A stretch of DNA of 62,921 nt, the filler included, from Sphacelaria rigidula (Eukaryota): assembly GCA_964200075.2 (NCBI GenBank). It is 9 parts of 9 records of this genome, joined end to end, with 100 filler letters (N's around TTAATTAATTAA, not from the genome) between each part and the next. Parts side by side here need not be neighbours in the genome. Positions count along the whole stretch, not along the records: positions 14,008 to 20,910 come from CAXNAA020017492.1; 8 more parts are not named here. One strand, given 5' to 3'. This document shows positions 1 to 62,921 of this stretch, piece after piece (positions within the stretch are counted from its first letter, which is position 1; each line of letters opens with the position of its first letter). The notes below the pieces were generated by a model. It saw only the letters and a program-made list of their open reading frames with translations. It searched no databases and was not told the origin of the DNA. A program made the position numbers and the translations under genes.

Positions 1-75
1 CTGATGCACCCACATACACCGAAAGGTGTAGACTGGTGCCCAGAATAAATGGGACGACAACACACACACACACAC
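1..75 (+). mobile_element. 3' end of tRNA-derived SINE family A with CA-rich tail
   Basis: Near-identical to ~14155-14225 (CCCACATATACCGAAAGGTGTAGACTGGTGCCCAGAATA.ATGGGACGACAACACA) and homologous to ~58910-58980. The start of ORF 36..665 lies in this repeat. Confidence 0.7.
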
Positions 76-1271
76 TAGACGCCATCACCTTAGGTCCCAA
101 CGAGTCGTGGAGTGCGGGGGCGCAACGGGTGTTGCTAGCATTTTGCGCGAGTCTAGCTAACCCAGACCGACCATACAGTACCGAAGCTACGTATTTCTGG
201 TCATTTGTCACCCCCCGGCAGCTAAGCGAGCTTTGCGACCGTATTATCCTAGTCATTCTGCCTAACCCGGTTGATACGCTAGGTCTACAGTCGATCCTCC
301 ACGAAAAGACACACGCAATCTGGGCCAGGCTGCAGCCTCTGAAGAGCGAGTGGCACAATCCCATGGGGGTAGCGATGCAAACAAGGGGGGACGTAGTCAA
401 GCGTCTTTACGAGGATTTCATACGTATCGTGTGCGCCCGCAACGTGGTACACAGCGACGACAGTCACGCCCGCCCCCAACCGCGGACTAGCAACCGCGGC
501 GCGGGACCTGACAGATTATTTTCACTTGAGGAAGTAAGGAACTTGCTACAGTCACCCCCGGAGATCGCCGCAATGCTCCAGCAAACTAAACCGGGGTCAC
601 CTCTCTTCCCCGAAGTGCCGCCGGCCCTGTCAGCCCCTGCTGCGTCCTCTAGTTCTCAGGCGTAAGCCGGCCACCACTCGGCAGCACCTTCCGTCGCGGC
701 GTTCAACAACCACCTGGGGGTCTCACCGGGCTCATACGGCGTGCCCTTCATGCAGCGAAGTTCGACACCTATCAACCCCGGTCCTCGCGCCACGACTCTG
801 GGTCATGCCGTCGCACCCCACGCGGCAGATTTGCAGCACAAACCCCTGGCACCGCCGTCTGGCAGCGCTTCGCCGCCACCGACACCCGCCACATCCGCCC
901 AACCAGTCGGTCCGGCCTCGACTCTCGAACCATCCGCACCGCTGATTACGGCCGGGCGCGACGCAGTGGTTACCTTCTTACGTGATCGTAAAATCTGCTT
1001 CGGCCACGCATTCACCGGCTCGTTCCGTCATCGGGGCAACATCCCCTGTCCCTGGGCACACGGTATCATCTCCGCCGCACACTACAGCGGCCTACCAGCC
1101 CGCCGCAGGACGGCCATTCCCCGGCGCCGGCTAGCCGTGCTTACAGAGGCACAATACTTGGCGGCAATCGACCTGGGTCTCATCGGCGAAGGCGACGACG
1201 ATGACGGCGAGGATATGCTGAGCGCATCCGTAAGCGAGGCCGCCGCTGGCGACCCACGAGCCGACGCGTGA
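76..1271 (+). pseudogene. Gag-like region with degenerate CCCH-type finger
   Basis: ORFs 36..665 and 741..1271 lie immediately upstream of the protease. Motif ICFGHAFTGSFRHRGNIPCPWAH. Confidence 0.55.
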
Positions 1272-1384
1272 AGACGCGCCCCAGGTGCAATTGATCTGGG
1301 GAACCTTCGCCGACCCAGCGCCACCACAATTTCCCAGCGTCGAGGGCGAGATATGGCATCGACGGCGTCTCCGTCGGCCGTGGC

Positions 1385-2180
1385 CGATAGAAGTCTTGCT
1401 GGACACGGGAGCGGGAGGGGGTAACTATATGTCAGGAGCGCTATGGCGCAGCTGACACAAGGCCAACATCCTGGACGATACGCCAAACCCTGAGGCGGCA
1501 GGTGTTCTCTGTGCAGCTAACCCATCCCAGAGTAAGGTTCCCCCAATGCGCATAATCGGTTCCGTAACTGTGTCCTTGCTATTGACCTCCGACTCACGGG
1601 TCCGTAATGTACCAGTGCGACTAGTAGAGGGCCTGCCGTACGGCTTCATTTTAGGTGCAGATTATTTTCGGTACAATAAAAGTATCCTAGATTTCGCCTC
1701 AGGAAAAGGGTTCCGCCCCTCGCCAGCGACACCGTGGATCCCGTTCCTGACGAGCGAAAGTCCTACCTACCACATTCAAGATATATTAGTAGCCCTACCG
1801 ACGGAAACCACCGCCTCCCTAGCTGCGCCCGCTTGTACGTCCATCCACAACTACCCCAACTACCGTGACATAGCTTGGGAAGACGACAGCACCCTAAAGT
1901 GGAAGCTGCGCTTGGTCGGACAAACGATCAAGCTCAGCGACTTCGTCAGCGCCGCGGTAGAAACAGCCGCGATCCATCCTCAGCCACAGGATAGACAGCT
2001 TGTGCTTGTACTCCCACAAGCAAAGTTCGGCCTGGACAAGGGGGCAGAGATGGGGATCGCGAAGGGAGTATCGTGGTGGTAGCCGGGGTCGCCGGTGTAC
2101 TGTAAACTTGCAAATAAAACTAAGGAGCAGGTAGCGGTGAAGCCCAATGGCACGGTCGCGCGTATGATAGCACTGAACGT
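1385..2180 (+). pseudogene. Retropepsin protease followed by a dUTPase-like segment
   Basis: EVLLDTGAGGGNYMS ... FILGADYF, then GIAKGVSWW*PGSPVYCKLANKTKEQVAVKPNGTVARMI. Confidence 0.7.
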
Positions 2181-2312
2181 ACGCGATCCCGCCAGGTTTC
2201 ACTCACTGTTTGACCCCCATCCGTCTACGACAGACGCCCCCGTGGACCCCCCACCCCGCGCCTCACGTTCAGACAGTAGTTACTCTCGGCCCAACCAAAT
2301 CCTAAAGTCAAC

Positions 2313-3760
2313 GTGAAGGACGCCAACATGGGCCAGCTTGGAGCAGCGGAAAAGAGAGAGCTGGTAGACACGCTGCTGAGCTTCATCGAAGCTGGCTTGT
2401 TCCCCACAGACCCCCAGCGGGTTCCCGCTTGTATCAACGGTGGGCTCGAACTCCCTCGAACCAACGAGTCATGTACGCCATTCGCAGATAAGCAACGTCG
2501 ATTTTCCCCGGAGGAACGTCACATGATCCGCGAAGAGATACGCAAGCTTCTTGATCGCGGAATCATTCGACCCTCAACCTCCCCGTGGGCAGCCCAATAC
2601 CTATGCGTGAAGAAAAAAGACGGCACCCTGCGCTGTTGCATTGATTGGCGTGAACTGAACAAACACTTTGTGTCGAACAGCGGGGGTCTCGAGGATATGC
2701 AATCCATTTTCGACGGCCTCAAAGGTAAGCGTTACTCCACCCAACTCGACCTGGCCTCCGGTTTCCACCAAATCGAGATCGCGGAGAAAGATCGCTTCAA
2801 AACGGCGTTCAGAGATGCAGATGGACTCTTATTCAAGTTTACACGAGCAGGCTTTGGTCTAATAGTCCTACCCGCCGCGTTCACCCGTCGGGTAAAAAGC
2901 ACGGTAGGACAGTTGGATGGAGTGTTCACTTGGCTTGACGATATTCTTATCGCGACCACATCCTGGGACGAGCATCTAGCCCTACTCGTGATCGTGTTAC
3001 AACGCTTGTTGGTCGCGGGAATCTCGGTGAACTTCGCCAAGTACATTTTTGCATCGGCGTCGCAAGCGTTTCTGGGCATACTGGTACATAGCAGCAGCCT
3101 TCAACGCGCGCCATCCAAGCTCGCCGCCATCGCCGAGATGCCCAGACCATCCACCGTCGAGGAACTACGTACTTTCCTCGGCCTCACAGGGTACCTGCGC
3201 CAGTTTGTTGAGAAATACAGCCTAGAAGCCGCCCCACTAACCGATCTGCTCCACAACAAAGATTTCGCATCCAAGCGTGCACGAAAGCTGTCCACACCAT
3301 GGAATACCGAGCAGGAAGAGGCGTTCCAAGCCCTCAAAGCGGCCTTGTCCTCGCCGAAGGTACTAACCTTCCCCGATCCCAACAATTCGTTAATACTGCA
3401 GACGAACACGAGCGAGGTGGGGGCTGAGATGGTGCTGGTGCAGCCGGTGGGGTGCGAAACACGTATCGTATCATTTGGCAGCCATCGATTCTCTCGTAAC
3501 GACTCGCATAGAGCACCCACAGCACGAGAGTGCATGGCTGTCTCGTGGGCTGCCCAACACTATAGATCATACTTGGCGGGAAGAAGGTTCACGTTGATCA
3601 CGGACTGTTCGGCACTCATACTGTTGTTCCGTAGCCGCGATCTCTGCCCCAAGCTACAAAGGTAGGCCTCGCTGCTAATGGAGTATGATATCGACCTCCA
3701 GTGGCGGGAGGGGTCCGAACATGTGCTGCCAGATGCATTGTCCCGACTCCCACACACGAG
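2313..3760 (+). pseudogene. Gypsy reverse transcriptase and RNase H
   Basis: 450-aa ORF with RT motifs (WLDD at the active site). It continues past a TAG into EYDIDLQWREGSEHVLPDALSR. Confidence 0.95.
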
Positions 3761-4289
3761 TGAGCCACAGCCCGACATTAATGACTCCTTTCCGGACGAT
3801 TTCACGTCGGGCTCGCCGACAGAATTTGTAGGCCCACAGGGACCACAACTCGCAGGACAACGACTGTCGGACCTACAACCGGAAGGAGCGGGTACGTCAG
3901 TAAGTGCAGACACAGGTATGCACTCATCGTCGAATGCTAACAATCCACTGGACATCGCCACCTTGAGTCTACTCCCTTTCTCAGAATGCGCAGTCATCAA
4001 CGATAACCAACCCGTGCGCCGTTCAACTCGTGTTCGCAGACCGTCAGTACGCCTGCAACCCCCCGATGCTGCGTACACAACATCTCTGCCCTTCACTCCT
4101 CAAGTTGTCGACCCGAATCCGCCCGCATAGCCAACGCCGATTGAAGTACCGCTACAGGTGCCTAAACCGACCATTCCCCCGACCACCGGTGAAGGGGTAG
4201 AAGTGGGTGAAGTGCTCCTAGCCGGGGGAGAATTGCCTACGAGGTTAACGGATCTGGACTTGACGGACACAACGGCGATCGAACGTGGA

Positions 4290-6099
4290 CTAAGGATACT
4301 CACCAACGTGAGCGATCTCCGGCACCACCAGCAAAGAGATCCCTTTCTCAAACAGGTGCAGTCAGATCTTGCAGGCAGCGAAACACCAGAGGCGGTGAGT
4401 GAGAGACGGTCAGATTACAAAGTAGACGAGCAAGTTATACTGTGGTACCGAGCAGCCAACGATAAGGAGCTGCTAACTGTGCCGAAAACGATGGTAGCTT
4501 ACCTATTGGCACTCGTGCATACACTCCACGAACATGTCGGAGTAGGCGCCACCCTTGCTCTGATACACGATCGCTTCCACTAGCCTACCATGACCCGTGA
4601 CACTAGACAGTACGTTCTATCGTGCAGCTGTAGACGACACCAGAAGGCAAACAGCCGTCAAATGGCAATGAGACCGGGGCGCACTTTACACCCATGGGCT
4701 GAGTTGGAAATCGACATACTAACCATTCATTGATGTGATGTCGCACCCGCGCGACAAGTACATTCTGCTGGTACTTGATCGCGCCTCCCGATTCCCGTTC
4801 GGATTTTCTCTGCCATCTAAGGATGCGGACGAGATCGCACACATCCTAGCAGAGTTATGCCTAACTTTTGATGTCACACAAATGATCCGCTGCGACAGGG
4901 ACAAAGAGTTCAGGGCTGATGTCGTCACGCATCTGTGCAGGTGGTTGAAGGTAGACATCGTTTTCGGGTCGTCGGACCACCCACGCGGTCAGGGAGCTGT
5001 CGAGCGACTTGGGAAATGGCTGTTGGACATGCTGTCAGAACTATGCAGGCTGTGGCCCCAGAGGTGGGATGAGTATGTCTCACCCGCCCTCTGGATCAAG
5101 CGCACATTGCCCGACACATCGCTCCCCTCTAACATGTCCTCTTTTGAGCTGCTGTTCGGCCGCAAACCGCGCACATCGCTAAACTCGCTCGTGCCCCTCT
5201 CACAAGAAGCAGAACCGAGCAAGGGACTAGATGCCTTCGTTGAACAGCGCAGACAGAACCTCCGTGAGGTGAGGATGGCGATGAACAAGAGGCAGGGGGC
5301 AAAAGCATCGTCGCGGGAGAAGGACAATACAGCCATCTCGAGGCCATCAACAGGCGTGTCGGTCACGGAAGGGAATCTGGTAATGGTGAGGGAGAGTGAA
5401 AGCTCCACGTATCGAGATGGCAGGGGCAGGAAGCTGCAGCACGACAGGTACACGGGACCTTGGACGGTGAAAGAGGTACTGATGGTCGGACACAGTCTCG
5501 AGGCAGTGATGCAAGGACGAAAACTACGTACTCGCACAGTAGCCCCGTCTGATGTCAAACCGTACCATGTACAGCCGCCGCACTTGAGACACTCCATTGC
5601 CGACGAGTTCGCCCAGTTCGCATGGGGATCGGACTTCAAGATATCGTCTTCACCCAACTCCTCACCCCGCCTCCTTACCCTAGTGAACCGCCGCGAGTCC
5701 AAATCGGGGAAAGGTGCAGGTTGGGAGTATCAAGGAAGGACGCAGAAGGGGGCGACATCAGATTGGCTTCCGGAGTGCAAAGTCCTGGAAAGCATCACAC
5801 CTCTGCAAATGGATGGCTTCCACGCACTGTGGTGTCTTTACCACCCGGCCAAGACACCAAGTACGCTATCTCGCCCAAGCATCCGCCACACACCCCTGTC
5901 ACGCAGTGACGCCCTAAACTTGTTCCCCATAGGTTATACGTTCTGGAAGAATTTCGGCGGGATCAAGCAGAGAGGACAAGTGTTCGACTACGGCAAGCGT
6001 TTCTGGAGAGTGCGATACGACGACGGGGACTGGGAAGCGAGAGAACTCCAGCAGCTAACGCAGTCGAGCGAGACGGCAACACCGCCAGTCACGAACTAG
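4290..6099 (+). pseudogene. Gypsy integrase with C-terminal chromo-like and Tudor-like domains
   Basis: QQRDP..VHTLHEHVGV zinc-binding remnant; rve core (VLDRASRF, RCDRDKEF, GAVER); GPW motif; C-terminal FPIGYTFWKNFGG..GQVFDY..WRVRYDDGDWE. Confidence 0.9.
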
Positions 6100-6904
6100 G
6101 AAGCGGCGCAATTGGAAAAAAAATAAAAGAGAGAAAGGCACTAGATGGGAGGAAACGTAGAAGTAGCAATCCTTCAGCACGGTACCTTGAGAGTGTGCAG
6201 TCTATATCCTGTTGTCTCCGGTTTTTCTTTCTCTTTTCATACGTATATAGTTGAGGAAGTACGAGCCTTTTCTTGAGTTTTTTTTTTTCCTTCTTTAATT
6301 TTCCCCTTTTCTTCGTGCATTTTCCTTTTTGTTTTTGACATAATATGTAGTCTGGCGAACGGAGCTCGTTGTATCAGCTGTTTCTTTTTCTTTTCACGTC
6401 TCCCCTGGGTTTCATAGCCGCTTTTGCTTGTTTTCTACAGCCCTTTCTGGTCCTATAGCGCCTACGCGGCTCTTCTGTTTCTTGGTTTTCTTGTCCCGAA
6501 TGGATGCGGAGTTGCGGTACCCTTTTCCTCGCTGTGTACTATTGCTTAATATATATATATATATTCCCTCTTTGTTCCCTCTGTGGTCAGTCCTAGTTTC
6601 GCTTTTTATTTTTTCTCTTTCTTTTTGGTATCTGTGAATGCGGATCCGACTTTAGGGTGCCCCACTCTTTTATAGAGAAAAAACATGTAGACATAGTATT
6701 GGAAAGGCACGCTCGTGGCAGGCGGCGTGCTCTGCTCTCAGTGTCCCCCCGCCCCCCCTTCACCCCTTGAATCGTTCGGTGTAGAGTGTAGGGAGAAGAA
6801 GAGGGATGTAGTCTATGCTAATAAAAGGAAAATGAAAAATGATATGTCCCCGGAGTCATCCTACGATAGGGGGGGGGGGGGGTTATTCGGTTGCACGAAC
6901 AAAA

Positions 6905-7004
6905 NNNNNNNNNNNNNNNNNNNNNNNNNNNNNNNNNNNNNNNNNNNNTTAATTAATTAANNNNNNNNNNNNNNNNNNNNNNNNNNNNNNNNNNNNNNNN
7001 NNNN
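6905..7004. other. Artificial contig spacer (N44-TTAATTAATTAA-N44); also at 13908, 20911, 27914, 34916, 41918, 48920 and 55921
   Basis: 100-nt spacers carrying stops in all six frames, recurring about every 7.0 kb. Confidence 0.99.
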
Positions 7005-7230
7005 TTCAAAGATGTTGATTCGAAACGCTTTCGAATCGAAGTCAACACGACCTCCCGTGTCAGTGGTCCCTCTCGATCCTCGAGCAATTGCTTCTGGATG
7101 TGATACTCGAACGGCAACGCGTTGAGGAATTTCAGGAGAACATGATTTTCGCTTAGTCGTCCATGCTCCTCGTATGAATTCAGGTTACGTGCAAGTTCCA
7201 CCATCTCGAGCAGCTTCTGCTCTGGATTAT
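7005..7230 (-). pseudogene. Ty1/Copia gag fragment
   Basis: ELARNL..SENHVLLKFLNALPFEYHIQKQLL..LTREVV resembles the Copia gag FL..LP.EY motif. Confidence 0.6.
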
Positions 7231-7239
7231 CACAGACGA

Positions 7240-10200
7240 CTGTGTGGTGCGGCGACGAAGCAAGAAAAGTGCAATTCGAGAAGGTCCGCTGGCCTGCAGA
7301 CGTTCACAGGTAGCCGGTTACAGCTACAGTTATGGCTACCGGCTCACGAGGTATGTCCACCATGACACCCGTGGTCATGCGGGAAGAATTGCGACCTTCC
7401 CAATACGGGGATAGATACGCAAAGAGTGCATCTCGCACTCTTATTACGAAGCACTTCCGGTACAAGAAGCGTGTCAAGCACGCTCACGCAGGGGTGCTGT
7501 GCGTCATCAGGTGGTGCCAATGGCTCAACAAGTGCCAACGTATGTGCAGAGAGTGTTTGCTCGTTTGGAGCATAAAAAAATCACAATCACCCCGCTGCAA
7601 TTGGTTACGGCGATCAGAAAGCATGCTGGGCATGCGGCAGGTACTTGCCACTGTTGTGACCAGGTCGGCCACTACGCGCACGATTGCCTAACGTCTTCCG
7701 GTGGAAAGTCTGGGCAGTCTCATGCCGCGCGCCATTAGCATCGTCAGCACACGGGCAAACGACGAGGTAATCGTGGTGGTGGCGGCGGTGGATCCTCCGG
7801 CGGTGGAGGGTCGCAGTCGAGTCCTCGGCAGCAGCAGCAGCGGCAGCAGCAGCAGCAGGGGCAGCGGCGTCAGCATGGGTCTGGTTCTGGGTCTTGCGCT
7901 GCTGTAGGTGCTGCTGCTTTGCGACGGGCGGTGCAGATGAGACCGACTTCTACAGTGTGGAACACTGCGTCGGCGCCGGTGGTGGTGCCGGCGGCGACAC
8001 CGGCAGCAGCGCCAGGCGCGACGCCTGTTGACGCGCTCGTCGGAGGGTCGCCAAATTCCTGGTTTGCTGGCTGGGGGTCATACCCGCCGGCGGTGCCGTT
8101 TGAACCAGCCGGGGCGTCTTCGCCTGCGCATCTTGCGCAGCCATGGCGTCAAGTGGGATTAGCGGCGCATAGGTCAGCGGAAGAAGTTCCCGTGGAGCTT
8201 GCCGACAGATACATTCCGGCGGAGTTATGTCTTCCGAATCAACGGCAGCGTGGAGCCATTGTGGTTCTGTCTGTGTTGGATTCTGGCGCGTATTTCACTA
8301 GTCTGCCGGTGCAGATGGTTGAAATGCTGGAGCGTCAACTCCCGTGTGTGCTGCTGCGCATCCCGTTTTCGCTCGGGGCGCGGTACGCAGTCACCGCGTC
8401 GGGTCAGCATGTTTCAGTCGCGCAGCGTACTGTTCCGTTGCAGCTAGCCTTAAAGACTGCTTGGGAATTGGCGCCGTTGCCTCCGATCTCGTTTGCGATT
8501 ATGCCAGGGTCGGATGGCGTTGTTCTTCTGGGGTTGCCGACGCTACAGGATCTAGGAGTTGATCCGTGTGAGCGGTTGAAGGGCTCCGTCAAGACGCGGA
8601 TGTCTCCGTCTGGTCCGCACATAGGGACGCCCGCCTTTTTGGGCAGTCGTCGTGTGAGCTTGTCGGTGGATGCAGGAGGCTGGGGGGCAGGTGACCGAGG
8701 AGCGGGATGAGGCGGTGGAACGCTTAGTAGAGCGCGGCCCGGGCATGTTCATGATTCCGGCGGAAGAGGAGTCCGCTCGGAAGGTCGCGCTGGAGGGCAG
8801 CGTGACAGATGCTGGGGCGACAGGCCTCAGCGTCTCAAAAGCGGAGCGCCTGCGCGGCATATTGCACTGCCGCGTCAACGCGTTTCGTCGTGCGCTGCGG
8901 GGTGATTCCCCTGCGCGCGTGGAGCCCATGCGTGTTCAGCCAAAACCTGGGGTGTCCGTGGTAAAGACGAAACCGCGGCGGTACGATCCAGTGAAGTCGA
9001 GTTGGTCGGCACTGTGCATGGCGGCTCTTTTGGCGCTCGGGTTAGTGTTACGGAATATACAGGCGGGGAGGTCCAGTCCGGATATGGCGTTTCCGAAGAA
9101 GGCTGCATCGTGGACGGAGGGCAGGCTGCAGGCGTGGGCAGCAGAGAAGGATCTGGTGGTTCATGCCGTGACGCTGTTCCAACCTTGTCCTGATTGTCAG
9201 GTGTTTATGTTTCCGTATGCATCTGAGTGCCATTGGGGTAGTTTGGTCATGCAGGTGCCTACATTTGGAATTGAAATGCCTGTGCACGCTGTGGCTATGC
9301 ATGGTCCGTGTGAATCTGATGGCTCGATGCCGTCCAAATATGTTGTCCGCCAACCCCAACGAAAAGATCTTGGGGCCGAAGATGTGGATGTGCAACCTTT
9401 CGAGTCGGACGTTGGTACTGCTATCTTTGACAATAAAGGTCTATTTCGTGTGCATGTGCGTGGCCGAAACGTTTAGTGGATTCCGAGCTCTGACAAGCAG
9501 TTGCAGTTACGTCTGATGATTCGCGCGCACATGCGTGACGCCGGGCATCGTGGTGTGGCTGCGACGCTCGTGCACTTGCAAGAGTTTTGTGTCTGGCAGG
9601 GGATAGAAACTCATGTGCGCGAATTTGTCCGCCAGTGTCTTCACTGTACTGACTCGAGGGCGGGCGATGATGTTCCCCGCCCGCTCGGCGAAACGGTCCA
9701 TGGGACCACGCCGAGTGAAGTCGTTCATTTTGACTTATTTACGTGGGCGAGAGTGGCCCGCTAGCTTCCCAAGGTTTGTCGGAGGATCCTGGGTTTCGAT
9801 ACATTTTGGTAATCATGGATGATTTGAGCAACTTTGTGGCTCTGGGACCAGTAGCAGTGTGTACTGCTGAATCGACTGCTGCATCCTTGCTGAAATGGTG
9901 CAAAACTTTGGGGGTGCCGCGTGTGTGGGTGAGTGATTTCGCCACGCATTTCAAGAATGTGATCTCGGCCCGATTGCGAGAGGCTTTGCGCGTTGATCAC
10001 CAGTTTGCGGTAGCGTATTCTCCGTAGTCGAACGGTACATGCGAACGCATGTCAAGGAAGTAGTTCGTGCTCTTCGCTCTATTCTTCTCGAGCAGCGAAG
10101 AGCGGTTTCCGAGTGGGTGGACGCGTTGCCGGCGGTGCAATGGGCGCTTAATACAGCGTATCGCCGTCTTTACGATAGTACGCAGTACCACGTGATGTTT

Positions 10201-11214
10201 GGTCGTGCCCCTCGGAAATCTTTCTCGGTGCTGGTGTCTTCGTTGGCGGGGGAAGGGAGGTGTGATGTCTTTGACGATGTTCAAATAATGAGTGCATTGC
10301 AAGGATCCTTGGACATGCAAGAACGTTTCCACGTTCAAGTGCAGGCACATGTCGCCGCTGAACGTACGCGTAGACGTGAGGGGTCCTCGTCGGGGCTAGA
10401 ATTGCCGAATTTTGAGGTAGGCGACTATGTCTTGTATGCACGCGTGCGTCGCCCGGGTGTTACGCCCAAGTTGATGGTGACGTGGACTGGTCCATGGAGA
10501 GTGGTTGGTGCTCACCACCCGCACGTGTTCGAGATTTAGAACATTGTTTCAGATCGTGTTCAGACCGCCCATGTAGCTCCTTTGCGTTATTATGCAGACT
10601 CGCAGCTTAATGTTACGGCTGACGGTAAGGACGTGTTCCAGAATGCTTTGAATCAGGGGCAATTTCAGATGGCTGGTTTTGTCCGAGTGGTAGAAGCAGG
10701 TGATCGTTCGTTGATCGTGCTGGTGGACTGGGTTGGTTTCGAAGTTGAGGAGCGTACGTGGGAGCCTTCCAAGGATATTTTTGAGGCCGCTCCGGAATTT
10801 CTTACGAAGGGGTTGCGTAAATTGCGCGTGACTCGTGCCGTTGCTGCTCGGAATCCAAGTGAGTTTGGTATTCAATTGGGACTCACTCATCGTTTTGGCG
10901 TTTTTTATGTGTCAAACTTGTTGATCGATTTTCGTCCAACGCGCTTTGGGGGTGCTGTGACGAAAAATACGCCGTGAGTTGAGTTGGTAGTGATGATATG
11001 GATAATGACTAGAGGCACGGCGATTCTGGAGGGTTCTGGATAATGACCGGGGACACGGAGATGGTATCTGCAGGTCTAGAAAGCTGATGCTCTGGACAGG
11101 CACTCCTGAATAATGAGAATGTTGTAAAGGCTGACAACCGAAACTGAGGCCGGTAAGACTGGGGAGTCCCTCAAGAGCAGTGATCCAACAGTGCTTCCAC
11201 TGGCTGGCGTCACA
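7240..11214 (+). mobile_element. Internally deleted chromodomain-bearing Gypsy element 2 with 3' LTR
   Basis: CCHC knuckle CHCCDQVGHYAHDC (~7645-7690); protease VLDSGA; RT start jumping to the RT end; integrase HMRDAGHRG..CLHC, VSDFATHF, TWTGPW; chromodomain LVDWVGFEVEERTWEP. Confidence 0.92.
10956..11214 (+). repeat. 3' LTR of Gypsy 2
   Basis: Perfect 7-bp inverted termini TGTGACG...CGTCACA, directly after a G-rich PPT-like tract. Confidence 0.85.
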
Positions 11215-12151
11215 AGTAATGAGCAGCAGTTCAGTACTGTTTCTTTCTTTTCATTGGAACAGCTGTTCAGTATTTATTTTTTCTACTCTCTTCGGGTCTG
11301 TTTTCACTCGTGTTTCCCGTTGATCATGAGCTCACCTATATATCTTGCTATCGTTTCCGGCTTTATTTCCTGACTTTATATCGTTCGATCTTGATTTCTT
11401 GGAGGGGAGACATGGTCCACCATCCTAATTGTTTTGCCTCTTTTTCGGGTCAGAACGTTTCCCTTAGGCCCTCATCTCTTTTTCTCTGTTCGGTTTCCTG
11501 GTCTGGATTCCATTTGTTCTTTTTTCCTCTTCCGTTTTGGTTTCTCTTGACTACGGAGGATCTGATCCTGTTTCTCGAGTTAGTCCTTCCTCTTCTTTAG
11601 TTTTCACGTTTCATGTGTACAATATCTGTTTTCATGTTTCATGAGTTGTTTTTTCGCATTATGGACCCGGTATGTCCTTTCGACTTTTCCTTCATGTTTT
11701 GTTTTCCTTTTTTCCCTTTCTTTTTTTCTTGCGGGCCTGGTTTGTTCCTCTAGCACTATTTTTCGGGGTCTCTTTTCCTTTTCACGTTTTCGCGGGGTTG
11801 ATATAGCCCCGCTCTTTGTTTTTTTTCCCCCGGTCTTGCATCTCGTGAGGATAATTTTTCATTCATCACCCTTCTTTGTCCACGGGGAACGTTGACTCGA
11901 CTTTAGGGCGCCCCACCCTCTCCATGTAGAAATATTCATGCGTGGGCATTGCACAGGAGGGTTGGCGCCGAGTACCTGCTGGGACGCGGTATCGTGACTG
12001 AACTGTTGATCTACGATGTAGTCCCCCAGTGTCCAGTAGATTAGAGGGTACTGGTCGATAGGGGGAAAAGTGTGCAGCGCTCCCATCAACCAGTAAACGC
12101 TTTCTTGGGGTTATTTTTAGTGGTTCAGCTCTTTGTAAATACCACACTACC
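11215..12151 (+). mobile_element. T-rich 3' UTR/LTR remnant related to Gypsy 1
   Basis: CGACTTTAGGG(C/T)GCCCCAC followed by CATGTAGA occurs at both ~11898-11931 and ~6647-6692, each after a T-rich tract. Confidence 0.5.
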
Positions 12152-12542
12152 CAGGAATGGCATAACCAATCAGGGATGTCTAAGCACCGTTACTATTTGA
12201 AAATAGTCATGTTCCATTTTCGGTAGTTTCTGTTCTCCAGTCTAACTGAGATCCCGGGAAGACATGGCACATGCAGAAGCAGTCACCATGATCTAAAAGG
12301 GCGTGAGAGATTTTTTTCCCCAAGCGATGAGTTTTTTTTCTGAAAACCAGGTTTTGCCCATCCTTCCGATCATGACGAGTTTTCCCGCGGTTAATCTTAG
12401 CCCCGAAATTCTGCGTTTTTTTCGTCGTTGACGTGATATTAGGCTGATGGCATACAGACTTTGGGGAATTACCCCCGGAGTGTACTGAGCTGTGACTTTC
12501 CTCACCTTCCATTAGTAGCGTGCACAAAGCAAGGGAGGGGGA

Positions 12543-13071
12543 TGTTACGGCGGATGTAGGTTGTACATGTAGTAGGTGTTTCGAAGCACGCGTTCCATGT
12601 GCAGTAGGTCGTATTCCATTCGCATATTGGTGCTCAGTTCCAGTTTGATTTTGCGCACCCGGTCTGTCACAAGTTCCAGCTACCTAGCAAAGTCGTTTGG
12701 CTACCTAGCAGCGCCTCATAACAAAAACTATCAGCCACCCCTTGGAGACATCTCGCTTGCAAGCAGCACTTCTCTGCACGTGAAAGTGGATCTATGTTTC
12801 GCCTTATGATGTAGTGCTGGTCTGTACTCAACGGTCTAGAAGCCACGAGTTGGAGTGTTTCTGCACTCGATTACAGCTGTCACCTTAGTCGGCTGATTGC
12901 ACATCGCAAACCCCGACTGTACTTGTTCCTCGAGAGTGACTCCCACGTCACCTCGTGGCCAGACCACAACAGTTATGTTGTTCTCGCTTTACGTTCACAC
13001 TTAACGAATGACACTCATCCTTTCTTGAGGTCTGTGGTATATCAAGACCGTATCGCGACTCTACCGTGACG
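12543..13071 (+). repeat. Probable LTR with preceding PPT
   Basis: AAGGGAGGGGGA then TGTTACGG; degenerate inverted end CCGTGACG. Confidence 0.5.
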
Positions 13072-13710
13072 CCTTATCGGGGACATACTGGTTACCGGCA
13101 CAGTATCTTGATACATTGCGGCACAATATCTTGACACATTATATGTAAATTTATTCCAGATCTGTTCATCGAGTTATTTTATATTTACCATCTTACGACT
13201 CATGCATTTGGGTTCTGTGGAGCTTTGTCATATTTTGGCTGTACTATTCACAAGATTTGAGAACGATTCGCACCACAGCATTTCACGTCTGAAGGTGTTG
13301 GAACAGACATAGTCACTTGTTGCGGTAGTTTGCAAGGGATGTTTAACACCTGCGGGTTATGTACCAAATCCGTCTAGTTTCATGTCCGAAAGCCCAACGC
13401 TATCAGCGCTTCCCCGGTTCACCCGGTCTAGTCGCGAAAAGCTAGTCGCAAAAATAAAAATAAGAATAAAGAAACAATAGACCACAACTCACGATACCGG
13501 TGGCCCGCATCCTATTGATCCTGTGTCAAACGTGCGTTATGGCTTGATCAATTCGCAGAGAAAGGGGGGAGCTCGCAGCAGCATTAAACCGGGGATTCTG
13601 TCGAATGAGGTTGATCAACGAAATGAGGTTTGAGGAGGCTAGCCAGTATGCGACAAAAACCCGAGGGAAGTACCGTCAACAAGTGCCTTCGATCGATACC
13701 GGGGGGGGGT

Positions 13711-13812
13711 GGGCGTACTCATTTGTTGCTTGCCTTCATCGTTTGACCATTGACCACGCCCCGTCTCGAAAGGTCGATAGTCAAACGACTAAGGCAAGCA
13801 ACCAATGAGTAC

Positions 13813-13816
<4 letters not shown>
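13711..13816. repeat. Palindromic copy of the ATGAGTACG micro-element
   Basis: Arms of ~45 bp (GGGCGTACTCATTTGTTGCTTGCCTT.. / ..AAGGCAAGCAACCAATGAGTACGCCC) with a ~16-nt loop, between a G run and a C run. Confidence 0.85.
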
Positions 13817-13843
<27 letters not shown>

Positions 13844-14007
13844 CACCCGCCCCCCCCCGCACGTCCCCACCCGCCCCGGCGCGCCCTCCCTCGCCTCCTC
13901 CCCCCCCNNNNNNNNNNNNNNNNNNNNNNNNNNNNNNNNNNNNNNNNNNNNTTAATTAATTAANNNNNNNNNNNNNNNNNNNNNNNNNNNNNNNNNNNNN
14001 NNNNNNN

Positions 14008-14225
14008 GACTTGACGGTCGACGAGGGAAAGGGACTGCTGGAGCCCTGTCGCGATAAAGAATAAAGACAAGCACCGCAGAAGGAAGGTGGGGTACTAAAA
14101 ACAAATAAAATAAAAAAAAGCTCCTGTTTTGACCTTCCTTCTGTGTGATCCCGGCTGGTGTGCCCACATATACCGAAAGGTGTAGACTGGTGCCCAGAAT
14201 AGATGGGACGACAACACAACACACA
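14008..14225 (+). mobile_element. SINE family A, cut by the contig start
   Basis: Colinear with 58740-58980 (ACGGTCG.CGAGGG.AAGGGACTGCTG..CGCGATAAA..TGTGTGATCCCGG..CCGAAA..TGTAGAC). Confidence 0.75.
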
Positions 14226-14639
14226 TTCTTTTTTTCACGTCTTAGTTTACTATGCCGTTCTGTTCGACTTTTTTCTCTTCCTTCTTTCCTTGAGCGAGTG
14301 TTTCGGTTGTGCTTTTTCTTGGGTACGTCTACCATGCGACCACGGCTGGACCCCTGGGGGGTCTGTTCAAGTGCGACAATCAATCAATCCACTAATCAAC
14401 ACAACCCACCCCGCCCGTGTGCCGCGAGTATTCTAGACGTGTTGAAAAACATGCATGCAAAATTGACGCTTGATGGGCACGTGTCCCCCCCCATCACGCT
14501 TGAATTATCATCACGTCAAAACTCGTTGGTTATACGGAGCAACACACCCCTTTCCTGGAAGCGAATTTTGAAGCCAACGCCGTGAGGTCGAAAATCTCGT
14601 CAAGAGCAGACCATACTCGCGACCTATCCGGAACATGTA

Positions 14640-14745
14640 CTTCTACTTTCCATTTTATATCCATTTGTCGCACTTTGAACCCCCCCCTGCCCCCCTCCTC
14701 GGGATGAGCCCGTGGTCTCAGGGGATCAACTCATCTCTCCCCCCG
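14640..14745 (-). mobile_element. 3' fragment of SINE family B
   Basis: Similar to ~40270-40365 (CATTT.TCGCACTTTGAACC..CCTCG.GA.GAG.CCGTGGTCT..CTCTCCCCC). Confidence 0.6.
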
Positions 14746-14752
14746 TTGCACA

Positions 14753-14790
14753 ATGGTCTTATGACTATGGCATGCATGATGATGAATACA
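14753..14790 (+). mobile_element. 38-bp micro-insertion (ATGAGTACA subfamily) with 14-bp TSD
   Basis: Flanked by CCCCCCGTTGCACA (14739-14752) and CCCCCCGTTGTACA (14791-14804). Confidence 0.8.
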
Positions 14791-14839
14791 CCCCCCGTTG
14801 TACAGCGGCAACTAGGCTAAGTATTAGTAGCCAACTTAC

Positions 14840-14889
14840 CCGGAGCAACGCTTGCTGTACTCAATGCCGTGCCATCCGTTGTCGTGCAC
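14840..14889 (-). CDS. Mannuronan C-5 epimerase-like gene, fourth visible exon
   Basis: CAG|GTG acceptor and GG|GTAAGT donor. Encodes VHDNGWHGIEYSKRCS, matching the epimerase HDNG.HGII.SKRC motif. Confidence 0.85.
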
Positions 14890-15264
14890 CTGTGTGGGTA
14901 CAACACAGGAGCGTACAGTAGATCAATGGGGAATCAGATCAGCGTCAGTTAGACCGGTTCGGAAATTCCCGCGAAATTTCCTCGGACGAAGATGGTGGAT
15001 GGTCTCGACCGTCCTTGGATACAAGAGTCGGCGGCAAAGTGGACAAGATACTGTATAACGTCCGCTGAGGATGAGAAATCGGAATAACGACGACCGCGAA
15101 ACCCGTCAGCAAACGAGCAATTTCACAGAGAATCCTACTGCGAATCAACTCTAATGGATGAGCAAGCTTTTCAAAGTCTTGGTTTTCAGCTTCTAAAAAC
15201 TGTGCTTGTCAGTTCTAGAGAGCCGTGGCCTTCAAGCCAAGAATATTGTGTTTGTGCTCCTCAC

Positions 15265-15380
15265 GTAGTTGTCAAATATGGTCATGCCATCGCTGTTGTC
15301 CTGCGGGTTCAGTCCATTGAGGTAGTTGTCGTACACCTCGTTGCCGCTCCAGCTGCTGCTGCCTTTCATACCGTAGCAGT
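15265..15380 (-). CDS. Mannuronan C-5 epimerase-like gene, third visible exon (active-site strand)
   Basis: CAG| acceptor and |GTGAGG donor. Encodes (Y)CYGMKGSSSWSGNEVYDNYLNGLNPQDNSDGMTIFDNY; phases match both neighbours. Confidence 0.88.
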
Positions 15381-15603
15381 CTGGACAGCGACGGGCGAGG
15401 GGGCGAGATCTTCAGTGTTTGCCACACCAAAAAGCAAGCAACAAAAAGCGCACCACTAGCTCTGCAAAAAGCAAAGCAACACCCGTGTCTGAAATATTTC
15501 GTTGGGAGAATTTTGCCAAAGCAAGCCACACGATGCCGTTCATTTGACGCCTGTCCAAAAAATCATAACATCGAAACCCTTACAGCCGGCGTCTTGAACC
15601 CAC

Positions 15604-15744
15604 ATGCGCCCATATAGTTGTCGTGGAGCTTGTTGTTGGTGAGCGTTCCGTACACGCCCAGCCTGTCGAAGAGCGTCACGTTGTCACCTCCAGGGTAGCG
15701 GTCGTCGAATCCCAAGACCTTCCACACGAGCCCATAGTCTTCGT
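15604..15744 (-). CDS. Mannuronan C-5 epimerase-like gene, second visible exon
   Basis: CAG| acceptor and T|GTGGGT donor. Encodes (D)EDYGLVWKVLGFDDRYPGGDNVTLFDRLGVYGTLTNNKLHDNYMGA; compare brown-algal YGLTWKVRGF..LFD.V.VYG. Confidence 0.88.
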
Positions 15745-16524
15745 CTGCTCTCGCATTTCAACAGCACAAAGCACAAAGTTGAACACAAACACGGGAAGCG
15801 TGCACATTTTGCGTTCGTGGGGCATGACAAAGGAGGTTCTATGCTAATATGAGCCGTCCTTGACTTTTGCACAGGTACTGTACAAGTGTGAGTTCGACTT
15901 TGGAACGCCCATCGATGGGCGTCTACGACGTTGACAGATGTATCGTACATGCGCGTTCGGCAACGCAAGCTTGCAAAGCGTCAGCACCAAATGCCATAGC
16001 ATCGACACAACGGCGGAATACGACAGCACGCGAGACTAGAGCGGACACGCTCAGGCAGTTTTTACCGGCAAATGTCTATAACAAATGTCCATACCAAGGG
16101 CACACCACACAGCACTCCTCTGCGGCGGTACTAGGACCGAACACGGTTTACTGAGGCAAAGTTGCCAAGTAAGAGGCAACGGTGATCCGCCACTAGACTT
16201 TGCCTTATTGATAAAAATGCTTCCTCCTTCCGAGCAAGCACGTTCAATGGTTCAGAAGCTACATTGAAATAATGCAAAACATGACCCCCCCACCCCCGCC
16301 CACCCCCCCCGGTCTCACCCGGCGCGCGCTCCGGTGTGTGTGAAATGTTACTATTATTTTGAGAGAATTGCAAAATCAGCTGGATGAGTCTTGACGTATA
16401 TCCGTTGCACGCGGCCTCATCGGGCACTTGTCAACATATTTGCATTGTACTCCTGCGCAGCTTACTTCACCTACCTCATGCCCCTCCTCATCCCCTCTTG
16501 TGTCTTTTGTACGCTGTGACTCAC

Positions 16525-16762
16525 CCAGGTCGTTGTGGTAATCCCCCTCGTTACCGAGGTACGAGATCTCGCTGTCTGTCACGTCCATGCGGGAAGTGAA
16601 CGCCTGGCCTTCCGACTCGCTGCTTAGAGCCGCGATGTAGGCCCTGCCCTCAAGACGCTCATCGGGTCCATCCAAAGAGGCATCGTATGACGTAATTGTG
16701 GTACCCATGATGGATATTTTTCCCGGTTGGGCGATGATGGACGCCGCCGAGTCCTCATCGCT
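16525..16762 (-). CDS. Mannuronan C-5 epimerase-like gene, first visible exon
   Basis: TAG| acceptor and G|GTGAGT donor. Encodes SDEDSAASIIAQPGKISIMGTTITSYD..GPDE..GRAYIAALS..RMDVTDSEISYLG; compare TSWD..PD..GRSYI..RMDI.DSEI.YLG. Confidence 0.88.
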
Positions 16763-17032
16763 CTAATGATATGGGGAAAATCGCGGGCGTCGCACGATGG
16801 GACTGTGTTAGAATCAAGCATATGTAGGATGAGGAAGCACGGACAGTGACGGTGACTCGTGTAGCGCGATCGACTGATCAGAAAACTGCACTCTACACTG
16901 TGGTTTTCGTCATGTCCCACCTCCCGGGATTTCCGCTCTAGGGCCTTGATAGATAGATAGGCGGGCTGGCGGTCTCTGTGAGCCGCTGGCGCCTGCTAAT
17001 GAACGCGAGGTATTCATCAGCCCCCGTGCGAG

Positions 17033-17074
17033 GTCGATCATCTTATGACTATGGCATGCATGATCATGAGTACA
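17033..17074 (+). mobile_element. Micro-insertion (ATGAGTACA subfamily)
   Basis: GGTCGATCATCTTATGACTATGGCATGCATGATCATGAGTACA flanked by CCCCGTG on both sides. Confidence 0.7.
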
Positions 17075-18470
17075 CCCCGTGATGAGAAGTCTTCGCGTTG
17101 CACCAGTTATTCTCGCGGATCACATACCGCCAGGCTTTGGGCCAGCGAATGGGCGCGCTAATGAACCCAAAATAAAACCACCACCCCCAGGCGCTGGGAT
17201 GACAGTCTCTCAGGTCATGGATATGGGCCACCAGGACCCGGCATTCGTACGTATGTGGGCAAGCCGATATGGAGATAATGCCAGACTGAGGAGAGGTGCG
17301 GCTACAACGAGCCGCCCCCTTGGTAGAGCATGTCAATAACGCATAAAGGACTGCCTCGAGTAGGAGACGTTCCCGAGTCCACAAGAGAGGGGGACCAATG
17401 TCTTGACGCCGTGTGTGGCTATGTTTTTTTTCAGGCGTTTCTGCCAAAGCGGGTGGTGGTGTCCGGCGTCTGAATTAACTTTGATATAGTAGCCAGCTAT
17501 TTCAGGAGTATATCGAATTGAACATAAGACCTACCTCAATATAACTTGCTACTAGTATACTGATCTTGATCATGAGATATTTAGCTCATTTGGCCCCCCT
17601 TTCCCCGTTTGCTCTCTACAGCGCTGGGCGCACAGCACGTGGAGTAGTAGCGTTTTCACTTATCGGACCTTGCTGTCAGATATACCACGTCTTGTGTGCT
17701 CGGACAAGGGGTCCGAGAGTCCTATTCGATTAGTGATTTTAGGTACAGTAGCTCATGAGCTGTCCGACGTATGAAGACTTTCAAAATCGATAACACAGAA
17801 GCTCAGGTGTTCGTTCATGATGAACAAATCTCCTCCCCCCTCACCACGTCGCCCCGCATGGCGTGTTCTTCGAAGCTTTCGACACGCGGCTTCACCTGCA
17901 CCCCCGCGATGCGGCTAAGATGATCATGTATCACAGTGACAATGGTTTACACGTCGCTGGACGGAATTTTCGAACAGTGTCGTGACACCGGGTATATCTG
18001 TGGCGTAGCTTCGGATTCGGGGCATTTTCGGCGACAATAAACGATGGCTAAGTTACTCCAAAGTTCGAAATTCGACACCTGAAAAACAAATCTTGACGAG
18101 AGGAGTAGAGGGGGGCGATTTTTTAAATATATATATACCTGATTGTTGAGCTCGCCAGAGGTTTTACGGTTTTGCCAGCTGTTACTCTCCACATCACCAC
18201 GTAGCGCTTGTAGGGATATCCCTCCCGTTCCCAGGAGCTTTGTTCTTTGCAACTTACGGGCAGCAACGTTGGACAACACCCCCCCTCTCTTGCACGTGTG
18301 TGAGAAAGGGATCAACGATTTCATCCAAGAGTATTAACGTAGGGATTTGTCATAATCGATAGGATGAGATGTAAGCATTATGGTAATGCCTTTCCGGTCC
18401 CAACAGGTGTCGCTATCCGTATGTTACGGGTCAACAAACGGTAGCCAACAGCCCCCAAGCGTACTCGGGG

Positions 18471-18522
18471 TGTACTCATGATCTTGCATGCCATAGTCAT
18501 ACGACCATCGACCTCAACCTGT
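18471..18522 (-). mobile_element. Micro-insertion (ATGAGTACA subfamily)
   Basis: Flanked by the degenerate direct repeat CAAGCGTACTCGGGG / CAAGCGAACTTGAGG. Confidence 0.65.
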
Positions 18523-18776
18523 CAAGCGAACTTGAGGAGGGAATGAAAAAAAATGATCTAGCGAATATGAAGGACGCCGGGGTATCATAAATCAAGACGA
18601 TGGGACACAGCGTTCGAGGAGACAGTGAGTCGATTTCATCCTTGGAGGAACACGGTGAAGGGTCGCAATTAATCAATAGGGTGTAAGTGTTGTAGTGATA
18701 TATTTTCGGTCCCGACAGGCATCGCCATCAGTACGCTACGGGCCAATACGGTAATAGCAGCCCTGTAAGTGTGGGG

Positions 18777-18902
18777 GGGGCGTACTCATTTGTTGCTTGC
18801 CTTAGTCATTTGACCATTGACCACGCATCCCTTTCGAGACGGAGCACCGTTCCTACTTCTAATAGAGCCACCTCCAACATTCTGGCGCTCATTACGTTCC
18901 TT
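18777..18902 (-). mobile_element. Micro-insertion (ATGAGTACG subfamily) with 16-bp TSD
   Basis: CCCTGTAAGTGTGGGG at 18761-18776 and again at 18903-18918. Confidence 0.8.
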
Positions 18903-20159
18903 CCCTGTAAGTGTGGGGAGGGGATTAAACGACTTCATCCCCAGGATCGGAGTGTAGGGCAGTTATCATGAGGTAATGGGGTATTATATAGTCATTAATT
19001 AATGGGGTATTATATAGCGGCTGTGTAGATACTTTTCCCATTCCCAGGAGTATCCTCATTCGCACGCTACTGGCGAAAACGTCAGGTGACACCCCCTGAG
19101 CGTGCTTGGGGGGGAGATGAAACGATTTCATCCCCTGGGTGGGACAAGAGGGATCCACTAATCGTCAGGGACGGGTGCAGACGTCCTCGTCGTGCGTCTC
19201 CCGTTTCCAAGGACATCGCCATTCGTACCTCATAGGCCAAAACGATCGATATCACCCCCTAGGGGTGCACGGCCAGGAGGGGGTGCGTTGATATTATCCC
19301 CTGGGGGATGGGGATATCCGAATCTCCGGATATTCTACTGTGCTAGTAATACACCCATTATAGTCAGGGTCAGAGCCATTAGTCTGAAATACACGGCAAA
19401 ACGGTACATAATGCCCCCCCTCGATACGGCGGATATCACTCGTCGGGGATGATCGGTATTTTCCCCTGCCGAACTATGCATCCTCCGGCCAAATCCAAGT
19501 TCACCCAATCGACGTTCTTCAGTAATACCCGTCAAGTACCAGGGGTGCACAAAACAAATTCGGCAGAGATACGTACGATCCATAGGCTATGCCCGCGACA
19601 ATACCACAGTCAACACACGAATTTGTTTGCAAGCAGATAAAGCTCAACCACCTACATGACAGCCGGGCAAAAAACACAGCCCACGCACGAGAACTTATCT
19701 ACTTCTGTGCAGTATCAAATCAAGATAAGAGCGGAGCAACACATAAACGGTCAGCAACGACATGTTTTCTCCAATACAGAACAAAGAGTGTTTAGATACT
19801 CATTTGCGGCACAATAACCCATGCGTACAGAGGATATTTTCCAACGGACGAGGGTAAACACAAAAAGTAACCGGGTTGCCTGCTTGTCAATCGTGTACGA
19901 TAAGCTATCGGCTGCTGGCGGTGATCCTTCGTCCGTTTGTGTGGTTCGTTTGTGTGAGGGGTTCGCTTCGCTGGGCGTGTGCGTGCTGTCGTGCTGAGCG
20001 CGCGCGATATGATGCGCCGTCTCTCTTGTGCAGGGTGGATTGAAAACTGTATCGGTTGCCGGCGACAGCACCGTAGTGAAAGCACAATTTCGTTTGCGAG
20101 CAAGTAGAGCCCAACCAAGTGCATGACAGCCGCCGTCAATCCAGTAATTTCTTGCCATA

Positions 20160-20210
20160 CAATATGCGGGTCACGGCCTAACTCGTCTGCGTCGATGAGG
20201 TATTGCTTTG
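20160..20210 (-). repeat. Short dispersed repeat; second copy at ~43875-43925 (+)
   Basis: GCAATA.CTCATCGAC.CAGACGAGTT.GGCCGTGA.CC.CATAT is shared by both copies; possibly a LINE 3' end. Confidence 0.55.
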
Positions 20211-21079
20211 AGCAGCTCGTCATCAGAAATAAAGAAGAGAAAAATGAAAGAGCGAAAGAATGAAACAATAAACATGAAGGAAGGAATACAAAGACAAGAA
20301 GACAGGGCCAGGATCATTTCCGAGGGGGGAGGGGTGGGGGGAAGGGTGCACGCAGAAGAAACAAAAAACAGACAAGAAACCACCAAGAACAAGAGATGGA
20401 CAAATCAGAGATAGAAACCAAATACAGCGAATATTGAAATATCGGATGGCAATTGATGTGACCCAATTTATTTTCTCATCGGTGAAGGAACGAGCTACTG
20501 GATGAGGGCGTGTCTTGAGAGCTGGGCCAGCCTAGAGGCTGCATGAAAGTTTGCAGGCGGATGTGCCGGGCAAAATATAGAGTTGACCCCTGAAATTTGG
20601 TATGGACAATGCACAGAGCATATTAAAAAAGTCGGGAAGAAGCACATGAAGGTTTTGTTTTTTTCTTCGTGAGATAAGGGCGTTTTGCTGAAACCTGAAA
20701 ACGGATTATTGCCCTTAACCCTTTTGGGACCGGGGACCGGACCTCCAGAACGACCAATGAGGCTGGTCAGGAATGACGTGTCTGGCGTCTAAACGAAACA
20801 GTGGCGTGTTGCTGAAAATCCGCATATATATGTAACTGCAGGGTTATGACGAAGACCGAAAGTTTCATCTAGTCTGTTTTCAGGTGCAGGGTGCGCATTA
20901 GGTGGTGTACNNNNNNNNNNNNNNNNNNNNNNNNNNNNNNNNNNNNNNNNNNNNTTAATTAATTAANNNNNNNNNNNNNNNNNNNNNNNNNNNNNNNNNN
21001 NNNNNNNNNNCGTCTAGAATCGTTAGGAGCCTCTGAACCAGACAGAATTCCGCGAAAAAAGTGCACCCCTCCCGTAGCA

Positions 21080-21330
21080 TTGCTCTGCTCCATCTCGAAA
21101 GGGATGCGTGGTCAACGGTCGAACGACTAAGGCAAGCAACAAATGAGTACGCGCCCCAATAAGTGCCTGGTTGGGCAGGCAAAATCTTGACGTAAATCGA
21201 AAAGGGAAAAGCCGAGCACAACGAGGATCTGGGAATTCAACGCTTGGGTTCGTTCTCGTCAATGTCGCTCATATATATATATGAAGCGCTTCATGCAGCC
21301 TGAACCCTAACATCAGGCGCTGTGTGACAA
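21080..21330 (-). mobile_element. GACACT-MITE body joined at its G run to an ATGAGTACG micro-element
   Basis: 21160-21325 matches 45455-45580 (CAGCGCCT.ATGTT.GGGTTCAGGCTGCATGAAGCGC..ATTTACGT.AAGATTTTGCCT); 21085-21151 matches the micro-element. Confidence 0.7.
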
Positions 21331-22603
21331 ATGTGTTTCGTGACAGTTTTGGGCTTTTTATTTTTTATTTATTTCTTTGTTTGGGGGGAGGGGTTATCAT
21401 AGAAAGTGCCAATCATCGCTACGGCAAGAAAAAACAAATCTTCCAGCTCCTCGAGATTATTTCATTTTTGATGTTTGTCTGTATTTTTCACTTCTTGGGG
21501 TGTTCCACTGAATTATTAACGTTGTTTTCGGCCCTTTTAATGCGTGAGAGGCCTGCATCCTTAGAGGATTGCATCGGAGTTCAAATACCCCAACATATAT
21601 ATATATATATATATATATATGAAAACATGCGGTAGTCGGGCCAGCTTTCTCTATTGTCACAAAAGCGTTGTTGAAAGGACAAGAAGAAGGTGTCGCTGCC
21701 TCCTCTCGTGCAGAGCGTCGCAATGTCATACTTGAAGCCTTTATTTGGCACGCGCACCCCGCCAACCAGAACAACACAGCAAATCTGTATCGTACATGTC
21801 ACGGTATATTTAAATACCCGAACTATTGAGTAGAGGCCGAGTGAGAAGGATGTTTCTGTTATTGTTCGGGTTGATTTTCAATCAAGGAGGTTACACTGCT
21901 GCGCTACCAGCGAGCACGCAATCCAAGGATCACCGAATCTTTGCCCCTGTCAGCACATCTGACGAGTGAAAAAATAGATCTACTCACTTCCAAGCCAGAA
22001 TGGTGTACCGTACGCACCGGAATTTACATTCGACCTACCCATCTTCAAGTGAGGAAGTCACAGACTAGGTTTGAACATTGCAACATACATCTTTATAGTG
22101 ATATCCATGAACCTTTTACAACCCCCTTTTCGAACGAGAGTTCACGATCTATCTGTCATCTTAGTTCTGGTGAGAATCAGGGTCAGCCTTGGGGATAGAA
22201 AGATATGCGGTTCGAATCCCGGCATGATCGATTGTAGAAGGAATGAGTTTGACAAGTGGGCAGGCAGGCTTGCGAGGGGCAACGAGCCCCAGAGATCACT
22301 GATGTGTCATGCCGGGACGGACCACACAGCATATATTTTGTTCATGAAGCGAACAGTTTACCCATTGAACCAGTGAGCGCTCACTGGTTTACCAATGGGG
22401 AAACTGCTCGCTCCATGAACATCACTATCCTCACGACTATCGAACCAAGGCAGGTTTGCTTCACGGTGTTGCTTTTTGAAGTTCTCTCTGACAAATTTCA
22501 GAAAAAAAGGTTGGATTCGAGGCGGTCACGGAGCATATTTGTTTCCCTCCCAAGTTCGAAATCAAGGTCGGGACGCGGGAACATGGCTAATGCCGTACTG
22601 CAA

Positions 22604-22885
22604 GCGTTTTCCGGGGCTCATCATCTTTATCACATGGTGGGGATACCGTAGTACGTAGGTCACGCAACACCCGTTTCAGCAAAAAAAACAGCAAAAAAAA
22701 CATGGCGTTTTCTGGGGCTCATGATCACCATCATATGGTAGGGATACCGTAGTACGCAGGTCACGCAGCACCCGCCTCAGCAAAAACAAAAACAGCAAAA
22801 AAAACATGGCGTTTTCTAGGGCTCATCATCGTCATCATATGGTAGGGATAACGTAGTACGTAGGTCATGCAGCACCCGTCTCAGC
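22604..22885 (+). repeat. Tandem repeat, ~2.8 copies of a ~102-bp unit
   Basis: Unit GCGTTTTC.GGGGCTCAT.ATC..CA.ATGGT.GGGATA.CGTAGTACG.AGGTCA.GCA.CACCCG..TCAGC. Confidence 0.9.
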
Positions 22886-23394
22886 CATGGTGACCACCAT
22901 GAAACAACGACAACGAGGCACATATTCATGCAGCACGGCCCCGCCAGGTCGTACGTTTTACTCTGATGCTCTCGCGAGCTGGACTTGATAAGTCAGCCTT
23001 CCACGCGCACAGTCGCCACTACGTTCTTCGAGCACGAAAGTGCCTCCATTTTCGTCTTTCATACGTCCGCCAACCAATCGACGGACATGTAGCATATTCA
23101 TGAAGTTTGCTCTCGTTCGTGGAAAAATCATGCCGTTCGTTGGTGCTACAGCCCTGCCCTCCTTCTACCTTGTTGTTGTTGGGGTTGTTTTCACACACGA
23201 AATCCGGAAGTGTTTCCCCCCTAATCTCACGTTTTCTCGTGGAAATCCTCTATTTTATCGTGGTATAATCACCCTACCGATATGATATATGCACTTTTCG
23301 GATATCCGAGTACCCCCCTTTCGTTGCATCTGTGCTTTCCCCACTCCCCACTCCCCACTCCCCAGTTGAGCAGCCTTGCGAACAGCTCAGTAAG

Positions 23395-23640
23395 ATGGGT
23401 GCCCACGGAATGCACCGCCAGCGATGGAAGACTCCCAGGCCTAACCGCCAACAAGCGACCCGTACGGTAGACAATGGTGTGTCACCTCTCGAGAAGATGA
23501 ACTCGTGGCTGGTGGGCCTTTGCGGAGGCAGAACTCCTCGTGAGGCCGCTCGTGAACCGCCGGAGACAGCACCTTCGAGGGAGACTGAAGAAGCTCGCAG
23601 GAAAAAAGAGCGGATCATCAGATTTAACCCTCACGTAGAG
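23395..23640 (+). CDS. Possible first coding exon of an unknown host gene
   Basis: Runs from ATG to a GAG|GTGAGG donor, 82 codons, GC-rich, ending ..RRKKERIIRFNPHVE. No homology recognised. Confidence 0.35.
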
Positions 23641-25580
23641 GTGAGGGTGAAGACAAGTGCTCTAGGCGGCGGTGCGAAGTGAGATTAGTGTGACGCAGAG
23701 CAGTGTGTAATAATTATCGTGTGTTTCGGTGTGATGACGATCTTGTAGCACATGCGATGGTGCCATGATCATCTGATGGTATCAGGATCTGCGCTCATTC
23801 GCTGTATGTATGTATGTATGTTTGTTTGTGTCGGTGAGATATGGTGTTTCTGAGTCGGCGTCTGTCGGGACGAGCTGCGCGTAGGATATTCGTTCAGCCG
23901 TCATTCAGTCCCCATGCAACATCACAGAAGCATGCTGCGGAGCAACCTGTCATTTTCGCCCATCCGGTTTCATCGAGAACCTGGTTCACCTAAGAGGTAC
24001 GTACTTGCTGGGGATGCTTACTTGTTGTTTAGTCATTGTTCGAGCAACAGTACACACGTGTGTTCCGGTTTTGATGTGTAGCATACACTCTCTGCAAAAG
24101 GGCTCCTTCTGGAGACTGATAATGCCTCCAATCTTTTACGGCCTGTCTCTAGGGCAAACAGCCCGAGCAGTAGCAGAATCCGATGGAAACCGTAGCCCCC
24201 CTGTGACCGTACAACCCTCCTAGAGTGCCCTGCGCGGTCTGATCACTCATTCGGGTACTTTCAGCATCTTAGACTACATCACCATAGACGATACAACCTG
24301 GTGGCGGTAGTGAGGAGACCGATCGATATAAAAATGGACGTCCTGTAACGGAAGTTGTAGTCCGATGGTTGAGAACCTTGACACGCGCATTGCTGATGTC
24401 GAAACAAGAAAAACAAAAACAATGCCTGTTTCGACACCCCACTCGTTGTCTCTCAAAAGGTATGCCCAAAACGAACACCTGAAAAAACGTCTGCAACAAT
24501 GTATGGGATTTCCAAGTACTTGGCAATGCATATCTCCGGGGTTTCTCACACGAGATTCGAGAGTTGAGGCCTGAAAGTGTTGAGGAGAGGTGGGCATTGA
24601 CCCGTTGCAAGCCGTCATTGCTGTAGTTATTGCTTGCCGTTGTTGTTCACCATGTTAGCCCCTTTCGCAGAAATCTTGCACCCGGGATCACAAAGCCATG
24701 ACACTAAAAAAAGAATTCGGGGGAAATGAACAATATACCCATGGACAGGAAAAATACGGCGCCCGAAAGAGCGGGATTCTGCAAACACGTCTTTGACAAC
24801 ATCAACAACGTAGGTACGGCTCGAAAGAACACGATGAAAATTGAAATAAAGAAATCGTCGGCTTTGCGGTACGTGGACCGTAGAAGACCAAGAGACCAAA
24901 GCAGGCAGACATAGGACGGCAGACCGAGCGAATCAGGACAGGGCAGGGCAAGGCAAGGCAAGGCATGGAAAAATAAGACAAAGGCACGGTAGATGACGCG
25001 ACAAGGGCCGAAGGATGATAGGTCCAAAATAACGAGGCTCCAGAAAAACAAGAACCAAAAATGAAAACGGAACGGACAAAATAGGCCAGAATAGGCTCGG
25101 ACAGAACAAAATAAAACCAAATAAAACGGTAAATCAACAATTCAAACCGAGAATAAAAGAAACGGCGAGTCAATGCGAGAGGAAACGAAAGGAAATTATT
25201 CAAAAGGAAAGGAGGAACGTGTCGTCAGTCGGTCATGAATCTCGCCATGGCGCAGGAAGGGCCGCCCTTCCCCTCCACTTCCCGGTTTCATTTTCTTTCT
25301 CACGCCTATTTCGCCGGTTCGTTTCCTTTCCAGTCCTCCCGTAGCCTTGCTCCCGCCCGTTCGTGCATTTATTTCGTTCTCTAATCTCTCCAAACGCCAT
25401 TTCGCCGATCCTTCCTGTTCTTGTCGATGCTGCTTGGCCATGATCCACCCCGTTCCTTTTCCCACCTTGCCATTCCATTCGTACGGCTACTTGGCGCTCG
25501 TTTACGGCCGCCTCTCCTCCTCTCTTCTTCGATATCGGACAGCCTAAGGTCCTGATCTAGGCATATTACATCCGGCCGGG

Positions 25581-25880
25581 CTACTGCTCCCCTGTGTTCC
25601 CCTTTGCCCGCTCCAACGTTTCCAGCATCACGGGCTTCGGGAGTCGGTCGTCTCCCACGCGCATGACGAATCCCGCGAAGAGTAGTCTCCGTTTGCGCAC
25701 GTTTGCCTCGGGGGTGTCAGTACGCAATATGGAGGCCTCTGCAAGCAGCCCGTATTTGCTGCAGGAGTGATTCAATGTACATACACGAATTCGTTAAGCA
25801 AACTGATCTCCTCGCTGCACCCGTACTATGACTGCAGGACACGTGCGGGGTGGTGTCAATACTACTCCATAACTCAGCCA
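25581..25880 (-). pseudogene. RTE-like LINE ORF C-terminal fragment
   Basis: VRKRRLLFAGFVMRVGDDRLPK matches the RTE RRLRW.GHV.RM...RLPK motif. Confidence 0.75.
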
Positions 25881-26865
25881 CTTCACTGCCTATTTCTACC
25901 ACCACATATATTCGATATTTCTGACTCGCGGTCAACTTGTTCTAGCTTCGCAATAACGGGAGCGTCCTTGCTTAGAGTGCAGTTACATGCTCTCATCACC
26001 ACGTGAACCGAAATCAGTTTCACAGGCATGACCACGATTGATTGGTAGTTCAATCACTTGGATTCAGAGTACCCAGCCTCCGCCAAAGTTAGACTGAAAT
26101 GAAAACGTGTGGTGATTATTTTGCGTATATACTCCACCCCGTATACCGTCAGCACATTTTTTTGCGTTTCGTAATGCTGCGTTTCATTCTTGGATGATAT
26201 GTACATGGTCAACGCCGCGGGGTTGTCACACGTATTGATTGCTTTCCCCGCAACGGCCTGTTTATTAAGTACGGTGCCCTTATCCGAGCAAAAGCGTGCG
26301 GTGCGTTTTCTTATTGCTAAAACTAAATGTAAGGGAGAGATACCGCCCTTCTGCTCATATACAATTATCATGGGATCCAGGATCGTTCATCGAATCTTAG
26401 GGAAGAGTGGTCCCGCGATAACCCCCTCCAGAAAAAATGGTGGGTTCGACGAGGCAAAAATCTACGCGCAAATCGTATTTTCAAAAGGCCAAGCACACCG
26501 AGCAGCTGAGAATTCTCACACTTGGGATCGTTTCTACGAATGAATGTCGCCCATAAGAGACGCTTTACGCAGTCTGAAGGCGGGATGCATGCCACTAATC
26601 CTCAGAACGCGGATAAACATAACACATGAGAATAATCAGGTAATATACTGAAGTGGCATCAATTTAACTCAATACAAGTATCCATGATCCAGATTTGCTA
26701 CCGTGCTCAGCCCATGAGCTGCTGCGGCTTCTTCTCCAAACATGCATGACCTTTGCCATTACACAACGCACACAGCTATCACTGGTGCTCATGTACCTGG
26801 CTGTCGATCCACTGATCGTGGCGGCGAAGCCGCAGAAACTCTTGTGTATATATATATATATATTT

Positions 26866-27338
26866 TGTAATGGGGTTATGCCGGGTGTGTGGTAGACACG
26901 CCTTACTTGCAAGGCAGGAGGACCAGACAAGAGGCCTAACACGCCAGCTGAGGGGCAAAGAACAGTTCCACAGCGTACGACGCTGATGTTCTGTGCCCTA
27001 GGTATCAATCAGTTTCACACACAGGTTATGATAACATCACTTCTTGATTGTTGAAGTCCTCAATCTCCTAAGTACTTCTCAGTGCTCAATCTTTCTCCCT
27101 GTCAGGCAGTCAGTCTCACCGGAGATATGAGAGTTTCCTTGTCGGGATGCAGCGGTGTGTTCGTCGAGGGCGATCCCATGACTATCATTCCTCACTGTAT
27201 ACGAGTTCATAGTCGTATCCAACCAACTCTAAACAGACCTGCAATCTAAGAATAACCCCTGAAATACCATATCATCAAGCTAGACCTGTCAAGGGGTCTG
27301 AGGCGGCATGATGGAGGCTAATATGCTTCCTCACGACA
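26866..27338 (-). repeat. Probable LTR
   Basis: Minus-strand TGTCGTGAGG...CCCCATTACA termini after a G-rich tract, next to a (TA)n run. Confidence 0.45.
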
Positions 27339-28013
27339 CGAACCCACCCAGACGAACCTTTATTCCAGCTGTAAGGATTTATCCTCGAAGCAGCGAAAAC
27401 TAAGGTTTTTCTTTACTCGGGAAGACATGAGCGGCTAATGAGGCACACCAAAGGAAACACTCCCGTACCCACACTCCCACAACTAAAAAGTTAAGGGAAG
27501 CATATACTGCTTCGAGGAGCAGAAAAACTGCTTCGAAACGCTGAAGCACAAGCTGCCTCTGCGTGCTAGCGATCAACGAAGAAGCACAAATTGCTTCGGC
27601 GTCCTAGCAAAACGAAATGGAAAACCCGGGAGGTACAACAGGGAGCAGAGCTTTTACCTGGGGGAACCCAAAGAAAAACGGCAAGATCAGTAGCGGCCGA
27701 CGCATGTAGGTCGATGGCAAGGGAATCAAAGTCTGAAATCGGTGATCCAACGAGATCGAGCGTCAGCCAAAAGAAAGGGGAGTACCGGAGCTTTAGTGGT
27801 CGTAGATGGTTGGTGGCTCCTAGTAGCCCAGTAGTCGTAGATACTTGGTGGCTCCTAGTAGTGTCCAATCGTAGTCCGATGTAAGTAGTCCTGTGGTGTA
27901 TGTCGTAGAGTCGNNNNNNNNNNNNNNNNNNNNNNNNNNNNNNNNNNNNNNNNNNNNTTAATTAATTAANNNNNNNNNNNNNNNNNNNNNNNNNNNNNNN
28001 NNNNNNNNNNNNN

Positions 28014-28332
28014 TATCACATCCGACAACAATCTCCGCGCTGGTCGTTCGGGTCTGGTCGATAAATTTCGCCTCGCTGATTGGGTAGGTGATGTGATCGG
28101 GTAGGTCGCTCGAAGATTTGTTTTTTATTATTCCACCAACGCGGGGTAAACCCTGTATTAGTGGGGGTCTGGTCCCAAGGGGGTTCAAGGCTGTAGAAAA
28201 ACAACAATTTCTTGCCCGAAAAGACGTCAAATGTAAATCGTCAATTTTCAATCAACGGTTCCAAAAGGGTTCATCCTCCGGGTTCCCATCCTCAACGAAA
28301 AGCTCCATCCTCAATTTCGATGATCGGCTGTT
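28014..28332. repeat. Terminal part of a dispersed element; also at 42018-42084
   Basis: ATCCTCCGGGTTC.CATCCTCAA..AAAGC.CCATCCTCAA....GATGAT.GGCTGTT is shared; both copies are cut by a contig start. Confidence 0.6.
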
Positions 28333-28921
28333 AGACGGACTGGGAGTGCAGGATCGGCACATCGTTGCGTCATTAGACGGTGGTGTGGTTGTCGACCACC
28401 TGGTTATTACGCCCCGTAATTTTGCTTTGCAGTGCCTACTCTACGTCGGAAGGGACCGGGAGTGCAGACTTGCCACATAGATGCGTCAAAACACAGACGG
28501 CGGTGTGGTTGTCGACCACCTGATTATTACGCCTCATATTCTTGCTGTGCAGTCTGTGGTGTATCGTGCCGCGGCTGCACGAGCGGTCTGCAGCGTACTG
28601 GATCTTCTAGTGTTGAACGTGTCGAGTGTACGCAGCATGCGTTTGGACATCGCACCATGACTCCCGCCGCGAACCTCCCTGACTACGGTAGAGCAATTGC
28701 TCGGTGATGGCGGTCGCCTCACCGTCGACGTACTTGACTACATCTACGTGCGCTGGGTACTCGTGGCCGCCGCTCGCGTGTCGCGCCCTGACGTTTGATA
28801 CCAGATAAGAGAGAGAGTGTACCGAAGATGATCCAACACCTATTTTTTGGTTGTATAATCCATGGTTGATTTGGCATTCGAGTTATGAGGGTAGACAGCG
28901 AATGTGCCTACCCGCTGTGTA

Positions 28922-30831
28922 CAGGCTGGTTCACGGGAAAATTGACAAATAATTTTTGTCATCAGCAAATGCCTTCTGCAATACGCACCCACTAGTCGCA
29001 TACATGGTATCATACTGACCGCAATGAATATGCGAAGAGGGTGACAGCCGGATTTTTTTCAAGGCTACAGCGGTGGCGCTATGGACAAATATGTGTCTCG
29101 ACCAATCAGTGCCTTTCAACCTGTTCCGAAATTGAAAGTACGATTTCCAGGCCCAATTTCCACCGAATCTCCACATACTTCAAATCGTAGTGACCGTCAT
29201 CATCTCAAGAATTCAACGGGAGAGTAGGATTTGAAAACCGTTCCAACGGGGTCGAATCATACCCGAAACCGTAATGTTTCGGTGATGTAGAGTTTAGCGT
29301 CGTCTAATTTCCACTCATGACACACAGGGAAGACTCAGGAAGCCTCGTGACGATTTACCTCATATCTGTTGAAGAAAAGCTCAGGTCATCCTCAAACTTG
29401 GCAGTTCCGTAGGTACTGATGCTCCGAATGGAAAAATTGTGTTCTTGGCAAGTGTTCGAAGATTCTCCATTCTCTCCTGACTTCCGGGCGTCTCAGTACG
29501 GAGACCCCCGAAAGGCGGTACAGAATGGCTCAAAAGAATAAATAATAAGATGATGCGTCCCAGGATGATCCAAGGAACACATGTAGAATCTATGGTGGAG
29601 AAACTCGAAAATCTCTACAATTTCTCCTGCCTAGACGTGAAATTCACCCTCAAGGATGTTTTCATACTCAAATCAAGTAGTTAGGAGTTTGCACGTTTCA
29701 AACTCACATCCTCGCACAAACGCGTAGATCTTCACGCATTTATTTGGGGGTCAGGCCGGATGTTATGGCAACAGATCTTTGGCCCACAAATTTTGGAATC
29801 CTGGAGAAACAAATCCGCGGCAAATTCGGTTTCGGGAACGATATTATGGCAGCACACGGATCTTCATACCATACTGTTCTGCTTTGTATACCTCCACCAG
29901 GGTTTCGAGTTTATGCTTAGCGTACTTCAACAGCTCACAGTCCCATAGATGTCTCGTGGGCTGTGGCGTGCTGTAGTAATGTAGCGTCACTGCCGCAGAG
30001 AGGTCATCACCACCCCACTAACACCAGTGCCGGTTCTTTCTAGCACATAAGTAAGCGACCGTACCCCCCTCGTTCTTGCTCAAGTTGAACTCTTCATCGA
30101 AGGATTGCAGAACTACCCGCCAGACAGCGACAGTGCGCATCACATGTCGACTCTCTGAACGTCTCTGCAATGGTTTTGTCAGGAGACCGAGGAGCAAGGC
30201 GTGTCGTTTTTTGTCTCGTACGCGCGAAGCGGGCTTCATAGCGTGTCGGCTGCGGCGTGTGGTTTACTTCGTGTGTTGTTGGTGGTTGTCGACAGGTTCA
30301 CTCACGAAGGCGCAGCCAGCACGGCGGCACATCTAAGAAAAACGCGGCGTGACCCCATGATGACGGTCTGCCAGCCAAAACGTAAATATGTGTGCAAAAA
30401 TCTGTGCTTGCTGACCCCCGCAAGTTTGCCCAAAATTCTGTGGGACTCGGGCCCCGAATCTTGGCGACGGATTTTTTCACCCAAAATTTCGATAAATTTG
30501 TGCCCATAACGTTGGTGTCACACGAATGTTGAAGATCCGGGGCCGATGATCTGCTGCCGTTACATCCGGCCTCAGGCCCTGAAACTTTGCACGGACGAGG
30601 ATTCTTTTCATAAATCCATACACCGTTGACGGGGGTCCGACTAGATCGAAGTTTTCACGGAAAAATCGGGACCCCGCAAAAACTGGAAAAAACTCAAAAA
30701 GTAGAAAATCTCGTCAACACAAAGTTGCGTAATGACCCACAGAACACCTGTGCAAAATTTCCGGATTCAACTCCTTCAAACGGCGTGAAGTTTTGTCAGA
30801 GTGTTTTTTTTCCTTTCCGTGAACCAGCTTG
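28922..30831. mobile_element. Non-autonomous Tc1/mariner-like element
   Basis: TA|CAGGCTGGTTCACGGGAAA...CTTTCCGTGAACCAGCTTG|TA: TIR with TA TSD. Confidence 0.75.
29754..30571. mobile_element. PIF/Harbinger-like non-autonomous element nested in the mariner-like element
   Basis: ~32-bp TIR GGCCGGATGT.A.GGCA.CAGATC.T.GGCCC with 3-bp TSD TCA. Confidence 0.8.
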
Positions 30832-32884
30832 TACCTCTACCGTAACGAAATTGCTCATTTTGAGGTCACCCCGCCCCTCTCGAGTCTCGTGCACGGCTCA
30901 TAATTTTCCGCGGGAGATTTTCAAACACACATGGTCGACTCTGTGAGCTTGTCCGATGCTCCGCGGAGAGACCTCCCCGCCCCTTCCCCCTCCTCCCTCA
31001 AAAACCACTCCCCCGGGCTCTGGAAACCCCCGGATGTCTCGGAGCTGTCAGCCTGTACAACTGTTCCGAGACTACGCTCGTCGTCGAAGGTCGTCGTCTA
31101 AGGGTCAACAGTACGTAGGTATATATGCCATGCTGCACCCAGCAGCTGCCCAAAATGAATTGCACAATGTGCAGTGCAGACAACAGTGCAAGGCCTGTAC
31201 TGCCGCATTCAACAGCACAGAAGGATGTGAATGTTGGGTTTGCCAGTGGTGTACAACAACTGCCCTAAATGTGATGTGGGCAACGCGCAGTACAGACAGA
31301 ACCAAGTAGTACAGTCCTGCCTGTACTGCCGCATACGGCGGTGTACATGCGCACATGTCAGGTTGCAGACGACAACATACAGCGACTGAACTAAATTTGA
31401 TCTGGAGGAGTGCGGTACAGACTGCGCCGTGGAGATTTCGGGGTGAGATCGTGTGGTATCAGTCGGTGCTTCAGTAGCAACTAACTTGACCGCCACATGT
31501 ACCTGTTGAATCCACAGCATTCCCCTGAGACTTGATGTGATACAGAGATCATCCACGGTGGAAATCGTGTTAGCGAGCTAGTCTAGTGCGATTATACGTA
31601 TCTGCAACACGCGACTATAGAACGGAATTGCCGCATCAACCAGAACACGAACAAGGAGACAGGAGAGAGTTGTCAGCTACCATGAGAGTGGATTAAGAAC
31701 CCCTAGGAGTCGCTGCGTCCCTCATCAGACTTTACGTTACACAGATGAGATACGGTACATGCTTGTCGGTTGGACTACAAACTCGAGACTCACGTTGTTC
31801 AGGTTTTTGCCTCTCCTGATGGTCGATCGTGTGGCCCGGGCAATACCAAGCCGGTGTCACTGTGATGGCTGGGGATGTGTCCCTAAGTGGCAGTGAGGGG
31901 CAAGGGGTGTGTCTCCTACACATACCCAACAACACATGAACGATGAACGAGGCGTTTCTACCTCACATCGAGGGGCTGCGGGTCTGAGGAGACGCTATGA
32001 AACCGTTACCGTGTAACGGAACTCTTGACGTTTCGTGCTGGTTTCATGATTTAATTCATTTCGCAAGCCAAAGCCCAGCGTTGCCTCTCCAGTCCTTCAA
32101 ACAATTAGTGCAAGTTGTAGGTAGATGAGCTACTTGCTTATTTACGACCGTCAACCAAAAGTCAATGGGTAGTTGGTACAACTATGAGCACCTCGATTTT
32201 GGGGCATGATTTCCGGATAGTGTGTGCACCTCCATACAAAAAAAAACAAGGCCGATATACAACATTAGGCAGCAGGTAAAGGGAGTGGAGCCGTTGAATA
32301 GAACGGGGGGGGGCGGGGAGAACAGAAAAAGCAATATGCACCCGGCCTCGATCGTATATCTACCAGCACCAGATCGATATGAAGCAGGCACACCATATAC
32401 CTTTGAGAGCAAACGTTGACGTACGCACAACAGGAGAGCCAGGGGAAACACCAGACACGAAGATATACAACCGCCGCCGATCGACTTCCCACAAGCAAGC
32501 ACCAAGCCAACGCAAAGCAGACGCGCGGGATACCTGCGAAAGGAAGCGGCGCGCTGATACAGGCTGTCGCTTGCGCCAGAGAGACACAAGTTCATCTTAG
32601 CTGTTTCGATGTTCTGTGTGACCGCGCTCGGTCGTCTCACTGTGGTATATAAACAACTTTCGAATCGACCGTTCTTACTCGTGGTCGCGGCACCTTTACA
32701 GTCTGCCATCTGTGCCGCAAGACGGGCCAGCTCTGGCCAGCCAGTGTGCACGGTGTCCATACACGCAGAATTTGCGCGACTCGTGTTAGATCAGTGTATA
32801 CGGGAGTGCGGGGTTTTCGAATCTTGGTGCTCAGGGAGCTCAAGCAGAATCAGTCGTGTATACAACATTAGTAGGCAGCAGGTA

Positions 32885-33174
32885 CACACGCGGCCATTCC
32901 GCTACACCCCAAAATGCCTCCGGAGGGATGCGCGGCCCTCCAGGGGGGAAACAAGCGTCCGGAGGCCTTCCATCCATTTGGAGGAAACCAAACTCTACCG
33001 ACCCGGAGGGTCGACAATACCCAAATTCCTCCAGAGGCGTTCAATCTCTCGGGAGGAAACCAAAAAACTTCTCTGGAGGGCCGCGCACCCCTCCGGAGGC
33101 GTTTAATTCCTCTGGAGGCTCGAAAGGTGTACCCACGTGGAGAAAGTTTGGAGGTAGCCAAATGGCCGCGTGTG
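32885..33174 (+). mobile_element. CAC-terminal MITE (CMC/EnSpm-like), copy 1
   Basis: 14-bp TIR CACACGCGGCCATT, TA TSD and many internal CCTCC(A/G)GAGG palindromes. An empty paralogous site is at ~32260-32345. Confidence 0.85.
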
Positions 33175-33512
33175 TAGGGAAAGTGGAGCCGTTGAATAGA
33201 ACGGGGGGGGGGGGCGGGGAGAACAGAAGAGTAATGTGCACCCTTATCGGATGCCTCATGCACCGGGTTAATCGTCAGGGAAAGCTGTAGGCTTGTCATG
33301 GCTAGTGAGACCAAGAAAGATACATGAAATTAACCTGAAGAACACACTTGAAATATACCGTCGAAATAGATACACACACACTCAAAACACCCACTAGTTC
33401 ACTCTGAATAAGGTGGAGGGGTTATTCTCGAGGAAATCCCTCATCCGAAATGACACGTCATAACCCCATCCCTTCGCCAAACGACAAAGCGTGTGCCCAA
33501 TCCTGTACGTCA

Positions 33513-33845
33513 CACACGCGGCCATTTGGATACCTCCAAACTTCCTCCAGGTGAGTACAATTTTCGAGCCTCCAGAGGAATTAAACGCCTCCGGAGGGGT
33601 GCGCGGTCCTCCAGAGGAAATGTTTTGGTTCCTTCCAGAGGGGTTGAACGCCTCCGGAGGCTTATTCTTGCCTCTGGAGGGCCGCGCATACCCCCCAATT
33701 CCTCCGGAGGGGTGCGCGGCCCTCCGGGTCGGTAGAGTTCGGTTTCCTCTAGAGGGATGCAAGGCTTCCGGAGGCTTGTTTTCCTCCTTGAGGGCCGCGC
33801 ATCCCTCTGGAGGCATTTTGGGATGTAGCCGAATGGCCGCGTGTG
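33513..33845 (-). mobile_element. CAC-terminal MITE, copy 2 (inverted)
   Basis: Same TIR and body in reverse orientation; 2-bp TSD CA. Confidence 0.85.
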
Positions 33846-34492
33846 CATGATCCGATCTCAATATGTATTTCCCTTGCATCCAGGCATGTGTACGGTTTCA
33901 ATCCTTGAGCGTAAGTATATTTGATTAGCCTCCCTGCTTACGGCCCTACGACTGATAGTTTATCCTGAACACATAGTGCCTCATTCTGAAAACGGAAAAA
34001 TATCCCATCTTCTTTCAAACATGGATCCATCACTATATTACCAAGAACTGAAGAAAGAAAACCCGATCACGTCAGGAAAAAAACTTTCCAGGCACGCACA
34101 GAATTCGGAAAATCGTCTCCTGTAGAAATCGAAAGCTCAAATCCTGAACATAGTCAGTTCTTCGTAACCTATCCATTCTCCATTTCAACAACCATTTGCG
34201 TCAGTCAGCACAAAAAAATACAAGTATCGTTATCAATCTCAATCATCCACCACCTCCCAATTTTTTCTTGGAACAACCAAAAATCACAGATAAATGCACA
34301 GTGGGCACTCTTTTCATACTCCTAAATTACCATGATGATATTCGAAAAGCACACTCAATCTTCTAATACTCGAATCTGTCAAGAACGAACTGTTCACATA
34401 GCAGTCAGACGCTGCTGTCTACGTGAAATTCGATTCAACATACCGTCCGCAACACGATCTACATCGGGCAAGTGTCTACAGTCATATGTACA

Positions 34493-34699
34493 CAGGCACC
34501 GTAGGTAAGGTAGGTACCCGGTGCCGGTATTTGGGACATATCATACCCTACCGATACCGGTCCAATCCGGTATTTTCGAAACTCATACTTACGAAACCTG
34601 CGATACCAGGGTATTTCGAGATTTCAGTACCTACCGTACCCGCCCAATCCGGTATTTTCAAAACTCATACCTACGATACCTACGCTACCAGGGTACCTG
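34493..34699. mobile_element. Possible MITE with internal direct repeats
   Basis: Imperfect CAGG...CCTG TIR and duplicated CCAATCCGGTATTTTC.AAACTCATAC; no TSD found. Confidence 0.4.
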
Positions 34700-35016
34700 G
34701 TCCGGCGAGAACCCGGTGTGCTCCGCCCCGGCTTTGTAGGGGCGGACCGTCGGCGTCGGTTGGCGATGACGCTATGGAACACGCCACTCACTACGTGAGC
34801 TAGGCAACCAGGTTACCATATTTTTTTGTTGCGCTCTTGCCTTTTTTTTTGCGGTAACCATGATGGTAGTCGAACTAGATCATGTTGTGCGGCGTGGGAA
34901 AACCTCAATTCCGCANNNNNNNNNNNNNNNNNNNNNNNNNNNNNNNNNNNNNNNNNNNNTTAATTAATTAANNNNNNNNNNNNNNNNNNNNNNNNNNNNN
35001 NNNNNNNNNNNNNNNA

Positions 35017-35398
35017 GGGGGGGGGGCGTACTCATTTGTTGCTTGCCTTAGTCGTGTGACCATTGACCACGCATCCCTTTCGAGACGGAGCATTACCACG
35101 CATCCTACGATAGGTGTACTCATGATCATGCATGCCATTGTCGTAAGACCGTTGACCTCGAGAGGGTGGGGGTATTTAATTGCACGAGAAAAAAGGCTCA
35201 AAAGTGTGACAGACGACCCGCCACACTCGCAGTGCGCTTATATTTGGTTCAAAACGGTGTCAATCGGTATGAACGAGCGTTATATATCTATAACAAGCTC
35301 GTTCGAGCAACCGTTGCTCGTTTCAAGGACGATTTGACTCGGAATTTCGAGCAAGAAATGGCCCAAAATATCCCCCCCCCCCTATCGTAGGATGACTC
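35017..35398. mobile_element. Stack: micro-element plus a GAGTCATCCTACGATAG-TIR MITE carrying a second micro-insertion in its G run
   Basis: CATCCTACGATAGG at ~35101 is inverted to CCTATCGTAGGATGACTC at ~35381; the same terminus occurs at ~6853. Micro-elements at 35017-35092 and ~35115-35158. Confidence 0.65.
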
Positions 35399-36142
35399 TC
35401 CATACATAGTCATGATACAAGACCGAAAGGCCGACGGCAGGCAGACAAACCGAGACGTTGCTGGCCCATACATCCAACAGTCCATCTGTAAGTTATCAAC
35501 TCGTGTATCATATCGACCTCGTCTATCATACATCGTCAATCCATGCCCAAGGAAAATTCCGGCAATACTGTCCGTTGGGCACATAGCATACAATATGCCG
35601 ATAGCCCGTTCAACCATGCAACATGAATCCCTCATCAACAATCCGGAACGCCAATCTGAATTTTTCGAAGGGACTCGCGTCCTTCAACGGCCCAATCAAG
35701 TATTCATATCCAAATGTTACTTTTAATTCCAGTCATGCATGCCCAAGAGGTTACTGTATCTCATCGAGGCCAGTCCTTTCAAATAACATTACAGTAATAG
35801 CCCACTCTGAAGCGTGAGTTTGCAGAAGCTCAAAGAGCTTCGAAGACTCACGTTCAACAACAATCTCCCATACCACGAAAAAAGGGAAGAAGACAAAACG
35901 AAAAGGCAACGGGGGAGTAGCTTAGCCTGAAAAACAACGCCTTTCAGCTTCAGCGCATGACCCGCGTGGTTGCACCATACCCAATCTCTGGCACACACAC
36001 ACGAACCAAACAAAACCAAAAGCAACGTGGAAGGTGCCTAGGCTGACAGCGACAACCTTCAGCATCAGCGCGTGACCCGGATAGTCGTGCTATCAACCCA
36101 CCAACACATTCAACAGACGATCCTGTCAAATTGGGTTGTACG

Positions 36143-36494
36143 ATGAAAAGAGGTTCAAGCCCGAAACAGTGTTTTCCCCACACTTACAGCGATGTTGCCC
36201 GATGACGTTTTTGTCGGTCTAATGCCCCTCGATCGCGTAGATACTTTTTCAGCGCGTTTCACCGACTCTACGAGCTCACAGCGCTGACCAAAACCGTCAT
36301 TTTCCCTGATTTTTTGGGGGTGTGATATCAGGGGTAACGGCGGTTTCGGTCAGCGCTGTAAGCTCAGAGAATCGGTAAAATGCGCTGAAAAGGTATCTAC
36401 ACGATCGAGGGGCATCAGGCCGACAAAAACGTCATCGGGCATCATTGCTGAGAGTATGGGGAAAGCACTGTTTTGGGCCTGAAACTCATTTTAT
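36143..36494. mobile_element. Long fold-back (palindromic) MITE
   Basis: Imperfect arms of ~165 bp with a short loop, e.g. TGCCCGATGACGTTTTTGTCGG / CCGACAAAAACGTCATCGGGCA. Confidence 0.85.
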
Positions 36495-37116
36495 ATGTGG
36501 AGGTCGTGAGACTCCTGGTGACGGTAGGAACCGTCGAAGGTGGCCGATTATTTTCCTCGTGTTATGTAGTCAAGCACTGACCGTGAGTCGTGGGGTGCAG
36601 GCACGTGGATCACTCGGGAAATCTCGACGAGCGCGAGCGAGTTAGCCCGAAGAACAACTGATCCCCAGGGATAGCCAGCAGTTCGCTGGAAGGATCCCTG
36701 TTACCTTGGGATCCCAGATCCGGCTGTACAGGTATGGGAGTTTCGGGGCACCCGGGAACTACCCCTGTGACAACCGTTCACTAGGTCACACGTCATTAAA
36801 GGAAATATCTCCGCACATGCCGAAATGGCGATCTCCACAAATAGAATAGTCTCTTATAACACAAATAATCTACGCTTTGCCGTCAAGATCAGCGCATGAC
36901 CCGGACTGTCTCACGTTTAACCACTCTCGAAACCCACAGTAATTTACAGTGGCATATATTGAGAGTCTCGAGTTTGAGATACCCCAAATACGGGCCCCAA
37001 GCAAGTCTACTGTGGCGCGCGGCACGTGCGTTACGAGGACTCTTCAATGTGGGCGTGTTGCCCGTCTGCCAGAAACAGTTACTCCGAACCCCTAGGTAGA
37101 ACGAAGGAGAAAAAAC

Positions 37117-38813
37117 CAGGGCTCTACATGTTATACTTTACGTTACACGTTACGCTACACGTTACGTTTTGGCCATAACGTAACGTGAACGTTGAAAAAA
37201 GATACATGATGAACGTAACGTGAGCGTGACGTTAATTTTTCAAATGAAACGTTAACGTAACGTTAATCTTTTCAATGTGACATACGTAAGGTAACGTGAA
37301 CGTTAAACTGCCCAAACGTTTAAACCACGTAATATGATACGTTTCATGTAATGTTTCATGTTACGTTACACATTACATGAAACGCCATGAACACGTCACA
37401 CAAAGCGGCGAAACCTTAAGTTTGCAATGAATTTCAAAATCCCAGAAGATTGGGCTTCAATTAACACGAGTGAATTTGAATGACCATGGTCAAGGTTTGG
37501 TACTATTGCAGCAAGTTCGCGCGCTCCGCACCACACTTCACATTCCAAGGTATCGTTGCAGCATTGCATGATAACATCATCATCATCATTTCGACCACAT
37601 TCTTATCGAGAGACCGGGTGTAACGTACACGTTCACGTGCACCAGTACATGGCATGGATTCACGGGGGAATCGGCGTTGCCACAACCAGGGGTGCCCCAG
37701 CATCCAGCCAATCTCGGCCGTGGCCTGCAGCTGCAGCATCTGATGCGAGACTCGCCTGCCCCGTGGCCGACACGATAATTGTCGAAAACAAGCGGAGGAA
37801 GGTGAACTTTGCGATAAGAACTTGTCAGGGTACTCTGTCACCGGTGTAGAAGTACCTGACGCAATTCTTGCCTGCCTTGACTAACGGCAAGAACGTCATC
37901 TGCCGAGTCTTGACGCCGAAGGAAGACTGGTGCGCGCACCTCACAAAATACGTCGCGAAATGCCAGGACGATTCAAGCCGGCGTTCAATCATGGACTGCT
38001 GCCGAGATAGCCCCCCCCCCGAACCGGCCAAAAACGTGCACGGAGGCGATGATCATAAATGTCGTCAGAGATGGTTTCGTGCTGCACGACGCGACTCATT
38101 TAGGCGTTTCTGCTGATTTCAAACTGCAACATGCCTCTCATGTGGGCGAAATTGCTGGAAACGAGCCCAATAGTGAGATTGCAGCCGGTTTGTTGGACGG
38201 TCTCCCGTGCACTTTTTGTGGGGGGGCTCTCTCGGCATTAGTTCATGTTCACGGTCTGTTGTGTACAGCATGTGCTGTAGTGCGAATGACCAAGTATTCG
38301 AAAATTTAAGATTGAAAACAAAAAGATGAAAAGACAAGAGGAGATATGATAATATTACGGTCAAAACGAATGAACGAAACACTGTAGAGAAAGTAACGTT
38401 ACACAGTCAGAAAATGCGCCTACGCTTAGACATACAACGGGTCACCGTCAGCGTCACGTACACGGTAACATCACGCGTTACACAACACGTTACAACGCGT
38501 TAGACACTGGTAAATGAGCCGCAATATGCACAGAATGAAAGTTTACATTTGAACGTTACACGTGTCAACGAAACGTAATATTAAACGTTACAAGTGACAT
38601 TGAAACGTTTCATATTACGTTGCATGTAACGAAACGTAACATTTTTTTGTTACGTGATGAACGTAACGTAAACGTGACGTTGAATTTTCAAATGAAACGT
38701 CAATGTAACGGTAATTTTTTCCAACGTGACATACGTAACGTAACGTGCACGATGAAAACATTTTACGTGATGAACGTGACGTTAACGTCTAACGTGTAAC
38801 GTGCAGACCCCTG
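37117..38813 (+). mobile_element. Non-autonomous hAT-like element with BED-finger remnant
   Basis: CAGGG termini, degenerate 8-bp TSD GAAAAAAC/GAACGAAC and dense subterminal (G)TAACGT/ACGTTA repeats. Internal LSPV*KYLTQF..NVICRV..WCAHLTKY. Confidence 0.75.
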
Positions 38814-40254
38814 GAACGAACAGATGTCCGTCGGGCGCTAAACAGGTGAACGAAATAGGCCGAGTTCTCGAAATTTGTATATGTAGGGCTGTGCATCGAC
38901 CATGAAGAGCGGTGTTTTCTACTACATTACGGGAGGTCGGTGCAGTCGATACCGGAATATATCGTGGAAAGAAATGAGGGTTGCCACGCAACTGCTGAGT
39001 GAGGGGTTAGTCCGAGCCAAGCAAAAACCGCGTCCAGCGAGCAAGCGAGCCCCGCTGGAAGCGCCGCCGGAGGCAAAAACAAGGTGTCATTTGCTTTAAT
39101 TCCCTTCAAATAAGTCCAGGACTTCAGCGGGTGAGGCCTTTTCTTTCAGAAATGTAGGACAACACGGTTGTGTGTTCGTATGACCTCAAACGTTGATTTC
39201 TGACGCATGTAGAACAATAAGAGCGGGAAAGATGATACTCTTATAACACCATTTTGATGCTGACATATTAACTAAGCCTTCATTGCGAAGAAGAGGGAGA
39301 ATGTGACGCTCTCATGCAAACATTAGCTCTACGGTGCTGAACTACGCACGATTACCCGAAGTGATCAACTTTTTGACACCCCCACATTACATTTTTTTTG
39401 CGGTCATTTGACACCATAGAAATGCAATATAGGGGAAGGGGAACATTATTTCATGGTATCGCACTGCCTTTCACAGTCAAGACCTCAAAGCACGCGGTTC
39501 AACAATCTACAGCTCGTCGGTTTGCAACAAAGGTGTTGCGCCATATCCGTCATTATCCAACGATGAAGTAAGGCTATTTTTCCTTCGTCATTTGTGCGCA
39601 ATCGTGGACAGTACCAATGCGATCATACGGCACAAAACAAGTGCCATTTTCACGACAGGGGAGGGGGATTTGAACCAGTGAGTACCAATTAATTGGTGCT
39701 GCGCTCAAATTTCCGCTCAATGACCAGGAGAGCGCGGGTTCGAGTCCCCCATTAATCAACGTTTGTGCGAAGTATGGGCCATGGATTAAACGCAAAAGAC
39801 ATGTGCGGTGTGAGAGACTCGGCCCTGAGTATATGTGATTGCTGACATTGACCATGCTGGGATGACTGCACAACATATCTCTTTTTTCAATAAACGCACA
39901 GTAGACCTGCTAATCACTATAGCTGTTGAAGTCTGTTGTTTTGTCTATCGCTCATGTTCACCTCACGTCGTGTGTTCTCCCTTCTTTCTTCGTCTTCTCC
40001 CTACCTCGAGCTCCCCCTGATGAATGTTGCCGTTTCGTTTACTTATTAACATGTACGTCTCATCTTGTGGTCAGGTTGTACTGCATAGCTACCTAGTGTC
40101 ATCTGCCAGGCCGTATTGATTTGGTTCTTAGAGTGCATAGTCGGACTTGGAGTAAAGTATGCCGGTAACATAATACCGACGGTAGCCTTGGAAACAGCTG
40201 TAGCTCCTGGGAGAACTAATTTTGCGTACACTGTGCAGTGCTGCATTGCACTGT

Positions 40255-40810
40255 TTCATCAATTATTTATCCACTTCTTTCATTTATCGCACTTTGAACC
40301 TCTCCCCTTCCTCGAGACGAGTCCGTGGTCTAACAGTATCAAGGGATCATCCCTTCTCTCCCCCGGAACACGCCTTGCATTTTGGTCTCGCGGTTTGGGT
40401 CATGACTATCAGCACTCCCGCACCGCGTCAACTCACGTCAAACAAACTTGGTCAACTCCTTTGTTTACTCACGCTCTCACGCTTTCCACGGTGGAAATCA
40501 GATACTACCAAGGGCAGGTCGAGTAGAGTATACTCAATCGCGGGGTATTTTGAAACTCGTACTCAAAGCACAAATCGGGGGTAGGGTTTTAGGGGTCGCT
40601 TTCCAGTTATATTTTGAGCACGACTCCCAATACTCTACCCTAATTTGAGTACCCCAAGTACGTCTTTCGAAATACCCCGCAATTGAGTATACTCTCCTCG
40701 ACTTGCCCTTGGATACTACGAAGAAAACACCCATCGCATCGGGAATCGAACCCTCGTCCTCTCCCAATCTAATGACGACAGTCGGACCATTACACCACCG
40801 GGGCGCGGCT
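40255..40810 (-). mobile_element. tRNA-derived SINE family B
   Basis: Pol III A box TGGTGTAATGG and B box GGTTCGATTCC, followed by a body whose 3' end recurs at 14640-14745. Confidence 0.75.
40509..40711. mobile_element. MITE with perfect 8-bp TSD (hAT/P-like) inside SINE B
   Basis: GATACTAC|CAAGGGCA...TGCCCTTG|GATACTAC with long imperfect TIRs. Confidence 0.9.
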
Positions 40811-42136
40811 GCAAGCTGTGCGTGGACGAAACCACCGCAATAGACATAGCGTTTCTACATACTTGTGCTCGATACCATGCTTACCACTTGCTCACATGCA
40901 CTGAACATATAGCCTAAATATCAGTGTGTATATGGACTGCAAAACCCCTGACCTGAACAGAGGCAAGCACCGCCACAAAAACCTAGGCAAAGCTCGCAGA
41001 CTACCTGGCGATTCTGTTTTCGTGGCCTCAGAAGGTAACCGAGTTGGATTCATTTTGTCTTACATGGTTTCTACCACGTAAAACGGAGAAAATAGCCACA
41101 ACTATCTGCCAATAACTTACTCCCCCATTCACATTGGCGACACCATGAGATGACTTTGCATGCTCTCTGAAAAGGAGATTCATGGTTCGAATCCCGGCGC
41201 CGATCAACGCGTTGAATATGACGACCCCCCAAAGTAAGCGGGCAAGAAGGAAGTCGCCAAAATTGGAGAAAGACCAGAAAATCGGTGGGGGACCAGCAAG
41301 CAAAGGTGGCATACTCAAGGACAATCTTCTGCAGAAATTGTTGGTTTGGCGACCCACTACACGCAAGCGATATGCGAAAATATGGTACAAAATTACCCTC
41401 ATCAGTAGTCAGCGCAAAACGTTGCCCGTGGGAGTCTCTTGTCGTCAACAAATTTGCGACAAGACTCACAGGTGTGAGGGGGCGTGATGTGGATACGACC
41501 ACGTGGCGGGGAAACGTTCCCACTTGTGTCTGTCGAGGCCTCATCACCGGTTCACACTCAGACATACCTCGCTACAACTTTTCATTCTTGGCTTAACCTT
41601 CCTAGCCATCGAAACGACTGACTACCCATGCGTCAAGAGCTCTGTTTCCTCTGTAAATCGCACGTCCATAAACTCCCAAGTGGCATTCCCAGTGGTTTTG
41701 GTAGAGTGTCGCATTCTAGCCCTCATCTTGGCTTGAAATATTGAGGTAAAGCATGGGTCAGGCGAGGGCTCCTTCGGTTGGCGCGACAAACGCTTTTTCA
41801 CGCCGTCACTCGAAGCTGCCCCCCCCCCCGGTGACGCATTCATGAGGCTGTGTAAAAACCGTGGCTGTCTCTGGAAGTGGCGGTACCAGAAGATAAAGTA
41901 ACTCATTGTAGGCTGTCNNNNNNNNNNNNNNNNNNNNNNNNNNNNNNNNNNNNNNNNNNNNTTAATTAATTAANNNNNNNNNNNNNNNNNNNNNNNNNNN
42001 NNNNNNNNNNNNNNNNNGATTTTAATCCTCCGGGTTCTCATCCTCAATCAAAAGCACCATCCTCAAAATAGATGATTGGCTGTTTCGACAAGGATTTGTT
42101 TGATCTTGCATGGGGATATTACGCTTTGTAGTGTAT

Positions 42137-42381
42137 CATGCATTTCACCACAGTTCGATTTGAGTTCGATTGTTGTGATTCATTCTCGTTTTTTCATATT
42201 ATCACCGAGATGACGACGTGATGGGAATTCTCCCTCCATGTGAGTTTGATTTCGGCATCATGCATTTCACCACAGTTCAATTTGAGTTCGATTGTTGTGA
42301 TTCACTCTCGGTTTTTCATAGTATCACCGAGATGACGACATGATAGGAATTCTCCCTTTATGTGAGTTTGATTTTCGGCAT
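42137..42381 (+). repeat. Tandem duplication, ~2 copies of 122 bp
   Basis: CATGCATTTCACCACAGTTC.ATTTGAGTTCGATTGTTGTGATTCA repeated. Confidence 0.9.
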
Positions 42382-42544
42382 GATATTCAAAAATTTCCAA
42401 GCATGTGCTGTCGCCACGAAAAAGGTGAAGGGGCCGATCGATATGACAACAACAATCTTGTATGGATCATGGCATATGACGGATTCTATTTGGTTGATTG
42501 ATTTGTCGATCTTGGATTTCGGGCCATATGTTTGTGAGATATTT

Positions 42545-43060
42545 TTTAAAAAGCACGTCCCGAGCTTTGATATTTCATGCTCCCGAAAATGGCGAAATGA
42601 TATGGGGTCAGGGGGGCAATAATGTGAAAAGTGATTTTCCTTGACGACTTTGATATATTTTCCTTGCTGAATCCCCCATGTACCCCGGCACTTCCATGAT
42701 GAGAAAAGTATGTTTTTCTTCGTAAATGTTTGGAAAACACGTCATGAGTTTTGATACTTTATGCTCCCGAAAACGGTGAGATGATATGGGGTCAGGGGGG
42801 CATATGATGTAGGAAATGATTTTCCTTGATGACTTTGATTTCCTCCTTGCTGAATCCCCCATGTATTCCGGTACTTACGTGGTGAGAAAAGTATGTTTTT
42901 CTTGGTAGATGTTTGGAAAAACACATCATGAGTTTTGATACTTTATGCCCCCCCCGAAAATGGTGAGATGATGTGAGTTCAGGGGGGCATATAATTCATG
43001 AGGCGATGTTCCTTGATGATTTTGTTTTTATGCTGAGTCTTCCATGTATCCCGGCATTTG
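42545..43060 (+). repeat. Satellite-like repeat, ~3 copies of ~184 bp
   Basis: GAG.TTTGATA.TT.ATGC.CCCGAAAA.GG.GA.ATGAT..G.G.TCAGGGGG at ~42562, ~42746 and ~42929. Confidence 0.85.
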
Positions 43061-43142
43061 TGTGTTTAATTTGTCTGATCTCGTGGGATGGAACTAAGAT
43101 TTTTTCGTGTGATGGGAGTAAGGTTAAGCCTCGACGCGGGGC

Positions 43143-43400
43143 GAGTGATGCTGCGATAGGGTCAGCACTTTTACGACCTGAGAGTAGAGTTGTTAGGAAC
43201 CCTTTATCTCATCCAAAACACGACTTTCGAATTAGGTGAGAGTACGCCAGGGTTCTTCTTCCAATTTGCTAGGGATATCCCGAATGAATTTGCAAACGGG
43301 GATATCCTTACCCATATTCTTGTGTTGTTCCTAATTTAAGGAACCCCTGAATCAGGCCGGTTTTGGCCCGAAAAGTGCAGACCCTATCGCAGCATCACTC
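43143..43400. mobile_element. GAG-terminal MITE (Sola2-like)
   Basis: TIR GAGTGATGCTGCGATAGGGTC.GCACTTTT; 4-bp flanks GGGC/GGGA. Confidence 0.7.
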
Positions 43401-44710
43401 GGGAGCTAATTGACTATCGTCGAGCCGAACAAGGCATGTGTACGTGGATTAATTCGGGTACATGCGGTGCAGATTGATGAAATTTCATGGGTATTGGATA
43501 TCGTCTGCGGTAACAGATTGTGTTTTGACTGAATGCATGACATATGAGGGAACCCAATATACGGTCCCACCTACCCTGCTCAGTTGCGTTTTTTTGTGCA
43601 TTTTGGCCATTGCGTTTCGGGTGAAGAAAGCAGCTCGGGTGGAGCTTGCACGGTAGATGTTTGGTGAATGAAGGTTATAAGAGTTCAATACAGGAATAAG
43701 GTATACACATTCCCCTGTTCAGAGCGCGTTCTTTACGGGACAGTCCCTTCATCAAGTGACACTTTAGCGCACACAGGGACGCAGAGGACACGCCAGAGCG
43801 CAAATGCCGCCCACCATGGGAACCATAGGCGATGTACGAGCTGGGCCAGCCTAAAGACGGATTGAAGCTCTAAAGGCAATATCTCATCGACACAGACGAG
43901 TTGGGCCGTGATCCCCATATCGTATTAATCGTCCAACCAAGCGGAAGGTGCCCATCTGCTCAAATGTTCGGGCTGATATTTTCTCGTTGATTAAACCCCA
44001 CGTCTAGTACTTTCTATACCTAACGGAGATAGCGTCCATACTAAAATCTCTAAGTAAACCCCGATCGATGCACTCAGCGGATGACGACGAATTCTGGTGT
44101 GGACATTATTTGGAGCAAGGAGAGACGATAGATACCCTCACCTTTACCTAATTCGTAATCTATCCCAAGATATGACGCACATAAATTTCTATACTAAAAT
44201 CAATATATTGCGAGCAGAGGCACTAGATGCCCTAAATCTGGATATCGCGTCTCAGTTTTTAAGAGTTGTTCCATAAACTTTCGTGTGTTGACCCGCTAGT
44301 GCATAATATAAATAATAAAAACACCTTGTTACCTTTTTCATTCTTGTTCATTTTTGTGAAGATTGCTTCTAGGCCTGATCTCAATGTTTTAGCTCAAGTT
44401 TTAGAATTGTGATTTGAAACTTGGCATGGCGAACCACAAAAGTGTGCCGAATATATAAAAAAAATGGGCCTTTATTGTATTTTTTCATAGAGGTTAGGGT
44501 GTCCTCGTGAAAAAATGGTCTTTACCGTACTAAAACGCCCTAAACCAGTGAAAAAAACAATTGAGGAAACCTGCCCACTGAGTGTTGTTAAATATGTCTT
44601 AAAGGAATATGGCTTCACTCTTGATGGTGTGCCGATGTGGCAACTGTCTTCTGCAGTTGATACAGAGGTGCAGAGAGTGACGGCTAAGTCACTTGACTTG
44701 AGAATAGAGA

Positions 44711-45049
44711 TGTTGAACTTGGCGCTTATGTGGCCGAAGACTCTACCTCGTGGAAGACAAGAGTATGAGAAGAGAAGTAGTAGAGGAGTGATCAGGTGGG
44801 CGAGCACCAAGTGCGCGAGCCTACCGATCAGCTACTGAACTTCCAGAACTTCCACACGTCTCGAACACTCGCGGGGTATTGCAACCGATAACTCCCGATT
44901 CATCCCCCGACAACTTGTTCTGGAAACATAATGTACCGCAGAATACACTGCAGACTATTTCTGGAACACTCAAATGATTTCGTACTTATTTACGATAACC
45001 TACGATAGATGTTAGTCGTTACCAATGACTGACATTGAATATTCCAACA
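44711..45049 (-). repeat. Copia 3' LTR with PPT at 45050-45058
   Basis: Minus strand GAGGAGGAG|TGTTGG...CAACA; the distal boundary is less certain. Confidence 0.7.
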
Positions 45050-45393
45050 CTCCTCCTCAATGAAAAGTCATCTCAAAGGAAAGTAACCCAAAGGAGAAAT
45101 ATCTTGATGCAAAAACACTTTAGCAAAAGATTTTACTCCCACTTGCGACCAACAGAGATCGAACGAAGATCTCTCACACTCCCTTCCGTAGTATGTACGG
45201 TAGATGCAGCAAATGAAAAGAACGCAAGAATGCCGTCTACAAGAAGTCAACAATTTTAGCCTGGATATTCAAGCTACTCAGGAAATGCAGAAAGTATGCA
45301 TGAATCTTCTGAGGTTGCTACTCCGGAGCATATGCTATGAGCTACTGCTGTTACGATCATACTCAAAGATTTGCCCGTGGGCGCTATACGAAT

Positions 45394-45598
45394 GACACTT
45401 TCTACGATACCCCCCCCAAAACCAACCAAAAAGTGTCACGAAAGAAGTGACCGTACAGCGCCTAATGTTTGGGTTCAGGCTGCATGAAGCGCCTCATATT
45501 GGCGACATTGGCCTCGGCTTTTCTCATTTCAATTTACGTGAAGATTTTGCCTCCCCAAACCATGCACGTTTTTAGGGGGGGCTATCGTACAAAGTGTC
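45394..45598. mobile_element. GACACT-terminal MITE with 4-bp TSD
   Basis: GAAT|GACACTTTCTACGATA...TATCGTACAAAGTGTC|GAAT; partial copy at 49020-49096. Confidence 0.85.
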
Positions 45599-48500
45599 GA
45601 ATATGCGCAAGAAACACAAGGAAAAAGAGTTGCAGCGATGTTCTGTCTGCTGCTCTGCTTAAGGCAGAAGAAGATGTTTCTCACTGCGGACGACGCGTAG
45701 AGTCGCTCTTGGTGGATCCATTCGCGGAGTGCGGCGAAACGGACGGCGATGTGCCGCGACCTCTGCCTGAAGTTCGCCTTCAAAGCTAGGATCATGGAGC
45801 TCTGGTTGTCCGCATACAAGGTGGAGGTGCATCGCCGTGACCATCCTAGCACCCCCAGTATAGAAGACAAGTAGAGCCCGTGCTTGGCGGTGCTGTTCAT
45901 TGCGATGAGCTCCGCCTCCGATGTCGCTTGCGCGGTTATGCGCTGAACTTGACTGCCGAAGTGAACGAGCCCTCCACTCAGAAAAACCATTGATCCGGTG
46001 ATGAATTTGGTTGATGGTCCAGATGCGTAGGAGGCGTCACTGTAGCAGGTAATGCTGAAGACGCTGGCGCACCTGTAGGTAATGACGAGACCTGGGTTGC
46101 ACTTGAGGTACCGAAGAATCCTTTTGGCGCTCGCTGCGCTCGCAGTGGTCGGACTTGACATGTGCCGTGCTACCTGCATGACGGCATGCGCGATATCAAA
46201 CCTTGTGCAACTCAACAGAAAGATTAGGCTTCCCACCAGGCTCGGGTAGTCCTTTTTCTCGCTTGCGGAAAGAAGTGCAGATTCACCAGTTGCGTTGTTG
46301 AGCTCGGCTCCTGTCCCTGGAGTGTGCGAGGGATCGCACGTATCCATGCCATAACGCTTGAGCACAGATATGGTGTATTTCTACTGGCTGAGGCTTTTTG
46401 TGCCGTTCTCCAGGTCTTGATGAATGTCGATGCCGAAAATCTGAGTCGCATGACCAAGATCGGTCATCTTGAATGATTGCTGAAGTTCCTGACGCACTTG
46501 ATGCAGCACGTCGGTAGAAGGGCCCGTGAGACGAATGTCGTCGACGAAGAGTGTCAGCATGCAGTAGGCGCCTCCGCTGCCCTTGGTGTAGACACAGGGG
46601 TCAGATGCTGTAGGTGTGAACCCTTTCGTGCGCAGATCCTTGTCGATTGTTGAGTTCCAAACGCTCGGAGATTGACGCAGCCCGTACAAGCTTTTGCGCA
46701 GACGCCAAACCAGCTGCTTGCCAGTGGTGCTGTCGAACTTTTCGAATCCTGACGCCTGAAAAGTGTACACCACTTCGGAGAGGGGACTGTGTAGGAACGC
46801 TGTCTGCACGTCCATGGCGATGACCGGCCAGTTCTGGGCAGCCGCTATCGCCAATAGAAGTCTTTGGCTTCCGATCCTGCACACCGGTGCAAATGTGGTG
46901 AAACAGTCTATGCCGTGCTGTTGCGCCCAGCCCTGAACGACGACCCTTGCCTTGAATCGCCCATCCGTTTTGATCCGATAAACCCAGCGCGTGCCGATGA
47001 TGGAGCAACCGGCGGGAGTCGAACGAGACGAAATCCGCCACCTCGTGGTCGGCTAGGCTGTCCATTTCTTTGTCCATGGTCTTTTTCCATTCCGCTGCCT
47101 GGGGTGAGTCCATGGCCTGCTTGTAGGTGTTGGGCCATTGGATTGCTGCAGGAGGAAGAACTTGATCAATGCCCACTGCTCCGATGTACGAGGTCACTGA
47201 GTCCAGCATCGCTTGAGATGAATCCTCCTGCGCGAAGGTGAGCTGTCGTAGCGCCCGAGCCTGTGATAGATTATTCATCTCTGTTTGGAAAGGATCAACG
47301 GATCCGGATGAACGCAGTCGTCGTGTAGAACCCAGTGGTTCTTTGAAGCGCTGTTCCTGTCGGTTGTTGATATCGTGACCTTCGCCGTTGTCCTTGTTGG
47401 AATTCAAGAATGCAATTCCTTCGTGGACTTGCTCCAGATCCGCCATGTCGACCGATTATTCTTCTTCACTATCCGGAAGATTGGTACAGCTCAGGGGTTC
47501 CGGAACGGGCTCGATGAAGGTGACATTCCGGGAGGTTGTAATGCGTCCCGTAGCCCGATCGTAGATACGAATGGTTGGGTTGTCGTCGTTGTAGCCAACC
47601 AAAACACCTTCCCACGCTTTTGGTTGCAGCTTGGTGGTATGACCTTCGACGTGGACGAAGGACCTGGAGCCGATGATCCGAATAAAGGAAAGGTTTGCCT
47701 GCTTGCCGAACATGCGATGGTAGGGCATGTCCCCTTGTAGAGCCTTGTGTGGTAGGCGGTTTATAATGAATACCGCAGGTGCCGCAATCTCCCCCCATAG
47801 GTGCTTAGGCAGACCCGCTTCGTTCAGGAGGCAGCGGGTCATGTCCATGACGGTCCGCCCGTCGCGCTCCGATGTGCCGTTTTGTTGCGGCGTGTGCGGG
47901 GAGCTGAACTGCTGTATGATCCCCGTAGTTTTGCAGTAGTCGCCGAACGCAGTGCTGACATATTCCCCGCCATTGTTCGATTGTAGACGTTGTACCCGCA
48001 GACCGAATGGAATGGCGAGGTCTTGAACGAACCGTACCAGAGAAGAAAGGGCGTCACTTATCCTTTCGAGGAAGTAGACGGCCTTGAGCCTGGAGTAATG
48101 ATCGGTAAGCTTGGCCATGTACTGGTAGCCACCGATTGCAGTTGGAGTGACGGGCCCTAGAAGGTCCGTGCTGACGAGTTAAAGTCGTTGCGTGGCGCCT
48201 GTGCTCCTGGTCTTGGGATGATTCTGCTGTGTGCTTTTGTTTAACTTGCACGTCCCGCACGCTAGAAAGGAGTCGGAAAACGCGACCCCGCTCTCTTCTA
48301 TCCGCCCGACTTGTAGTAGCACTTGGGCATTGGGATGTCAGAGTCGCTGATGCCACGTGTTGGCCATCGATGTACCCGTTGAGGTGGCACATGCTGTTTC
48401 CTTTTCCGTGTGCTGGATCAAAGAGGCGCTGGATGCTATATTTGCTCTTTCAGGCGGCAGATTGGCGCCGGAGACGGTTATAAAACCGTGTTGAGTGCAG

Positions 48501-51500
48501 ATGCTGTCCGGTGCGATAGCCAGATCCAAGTAGTACATGGTGGTGCAGGAGCTGTCCTGTCGAAGAGGCAGCTTGAAGTTTCCCATTCTAATGAAAGAGA
48601 AATCATCAAAAACTAATCACATCCCTCTTTGCACTGCTGTTCCTCTCGAGAACAGGTGACGACCCAGCCCTGGTGCGGTGGTGAAGGGCAGTAGGACCTT
48701 GTGCTCGGCCCCGGTTTGGTCCCGTGTGACGACCTTCATTTTTCCTCTGCCGGTGCCGTGGAGTTTTCCCTTGCCGGCGATGTTGATGACGATCGGCGGG
48801 TCGTACTTCTGATACTCAAACATCCGGTGCTGAAAATTTGGAAGCAAGTCAGGGTCGACGAAGTGGTTGCTGGCGCCGGTGTCGACAGTCATGGTGAAGC
48901 GCGAAGGAGCAGCGGCGGTNNNNNNNNNNNNNNNNNNNNNNNNNNNNNNNNNNNNNNNNNNNNTTAATTAATTAANNNNNNNNNNNNNNNNNNNNNNNNN
49001 NNNNNNNNNNNNNNNNNNNCCCATTTCGATTTACGTGAAGATTTTGCCTCCCAAAAGTATGCACTTTTGGGGGGGGGAGCTATCGTTGAAAGTGTCTGGT
49101 ACATGTTGCTACGCCGGGCGACTAATGTGCAGACGCCAGCCAGTCCAGTAGAGCGACGAAAGCAAGCTATGATCGGGTTTGCCTGACGTACTGCCGCAAG
49201 CGTTGCTTGAAAGCCACAAGATTTTTGCGGTTGACGCGCGTCGTGTCCAAAAAGAGAGGCAGAGAGAAATCGATCTTCGCGTTGGCCACAGGCAAGAAGA
49301 GACGGAATCTCTCCGCACCTCGATGTTCTGGCACACGGAAAATCGGGTGCATGCTGGTAGCATCGATGATGCCAGTCTCTCGAGCGATTGGTAATCGCCG
49401 AGCGAGGACACACAAAGGACACGGGCGAGGAGCTTCCTCTCTGTCGTTGCTTCTCTCTCTGGTGATACCGTCATCGACACGCGTGCACACCGCATTTGTT
49501 AGGTGCACCTAGCCACAGCTGCTTAAGTGCGGCGGGCATCTGGGGGGGAAGATGGCTTTGCTCGGTCGTAAGTGCTTTGCGTCATCTCTGCAAAACAGAA
49601 ATGTCACTTCAAGCTCATATTTGAGACGGATCCCATTATTCAGGATCCGCTGTTATAGGCCGATGTGCTATTCATATCTTGACCATTGGACAGTGTGGCC
49701 CACAAATGATAAAAACTTGGTTTATAGGTAACACGCGCGCGTCGCGTTGCCGCTGTATTTCGTCTTCGATTCGATTTTCACCATTACTACACCAATGCAA
49801 TCAGCTGGCGCATGAAGCCACCTAAGGTTTGCTTGACGAATAACCGCTGGAACTACGGGTCAAATCAACCATGGCCGCCCATCTTCAGCTGGCCTCCGAG
49901 TCGCTAGCTATGATCTCGATGCCTTGTATGACCAGTTCATCGTGGAAGAAATGCTGCCAAACTGAGGAGGGGGCACCATAGAGGATGTAGTTACATACTA
50001 CATATGTACGAACTAGGCTTCGCTAGGGGTGAGACAGTAAAGTTACGGGTTCCAAAGAAGAACGTTGTCGTGTCCTGCTGCCGAAGGATCTCCAAAGCGG
50101 GGTCAAATTTTCTCTCGTGTCGTTCGGGGCAAGGATTTGGCCGTTACCGAAGATAGGGAAGAAAAACAACTGACTGACCCAGTACGGCGGCATCGCGAAC
50201 GGTCAACCAGGGTTCATGCGGTAGCGCTATTATTCGGAGCTTTTTCTACGGGAGACCCCGTTGCCTAGGTTGCCGTAGATCCAGTTTCACAAGTTTGAAC
50301 GTTTCAAGTCTGCTCATGTATGCCACTGGCGGACCCTAATCCTGTGACTGTTTCTGGTGGGTTACATGTGTATTCTGGTGCTCATTTCTCTCATACATAT
50401 TATATGTGGTCTTCACATAGCACCCCCCCCCTTTTGACGCGCCTCAAGTCCCTCAATTCGAGGGGCTGAGGCGATCACTCACGGAGAGAATGATATTCAC
50501 GTTGATTCCCAATTATATATGTGTCATGATACCATTATGCTGGCCTGTGCGTGAACGTCTCATATCTTCTACACTGTCGTGTTGACTAAACACAAGGCGG
50601 CAAATTTTATCGACGTTCGTACCCAGCTTCATGTCATCAGCATATTTGTGTGGGAGGTTCGTGACTTGGTCACATGATCCCGGCATCTGTGAAATCCGTG
50701 TGATCAATAATTTTGATACCTCCATATATGCTGATTTATGGGTGACTCCGTGGAAAACATCGTGTTTTCGTATGGGGGTAGGTTGTCGTCCCGCGCTTGG
50801 CCTGGACTCTGAACTCGGCGATTACCGTATGGTTTGGTAATACTTGCGTCTGGGGAAGACAAATATTAAAGACAAAAAAAAGAGAGTGGTTGCGTTTGTA
50901 TGTCTCGAGTGGCATACTCTAAGATTACAAAATTTCCACGGCTATCCTCGCCAGCAATACCCCTATTCGCTGGTAAGAGCTCAGACCTTTGGGTCGAGTT
51001 TCTGTTCCCCGCTGATGTCCTTCTGGTGGCATTAATCATAGCATCAACTTTCTTTTGTCCTGACTTTATACCTAAGGTGTCTGCATGTAGCGGGAAATTC
51101 CCCTGCAAGTGCATGTTTCCGGGAATTGCTCTTGATGAGATACTTGGTTTCCGCATGAACAGTTTTACTAACCCGTTTTCTTTTTCTCGTGTTATGAGAC
51201 GGCGGGTCTGGTGGAGGCGCGCTTTTTAGTTTTTGCTTGATGCTGTACGCGTCTATGAGATGTTGACATTGGGGTACCGTTTGCTCTATACTCTAGGTCA
51301 GCCGACCGTAGCCTTTGGGTCTGAGGTGGTATTTGTAGTTGAGGTGGCTTTTCCGCCGTGGGCCCCGTTTATGGCCCACCACCTTGTCAACGATGTAGCG
51401 TTCGATTTTCGGTTGTGCTACATCTGGGCGGTCAACCTCTGGAAGAGGCAATCTTTCCCCTCATAAAGAGTCGGCAAGTCGATCGAAAGCGGGTGCCGGT

Positions 51501-51643
51501 GCTTCCTCCCGTGGGTAGTACTTTTTCAAGGGAGCCAAGTGCACCGACGTTTGTTTTGCGTCGTTGCCCAACGTTACTTTGTACAATAGTGGCGATAATT
51601 TGGAACATATGGTGTACGGGCCTCGCCAAGGTAACAACAGTTA

Positions 51644-52099
51644 AACACTATATTCGTGAGATTCAGAGGGTAGTTTCAGATTCAGAGTGAGACCCGAAAC
51701 AATCGACTTTCCCGTCGATTTTGACATCGCCACAGTTCGAGGAGTAATGCGCCCACCTGGTGAAGCGGTGGCATCAATGAACGCTGTCACCTACACGAAT
51801 AATTTGACACATCACCTGATCGCAACGACGTAGTCAGTCCATTGCAACAAAAGATCCCCTCTTTCAGGAAAAAACGGTTAGTACCTGAAAGAGTTTCAGT
51901 TCCGAAATGTCCCCCAGGCGTAAAAATGCTTTGTGCGATATCTCACCAACCAGACCGCCGAATTCCTCGAAAGGGGTACCGTACGGTAGCTGCATGCACA
52001 GTACGTGTGCTCAAGCAAAAAAACAAAACTGCCTGTTAGAACGCCAGAGCAGCCACTCTGAATCTGAAACTACCCTCTGAATCTCACGAATATAGTGTT
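51644..52099. mobile_element. AACACT-terminal element with perfect 46-bp TIR
   Basis: AACACTATATTCGTGAGATTCAGAGGGTAGTTTCAGATTCAGAGTG and its exact reverse complement; flanks AGTT(A)/AGTG. Removal restores GPNP(K/T)LLLPWRGPY. Confidence 0.88.
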
Positions 52100-52260
52100 A
52101 GTGTTGGATTTGGGCCGTCTGCATCCTGGTATGGCCTGTATAGTAACACTTTTTGTCCCGGTTCAAAGGTGGGAAAATACTTGAGTTTGTCATTGCTTTC
52201 TTTCTGCTTGTCTGCAAGATCTTGCAGATTGCGTCTCGCGAGTTCGAAGGCCAGCTGTAA

Positions 52261-53036
52261 GGCGGGGTCGTATCAGAAGTGATTATCACTTTTCAAAAGA
52301 TCACTTTTTGAGAAGTGATTGCCCCCACAACGACTAGGGCTGAGTCTTATCGACAAGCAGTTTTGTCCAGATCGAAGCCCAGACCTGCACACGGGCAAAA
52401 TATGCGGCGGTTCTAGAAGTGGCCGTTTGTCCAATATCTCTGTACTACTGCGGACAAGACGCAACGAGGTAGCACAGCGCCGACACACCGACCCACGAAA
52501 ACCGACACATAGACACCCACCACTCACGCGCATTAGCTCAAGCACTATCTCTTCATTATCTACACACGACAGCCTTTGTTTGACGGAAATCCGTCCAGTA
52601 TTGGATGAAAGGCGGCCGCGTGCGTGTCAAATAGCAACCGAAAACGTGCTGTTGCTGGCTGACTTCGAGGGTGTGCTATGTGCGCGTCTCACGCAAATCA
52701 TCATTTCTCACGGAATTCTGAACCGATTGGAGCAAGGTCACTCACAGGATGCTCAGCTGATGAGCAGCAATGGATGGAGCGGTGTGTTTTGGTTTGGGAG
52801 GGCAATGCGATCCTCAGGTTCACGTTTGATTATGTTGATTTGTCTGTCAAGACTTGGGTTATGCCCGTGTCAACGGGATGTTTTATATTCCCGTTCGAGG
52901 TGTCACAAAATCACTTTTGCAAAAGTAATTTTTTTGCACTTTTCGGGAGGGTTGTTATCGCAGCAACCAATCATCGGTCGCTTTTTACATCAGTGGTTTC
53001 TTGAAAAGAGATTATCACTTCTGATAAGACCCCGCC
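52261..53036. mobile_element. PIF/Harbinger-like non-autonomous element in the Gypsy 3 integrase
   Basis: TIR GGCGGGGTC.TATCAGAAGTGAT.ATC.CTTTTCAA; 3-bp TSD TAA/TGA. Removal restores QRDTLQLAFELARRNL. Confidence 0.88.
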
Positions 53037-54574
53037 TGAAGTATCTCTTTGTTGCTTCGTGTATTCTTTGACATCCGCTGCATGTCCCTAATCTGGGATG
53101 CCTAGAACTATATCAACTGGCAACTTGGATTGTCTCCCGAACAAGACAAAATACGGGTTTACTTGGACCGTTGTGTTGAATGAAGTTTTGTACGCCATTC
53201 GAACATACGGCAACATTGTTACCCAGTTGTCTTGCTTGACTGAACTGTGCATTGCCAGCATAGCGTGAAACTTTGAGTGTATCCGCTGTGAAACTGACTT
53301 GCCTCGGGGTGTGAACGGAGTTGTGCGGGTTTTCTCGAATTCCAGCAGTGTCTGTAGCTGGTAGATCACCTGATTCTCAAACTCTTTGCCTTGATCAAAG
53401 TGAACCTGTTCCCGAATACCGAAAGTTGTTAAACCTCTGCCAACTAGCATCTGGGCCACCGTAGTGGCTGACTTGTTTGGGATCAGGGTAAAACGTGCAT
53501 GCATACCGCATCAAATGATCCATCACAGATATGGCGTATTTTCAAGGCACTTCAGCTGAGGGTTTTGAAATCGTGTTGTACTCGACCAAGTCTATCAATA
53601 CGCGTTGAAATGACATTTTCACAAGTATACGGCCTGTAGGAAGTTTTGGACGATTGTGGGTCGTTTTCCGGCATTGGCCAACCTGGCGATCTCTACACCA
53701 ATTTCGCACGTCTCTGCTTACTGACGGCCACAAGTGCTTCTCTTTGACCTTTTCGTAAGCCGGTTTGAACCCAAGGTGACCTCCGGATAACGCATGATCG
53801 TGATTCGAGTGTACTACGAACCCTCTTAGAGCTGCGGGTAACCCTAGTTGATCACAAAGTGTGTCTCCTTTTCGGAGATGCCCTGGCAAATATGAACTGT
53901 ACAAAATATCGTCTTGGGACTGAATAGTACGACGTGGATGCCCACATTTATTTTCCGGGATTGGTGCAGTGTCATCAGTCAAATACTGGATGTAGGGGCC
54001 ATATTATTTTCCCTACTCTGCTTTCAATTTTTTGTTGTCTACAGACATGAAGATGTTCGTTGCGCTGTTGTAGACCGACTTTACTGTGAACAGCTCACTG
54101 TCGCTTTGTACTGGTTTTAGATTATCCAGCTTATCCGCCGAGAATTGGTTTGGCTGGTGCGATTTTCTGATGTGTAATGCGGGATCTTTCGGCACGTTAC
54201 GACACATCGGAGTGAGTAGAGGTTTTACTTCGTCATCTTGTTGCCGCTCAAATGTAAAGAATCGTGATAGAGTGTCGGGTATGATACTTAGTTTTCCCGG
54301 TTTGCGCTGTACCATAAAGTCAAATATGACTGCAAAGCAATTGCCCACTTCGTCAGTATGTTGCGTGTATCTTGCAAAGTATATAGGTATTGCAGCGCTG
54401 CATGATCTGTCACGCAAGCGAAATTTTTGCCCCATAAGAAATGTCTTCAAAGTTGGATCGCTAAAATAATGGCGTAACATTCGTTGAGGGTCACATAACA
54501 TTGCTTCTGGGCATGCTTAAAACGTTGACTGGAGTAAGCAATGATCGCTTGGTCATCGACTTTCTTACGACATA

Positions 54575-54882
54575 AACAAGGGATTTTACAAGTGAGGGAT
54601 GGATGATTCACTGGGGATGAGAACCCGGAGAATAGAAATCTTCGTACCCACGCCAGATCCTCGAAATATGATCCGACCCCTAAAATCGGTTATTCACGTG
54701 GGACCCGAACATTTTGGTTATCGAAATCCAAATTTGTATGGCGCATAGTAGTTGTCAATAGCTACCAGCAACTGAAGAAATGGAACCATATTTCGACGAT
54801 TTGGCGTGGATACGAAGATTTTAACTCTCTGGGTTTCCATGCCCAATAAATCATACATCCCTCATTTACAAAATCCAGTGTT
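54575..54882. mobile_element. AACA-terminal long-TIR MITE with 4-bp TSD in the Gypsy 3 RNase H
   Basis: CATA|AACA...TGTT|CATA with a ~95-bp imperfect TIR. Removal restores GGHLCRKKVDDQAIIAYSS. Confidence 0.85.
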
Positions 54883-55861
54883 CATAGGTGGCCCCCCACT
54901 CCCTCACTACTGACATCAACTTGGACCACGAATCGTTTGGAGAAGTCAGGGAAGTGCAATACTGGAGCAGTCGTCAAAAGTCGGTTCACTTCCGCGAAAG
55001 GTTCGTCATGTTTTGTTTTCCAATGTTTTGCTATTCCTTTGACCGCTTTTTTCTTTGTGAGGTCTACCAAGGGTGCGGTGATTTCGGCCGCATTTCGGGT
55101 AAACGTTCGCACTAAATCAAACATGCCGAGCAATGAGCGCAACTGCTTGTTGTTAGTTGGTTTGGGTAAGTCTAGTATTGCTTCAATACGGCCGTCACTT
55201 AATTTGATACCGTCTCCTGACAGAGTGTGTCCTAGGCATTTAATTTCCTTTGGTCCAAACCGTGTTTTGACCGGTTTCAGGGTGAGGCCCGCTGGTTGCA
55301 GCGCCTTGAGCATGCCCTCAAGTAGAGTTAGGTGGCTTTCCCACGAAGAACATGCGATTAAATCGTCCATGTGCACCAGGAGACCGCTTTTCGGTCCAAA
55401 GCGTGAGAACTTTGAGAGCCATTATTCGTGAAAAAATAAATGGGGATGGCGCTAATCCGAATGGGGGGCGATTGAATACCCATTCATCTTTGCTCGTGAT
55501 GCAGGCTGTCTTCTCCTTTTCTTCTTCCGCTATAGGGATTCGGTGGAATGCACTCTGCACATCATAGACAGAAATGTCCTTTGCTCCCGCCACCGTGTCA
55601 ATATGGAATTTCATTATTGCTTTCAGCGACAATAGTTACCGCAGAGTCCCAAGGGCTAGCTCTTTGCTCAATGATATCGTCTCTTTCCATTTCGTGTACA
55701 CATTTGTCGATGACCTCTTTTACCCTTGGGTTGCCCCTGTAGGGCGGTCTGTCCACTGGTTGTGTACCCGGCTGGAGTGGAAATGTAGCTTCACCCATCG
55801 TGCAGCATCCTAACTCCCGCGGACTACTGCCGAGATAGCCCCCCCCCCGAATCGACCAAAT

Positions 55862-55920
55862 GGGCTGTGGAAGAAGTTGTGGGAAGCTGGGATCAGAGGA
55901 AAGATGTGGAGAATGGTCAA
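55862..55920 (+). pseudogene. Non-LTR reverse transcriptase fragment
   Basis: GLWKKLWEAGIRGKMWRMV matches the LINE RT L..KL...GI.GK motif. Confidence 0.6.
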
Positions 55921-56240
55921 NNNNNNNNNNNNNNNNNNNNNNNNNNNNNNNNNNNNNNNNNNNNTTAATTAATTAANNNNNNNNNNNNNNNNNNNNNNNN
56001 NNNNNNNNNNNNNNNNNNNNGGGGGGGGGGGGGGTGCGAGTGTTGACAGTTTACAAGGAGAAAGAGAAATCGTGACAACTGTCGGTGCGGAGTCGCCCTG
56101 CTATCGGTGAAGGCTACGCCTCTAAACGCTGCCGATGATGGGGTTCATGAAGTACCCATGGATGTTGTCATGTTTTCCCGTAGAGAGACGGAAAGTGTGA
56201 TGGCATGCAAGTAATACGGGCGGCGATCGCGATCACTCAC

Positions 56241-59200
56241 GAGTACTCGATGGCCTTGTGGTGTTCCTCGTATGTGTGCGCCGTCGAGGACAGGAGCACA
56301 GTCACGGAGTCTACCCACGACACGAACGACAGGTCCCCACTGCGTGCGAAGATCATATCTCCCCGCTTTTTCGCTTGTAAGCCGCGACCGTGCTAAAAAG
56401 CGAAGGCTCCAGCAACACCCGCCCTGTTATTCCGCACGGTCCCGACGCTAAAGATGCCAGGCTCCAGGAGGCACAACTGCAGCATGGGGGAGGTGAAGTA
56501 GTTGTCCATAGCAACATGGACCCCGTTGTGTTCGACCCGCTCTCCGAAGACAGGGGAAGCTTTTAGGAGGACGTACAGAATCATCCGCGTAGTGCGCCCC
56601 AGCGGGCAGTTCGCCCACTGAGTAAGTTTCACGTCCCCTTCAAAGCCAGCGTCCCCCACACTGAGGAAACAGTATCCTGTCCGGCAGCACACTGCCCATC
56701 ACTTGATACCTGATGCCCGGCGTGACGGTAACGGAACAGCACGCGAGGCAATGCCGTGTCACGAAAACCGAAAGTCATTTGTTTTCGGGACAAAAGGCGG
56801 TGACCACCAACACATATGAGCCTGCAGCGGACATCAAAGTGCTTTTGACAAGTTCGTCAAAAGTGGACAATGACAAATGATGTGCACCCGCGGTGCATAA
56901 GAAAAGGGCACATCCACCTTCGACCGCAACACCGACGAGAATACATAAATATCGCGGTTGCAAACGGGCCGGAGAAGGCCGAATGTCGGTTGACGGCGAC
57001 TGCTCTGTTCTTGACACCGTCACCCGAACACGATCGCCGAGGTAGGCCCTACGATTATATCGAACCCGGGGAAAGCGCCTACAATACCGCTCGTGACGGG
57101 GCCAACACGCGACGATGAAGGAGAAGGCTATATCCAGGTTATACAACACTTGCCGTGTTTGATGGGCTTGTTCTTGTTGAACCTGATGAGGAAGTGAGCA
57201 ACCCTCGCGGTGCACTTCACCATCTGCTCGTCAAATGAAATCTACACCCCCACGTCGGCAGCCTCACTCCACGCCTTGTTCAGAATGTCCTCAAGCTCCC
57301 TGTGGAAAAACATAAGGAAAAAAATACAATCACAAAAAGAAATCAAGGCCCCGGGTGACGGTGAGTAACCAAGAACAGGCTTGACAAGCCGGGAAGAAAA
57401 ATGACGCAGGGCGAAAATGTGAAAAGTCCCCAACTATGAGTTTCTGGGCAAAGATGAGTAGCCGCGCAAGAGTATTGGCATGGCACCAACATATGACCGC
57501 GCAACAAATAGCACATTGGATGAAGTCCATATGCCGAAATCGGCCTTGACAGGCCCGACATACGTGACAACGACAAAAAAAAACAGCGGTAGCCGAATGT
57601 GCAAACGGGAGTGAAAGTGGGAGGCACAAAACATTGCGGAGAAGCCGCAACGAAGTACAACAAGAGAGCAACAGAGAATCGCAGACAACCGCGAGGAACG
57701 GGATCACGATGGTTCCATGCAAACATCCAACACGAACTACAAGCATAACAACAAAATAGAACACACAGAATATGATAAACTGGCAACATGGAAGGTCGAA
57801 AATGAACGCGATACGCCCGAAACAAACTATCGTCACCACCACAACAGAAATACACTATCGAAGTCATTGCGAAACTGTATGAACCCGATAAGCCGACGAG
57901 AAAGATCAGGGCCGGATAAGATCACAAGTGTGCCAAGAGACGAGCCAGCTACATGGGTCACAAGCCGGGAACAAAAGTAGTATTATTTGTTTTCCCTGGG
58001 GATTCGATTATGTGAGCACTCATCCTACCGAAATTTCACCAGATGGGTATTGTGTTTTTGGCGGGTCCGACAGAGCGCGAGCCCAATCACCTTGTTATGC
58101 CCACTGCACGGATCCACCCTACAGTTTATCGAACATAAGTACCTGATGTGAGCTTTTCCGTCGTAACCTTTCTCCCCTCTTGTCGGCAGCCCGCCAGGCG
58201 CGAGGTGGAAGAAGCGCGACATGAGTAACATGAAGAAATCGCGTGGCATGGTCCTTCGCACGTGCGGAAAGTCGTGCTTCCGTCCCGTTCCCCAGTGGAA
58301 TCTCATCCGCGGGAGCTTTGTGATGCCCATTTCCAGCAGAATCCCTAGGGCCCCGTACACATGTTTCTTTTCGAAACCATCGTCTGGTACGACAGCGCTA
58401 CTTAGGTTTCTGGTCTTCAACCGGTGTCGCGCTTCTCGCGTTTGCTTCTTGCCCCCACTCCCGACGGATTCGTCCTCACTGGTGCAGAAGTCGACGTACT
58501 CATTTGTCTGCGCGGCATTGGGAAAAGCAAGGAGAGTGTGTCACGGATGTTGCGTCTATGTCCCTCGACCACGGGTCATATATCCTGCACAGCAGCCGAT
58601 CGCCCTGGAGGCTCAGCGATAACCTCGAAACCTTCTGACTGTTGGGTCGTGGGTTCAAATCTCGGAGCGATCGGGGAATTTGTCTCACCATGTCCAACAG
58701 TGGAGAGCGACTACATCGTGGGTACACAAACTACGAGCCAACGGTCGGCGAGGGGAAGGGACTGCTGAACCCCTCTCGCGATAAAAAAATGAAGATGCAA
58801 AAAAAAAATCCTGTGTTGGCCTTCCTCCTGTGTGACCCCGGTGAAAGCAAGCGGAGTACTAGAAACAAAAAAACAAAAAACTGCGTTGACCTTGCTCCTG
58901 TGTGATCCCGGTTGATGCGTCCATATATACCGAAAAATGTAGACCGGCGTCCACAACGCATGGGAGGACTAGACACACAATGAGGTATTTTTACAGTGTA
59001 ATCTTTTGTTTCGGATGCGCGAACTGCTTTGCATTGCGTGGCAGCGATGATGCGATTATGTGCGGTAAAAGGCACACCTATCTCGCAGATCTGGACACGA
59101 AATGCCACCCGCGCCCGGGGCCGTGTAAATCCCGCACACTTCTGCAGCACAGGGATCCATACTGTGCAACGGTAGGAAACCGACACCAACCGTTTGGCAT

Positions 59201-60805
59201 GATGTGCTTTTTTTCCATGGCGAAACGTTGGGCATCTAATTTTGTGACAGGTTCCACCGACGGAGTTGCGTGTTGGCGTGGGCGATCGAATTGCCAACCT
59301 GCTCATAGACAGTAGAGGCAGTGCAAAACTGCACGTGCTTCAAATCTGCCTCGCATCCTCATGTATGCAGAAAGTCAGAAAGCTGTGCTGTGTGAATGTC
59401 GCGTCTGCCGCTTCTTTTCTACATCGCGCCTGTATGCCGTGCGAAACACGCGCTGTATCTACACAACAGTACGGGCCGCCACTGCTGTACAGTTTGTACA
59501 GTCTTACTGTGCTATATATAAACGAAGGAGGAGGCACCTTCACGAATTCCAGTTAGCCTTTTCGATTCGAAGCGAGCGAATTCGTTCGCATTCAAACATA
59601 GCGAAAGGAACTGAATCAGTTCCGCCGCAGCAATTCGTTCGAGTCCAAGAAAATTGGTCAGACACGGCCTTCGTGTCAGTTTGTGTGATCGATCGACGCC
59701 AGCAGACCCCCCGTTTGTCAGCACGTTGTGATTGACCGTCAAACACGGTTGCCAGCTTCTAGCGCAAACTATAGGTAGAACTCAACAAAGAAAGAAGCCC
59801 TACCATCTCTCGCGCACGAAACCGTGATAGCGGATACTAGCGTCTTGAGGTCTCGTACGTGATGGGCAGCGGCGAAAGAAAGAACCTAACCGAGTCGCCG
59901 AATGCAAAACAATTACTGGATTTACCACTTTGAACGTGGGGTACCGTAGCGGAAAGTGCAGTCAGTCCGTGCCGTTTGCAACCAACAGCAGTGATGGAAT
60001 ACCTACCGCGTTGCATAGCGACAGCATGGATCCGATGGAATGCTTCAGATCCGCGCGGACCCAAACCGAGGAAAAATGTTTGAATTCCATGAAAGAAATT
60101 CCGCATAGCCCTCTCCTTGACCACGGCAAACACCACAATTTGTCAACGCATACCCGGCCCTCCTTCATGGGGCGAAACCATGCAGGACGTAAATGAAGGG
60201 CAGCTTCCCATTTTTGTCTTTATTTTTGCCTCAAAAAGCGGCATGCAGCTGTCTATTGTTTACAGTTTCAATATTTCCACATTTCAGGTGAAGGGTGCGA
60301 CAACAGCTCGTCGCATTGTATCTCCAGCAATTTTAGATGTGCTACAACGTCCTTGCAAAAGTCCCGCACGTTGCAACAACCCGGGGTGCAAACCAAGACA
60401 ACCTCCTCACATATTTCACGATGAGCTCCACCGCCTCCACAGGGAACATGATCTCAAAGAATGTAAACGCCAGGTCCTCGATGCTTCCGCGGACCACGGT
60501 GCGATACCCCGCTCCATCGACCTTCGGCAGGCGCTGCAGGGTTGCTGGCGTCAACGTGAAGTCGCTGCTGCGCTTCTGCTTTTGCTCCTCCTGGTGCTTC
60601 GGACTGGACTCGTCAGCTTTCACCCCCTCTGTCGTCCACTTAGCAGCACCCACCCGGTCCTTCCCACTACCAGCGTCCGATGCGCCCGAACCGTCGTCAT
60701 CTTCGTAGTCGCCGTCTTCGTCGTCGTCATCCTGGATGTCGTGCGTGTTAGGGGCGGCATGAGGACAGGGGCCGGACGAGGAACGTCGCCGACGATGCAC
60801 CAAAT
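56241..60805 (-). pseudogene. Intron-containing piggyBac-like transposase (exons ~60805-60411, 58507-58143, 57299-57154, 56709-56241)
   Basis: Spliced product FFEIMFPVEAVELIVKY|TNEYV..GILLEMGI..MPRDFF..RFFHL..HIR|ELEDILN..FDEQM..FNKNKPIKHG|IK*WAVC..GY..MDNYFTS..GTVRNNR. All three junctions are in frame; three premature stops. Confidence 0.9.
58595..58980 (+). mobile_element. Probably full-length tRNA-derived SINE family A inside a transposase intron
   Basis: CCGATCGC...GCGATCGG acceptor-like stem, B box GGTTCAAATC and a body shared with 1-75 and 14008-14225. Confidence 0.8.
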
Positions 60806-61896
60806 CTGTCCTCGTATAGCACTTTGTGACACAAGTGAACTACAGTGAGGCGTATAATTGTTACACACACGCACCGGTGTAAGGGCATTGGACGCGAGAC
60901 ACCGTGGTCCCGGATCGAGCTGGAGAGTGAACACAGATCGACCAGTTCCACATTTGGAACCGCACTTTACAGCTGGGATGCGCTGGCCGTGTGTACGGCG
61001 CCGGTATAGTTTACACGAAGCATCTCGCGTTTCGGGTTCCAGAATAGAACATGACTTGCAGTACCATCCGGGTATCGGCTTGGGCGACCGCGGGGCCAAA
61101 TCGACTGGCAGGTCACGGGCCACTGCGGGTTCAATTGACGTGGGCTATGTCGCGAAAGGAATCAACAGACGTTGTACACCGGAAACTCGAGTTTGAATGT
61201 CTTTTAATGCCTCAATGGGCCTGTTGACTTCATCACAAGTAGTTCTCGAGGGGTGGTGAAATACGTGACACTATATCGCGGCGCGTCGCGCAACCGATAA
61301 CGCTTGATTTCAAGTGTTGCGTGCGGGTTCCGTTCCGAGGCATGGAGACCTCAGCAGGGACTATCGATGCCCATGGAATTGACCACACGCGCGCAGCGGC
61401 GTACAGACCCAACACTCACTCACTCAAACGGCGACAACTCAGCGCGCGCACATAGAGATTGCTTGACCATGAACACAAGATGATCACACCGCTCATTGCC
61501 CGCAAGACATGAATTGTGTTGTACACCAAAAAAATGCAGCCGCCACATCGGCTGTGCACTGTTTCTGTCCGCACATGGCGCGGCAGGAGGCAGCTGCAGA
61601 TTACACGCGTGCACACGTCGAGGGCAGGCCCATACCGCAGGGTCTCTGCAGCACAGCCGCTGCAGAGAGTCAAGTATAACATACGCAGACAGTACCGTCC
61701 AGAAATACACAGCTTGATCAGAGAGATCACCACATGACAGTACACAGCAAAACCTACACCGGCAGCCGCTCCGCTGGTCATGGATATTTCGCCGCCGCCG
61801 ACACTACCCTCGGTCGAAGTTACTCCCACGGGGGCCCTACAACGAGGCCACCCCAACGAACCGCACCATAAGCATGCTACAATTGTGCTGAACTCA

Positions 61897-62921
61897 CCCA
61901 CCCGTCAACGTTACCTTGAAATATGTGTCCTTGGCAGGCTTCATCCTAGCGACGGTCTTGTACACCTCCTGGTGCGGCTTCTTGGGAATTGTTTAAACAT
62001 CCCGTAGCACCGCCGCCCACGATCTCGGGACCGAAGCGTGGCCGCCTCGTGTCTCGAGATCATCCTCCCCACCCCGCAGCTCGCCATCAGAGCCATAGTA
62101 CGGCTCGAGGTCCTTATCCTTCCCGGCCGCACTCTCGGCCTCCTTTTCGTTTGGCTTTCTGACCCGCATCGCCCCCCAGCGGCCCACCCTCCAGCCTTCA
62201 TGTCTTCCACAAAACATCGTGCCAGGCTTCCGTTTCGCCGTGCACCGCTTGCCCTTCCGCAGACCTCTCTCACACACTGCCGTGCAGGAATCATCGCGCG
62301 TGTTTCCCGCTTTCGGAGCCACACCAAGCGAAAAGCGAGGCTGGGAGGGCAGAGGCGGCGGTAGGGGGGACGCCGCCGCCAGCACCTGCAAGTTCAGCCG
62401 GTGTTCATAGGGCTTCAGGTGCGGGAGGGGCAACTCGTCCCGCTCTACGACGTCACGGACAATTTTCGCCACGCCTTCCCGAGCCGAACGATTGAGGAAC
62501 AACACGTTGAAATGGTTATGTCGGGACAATTCTGGTGGACTATCGGGCGATGTTTCGCGAGCGCGGTTCCCGTCAGCTGCAGAACAGTACAAAAGATGTA
62601 CCCAAGCATCCGCCTCATTCAAGTAATACATTCCGTCCTTTGAGCTCTCCACACTGTTGTAAACCTTGACCGCAGCTTTGTCGCCCCGGGGCTCCCACAC
62701 GGCGATATTGATATCCAGAACAGCACTGGCTGCAGCGAGCCACTTTACGTTCAACCACAGACCTTCAGTTTTCGCCGCTTGCTTCAATAGAACCCTGAAC
62801 CACCCGATGGTTTTAGGATCAAACGGGGGGGTGTTGTCTCCAAACCACTCCGTCAAACCGAAGTGCAGGGCCATCTGCCACCCTGCTTTCGTGATGCGAT
62901 GCTGGTCCTCTTTCGCTTCGT
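61897..62921 (-). pseudogene. OTU-like cysteine protease C-terminal half plus C3H zinc finger (5' truncated)
   Basis: GLWLNVKWLAAASAVLDINIAVW..VHLLYC..NHFNVL; CTAVCERGLRKGKRCTAKRKPGTMFCGRH. The frame is open to the window end and continues past a TAA at 61993 to a GG|GTGAGT donor. Confidence 0.6.

Follow-up and report, generated by a model that had tools for sequence, protein, structure and literature searches.

Short inserts at C/G runs in Sphacelaria rigidula DNA as probable 5'-truncated copies of a C-tailed LINE

The short inserts that adjoin C/G runs in this stretch of Sphacelaria rigidula DNA (the window, 62,921 nucleotides in all, formed of nine pieces of ~6.9 kb apiece with N linkers between them) are very probably 5'-truncated insertions of a brown algal LINE that has an endonuclease–reverse transcriptase (EN-RT) ORF, most likely an RTE-X element with a (C)n tail. 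Nine such copies of 38–122 nt, belonging to two alignable subfamilies (A and B), were located by BLAST of the window copies against the window and by alignment (Table 1), in the places where a preliminary description of this DNA had reported at least eight. E-values between copies range from 1e-8 to 1e-31. The degenerate pattern of the shared end has 5 matches in the window against 1.0 expected, and 5 or more were reached in 0 of 100 shuffles. Together with a tenth copy, a fragment of reverse transcriptase-coding sequence, all are collinear with the 3' region of an autonomous element on the marine metagenome contig L001, the only metagenome locus in which the end pattern turned up.

Table 1. 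Copies of the element in the window, with positions counted along the whole stretch (TSD, target-site duplication).
Copy	Length	Position	Strand	Remarks
A1, LINE 3' end	46 nt	13714–13759	-	tail GGG-T-G9 on + strand, 13701–13713
A2	53 nt	13761–13813	+	12-nt internal gap relative to L001; C29 tail 13814–13842
B1	38 nt	14753–14790	+	14-bp TSD 14739–14752 / 14791–14804
B2	45 nt	17030–17074	+	7-bp CCCCGTG at 17022–17028 / 17075–17081
B3	45 nt	18471–18515	-	15-bp degenerate TSD 18456–18470 / 18523–18537
A3	122 nt	18781–18902	-	perfect 16-bp TSD 18761–18776 / 18903–18918
A4	66 nt	21086–21151	+	5' start as in A5; then CGCCCC
A5	66 nt	35027–35092	-	tail G10 at 35017–35026, one base from piece start
B4	45 nt	35115–35159 (feature span 35113–35159)	-	sits inside the C run of another repeat
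Tenth copy, RT-coding LINE fragment	63 nt	55858–55920	+	stops at piece end

The L001 element contains the RT/endonuclease ORF that had been sought upstream of the conserved end. Its 1242-aa product carries an APE endonuclease and a reverse transcriptase together with a Cys/His motif; Pfam places Exo_endo_phos at residues 53–274 (E 3.1e-11) and RVT_1 at residues 623–872 (E 7.5e-33), and the APE domain appears to be complete. A reverse transcriptase with an N-terminal APE-type endonuclease in one ORF identifies the element as a LINE. No second ORF occurs within the 4464 bp of the L001 element, a statement that holds for 4.4 kb only since the contig stops at the 5' end of the element. The related proteins P0002 and P0003 exceed the L001 ORF by 86–118 residues, reaching 1328–1360 aa, and P0002, P0005 and P0009 have the same EN-then-RT layout.

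Six blastn matches link L001 to the window at 88–97% identity. Among them is the RT-coding match at 55858–55915, where the tenth copy aligns with element positions 2172–2229 (93%). Copy A3 encodes the last 38 residues of the LINE ORF and its stop codon, and by tblastn (18902–18789) these 38 aa are 89% identical to the LINE protein P0001. The tenth copy would reach about 1.6 kb if complete; upstream of it, C10+GAATCGACC (55839–55857) has the form expected of a C-first TSD, the 3' side lying beyond the piece. An autonomous partner had been placed outside the window, but parts of it are present inside, as ~122–126 nt at A3 and as the RT fragment of the tenth copy.

Every one of the nine copies has the fixed ...ATGAGTAC(G/A) end adjoining a C run and a variable opposite end, in agreement with the preliminary description. 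Element lengths are 38, 45, 45, 45, 46, 53, 66, 66 and 122 nt, and the C runs after the fixed end measure 29, 10, 8, 6, 4, 4, 3(+9), 2 and 1(+4). The tail of A3 has four extra bases (18777–18780). The element end reads ...AAA-TGA-GTACG followed by the C run; the L001 element terminates in ...TGA-GTACG-C8, and subfamily A matches the final 126 nt of that element. As the stop codon of the L001 ORF lies 5 nt before the GTACG-C8 junction, the conserved fixed end consists of the C-terminal coding sequence of the LINE ORF (...GCVVNGQMTKASNK and stop) plus 5 nt, and the 45-bp end is not the separate micro-insertion family it was first taken for. Subfamily A represents the LINE itself, and frame and stop codon are kept in 5/5 A copies. 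Subfamily B has ~60 nt of homologous 3' end in common with A, and its upstream consensus in public contigs contains an in-frame stop in the frame of A; it is probably a non-autonomous partner that shares the tail. No SINE-type head (Pol III promoter or small-RNA-derived) is attached to the B copies within the window.

Flanking repeats were compared with those at ~407 control sites, namely C≥4 runs elsewhere in the window. The repeat at A3 is perfect over 16 bp and extends to 20 bp with one mismatch; its score of 17 was matched by 0/406 controls. At B1 the 14-bp repeat, CCCCCCGTTG(C/T)ACA, has one mismatch and a score of 11, reached by 2/408 controls. The B3 repeat (15 bp, three mismatches) is graded weak because 21/408 controls score as high, and seven extra nucleotides (18516–18522) are held in its 5' junction. 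That of B2 is one base off the 5' boundary and flush with the 3' boundary; with 65/408 controls as high, its length is not significant alone. At B4 a discrete repeat was not found, there being only C runs on either side, and the remaining four copies have no flanking repeat: the head-to-head A1 and A2, A5, which abuts an N gap so that its downstream flank falls in the linker, and A4. The nine copies comprise two with strong TSDs, two with weak ones and five with none or untestable flanks. Both convincing TSDs (14 and 16–20 bp) start with the C run adjoining the 3' end of the element, and TSD length is variable (7, 14, 15 and 16–20 bp, the 7- and 15-bp repeats being the weak ones). In paralogous units the duplicated segment is present once where the unit is uninterrupted (U3, U4) and on both sides of the insert in U1 and U2.

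The same junction recurs in public data, consisting of contigs of four runs from three studies. These contigs break at the repeats, and for that reason none of the insertions has an empty allele among them. Beyond the 3' end of B the consensus is a C run of ~16–19 in 355, 329 and 43 contigs (X1, X3, X6), and before the A end, a G run occurs in 637, 648, 399 and 71 contigs of the four runs. Hundreds of copies end in C (or G) runs of ~16–20, and over the elements the summed depth exceeds that of neighbouring single-copy bins by orders of magnitude.

Target-primed reverse transcription at oligo-C/G tracts, as originally suggested, is borne out by the 3' end of an APE and RT LINE, by 5' truncation, by variable C-first TSDs and by long C tails. 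The endonuclease would nick the bottom strand immediately past the 3' end of a G run (5'-G(n)^N), and the freed oligo-G 3'-OH would anneal to the oligo-C with which the element RNA ends, priming cDNA synthesis. A top-strand cut 7–20 nt downstream could then give the variable TSD, and reverse transcription that stops early would leave the copies so extremely truncated at the 5' end. The (C)n tail would be copied from the tail of the source copy itself; it must be templated, because polyadenylation cannot add C, and its length may shift by slippage and by the position at which the primer anneals. Each insertion would leave a fresh C run, allowing old tails to become targets, and this would account for copies that lie next to, inside or in tandem with one another.

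L1 elements use target-primed reverse transcription with a nick at TTTT^AA and a poly(A) tail. The priming logic proposed here is the same, with a homopolymer tail complementary to the homopolymer tract where the target is nicked, TSDs that start with the tail base and vary in length, 5' truncation, and mobilization of non-autonomous RNAs that share the tail. In contrast to L1, the homopolymer is C and not A, a separate ORF1 is absent from the 4.4 kb of the L001 element, and the L001 ORF extends to at most 5 nt from the element end.

The closest named relatives of the L001 ORF are Ectocarpus proteins (55–71% identity), and the C-terminal ends are nearly alike, ...GAPSRKGRVANGQMTTASNK in Ectocarpus P0010 and ...GAPSRKGCVVNGQMTKASNK in L001. 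A neighbouring gene is a homologue of mannuronan C5-epimerase whose brown algal matches are 68–75% identical, and the host is a brown alga. In the Ectocarpus repeat table (PMC12477816, Supplementary file 1) the RTEX-1_Ec32 entry reads 'single EN-RT ORF; (C)n 3'' with a 'C-rich' TSD, and the RTEX-2_Ec32 entry '(C)n termini/TSD'. The window family resembles both in its (C)n 3' end (tails of 1–29 C here, C8 in L001), TSDs beginning with a C run, an EN-RT ORF (here single over 4.4 kb), many truncated copies and a brown algal host. RTEX-1b has 3007 copies totalling 1,059,065 bp (PMC12477816, Supplementary file 2); the mean of ~350 bp for a 5.5-kb element means that its copies are heavily truncated. 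The table also lists two tail-sharing non-autonomous elements, RTEX-N1 and RTEX-N2, with the remark '60 bp 3' end 83% RTEX-1/RTEX-2; can be present in tandem' in the RTEX-N1 entry (PMC12477816, Supplementary file 1), which subfamily B recalls as a non-autonomous family with a common 3' end of about that length.

From these table features and the Ectocarpus relatives, the window element most likely belongs to RTE-X, and since the Ectocarpus proteins are 55–71% identical to the L001 ORF the window may hold a sister family from a different brown alga. RTE-1 and RTE-2_Ec32 with (CAA)n and CRE-1_Ec32 with (CA)n, which bear no remark on TSDs in the available part of the same table (PMC12477816), are similar in having a non-poly(A) 3' repeat that would be templated and used for priming, but the unit repeated here is C alone, and the RT-EN domain order of CRE is not that of the L001 ORF. 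The system had been called unusual. It is indeed uncommon among LINEs, yet the type is already known from Ectocarpus, where RTE-X elements with (C)n 3' ends and C-rich TSDs are catalogued (PMC12477816), although the C tail goes undiscussed in the available portion of the main text. Only the present analysis describes the coding nature of the end, the geometry of the TSDs and the recurrence of 5' starts.

The shortness of the inserts and the five copies in which a TSD is not detectable could instead indicate endonuclease-independent capture, whereby breaks at fragile C/G runs are patched with LINE cDNA or RNA ends as filler, so that the C run marks the break and not an endonuclease target. The extra bases at 5' junctions would suit such repair patches, as would the head-to-head pair A1/A2 (13701–13842), which is bordered by G and C runs at its opposite ends as if both ends of a break had primed. 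This is nevertheless quite improbable: the 14- and 16–20-bp TSDs, in which the C run invariably lies on the 3' junction side, agree with staggered cleavage, the APE domain of the L001 ORF is apparently complete, the same end and C-run junction occur in hundreds of contigs, and C-rich TSDs are also given for complete Ectocarpus elements of 5.5–5.9 kb (PMC12477816). The pair might otherwise be read as an intact DNA transposon or MITE, its arms inverted (13714–13759 and 13761–13813) and flanked by G and C runs, with the other copies as terminal inverted repeat (TIR) ends. Such a reading has almost nothing to recommend it and was rejected. Seven copies are solo with a single fixed end, leaving one inverted pair among nine; the flanking repeats are unequal in length, unlike the fixed TSD of an element with paired TIRs; and the copies correspond, in frame, to the 3' end of the LINE ORF.

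Truncated LINE insertion is the preferred reading, and the position of the 5' starts counts against it, being non-random and not predicted by simple stochastic truncation. In the alignment B2, B3 and B4 start at one identical base, A1 starts no more than 2 nt from it, and A4 and A5 have a common start. The 66-nt boundary at 18846 is common to many copies, being preceded by T and a C run in 184, 169 and 162 public contigs (X1, X3, X4). These recurrences, and the tandem presence noted for RTEX-N1 (PMC12477816), would suit discrete non-autonomous elements (45-nt B, 66-nt A), propagated as RNAs that consist of a minimal RT recognition end and a C tail, an explanation that we regard as unlikely. 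Insertion into older C tails would also give an upstream C run, A3 and the tenth copy are plainly longer LINE pieces, and upstream of the B boundary at 18515 a common sequence continues in 84, 89 and 67 contigs (agreement 0.76–0.77), so that 45 nt is not the whole B element. L001 gave 0 Rfam matches at E≤1 on both strands, neither a self-cleaving ribozyme, such as might set the RNA 5' end at the recurrent boundary, nor another RNA family, and folds are no stabler than those of shuffles (z 0.19, -0.01, 0.85 and -0.72).

A speculative extension, to which we give little credence, is that the last 45–66 nt of the LINE both encode the conserved C-terminal peptide ([CR]VVNG...) and act as a cis signal that suffices with an oligo-C tail. 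A dual-role end is compatible with the recurrent 5' starts, with the C run that precedes the 66-nt unit in hundreds of contigs and with B as a non-coding mimic. If true, the 45- and 66-nt units would themselves be mobile and among the smallest retroposons known. Since every insertion brings in another C run, the family would then supply its own target sites, and nested and tandem arrays would result.

Beyond the C29 tail of A2 the sequence stays C-rich up to the piece end. The flanks of B4, aaataCCCCCaCCC... and CC-tatcgtaggatg, match an uninterrupted ...aaatatC11tatcgtaggatgact at 35372. Copy B2 is situated 322 bp upstream of the ATG (16708) of an expressed epimerase-like gene.

The family is represented in the window by nine copies in two subfamilies, recovered by BLAST with three of the window copies as queries. 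The preliminary description had claimed at least eight copies in two alignable subfamilies, with a fixed end abutting a C run and a variable other end (38–125 bp), and these features are borne out. The claimed core, GGTC.ATGGTC..ATGACTA.GGCA.GCA....ATGAGTAC, is conserved in the aligned copies, all nine terminate in ...GTAC(G/A) followed by C (runs of 29, 10, 8, 6, 4, 4, 3(+9), 2 and 1(+4) bases), and the measured lengths range from 38 to 122 nt. A degenerate form of the end pattern gives five matches in the window against 1.0 expected, a count reached in 0 of 100 shuffles. The 5' starts are non-random, recurring at 45 and 66 nt.

Copies of the family in the window and the target-site duplications (TSDs) flanking them. 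The TSD score rates the best alignment without gaps of the last 30 nt ahead of the 5' boundary with the first 30 nt past the 3' boundary; controls are ~407 sites at other C≥4 runs within the window.
Copy	Subfamily	Position (strand)	Length (nt)	TSD score	Flanking repeat	Controls scoring as high
A1	A	13714-13759(-)	46			
A2	A	13761-13813(+)	53			
A3	A	18781-18902(-)	122	17	perfect over 16 bp, or 20 bp with a single mismatch	0/406
A4	A	21086-21151(+)	66			
A5	A	35027-35092(-)	66			
B1	B	14753-14790(+)	38	11	14 bp, one mismatch	2/408
B2	B	17030-17074(+)	45		CCCCGTG near both boundaries	65/408
B3	B	18471-18515(-)	45	7	15-bp repeat, three mismatches	21/408
B4	B	35115-35159(-)	45			
Tenth copy	RT domain	55858-55915				

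Scanning metagenome contigs with the end pattern led to a single locus, L001, a marine metagenome contig of 4,464 bp. Its minus strand contains one ORF of 1,242 residues with an Exo_endo_phos endonuclease domain (53–274), an RVT_1 reverse transcriptase domain (623–872) and, by eye, a Cys/His motif (CPCG...H....C) near the C-terminus; this is the RT/endonuclease ORF that had been sought for the family. The ORF ends in ...GCVVNGQMTKASNK, and its TGA stop lies 5 nt ahead of ...GTACG, which continues into C8. The last 149 nt of the L001 element match window 18904–18756 with 91% identity, and the remaining A copies match it with 88–97%. By the ORF end and these matches, the 'fixed 45-bp end' is coding sequence, namely the 3' terminus of an autonomous LINE. 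The conserved end is the coding C-terminus plus 5 nt, a point added by this analysis, and both the frame and the stop codon are kept in all five A copies.

A tenth copy, located by tblastn and blastn, corresponds to element positions 2172–2229 in the RT domain (93%) and is cut after 55920 by a piece end. It is preceded by C10 and GAATCGACC, the shape expected of a C-first TSD, with the 3' side outside the window. The contig boundary probably truncates the L001 element itself on the 5' side (region L001 4423–4464). Two protein relatives of its ORF, P0002 and P0003, are 86–118 residues longer, including an N-terminal stretch (...VFGVPSDMTRIEFK...GEHFRVTL...) that has no Pfam match. Viral contigs gave no matches to either the end pattern or the ORF peptide patterns. 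As Rfam gave no matches on L001 at E≤1, a ribozyme setting the 66-nt 5' boundary was dropped. RNA folds of the 3' end are not stabler than shuffles (z 0.19, -0.01, 0.85 and -0.72), and compensatory support in B for the A-type terminal stem was not seen.

The closest relatives of the L001 ORF are metagenome proteins at 88% and 73%, followed by proteins of Ectocarpus sp. CCAP 1310/34 at 55–71%. Searching residues 560–1242 against 1.84 billion representatives gives 106,505 matches at E≤0.001, as expected of a LINE RT, and the ESM Atlas and two protein libraries return only 'hypothetical' APE and RT clusters with no clade name. The motif [VIL][VAI][NDS]G occurs in the last 30 residues of 13 of 208 proteins, compared with 50 of 4,100 random 30-residue windows; among the 13 are the query itself and its nearest relatives, with identities as low as 35–39%, and one Ectocarpus protein terminates in ...GAPSRKGRVANGQMTTASNK. 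Judged from these sequences, the C-terminal peptide, or the RNA encoding it, is conserved in this sub-clade.

Subfamily B aligns with A across the last 45 nt, with one additional base. In public contigs the B copies have a common sequence on their 5' side that is still alignable with A. Read in the frame of A, the consensus of this upstream sequence contains a stop codon four codons ahead of the start of the window copies, which themselves have no stop ahead of the tail. Because of the upstream in-frame stop, B is probably a non-coding partner that shares the tail rather than a second autonomous LINE (consensus agreement 0.76).

The C run was followed in public reads, a 6.9-kb piece of the window being present in nine runs from three studies, of which the contigs of four (X1, X3, X4 and X6) were examined. 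Past the 3' end of B (17078) the consensus of 355 (X1), 329 (X3) and 43 (X6) contigs contains ~16–19 C before the contigs diverge, and ahead of the A end (18773) a G run is found in 637, 648, 399 and 71 contigs. Seen across the contigs of four runs, the C run therefore belongs to this end in general and is no accident of the window loci. At 18846, the 5' start common to A4 and A5, the sequence of 184, 169 and 162 contigs runs on as an A followed by a run of G; in element orientation, the 66-nt unit is thus preceded by a C run and a T. Summed depth is ~10–45 in single-copy bins of the three DNA-like runs and 1e5 to 3.7e6 in element bins, so the LINE family is very abundant. No RNA data set is listed as containing the stretch; the remaining run, X6, was guessed to be RNA and contains a spliced contig of the epimerase homologue described below; element depth in this run is not readable as expression.

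Direct repeats had been reported at five of the copies. Those of 14 bp (14739/14791) and 16 bp (18761/18903) are confirmed, few or no control sites scoring as high. The ~15-bp degenerate repeat at 18456/18523 is present but weak, and the 7-bp repeat at 17033 is found near both boundaries but is equalled by a larger share of the controls. The ~7-bp repeat at 35115 is rejected as a discrete repeat; B4 occupies the C run of another repeat. By the scoring of 30-nt flanks no TSD is detected at B4, at A4, at A5, which adjoins a linker, or at A1 and A2, which form a head-to-head pair. In the convincing TSDs every repeat begins with the C run adjoining the 3' end of the element, and at 18761–18918 four C lie outside the duplicated 16 bp.

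A repeat search resolves 18200–19330 into degenerate units of ~160–330 bp, two of which received LINE insertions; Tandem Repeats Finder did not report the array in 17900–19600. When the units are aligned by hand-picked ranges, the segments duplicated in the two filled units share columns with two uninterrupted units, which serve as paralogous empty sites. Among the 15 of 910 contig joints listed, none skips the insert and one TSD copy, and contigs break at repeats. Every unit also has a hairpin-like GGGGAGATGAAACGATTTCATCCCC and a segment of the form C-run...G-run.

An APE and RT LINE, 5'-truncated copies, unequal TSDs beginning with a C run and a 3' C run found genome-wide form the basis for a mechanism, and the reading of a target-primed retroposon using oligo-C/G tracts proves essentially right. 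The nick in the bottom strand would fall directly after the G run, on its 3' side, giving at 14739–14804 a primer end of ...ACGGGGGG-3'OH. The G residues of this primer would pair with C at the 3' end of the RNA to prime cDNA synthesis, and the top strand would be cleaved 7–20 nt downstream. The scheme is that of L1 with C:G replacing A:T; using C runs for both tail and target varies, in a natural way, the L1 logic of poly(A) and T runs. Polyadenylation cannot add a C tail, and the tail must therefore be copied from that of the source copy. Its length would be set by the annealing position of the primer and by slippage, which fits the range of extra C from none (14791) through four (18777–18780) to 29 (13814–13842). 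Every insertion would also make a new C run, which would explain adjacent copies (35027–35159), the C run that precedes the 66-nt unit and the Ectocarpus description 'can be present in tandem'. As speculation, the head-to-head pair at 13701–13842 (G on the left, C on the right) could have arisen if the two ends of a single break had both primed synthesis. Such a LINE suggests that the pairing between tail and nicked target matters and the particular base does not, and it raises the question of the upkeep of a tail that cannot be added post-transcriptionally.

Curated LINEs of Ectocarpus match the window elements feature by feature, as far as their table descriptions go. RTEX-1_Ec32 (5,867 bp) is listed with a 'single EN-RT ORF; (C)n 3'' and a 'C-rich' TSD, RTEX-2_Ec32 with '(C)n termini/TSD', and the non-autonomous RTEX-N1 and RTEX-N2 with 60–100 bp of 3' end in common, while RTE families have (CAA)n and CRE (CA)n (PMC12477816, Supplementary file 1). 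The 3,007 copies of RTEX-1b total 1.06 Mb (PMC12477816, Supplementary file 2), so by these table entries the copies are heavily truncated. The available main-text passages of the paper do not discuss the C tail (PMC12477816), and no other reports of C-tailed LINEs were found in the literature, judged partly from titles and the opening lines of abstracts. There is good support for the window element being a C-tailed LINE. From the table descriptions, and from the terminal peptide it has in common with one Ectocarpus protein, it can with reasonable confidence be placed in RTE-X. The element type is already catalogued for Ectocarpus and its novelty is low; the detail added here is that the end is coding, how tail, nick and TSD are arranged, and that certain 5' starts recur. 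These non-random starts allow a modestly novel, less likely reading as minimal mobile units with self-seeded targets.

Tiny LINE copies also adjoin genes. A homologue of mannuronan C5-epimerase lies on the minus strand (exons 16764–16525, 15744–15604 and 15380–15262, then ≤14886; ATG at 16708), its exons joined at GT..AG introns in one X6 contig and exon 1 sharing 68–75% identity with brown algal proteins. The element's host is a brown alga. B2 lies ~320 bp upstream of the ATG and B1 ~90 bp past the last mapped exon piece.

The window of 62,921 bases consists of nine pieces of 6,901–6,904 bases joined by eight linkers, N44-TTAATTAATTAA-N44 (6905–7004, 13908–14007 and onward). The LINE copies lie mainly in the third piece (14008–20910), with others at the end of piece 2 and the starts of pieces 4 and 6. 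Piece ends at 13900–13907, 35016–35026 and 56021–56034 are in or beside C/G runs of 8–14 bases, and one piece terminates inside a LINE copy, pointing to assembly breaks at the long homopolymer tails as the origin of some piece ends. For genome work the family carries practical weight, being very abundant and having long C/G runs that coincide with several piece ends as well as tiny copies beside genes.

The DNA is eukaryotic and repeat-rich, with Gypsy- and Copia-type ORFs containing RT, RNase H and integrase domains. A Gypsy-type integrase ORF at 4735–6099 (+) carries at its C-terminus a Tudor domain of the PTM/DIR17-like type (Pfam E 3.8e-4, under the curated cut-off); in the Ectocarpus study, Gypsy-10_Ec32 bears a Tudor domain and is presented as the first transposable element reported with one (PMC12477816). 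Summed depth is very high over 14008–14469 and 20476–20910 in all four runs, indicating further high-copy repeats, and 21 X1 contigs link position 14218 straight to an A-type end, on its G-run side (joint 14218|18773). In other repeats, conserved sequence flanks an internal C run on either side (38011, 55839, 38220(-), 45410, 45575(-), 49069(-), 6869(-) and 35372), for example ...ctgccgagatag-C10-gaa.cg.cca, ...gacacttt.tacgatag-C7-9-aaaa.gtgca...ggcaaaatcttcacgtaaat and C11-14-tatcgtaggatgact; at least two such repeats are LINE targets (35113–35159 and 55858). The 22 nt separating B4 and A5 (35093–35114) include GGATGCGTGGT, a short second copy of ...GGGATGCGTGGTC from the LINE itself, which may reflect template jumping where A5 has its 5' junction.

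What the first reader, a model, noticed from the sequence alone, without database searches (positions are those of the whole stretch)
14840..16762. Alginate epimerase-like protein with an erased catalytic motif (YGxDPHD to NGLNPQD)
Seen: four exons with canonical GT-AG sites, consistent phases and no stops splice into a beta-helix sequence colinear with mannuronan C-5 epimerases, but the active-site strand reads DNYLNGLNPQDNSD. Established: Tyr, Asp and His of YG(F/I)DPH(D/E) are catalytic in AlgG, AlgE and brown-algal enzymes. Here all three are replaced (Y>N, D>N, H>Q) while flanking motifs (YGLVWKV, HDNG.HGI..SKRC) persist. Inference: a maintained pseudo-enzyme, such as an alginate-binding or cell-wall scaffold or regulator, or an enzyme with different chemistry.
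Basis: partly seen in the sequence, partly recalled or inferred. Interest (0 to 1): 0.82.

Follow-up and report, generated by a model that had tools for sequence, protein, structure and literature searches.

The report
Conserved epimerase-like protein lacking catalytic residues
These four exons are the middle of an expressed brown-seaweed gene from the alginate epimerase family; its proton-transfer residues are replaced in every species examined while the old substrate groove stays highly conserved, so it probably binds alginate or has new chemistry.

Summary
On the minus strand, exons 16525-16762, 15604-15744, 15265-15380 and 14840-14889 all have GT-AG sites. They read 181 codons without a stop and give ...YDNYLNGLNPQDNSD... 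where epimerases have YG(F/I)DPH(D/E).

Contigs of three RNA-like runs (one study) join exactly these exons. They continue in frame into an upstream exon that lies outside the visible DNA.

The window is nine unrelated pieces of about 6.9 kb, so only the middle of the gene (about residues 121-302 of 485) can be seen.

All 10 orthologues found, from Saccharina and Ectocarpus down to Choristocarpus and Discosporangium, carry x-G-x-NPQDNSD. All 64 canonical brown-algal epimerases in the alignment keep Y, D and H. The NPQD group forms its own clade (100/100), sister to all canonical brown-algal epimerases.

It is at least as conserved as a canonical orthogroup. The sheet that carried the catalytic strand is its most conserved part: 27 of 36 strand positions are invariant, against 4 of 18 and 3 of 21 on the other two sheets.

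A confident model (pLDDT 92) matches AlgG best.

Best reading: a maintained, secreted, non-epimerising groove-user, most likely a binder of mannuronan or alginate. A rebuilt enzyme is the main rival. It is a new variant of a known kind, and I found no description of it in print.

The parts
16525..16762 (-). Exon A (238 nt): SDEDSAAS...GDYHNDL, the first helix rungs. It corresponds to about residues 121-201 of the Saccharina orthologue P0005.
   Evidence: tblastn E 1e-34 to P0001. AG/GT sites. An RNA-like contig covers 16525-16764 and continues 5' into sequence not in the piece.
15745..16524 (-). Intron (780 nt), GT..AG on the minus strand.
   Evidence: The joint 15744|16525 stands in one contig in each of X6, X7 and X8 and in none of X1.
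15604..15744 (-). Exon B (141 nt): DEDYGLVWKV...NNKLHDNYMGA.
15381..15603 (-). Intron (223 nt), donor GTGGGT, acceptor CAG.
   Evidence: Joint 15380|15604 in X6, X7 and X8. Sites.
15265..15380 (-). Exon C (116 nt): (Y)CYGMKGSSSWSGNEVYDNYLNGLNPQDNSDGMTIFDNY. This is the former catalytic strand.
15298..15318 (-). Codons AAT GGA CTG AAC CCG CAG GAC = N-G-L-N-P-Q-D, in place of Y-G-(F/I/L)-D-P-H-D.
   Evidence: Read. Aligned on AlgG YGIDPHD through the orthologue. Motif columns shown.
14890..15264 (-). Intron (375 nt), donor GTGAGG, acceptor CAG.
   Evidence: Joint 14886|15262, which fits equally well 3 places further right, in X6, X7 and X8. Sites.
14840..14889 (-). Exon D (50 nt): VHDNGWHGIEYSKRCS(G). 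It ends in phase 2 before GTAAGT. The next exon is not in the piece.
   Evidence: RNA-like contigs cover 14853-14886 only, so the donor at 14839 is predicted from homology and not confirmed.
14753..14794 (.). Copy of a very high-copy short repeat (TE end) in the intron 3' of exon D. Not part of the gene's product.
   Evidence: Repeat families D2, I4 and I5. Word depth 3.5e5 in DNA run X1 in this bin, against 64 for unique sequence.
17030..18515 (.). Element bounded by 50-nt inverted repeats (92% complementary, 1386 nt between) in the intron 5' of exon A.
   Evidence: I4. Depth 1.4e6 at 17011-17241 in X1. No Pfam match in its ORFs.

Best explanation
The four exons are the central part of an intact, transcribed gene. 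It belongs to a single, brown-alga-wide lineage of the mannuronan C5-epimerase (AlgG / ManC5-E) family, called here the NPQD lineage.

Shown:
- The protein keeps the epimerase beta-helix.
- It keeps the Lys-Arg pair (SKRC) at the position of AlgG's carboxylate-neutralising Arg.
- It keeps a nearly invariant former active-site sheet.
- The Tyr, Asp and His of YGxDPHD are replaced by Asn/Val, Asn and Gln. The next Asp is replaced by Asn. An Ile on the next rung is replaced by Glu. All of this holds in every orthologue.

Inferred:
- The His is the proton abstractor and the Tyr the donor side of the reaction, and single changes at either leave 0.5% activity or less. The protein therefore most likely no longer epimerises.
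- The changes are largely like-for-like in size (Asp to Asn, His to Gln) and the groove is the most constrained surface. The protein therefore most likely still holds a uronan chain (mannuronan or alginate) in that groove.
- It would then act as a secreted non-catalytic binder. It could escort or shield nascent mannuronan, as the AlgG protein does in the bacterial export complex independently of catalysis. Or it could compete with the roughly 27 active epimerases and the lyases for sites in the wall.
For: Gene and expression:
- 4 of 4 exons have GT-AG sites, and 181 codons read without a stop.
- In each of 3 RNA-like runs of one study, one contig of 1115-1244 nt (depth 235-730) joins the exons exactly, while introns have depth 0-5. 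The joints are absent from run X1, which holds the introns.
- The 30 loose letters beyond 16764, reverse-complemented and translated by hand, read ...AVSLLRLK in frame before SDED. This matches orthologues (AVSLLKLKSD).

Lineage:
- 10 of 10 orthologues have x-G-x-NPQDNSD and GWHGIE(Y/F/I)SKRC: Saccharina, Ectocarpus, Ascophyllum, Sphacelaria, Scytosiphon, Choristocarpus, Discosporangium, two EukProt entries and one Logan contig.
- NPQD types make up 10 of the 220 domain stretches that cover the motif, and all 10 are these orthologues. 145 stretches have YGxDPH.
- 64 of 64 canonical brown-algal rows keep Y, G, D and H.
- Trees: NPQD clade 100/100, canonical brown clade 97/96, bacterial side 100/99. 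The 105-row quick tree gives the same topology with a stem of 0.61.

Constraint:
- The window's copy keeps 80 of 82 invariant positions.
- Identity is higher than in a canonical orthogroup in 6 of 7 species pairs.
- 27 of 36 strand positions are invariant on the former catalytic sheet, against 4 of 18 and 3 of 21 on the other sheets and 125 of 299 overall.

Fold:
- AF2 model pLDDT 92.1, pTM 0.90.
- Foldseek top matches are AlgG 4NK6 (E 7e-14), then AlgE4 and AlgE6.
- phmmer to AlgG gives E 1.6e-9, with K of SKRC aligned on the R of AlgG ...IISRE.

Chemistry from papers (passages read):
- The His of DPHD abstracts H-5, Tyr314 holds the donor water, and an Arg shields the carboxylate (PMC4444821).
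- Y149 and H154 variants of AlgE7 keep about 0.5% activity or less, and D152N keeps more activity than D152E (PMC8824271).
- Strains without AlgG make only degraded oligomers, while strains with a mutated AlgG make mannuronan (PMC4444821).
Against: - No activity or binding was measured, and no ligand was docked or modelled.
- A groove this conserved is equally what an active enzyme would show.
- The invariant new Glu (Ile to Glu) beside the old Asp position, with D274, D277, K298, R299 and H321, could be a rebuilt catalytic centre rather than a dead one.
- The rung assignment of residues rests on DSSP strand spacing of the model, not on coordinates, which I could not inspect.
- The RNA label of X6-X8 is the tool's guess. 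All three runs are one study, and they are contigs, not reads.
- The C-terminal 180 codons of this genome's copy were never seen.
- The signal peptide is judged by eye from the N-termini, not predicted by a tool.
Confidence: 0.5

Rival explanations
1. A rebuilt enzyme. The amide residues, the relocated acid (Ile to Glu on the next rung), D274/D277 and the conserved Lys-Arg form a new catalytic centre. One possibility is a Ca2+-assisted beta-elimination of the PL6 type (Ca2+ as neutraliser, Lys as base, Arg as acid). Others are a hydrolase, or an activity on another wall polymer.
For: - The former active-site sheet is the most conserved part of the protein, with 27 of 36 positions invariant.
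- E295 is invariant in the NPQD clade where 100% of canonical brown-algal rows and 97% of bacterial rows have Ile.
- The long stem (0.61) followed by short internal branches is the pattern of a functional shift followed by fixation.
- PL6 beta-helix lyases use Ca2+, Lys and Arg (PMC4444821).
- Epimerase and lyase chemistry share one site in AlgE7 (PMC8824271).
Against: - K298-R299 are also present in canonical epimerases (SKRC), so they are not a new acquisition.
- No Ca2+ site was modelled.
- Brown algae already have a large PL41 lyase family (PMC11468063).
- Replacement by amides of like size is the classic signature of a binding-only derivative.
Confidence: 0.3
2. Still a mannuronan C5-epimerase that uses other residues or water as base and acid.
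For: - It belongs to the family by fold and sequence.
- The Saccharina orthologue is filed as 'Mannuronate C5-epimerase' in UniRef and nr.
- D152N in AlgE7 keeps some activity.
- H321 and the basic pair remain near the site.
Against: - The proposed base (His) and the Tyr are lost together in 10 of 10 members, and each single loss leaves 0.5% activity or less in AlgE7.
- Every canonical brown-algal member examined keeps both (64 of 64).
- The database name is by similarity only.
Confidence: 0.1
3. The copy in this window is a decaying pseudogene or a captured gene fragment, since only four middle exons are seen and transposon ends flank them.
For: - tblastn finds no N- or C-terminal exons anywhere in the window, even at E up to 20.
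- High-copy repeat ends lie at 14753-14794 and 17030-17079 on both sides of the exons.
Against: - The window is nine unrelated pieces and the piece ends at 14008 and 20910, so missing exons are expected.
- The RNA-like contigs continue 710 nt 5' of exon A, in frame with the orthologous upstream exon.
- There are no stops, 4 of 4 splice sites are intact, and 80 of 82 invariant residues are kept.
Confidence: 0.03

Closest known systems
Brown-algal mannuronan C5-epimerases (ManC5-E / MEP family; three orthologous groups in Mazeas et al. 2024, PMC11468063)
   Same: - Same beta-helix domain (Pfam Beta_helix and NosD).
- 30-35% identity.
- Shared flanking motifs YGLxWKV, HDNGxHGI, SKRC and GSD.
- Shares with them a branch that separates brown-algal from bacterial members (100/99).
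- N-terminus that looks like a signal peptide.
   Different: - YGxDPHDD is replaced by (N/V)GxNPQDN, and HGIIASKRC by HGIEYSKRC.
- One gene per species in the hits, against an average of 27 canonical genes per genome.
- It lies outside all three published groups.
AlgG of Pseudomonas (PDB 4NK6): periplasmic alginate epimerase, and a structural part of the export complex
   Same: - Best sequence match (E 1.6e-9) and best structural match (E 7e-14, TM 0.60/0.69).
- A basic residue at the Arg345 position.
- AlgG has a role that does not need catalysis: mutated AlgG still supports polymer formation, while loss of the protein does not.
   Different: - AlgG has Tyr314, Asp317 and His319 and is an active enzyme.
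- It is bacterial and periplasmic.
- Only about 17% identity over the structural alignment.
Degenerate A-module-like domains in long tandem beta-helix proteins (unnamed representatives P0063-P0069, P0107, P0122)
   Same: They show that the YGxDPH motif has been lost repeatedly in this superfamily, for example as YGLDLQD, NGITLKY and YDFDAAD.
   Different: - Those are extra domains in proteins of 1000-3170 residues, often next to a canonical domain, and of unknown organism.
- None has NPQD.
- The brown-algal protein is a stand-alone, single-domain, orthologous lineage.
PL41 alginate lyase (SjAly of Saccharina japonica)
   Same: A brown-algal, secreted protein predicted to be a parallel beta-helix that acts on alginate (PMC6426991).
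   Different: - SjAly has 359 residues.
- Its nearest relatives are FirrV-1-B30-like proteins, and it was modelled on a PL9 lyase.
- The NPQD proteins have about 485 residues, and their nearest relatives are ManC5-E and AlgG.
- No direct sequence comparison could be made, because no SjAly sequence came from any tool.

Membership tests
Mannuronan C5-epimerase family (AlgG / AlgE A-module / brown-algal ManC5-E) | Right-handed parallel beta-helix whose closest solved relatives are alginate epimerases | tested here: met
   AF2 model of orthologue P0005: pLDDT 92.1, pTM 0.90. Foldseek ranks 1-4 are AlgG, rank 5 is AlgE4 and rank 6 is AlgE6.
Mannuronan C5-epimerase family (AlgG / AlgE A-module / brown-algal ManC5-E) | Significant sequence homology along the whole catalytic domain | tested here: met
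   phmmer to AlgG E 1.6e-9. E 1e-52 to 1e-60 and 33-38% identity to Ectocarpus MEP10 and bacterial homologues. Pfam PF13229 and PF05048.
Mannuronan C5-epimerase family (AlgG / AlgE A-module / brown-algal ManC5-E) | Catalytic motif YG(F/I)DPH(D/E): Tyr, Asp and His | tested here: not met
   The window has NGLNPQD. 10 of 10 orthologues have (N/V)G(L/I/M)NPQD. 64 of 64 canonical brown-algal rows keep Y, D and H.
Mannuronan C5-epimerase family (AlgG / AlgE A-module / brown-algal ManC5-E) | Basic residue that neutralises the uronate carboxylate (AlgG Arg345 position) | tested here: met
   K of the invariant SKRC aligns with R of AlgG ...IISRE, 26 residues after the motif His. Invariant in the clade. 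The identity of that Arg as Arg345 is inferred by counting from His319.
Mannuronan C5-epimerase family (AlgG / AlgE A-module / brown-algal ManC5-E) | Converts M to G residues in the polymer | not testable with these tools
   Needs recombinant protein and 1H-NMR on polyM.
Pseudo-enzyme (maintained non-catalytic member of an enzyme family) | Catalytic residues lost, yet the gene is under purifying selection and expressed | tested here: met
   Motif lost. Window copy keeps 80 of 82 invariant positions. More conserved than a canonical orthogroup in 6 of 7 pairs. Spliced contigs in RNA-like runs. dN/dS was not computed.
Pseudo-enzyme (maintained non-catalytic member of an enzyme family) | No catalytic activity of any kind | not testable with these tools
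   Biochemical assay needed. The conserved groove leaves a new activity possible.
PL41 alginate lyase | Sequence similarity to SjAly / FirrV-1-B30-like proteins | not tested
   No PL41 sequence was available from any tool. The only data are the difference in length and in nearest relatives, from the paper's text.

The most novel reading that the evidence does not exclude
The NPQD lineage is not dead but re-tooled. [quoted passage not shown] This gave a single-copy, universally kept enzyme with chemistry unknown for this fold family. Candidates are a Ca2+-assisted Lys/Arg eliminase or an alginate hydrolase that trims or primes nascent mannuronan. Alternatively, it is the long-sought partner that marks the still unidentified brown-algal mannuronan synthase complex.
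Probability: 0.2. Interest if true: 0.8.

Novelty: new variant of a known kind. Interest (0 to 1): 0.58.

Why it matters
Alginate is the main wall polymer of brown seaweeds and an industrial product. Its epimerases are studied as a large, redundant family that has been reported to carry the DPHD motif throughout.

The lineage described here differs in four ways:
- It is roughly single-copy.
- It has been kept since before the deepest splits of brown algae.
- It shares the fold and the groove of the epimerases.
- It lacks the proton-transfer residues.

If it is a binder, it is a natural alginate 'reader', useful as a probe, and a candidate handle on the unknown mannuronan synthase machinery. 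If it is an enzyme, it shows how an epimerase site can be rebuilt. Either way, it should be excluded when genome surveys count functional epimerase genes.

Tried and rejected
- Whole-genome search: no genome is held for this window, so the missing exons and the copy number in this species could not be checked.
- tblastn of four orthologues against the whole window, also at E up to 20 with short words, found only the four exons. I first took this as a sign of a gene fragment. I rejected that once the linkers showed the window is a composite and the RNA-like contig ran on 5' in frame.
- Pfam on single exons: 0 families for 4 of 4 pieces at E up to 1, because the pieces are too short. The full orthologues do match.
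- The look-up of sequencing runs: no listed holder is on record as RNA. X6-X9 are 'RNA?' by the tool's guess. I laid 3 of those 4, plus X1.
- The RNA-like contigs stop at 14853 inside exon D, as does the DNA contig of X1. I read this as an assembly break next to a high-copy repeat or a variant, not as a transcript end. The exon D donor therefore stays unconfirmed.
- The search for related loci in metagenome contigs: 149 pattern matches, none confirmed. No orthologous coding DNA was obtained, so no dN/dS.
- Papers not held: Fischl 2016, Wolfram 2014, Rozeboom 2008, Douthit 2005.
- Full-text searches:
  - 'NPQD' + 'epimerase': 1 paper, on an unrelated subject judging by its title.
  - 'mannuronan C5-epimerase' + 'Ectocarpus' + 'catalytically inactive': 0 papers.
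  - 'ManC5-E' + 'inactive' + 'brown alga': 0 papers.
- Supplements of PMC11468063: no 'NPQD'. 'SKRC' is not found either, so the alignments are not held as searchable text and this blank says little.
- Rfam on 14008-20910: 0 matches. Pfam on 7 ORFs of 16800-20910: 0 families.
- Earlier scan notes: nothing on this genome or sequence. One note on a canonical YGFDPHD gene in another genome does not bear on this finding.
- ESM Atlas: the nearest cluster is named 'Mannuronan C-5-epimerase family protein' at score 0.95. This adds nothing beyond family membership.
Full report
WHAT THE WINDOW IS. The 62,921-base window holds 16 runs of 44 N in eight pairs. Each pair frames TTAATTAATTAA. The pairs recur every ~7,003 bases, so the window is nine equal pieces of about 6.9 kb joined by linkers. 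The finding lies in the piece 14008-20910. No whole genome is held. This matters for the reading. tblastn of four orthologues finds only the four reported exons in the whole window, even at E up to 20, and the composite structure explains why.

THE OBSERVATION. The gene is on the minus strand.
- The exons are 16525-16762, 15604-15744, 15265-15380 and 14840-14889.
- All four have AG before and GT after (donors GTGAGT, GTGGGT, GTGAGG, GTAAGT).
- The joined frame has 181 codons and no stop.
- The strand in question, codons 15298-15318, reads N-G-L-N-P-Q-D within ...NEVYDNYLNGLNPQDNSDGMTI....
- YGLVWKV and VHDNGWHGIEYSKRC are present.
- A phmmer search of PDB sequences with the Saccharina orthologue hits only AlgG (4 distinct sequences, E 1.6e-9 to 3.4e-9). 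It aligns NGMNPQD on YGIDPHD and SKR on SRE.

The only correction is that the B/C intron uses the donor at 15603, giving ...HDNYMGAYCYGMKG...

EXPRESSION AND SPLICING. One sequence search listed 11 runs, 9 of which hold part of the stretch.
- Four small runs of one study (X6-X9) hold 0.28-0.33 of the sampled words. That share is close to the exons' share of the 2,201-base query, about 0.25 (545 nt). The tool labels these runs 'RNA?' as a guess.
- I laid X6, X7, X8 and the best DNA-type holder X1 on 14008-20910.
- Each of X6-X8 has one contig (1244, 1115 and 1234 nt; depth 533, 730 and 235) that joins 14886|15262 (equally 14889|15265), 15380|15604 and 15744|16525. All three skipped parts begin with CT and end with AC on the plus strand, which is GT..AG on the gene's strand.
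- X1 has none of these joints, and one of its contigs runs unbroken over 14853-17066.
- Intron bins have depth 0-5 in X6-X8.
- Beyond 16764 the contigs run on for 581-710 nt that do not lie in the piece. The 30 letters the tool prints there, reverse-complemented and translated by hand, read ...AVSLLRLK in frame before SDED, as in the orthologues (AVSLLKLKSD).

So the transcript is spliced as predicted and continues into the proper upstream exon.

Limits: these are contigs, not reads; all three runs are one study; the RNA label is a guess. The contigs begin at 14853 inside exon D, as X1's contig does, so the last donor is unconfirmed.

ORTHOLOGUES.
- Exon A alone retrieves 13 proteins, the best at 82% identity.
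- The full Saccharina japonica protein (485 aa, filed as 'Mannuronate C5-epimerase') retrieves 56 proteins at E up to 1e-5.
- Ten of these are close, at 49-100% identity. They come from Saccharina, Ectocarpus, Ascophyllum, Sphacelaria, Scytosiphon, Choristocarpus, Discosporangium, two EukProt entries and one Logan contig.
- Identity then drops to 25-38% for bacterial beta-helix proteins and Ectocarpus MEP10.
- All 10 close ones read x-G-x-NPQDNSD and GWHGIE(Y/F/I)SKRC.
- An exhaustive HMMER search of 1.84 billion representatives gave 994 hits at E up to 0.001.
- I tallied the motif over the 208 proteins held: the best 150 hits of that search together with the proteins. These gave 272 domain stretches, of which 220 cover the motif. 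145 have YGxDPH, 10 have NPQD types (exactly the ten orthologues), and the rest show scattered other variants.
- Many of those variants sit in tandem domains of long unnamed proteins. So loss of the motif recurs in the superfamily, but NPQD is specific to this lineage.

PHYLOGENY.
- A third search with a canonical brown-algal epimerase gave 228 proteins, of which 120 were listed and many are named.
- I aligned 105 domains: 10 NPQD, 64 named canonical brown-algal and 31 bacterial or metagenomic. Two further rows were too short and were dropped. The seven motif columns were left out.
- The quick LG+G4 tree makes each group one side of a branch (100, 97 and 96). It puts NPQD next to the canonical brown clade on a stem of 0.61.
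- A careful PMSF tree of 58 rows chosen from the 105 (all 10 NPQD, 30 canonical spanning the three subclades, 18 bacterial) gives NPQD 100/100, canonical 97/96 and bacteria 100/99.

So the lineage is not a recent offshoot of one epimerase group. It is a fourth lineage, sister to all three groups that Mazeas et al. 2024 describe. It arose before the deepest brown-algal splits. The root is assumed to lie among the bacterial rows.

CONSTRAINT.
- The window's 181 residues keep 80 of the 82 positions that are invariant in at least 8 orthologues. The two changes are D to N and L to V, at P0005 positions 221-222.
- For seven species pairs, NPQD orthologues are 52.8-76.2% identical and the matching pairs of a canonical orthogroup are 53.1-67.1%. 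NPQD is higher in 6 of the 7 pairs.
- Sites invariant in NPQD but fixed differently (90% or more) in canonical brown-algal rows are few (9) and cluster at the site: D to N, H to Q, D to N (the residue after DPHD), I to E in HGIIASKRC, and H to M in YGH. Y to N/V and A to Y are seen as well.
- In the model, strands 244-249, 270-273, 294-297, 318-321, 340-345, 362-367 and 386-391 recur every 22-26 residues. I take them to be successive rungs of one sheet. 27 of their 36 positions are invariant across the ten orthologues. The other two sheets have 4 of 18 and 3 of 21, and residues 181-479 overall have 125 of 299.

The former active-site face is therefore what selection keeps.

STRUCTURE. AlphaFold2 on a 61-row alignment gives pLDDT 92.1 and pTM 0.90 for the Saccharina orthologue. 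Foldseek against the PDB ranks AlgG first (E 7e-14, TM 0.60/0.69), then AlgE4 and AlgE6, then tailspikes and GH28 enzymes. I could not inspect coordinates, so which side chains face the groove is inferred.

MECHANISM. From passages read in two papers:
- The His of DPHD most likely abstracts H-5. Tyr314 of AlgG holds the water that donates the proton back. AlgG shields the carboxylate with an Arg (PMC4444821).
- In AlgE7 the motif is 149-YGFDPHE. Y149A/F/H and H154Y keep about 0.5% activity and H154F about none. D152N keeps more activity than D152E (PMC8824271).

The NPQD proteins have lost the base and the Tyr together. They keep the basic residue and a near-invariant groove, and the replacements are amides of similar size. 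I therefore read the protein as one that still holds a uronan chain but does not epimerise it.

A precedent for a non-catalytic role of this fold is AlgG itself. Without the protein only degraded oligomers appear, while strains with a mutated AlgG make mannuronan (PMC4444821). The N-termini of the full-length orthologues look like signal peptides followed by a Cys-rich stretch (by eye), so the protein would act in the secretory path or the wall.

I put this reading at about 0.5. The main rival (0.3) is a rebuilt active site using the new Glu, the remaining Asp residues and Lys-Arg. The same conservation data fit that rival equally well.

KNOWN OR NEW.
- Mazeas et al. 2024 report three ManC5-E groups and state that all sequences have DPHD (PMC11468063; passages).
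- Three full-text searches found nothing on an NPQD or inactive member.
- The reviews I searched by passage do not mention one.
- The protein sequences are in public databases, one of them under the name 'Mannuronate C5-epimerase'.
- Fischl 2016 and Michel 2010, where an Ectocarpus member might have been noted, were not available to me, and the supplements' alignments are not searchable.

On this basis it is a new variant of a known kind: real, conserved and testable, but not a new kind of system.

Noticed in passing
window 6905-7004, 13908-14007, 20911-21010 and every ~7003 bases after: The window is a composite of nine equal pieces of about 6.9 kb joined by N44-TTAATTAATTAA-N44 linkers. Neighbouring pieces need not be neighbours in the genome, so anything that seems to span a linker is an artefact.
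   Followed up: partly
window 14753-14794, 17030-17079, 18466-18515: A short repeat (TCTTATGACTATGGCATGCATGAT...TACACCCC, next to G/C runs) occurs in direct and inverted copies. 17030-17079 and 18466-18515 form 50-nt inverted ends around 1386 nt. Word depth there is 1e5-1e6 in the DNA-type run, against 64 for unique sequence. This is a very abundant MITE-like element family sitting in this gene's introns.
   Followed up: partly
window 13701-13826 and 18773-18826: A second high-copy repeat: a 55-nt near-palindrome at 13701-13826, with a further copy at 18773-18826. The bin 18628-18858 has the highest depth of the piece (4.8e6 in X1) and many chimeric joints.
   Followed up: no
proteins P0064, P0065, P0066, P0107, P0122: Long unnamed proteins (1000-2500 aa) carry two or three tandem epimerase-like domains that all read YG(L/I)D(L/V/M)QD. 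Tyr and Asp are kept and His is replaced by Gln. This is a second, different recurrent loss of the catalytic His. Organism unknown.
   Followed up: no
window 14853: Both the DNA-type contig (X1) and the RNA-like contigs (X6-X8) break at exactly 14853, 13 nt before the predicted end of exon D. A heterozygous site or a second copy sharing the next 30 bases would explain it. Not resolved.
   Followed up: no

Follow-up and report, generated by a model that had tools for sequence, protein, structure and literature searches.

The locus at the end of the window (the whole stretch of 62,921 nucleotides of Sphacelaria rigidula DNA analysed here) belongs to a TTAA-bounded, intron-rich piggyBac family of this brown alga and has decayed. 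The family is probably represented by an intron-containing element of ~10-15 kb, in which a single transcription unit codes, starting from the N-terminus, for an OTU domain, a CCCH finger, an acidic linker, a DDD transposase and a Cys-rich tail. We infer that the ancestral and probably active form is a single polyprotein, in which a functional deubiquitinase is attached to the transposase. The most likely task of the OTU enzyme would be to deubiquitinate the transposase or, where the element is excised or integrated, chromatin or repair factors; with ubiquitin removed, the transpososome would survive and breaks would be repaired in the favour of the element. The architecture suggests that the element tampers with the host ubiquitin system when it jumps.

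A sequence-only reading of the window had proposed a large multi-exon piggyBac encoding an OTU protease, and this was borne out, as one spliced RNA encodes both the OTU domain and the transposase. That reading also raised a role in countering ubiquitin-based silencing, which is speculative. The proposed fusion of the two stands at the level of one spliced RNA; fusion at the protein level is uncertain in Sphacelaria rigidula because of a recurrent in-frame stop at 61995, while the corresponding model from Ascophyllum is open.

Structure of the transcription unit

The gene is located on the minus strand of the last contig of the window (56021-62921), the end of which is the end of the window (Table 1). 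Exon 1 contains, in this order, the OTU half-domain, a Pro-rich spacer, the CCCH finger, the acidic GG linker and a conserved helical-type motif, and ends at a phase-0 donor, AAG/GTAACG. A GT donor is present at the identical codon in all ten copies in which the anchor was found.

Table 1. Features of the OTU-piggyBac locus in the window
Feature	Position	Strand	Remark
Exon 1, 3' part	61915..62921	-	5' part with start codon and catalytic Cys off contig
OTU cysteine protease domain, C-terminal half	62440..62919	-	putative catalytic His in HNHFN, 62520-62506
C-x13-C-x10-C-x2-H zinc finger	62200..62286	-	weak resemblance to zf-TRM13_CCCH (Pfam E 0.064, under the cut-off)
Linker with LRGG (62079-62068) and TRGG (62052-62041)	62041..62079	-	resembles ubiquitin C-terminus
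In-frame TAA between OTU/finger and transposase parts	61993..61995	-	recurrent in family
In-frame ATG, 16 codons past the stop	61942..61944	-	possible re-initiation site, stand-alone transposase
Intron 1	60732..61914	-	GT-AG; CTAAC branch-point-like site ahead of acceptor
Cys-rich stretch (an exon in the sequence-only reading)	60875..61122	-	intronic, copy-specific open stretch, outside observed mRNA
Exon 2	60411..60731	-	321 nt, both ends in phase 0; codes for the acidic tract and the start of the transposase
Exon 3	58143..58507	-	start of DDE_Tnp_1_7 region, IVKY/TNEY junction; Pfam E 0.0073
Exon 4	57154..57299	-	first catalytic Asp, SFDEQ 57238-57224; GC-AG donor
Exon 5	56241..56709	-	MDNYF (56509-56495) with second catalytic Asp; passes the DDE_Tnp_1_7 cut-off (E 2.4e-5)

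Splicing was followed in contigs of X6, X7 and X8, all from one study, the RNA nature of which is presumed and is backed by exon-only cover and splice joins. One contig each in X6 and X7 joins 62921-61914, 60730-60411, 58504-58090 and 57298-57167 at consecutive record coordinates, and X8 shows the first two joins in the same way; these contigs are evidence junction by junction, not for a single full-length molecule. In X6 and X7, the piece 62921-61914 is spanned without gaps and with one different letter, and the contigs extend 659-672 nt past the end of the window (659 in X6, 672 in X7). Exon 2 is covered, and intron 1 is skipped in X6, X7 and X8. A frameshift, earlier thought necessary for at least one junction, is not needed, since the donor (61915/61914) and the acceptor (60732/60731) are both in phase 0; the actual break of the reading frame between OTU and transposase is the in-frame TAA.

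The piggyBac transposase was confirmed downstream on the same strand, with matches to DDE_Tnp_1_7 in two exons (E 2.4e-5 and 0.007). The acidic tract leading into its N-terminus opens exon 2, which matches residues 517-594 of the Ascophyllum protein (P0017, see below) and has pS of 0.47-0.62 and pN of 0.25-0.31 against nine copies. The GC donor of exon 4 is present in all seven copies listed. The motifs SFDEQ, MDNYF and GVDVAD presumably carry the three catalytic Asp residues of piggyBac transposases. The contig does not reach the final exon(s) or the 3' terminal inverted repeat (TIR) of the window copy; the GVDVAD motif and the Cys-rich tail were found in sister contigs C18225, C4999 and C6124, the tail being judged by eye, without a profile, in C6124, C4999 and P0017.

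Four in-frame stops are present in the window copy, including a nonsense TAG at 57244-57242 in exon 4, where the transcribed allele has TGG, and nonsense codons at 56701 and 56395 in exon 5. A defect is found in the near-identical transcribed allele too: its exon-3 donor (58142) is lost and splicing occurs at 58091 instead, with a shift of the frame. The fragmented Sphacelaria rigidula assembly yielded no intact autonomous copy.

Identity of the OTU domain

The OTU-like half domain noted earlier was confirmed, and the objection that no OTU fold might be present failed, as the structure matches to the model of a sister copy are OTU. The structure was modelled for the OTU region of C4113 (233 aa, pLDDT 76.9), not for the window sequence. 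This model matches OTUD1 with a Foldseek E of 2.1e-4 and OTUD2 with Z 9.9 and rmsd 3.3 over 135 aligned residues; all 31 Foldseek matches listed and the best 31 VIA-align matches are entries of OTU-family or OTU-related deubiquitinases. In the model, C22 opens helix 22-32 and H211 opens the late strand 211-216, as in OTU enzymes; the residue before GNC is F, not D.

The expectation that the catalytic Cys falls outside the window was confirmed: the GNC motif was found in six of the nine other OTU-bearing contigs and the NHF motif in five, the window holding the His half only. Searching the assembly did not reveal the N-terminal OTU half of the window copy itself; C21809, a divergent 5' end, might be a candidate for it.

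The PF02338 profile scores 16.3 bits in C4113, 17.4 in P0006 and 15.0 in P0017, and the curated cut-off of 23.3 is not reached; routine annotation would therefore miss the domain. In the ESM Atlas, PF02338 is assigned to 34% and 20% of the members of the top clusters (score 0.93). With the OTU region of C4113 as query, phmmer returned nothing relevant among PDB sequences, and a profile search gave only E values of 0.17-1.6, all for OTU entries. Scans of metagenome and viral contigs revealed no loci. By the fold of the model, not by profile score, the domain is classified as a divergent OTU member, and it is predicted to be a deubiquitinase.

The same order of OTU, finger, transposase and Cys-rich tail is found in one chain in CAM9438324.1 (P0017) of Ascophyllum nodosum, a predicted gene model of 1161 aa without an internal stop. 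It contains the motifs DGNC...YNHY and matches DDE_Tnp_1_7 with E 1.6e-27; its third-Asp motif is GGVH, with His at the third site. In an alignment of 812 columns, the five-exon model of the window is 31% identical to it (E 7e-108), and the OTU half of the window matches it at 29% identity (E 9e-14). At the level of predicted protein sequence, the OTU-finger-transposase architecture is shown to be present in a second brown-algal order.

The in-frame stop at 61995

A private nonsense change was considered for the stop at 61995 and rejected once the copies had been tabulated. Its state in 12 copies is TAA (six), TAG (one), TGG (one), TCA (two) or CCA (two), so that a stop is present at the same codon in seven of the 12, across lineages diverged by ~30%; Ser occupies the position in P0002, P0006/P0017 and P0015. 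The Met at 61944 is kept in the 10 copies with the donor listed, and is replaced by ATT in C16557. Of the segments compared, constraint is strongest on the 16 codons from the stop to this ATG (pS 0.43-0.59, pN 0.11-0.22; Fisher p 0.005-0.02 on two of the comparisons). The recurrent stop and the purifying selection downstream of it suggest either read-through or recurrent loss. The TAA is probably kept in the presumed RNA: TCA is excluded for the contigs at this codon, as the two T>G changes found in each run map elsewhere.

These data are also consistent with a gene of two products, which is possible but not probable. The stop would be old and kept, a free OTU-finger protein of ~430 aa would act in trans, and minority read-through or re-initiation at the 61944 ATG would cap the dose of transposase, much as gag-pol read-through in retroelements limits the dose of the downstream product. 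The position of the stop at one codon in seven of 12 copies, the TAG variant included, the constraint on the codons that follow and the exclusion of TCA in the presumed-RNA contigs argue for this, as does parsimony, with 5-6 steps from a stop root versus 7-8 from TCA. However, this margin is near a tie, and the outgroup proteins have Ser, which adds one step to a stop root and requires exactly TCA to be regained twice. The Trp codon at 62757 has become a stop in three lineages, so such recurrence happens by chance, although the stops at 62757 arose via transitions, which are about four times commoner than C>A. No conserved stem-loop was found 3' of the stop in seven copies (z -1.6 to +1.5), the 3' context (AAA/ACA) is not known to be leaky, and CAA, GAA or AAA at 61995 in the RNA would be compatible with the contigs as well.

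An extended version, in which a piggyBac with its own deubiquitinase has a conserved leaky stop metering the transposase, and the OTU possibly trims at a ubiquitin-mimicking LxGG, is doubtful as a whole. If the stop is leaky, free OTU-finger protein would be abundant and full-length OTU-transposase scarce, and polyprotein control in the style of retroelements and viruses would operate in a cut-and-paste DNA transposon.

The finger and the linker

The zinc finger recognized in the sequence-only reading was confirmed and is kept in the five database proteins examined; its spacings are 13-17/10-11/2 in P0002, P0006, P0009, P0015 and P0017. An Atlas search with the finger-plus-linker region returned only scores of 0.80 or less.

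The LRGG/TRGG linker is, speculatively, a candidate self-cleavage site. LxGG is present in eight of the 11 genome copies listed and in P0002; the remaining copies have LxGE, LxGK or LxGV. By analogy with viral OTU-like papain proteases, which process polyproteins, the OTU could cut its own linker after LxGG (62079-62068) and free a transposase with an acidic N-terminus. Such self-processing is unlikely. The frequency of LxGG, the unusually conserved acidic linker and the second RGG nine residues on agree with it, and a viral OTU-like protease, the TYMV proteinase, is among the fold matches (Z 4.9), but viral proteases score well under cellular and nairoviral OTUs (Z ~9), the Ascophyllum-type protein has only LQGE at the linker, and P0015 lacks the motif.

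Selection on the OTU domain

In the single-polyprotein reading preferred here the protease would be functional. Across the segments compared, pS exceeds pN in six of six, by about twofold or more in five of six, which shows purifying selection on every exon compared; in the OTU half of the window against seven copies, pS is 0.53-0.62 and pN 0.31-0.38. The GNC and catalytic-His motifs are common to Sphacelaria rigidula and Ascophyllum at ~25% overall identity. It is therefore rather improbable that the domain is captured cargo without catalytic use, either ubiquitin-binding or an inert hitch-hiker, given that both motifs are kept as far as Ascophyllum and that pN is below pS across the domain. 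The Cys motif is missing in some database relatives (P0010, P0014), and non-autonomous deletion copies multiply whatever their coding content, which would fit inert cargo.

Intron 1 and the Cys-rich stretch

Intron 1 has no blastn match to sister copies, while the exons do match. The Cys-rich exon proposed at 61122-60876 is present as letters but is intronic and without presumed-RNA cover: in bins 60872-61795 cover is 0 in three RNA-like runs and 215-355 in run X2. The stretch has no counterpart in five aligned sister copies, gives only a self-match in a genome search at E<=0.1 and has no Pfam match. A displaced piggyBac tail was rejected as its origin, the best match to the C-terminal Cys-rich domain of the family having E 1.5. 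Its use as a cassette exon, with a phase-1 donor near 61901, an acceptor at 61122 and a donor near 60874, is very improbable: in the window these sites follow the GT/AG rule and their phases agree, and rare isoforms get dropped from contigs, which leaves room for minor use, but the zero cover, the absence from sister copies and the lack of a genome homologue speak against it.

Termini of the element and colinearity of the family

The sequence TTAA+CCCTT precedes the OTU start codon by 331-345 bp in four of five copies tested, and also lies upstream of two further copies. Two copies, C2853 (10,092 bp) and C4531 (10,422 bp), are bounded by TTAA on either side, and their flanks are unrelated. The TIRs are ~12 bp, CCCTT(T)TGGGA, and imperfect; the pattern has 585 matches in the genome versus 0 for the reversed control, and short non-autonomous elements with paired TIRs are present. 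The ends of the window copy itself are off the contig, and the TTAA evidence comes from sister copies. The features of the piggyBac superfamily, DDE_Tnp_1_7, the TTAA duplication, short CCC/GGG TIRs and the Cys-rich tail, were all found.

All exon matches are colinear; among the ten OTU-bearing contigs, exon 2 follows downstream on the same strand in seven and exon 3 as well in six. Transposase exons are absent from the other three, of which two stop within ~1.4 kb and C8837 is rearranged. In C9394, exon 2 is present and the OTU exon is absent, with ~6 kb of unrelated DNA upstream. The concern that the two parts occur independently failed, as they were found together inside TTAA-bounded elements. 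Chance nesting of an OTU-bearing Helitron or Mutator-type element beside a piggyBac, to which the three contigs without a transposase exon might be attributed, is hardly tenable in view of the common TIR-to-Met spacing and the conserved splice phase, and is refuted by both termini in two copies, the spliced presumed RNA and the single-chain Ascophyllum model.

Comparison with known systems

No report of OTU in piggyBac was found in a search of titles and the starts of abstracts, with most subscription journals and Repbase Reports outside its range. PiggyBac-1_Ec32 of Ectocarpus, described with a tail-to-tail second gene in supplementary file 1 of PMC12477816, may be of the same lineage; the word 'OTU' does not occur in the main text or in five supplements of that paper, the TE FASTA library lying outside this search.

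The predicted domain resembles OTUD1/2/3, Otu1/2, otubains and the nairovirus OTU in fold (Z 8.8-9.9, rmsd ~3-4 A) and in the positions of Cys and His, but differs from cellular and viral OTUs in its 10-19% identity and its ~200 aa domain with insertions, no closest subfamily being apparent.

A close parallel in organization is Ginger1. Its transposases carry OTU or Ulp1 domains, and PMC2836005 put forward that the removal of ubiquitin or SUMO plays a part in transposition. Common to both are introns and a cut-and-paste DDE transposase with an OTU cysteine protease in one protein; however, Ginger1 has a Gypsy-integrase-like transposase, a C-terminal OTU and, among the hosts listed there, animals (PMC2836005), whereas the brown-algal element has a DDE_Tnp_1_7 piggyBac transposase, an N-terminal OTU with a CCCH finger and TTAA-flanked TIRs of ~12 bp. 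Ulp1 in Mutator/MULE elements and Peptidase C19 in a Trichomonas transposase, summarised in the same paper (PMC2836005), are further cases of a ubiquitin- or SUMO-like protease associated with a DDE transposase, but the protease folds and the transposase superfamilies differ.

Helitrons and Helentrons likewise have a deubiquitinase-type domain within the mobility protein, but are rolling-circle RepHel elements, with no TIRs or DDE chemistry (PMC9741609, PMC6431247). Helitron-borne VTD domains are active deubiquitinases according to PMC9741609, where transposon OTUs are stated not to have been assayed. Unlike in Helitrons, the brown-algal OTU exon lies inside TTAA-flanked TIRs and is spliced to a DDE transposase, and P0017 has no RepHel match.

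The role of a transposon-borne OTU is directly testable in this element, because piggyBac has mature cell-based transposition assays, and the architecture may suggest a route to stabilising engineered transposases. With it, piggyBac joins Ginger1, Helitron and Mutator as unrelated superfamilies with ubiquitin- or SUMO-cleaving enzymes, and the case for ubiquitin signalling as a general barrier to transposition becomes stronger.

Organization of the element and its family

The window copy is located on contig C17498, the last of the short contigs joined by spacers; because it spans positions 56021-62921, the window end is also a contig end. The genome assembly comprises 244 Mb in 27,214 contigs. 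The OTU-like motifs, the finger and the acidic tract leading into the transposase, all named in the sequence-only reading, are present on the minus strand of this contig, with the acidic tract and then the transposase pieces downstream of the OTU frame. Two transposase pieces match DDE_Tnp_1_7 (Pfam, E 2.4e-5 and 0.007), and no Pfam match was obtained for the window OTU half on its own. The copy represents a diverged subfamily, with 64-87% identity to other copies, confined to exons, and contains four stops in 768 codons. Window positions 1-55920 contain, as judged by eye, decayed Gypsy-like and Copia-like retrotransposon frames, e.g., 2280-6099 and 45529-48178.

Features of the window copy
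Feature	Position	Strand	Basis
Open frame with OTU-half motifs	62919 to 61996	minus	read from sequence
C-x13-C-x10-C-x2-H finger	62286-62200	minus	read from sequence
Cys-rich stretch	61122-60876		

A genome search with the OTU half (15 candidates scored) showed 11 matching places on 10 contigs. Exon 2 follows downstream on the same strand in seven of these contigs and exon 3 in six, with the order kept; among the three OTU contigs without transposase exons, two end within ~1.4 kb and C8837 is rearranged. Contig C9394 contains exon 2 but is cut off inside intron 1, and its upstream DNA is unrelated. Sister copies have a common sharp 5' boundary, TTAA followed by CCCTTTTGGGA, located 331-345 bp from the OTU start codon in four of the five copies tested, and two further copies start with the same boundary. 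The terminal pattern occurs 585 times in the genome at <=1 mismatch, versus 0 for the reversed control. Both element ends are present in contigs C2853 and C4531, where the elements measure 10.1 and 10.4 kb, are bordered by TTAA at either end and lie in unrelated flanking DNA; each is derived by internal deletion but retains the OTU exon, exon 2 and the beginning of exon 3, so that OTU and transposase exons lie together inside TTAA-bounded elements, the co-occurrence proposed earlier as a check. C18225, C4999 and C6124 contain the final exon, which encodes the third Asp motif and a Cys-rich tail. The OTU domain and the piggyBac transposase belong to one family and are not a case of chance nesting.

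A non-autonomous subfamily (C2853, C4531, C20675 and C9394) shares one internal deletion, from which nearly all of the transposase core is gone; the two members whose contigs include the 5' end retain the OTU exon. Elements of ~170-1050 bp in C4080, C19 and C15653, with the same TTAA/CCCTTTTGGGAC ends and unrelated interiors, are MITE families with a common TIR. The 3' arm in C6124, C2853 and C4531 extends ~3.5 kb from the transposase end to the TIR and contains internal duplications. The decayed arm of C6124 showed no clear open frame; in the element from Ectocarpus, this arm carries a second gene in tail-to-tail orientation. At a contig end, C21809:1-500 (L165) holds a divergent 5' end, made up of a TIR variant and the beginning of exon 1, which may be the start that the window's subfamily lacks.

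OTU fold

GNC is located ~190 codons ahead of NHF in six of the nine other OTU contigs, supplying the catalytic Cys expected beyond the window. The full domain of one of them, C4113, matched PF02338 below the cut-off (Pfam, E 0.015); in the ESM Atlas it adjoins OTU-bearing clusters (score 0.93), with OTU on 34% and 20% of members. An AlphaFold2 model of this domain from a 17-sequence alignment (pLDDT 76.9) had OTUD1 as its top Foldseek match (E 2.1e-4), one of just two matches at E<=0.001. VIA-align of the model with OTUD2 gave Z 9.9 and rmsd 3.3 with 135 aligned, the top 31 rows all being OTU-type. Cys22 opens a helix and His211 a late strand in the predicted fold. By modelled fold and predicted catalytic motifs, the domain is OTU, and the suspected fold is thus supported. 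Two database relatives of the domain, P0010 and P0014, one of them from Pylaiella littoralis, have no GNC motif, and may for that reason be inactive variants.

Splicing and transcripts

Copy comparison predicted a donor at 61915/61914 and an acceptor at 60732/60731. The donor is conserved in every one of the 10 copies located, and the acceptor is intact in seven of the nine sister copies located; since both are phase 0, the frameshift previously invoked between OTU and transposase is not needed. Four of the 11 listed runs were compared, X2 and X6-X8, the latter three being from one study and presumed RNA, with joins read from mapped contig pieces. One contig each in X6 (2537 nt) and X7 (2550 nt) contains the consecutive pieces 62921-61914, 60730-60411, 58504-58090 and 57298-57167, and the first two joins are identical in X8; such joins attest each junction, short of proving one full-length molecule. 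Cover of bins 60872-61795 is 0 in X6, X7 and X8 versus 215-355 in X2. The joins and the zero cover indicate that splicing links the OTU exon directly with the transposase exons, as expected of a fused transcript, and that the Cys-rich stretch is intronic. Its letters are as first read; zero RNA-run cover and copy-specific presence make its use as an exon very unlikely. Pfam has no match to the stretch, a genome search at E<=0.1 (5 candidates scored) recovered only its own locus, and none of five aligned sister copies contains it.

The X6 and X7 contigs reach 659 and 672 nt past the window end, room enough for the missing OTU half-domain. Two codons that are transposase stops in the window copy read TGG in the transcribed allele, but the exon-3 donor (58142) of that allele is lost and a donor at 58091 is used, shifting the frame to a stop within three codons. 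With this donor lost and the frame shifted, the allele does not encode a working transposase either.

The exon 4 donor (57153) belongs to a GC-AG intron, the GC being kept in seven of the seven copies listed. Intron 2 contains a very high-copy repeat (58562-59023), whose summed depth reaches 1.5 million in X2 and 25,000-31,000 in X6-X8. Its loose ends resemble tRNA, and it is probably a SINE; no tRNA gene was predicted on C17498 by ARAGORN.

In-frame stop in exon 1

The codon at 61995 reads TAA in six of twelve copies, TAG in one, TGG in one, TCA in two and CCA in two; the window TAA is not private to it, and Ser occupies the site in the database proteins P0002, P0006/P0017 and P0015. Exon 1 of the RNA contigs departs from the window sequence at a single letter, a change that overlapping X8 records suggest lies at 62041-62069; the contigs cannot read TCA at the stop site, because neither of the two T>G changes in each run falls there. 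The stop may have arisen repeatedly in decaying copies. Alternatively, it is old and read through, as in gag-pol read-through, or bypassed, which we consider unlikely: stops at the same codon in several copies and the following 16 codons, the most constrained segment (pS 0.43-0.59, pN 0.11-0.22), favour an old stop, but the Trp codon at 62757 also turned into a stop in three lineages, which argues against a special meaning, and no stem-loop was found 3' of 61995. Parsimony requires 5-6 steps from a stop root versus 7-8 from TCA, and the two roots are nearly equal when a Ser origin is counted as well.

Second lineage and selection

A protein search (1.84 billion representatives) gave 15 matches, one cluster of which includes CAM9438324.1 of Ascophyllum nodosum (1161 aa); a fragment from Pylaiella littoralis matches as well. 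The Ascophyllum protein, a predicted gene model whose third Asp motif reads GGVH, contains in a single chain DGNC at 71, YNHY at 285, the finger, DDE_Tnp_1_7 (E 1.6e-27) and a Cys-rich tail; the five-exon window model aligns with it over 812 columns (31% identity, E 7e-108). P0006, a raw open frame of the same cluster, diverges from it about where window intron 1 begins, which suggests an intron position common to both lineages.

Synonymous differences exceed replacement differences in six of six segments between the window and sister copies, about twofold or more in five, all sharing the window's branch and so not independent.

A second piggyBac family, with transposase exons 26-49% identical, includes C8075 (L041, minus strand), where a degenerate OTU-like remnant lies ~1 kb upstream of the first transposase match (13 bits with an OTU profile versus 7.7 for the best of 1000 shuffles; E 0.08, six-frame search). 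The association of OTU with piggyBac may have an earlier origin and a broader distribution than this one family.

Proposed function

The evidence establishes the architecture, fold, predicted catalytic motifs, splicing and mobility hallmarks. The element probably encodes an active deubiquitinase joined to its transposase; this enzyme would most likely shield the transposase from ubiquitin-driven turnover or edit ubiquitin at the break site. A rival is putative OTU self-cleavage at the linker LxGG, which resembles viral polyprotein cleavage sites and is conserved in eight of 11 copies and P0002, although the Ascophyllum type reads LQGE. An anti-silencing role is possible, if conjectural.

Comparison with known elements

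Helitron VTD domains are active deubiquitinases, transposon OTUs being stated as untested in the same text (PMC9741609, in part). The available part of a giant-transposon review mentions OTU for Helentrons only (PMC6431247), and that of a preprint on piggyBac homologues contains neither OTU nor protease (10.1101/2021.12.14.471607). The accessible part of PMC12477816 catalogues a 9,969-bp piggyBac from Ectocarpus whose termini are of this kind; OTU is not mentioned for it, and it may be of this lineage. No OTU-bearing piggyBac was found in the literature searched, Repbase and most subscription journals being outside its scope; the OTU-piggyBac finding is real. Mutator Ulp1, Helitron OTU and a Trichomonas C19 case are described in PMC2836005 (in part), as are Ginger1 transposases with OTU or Ulp1 domains as C-terminal parts. 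OTU-bearing Ginger1 is alike in its way of working, whereas the element described here is a member of piggyBac.
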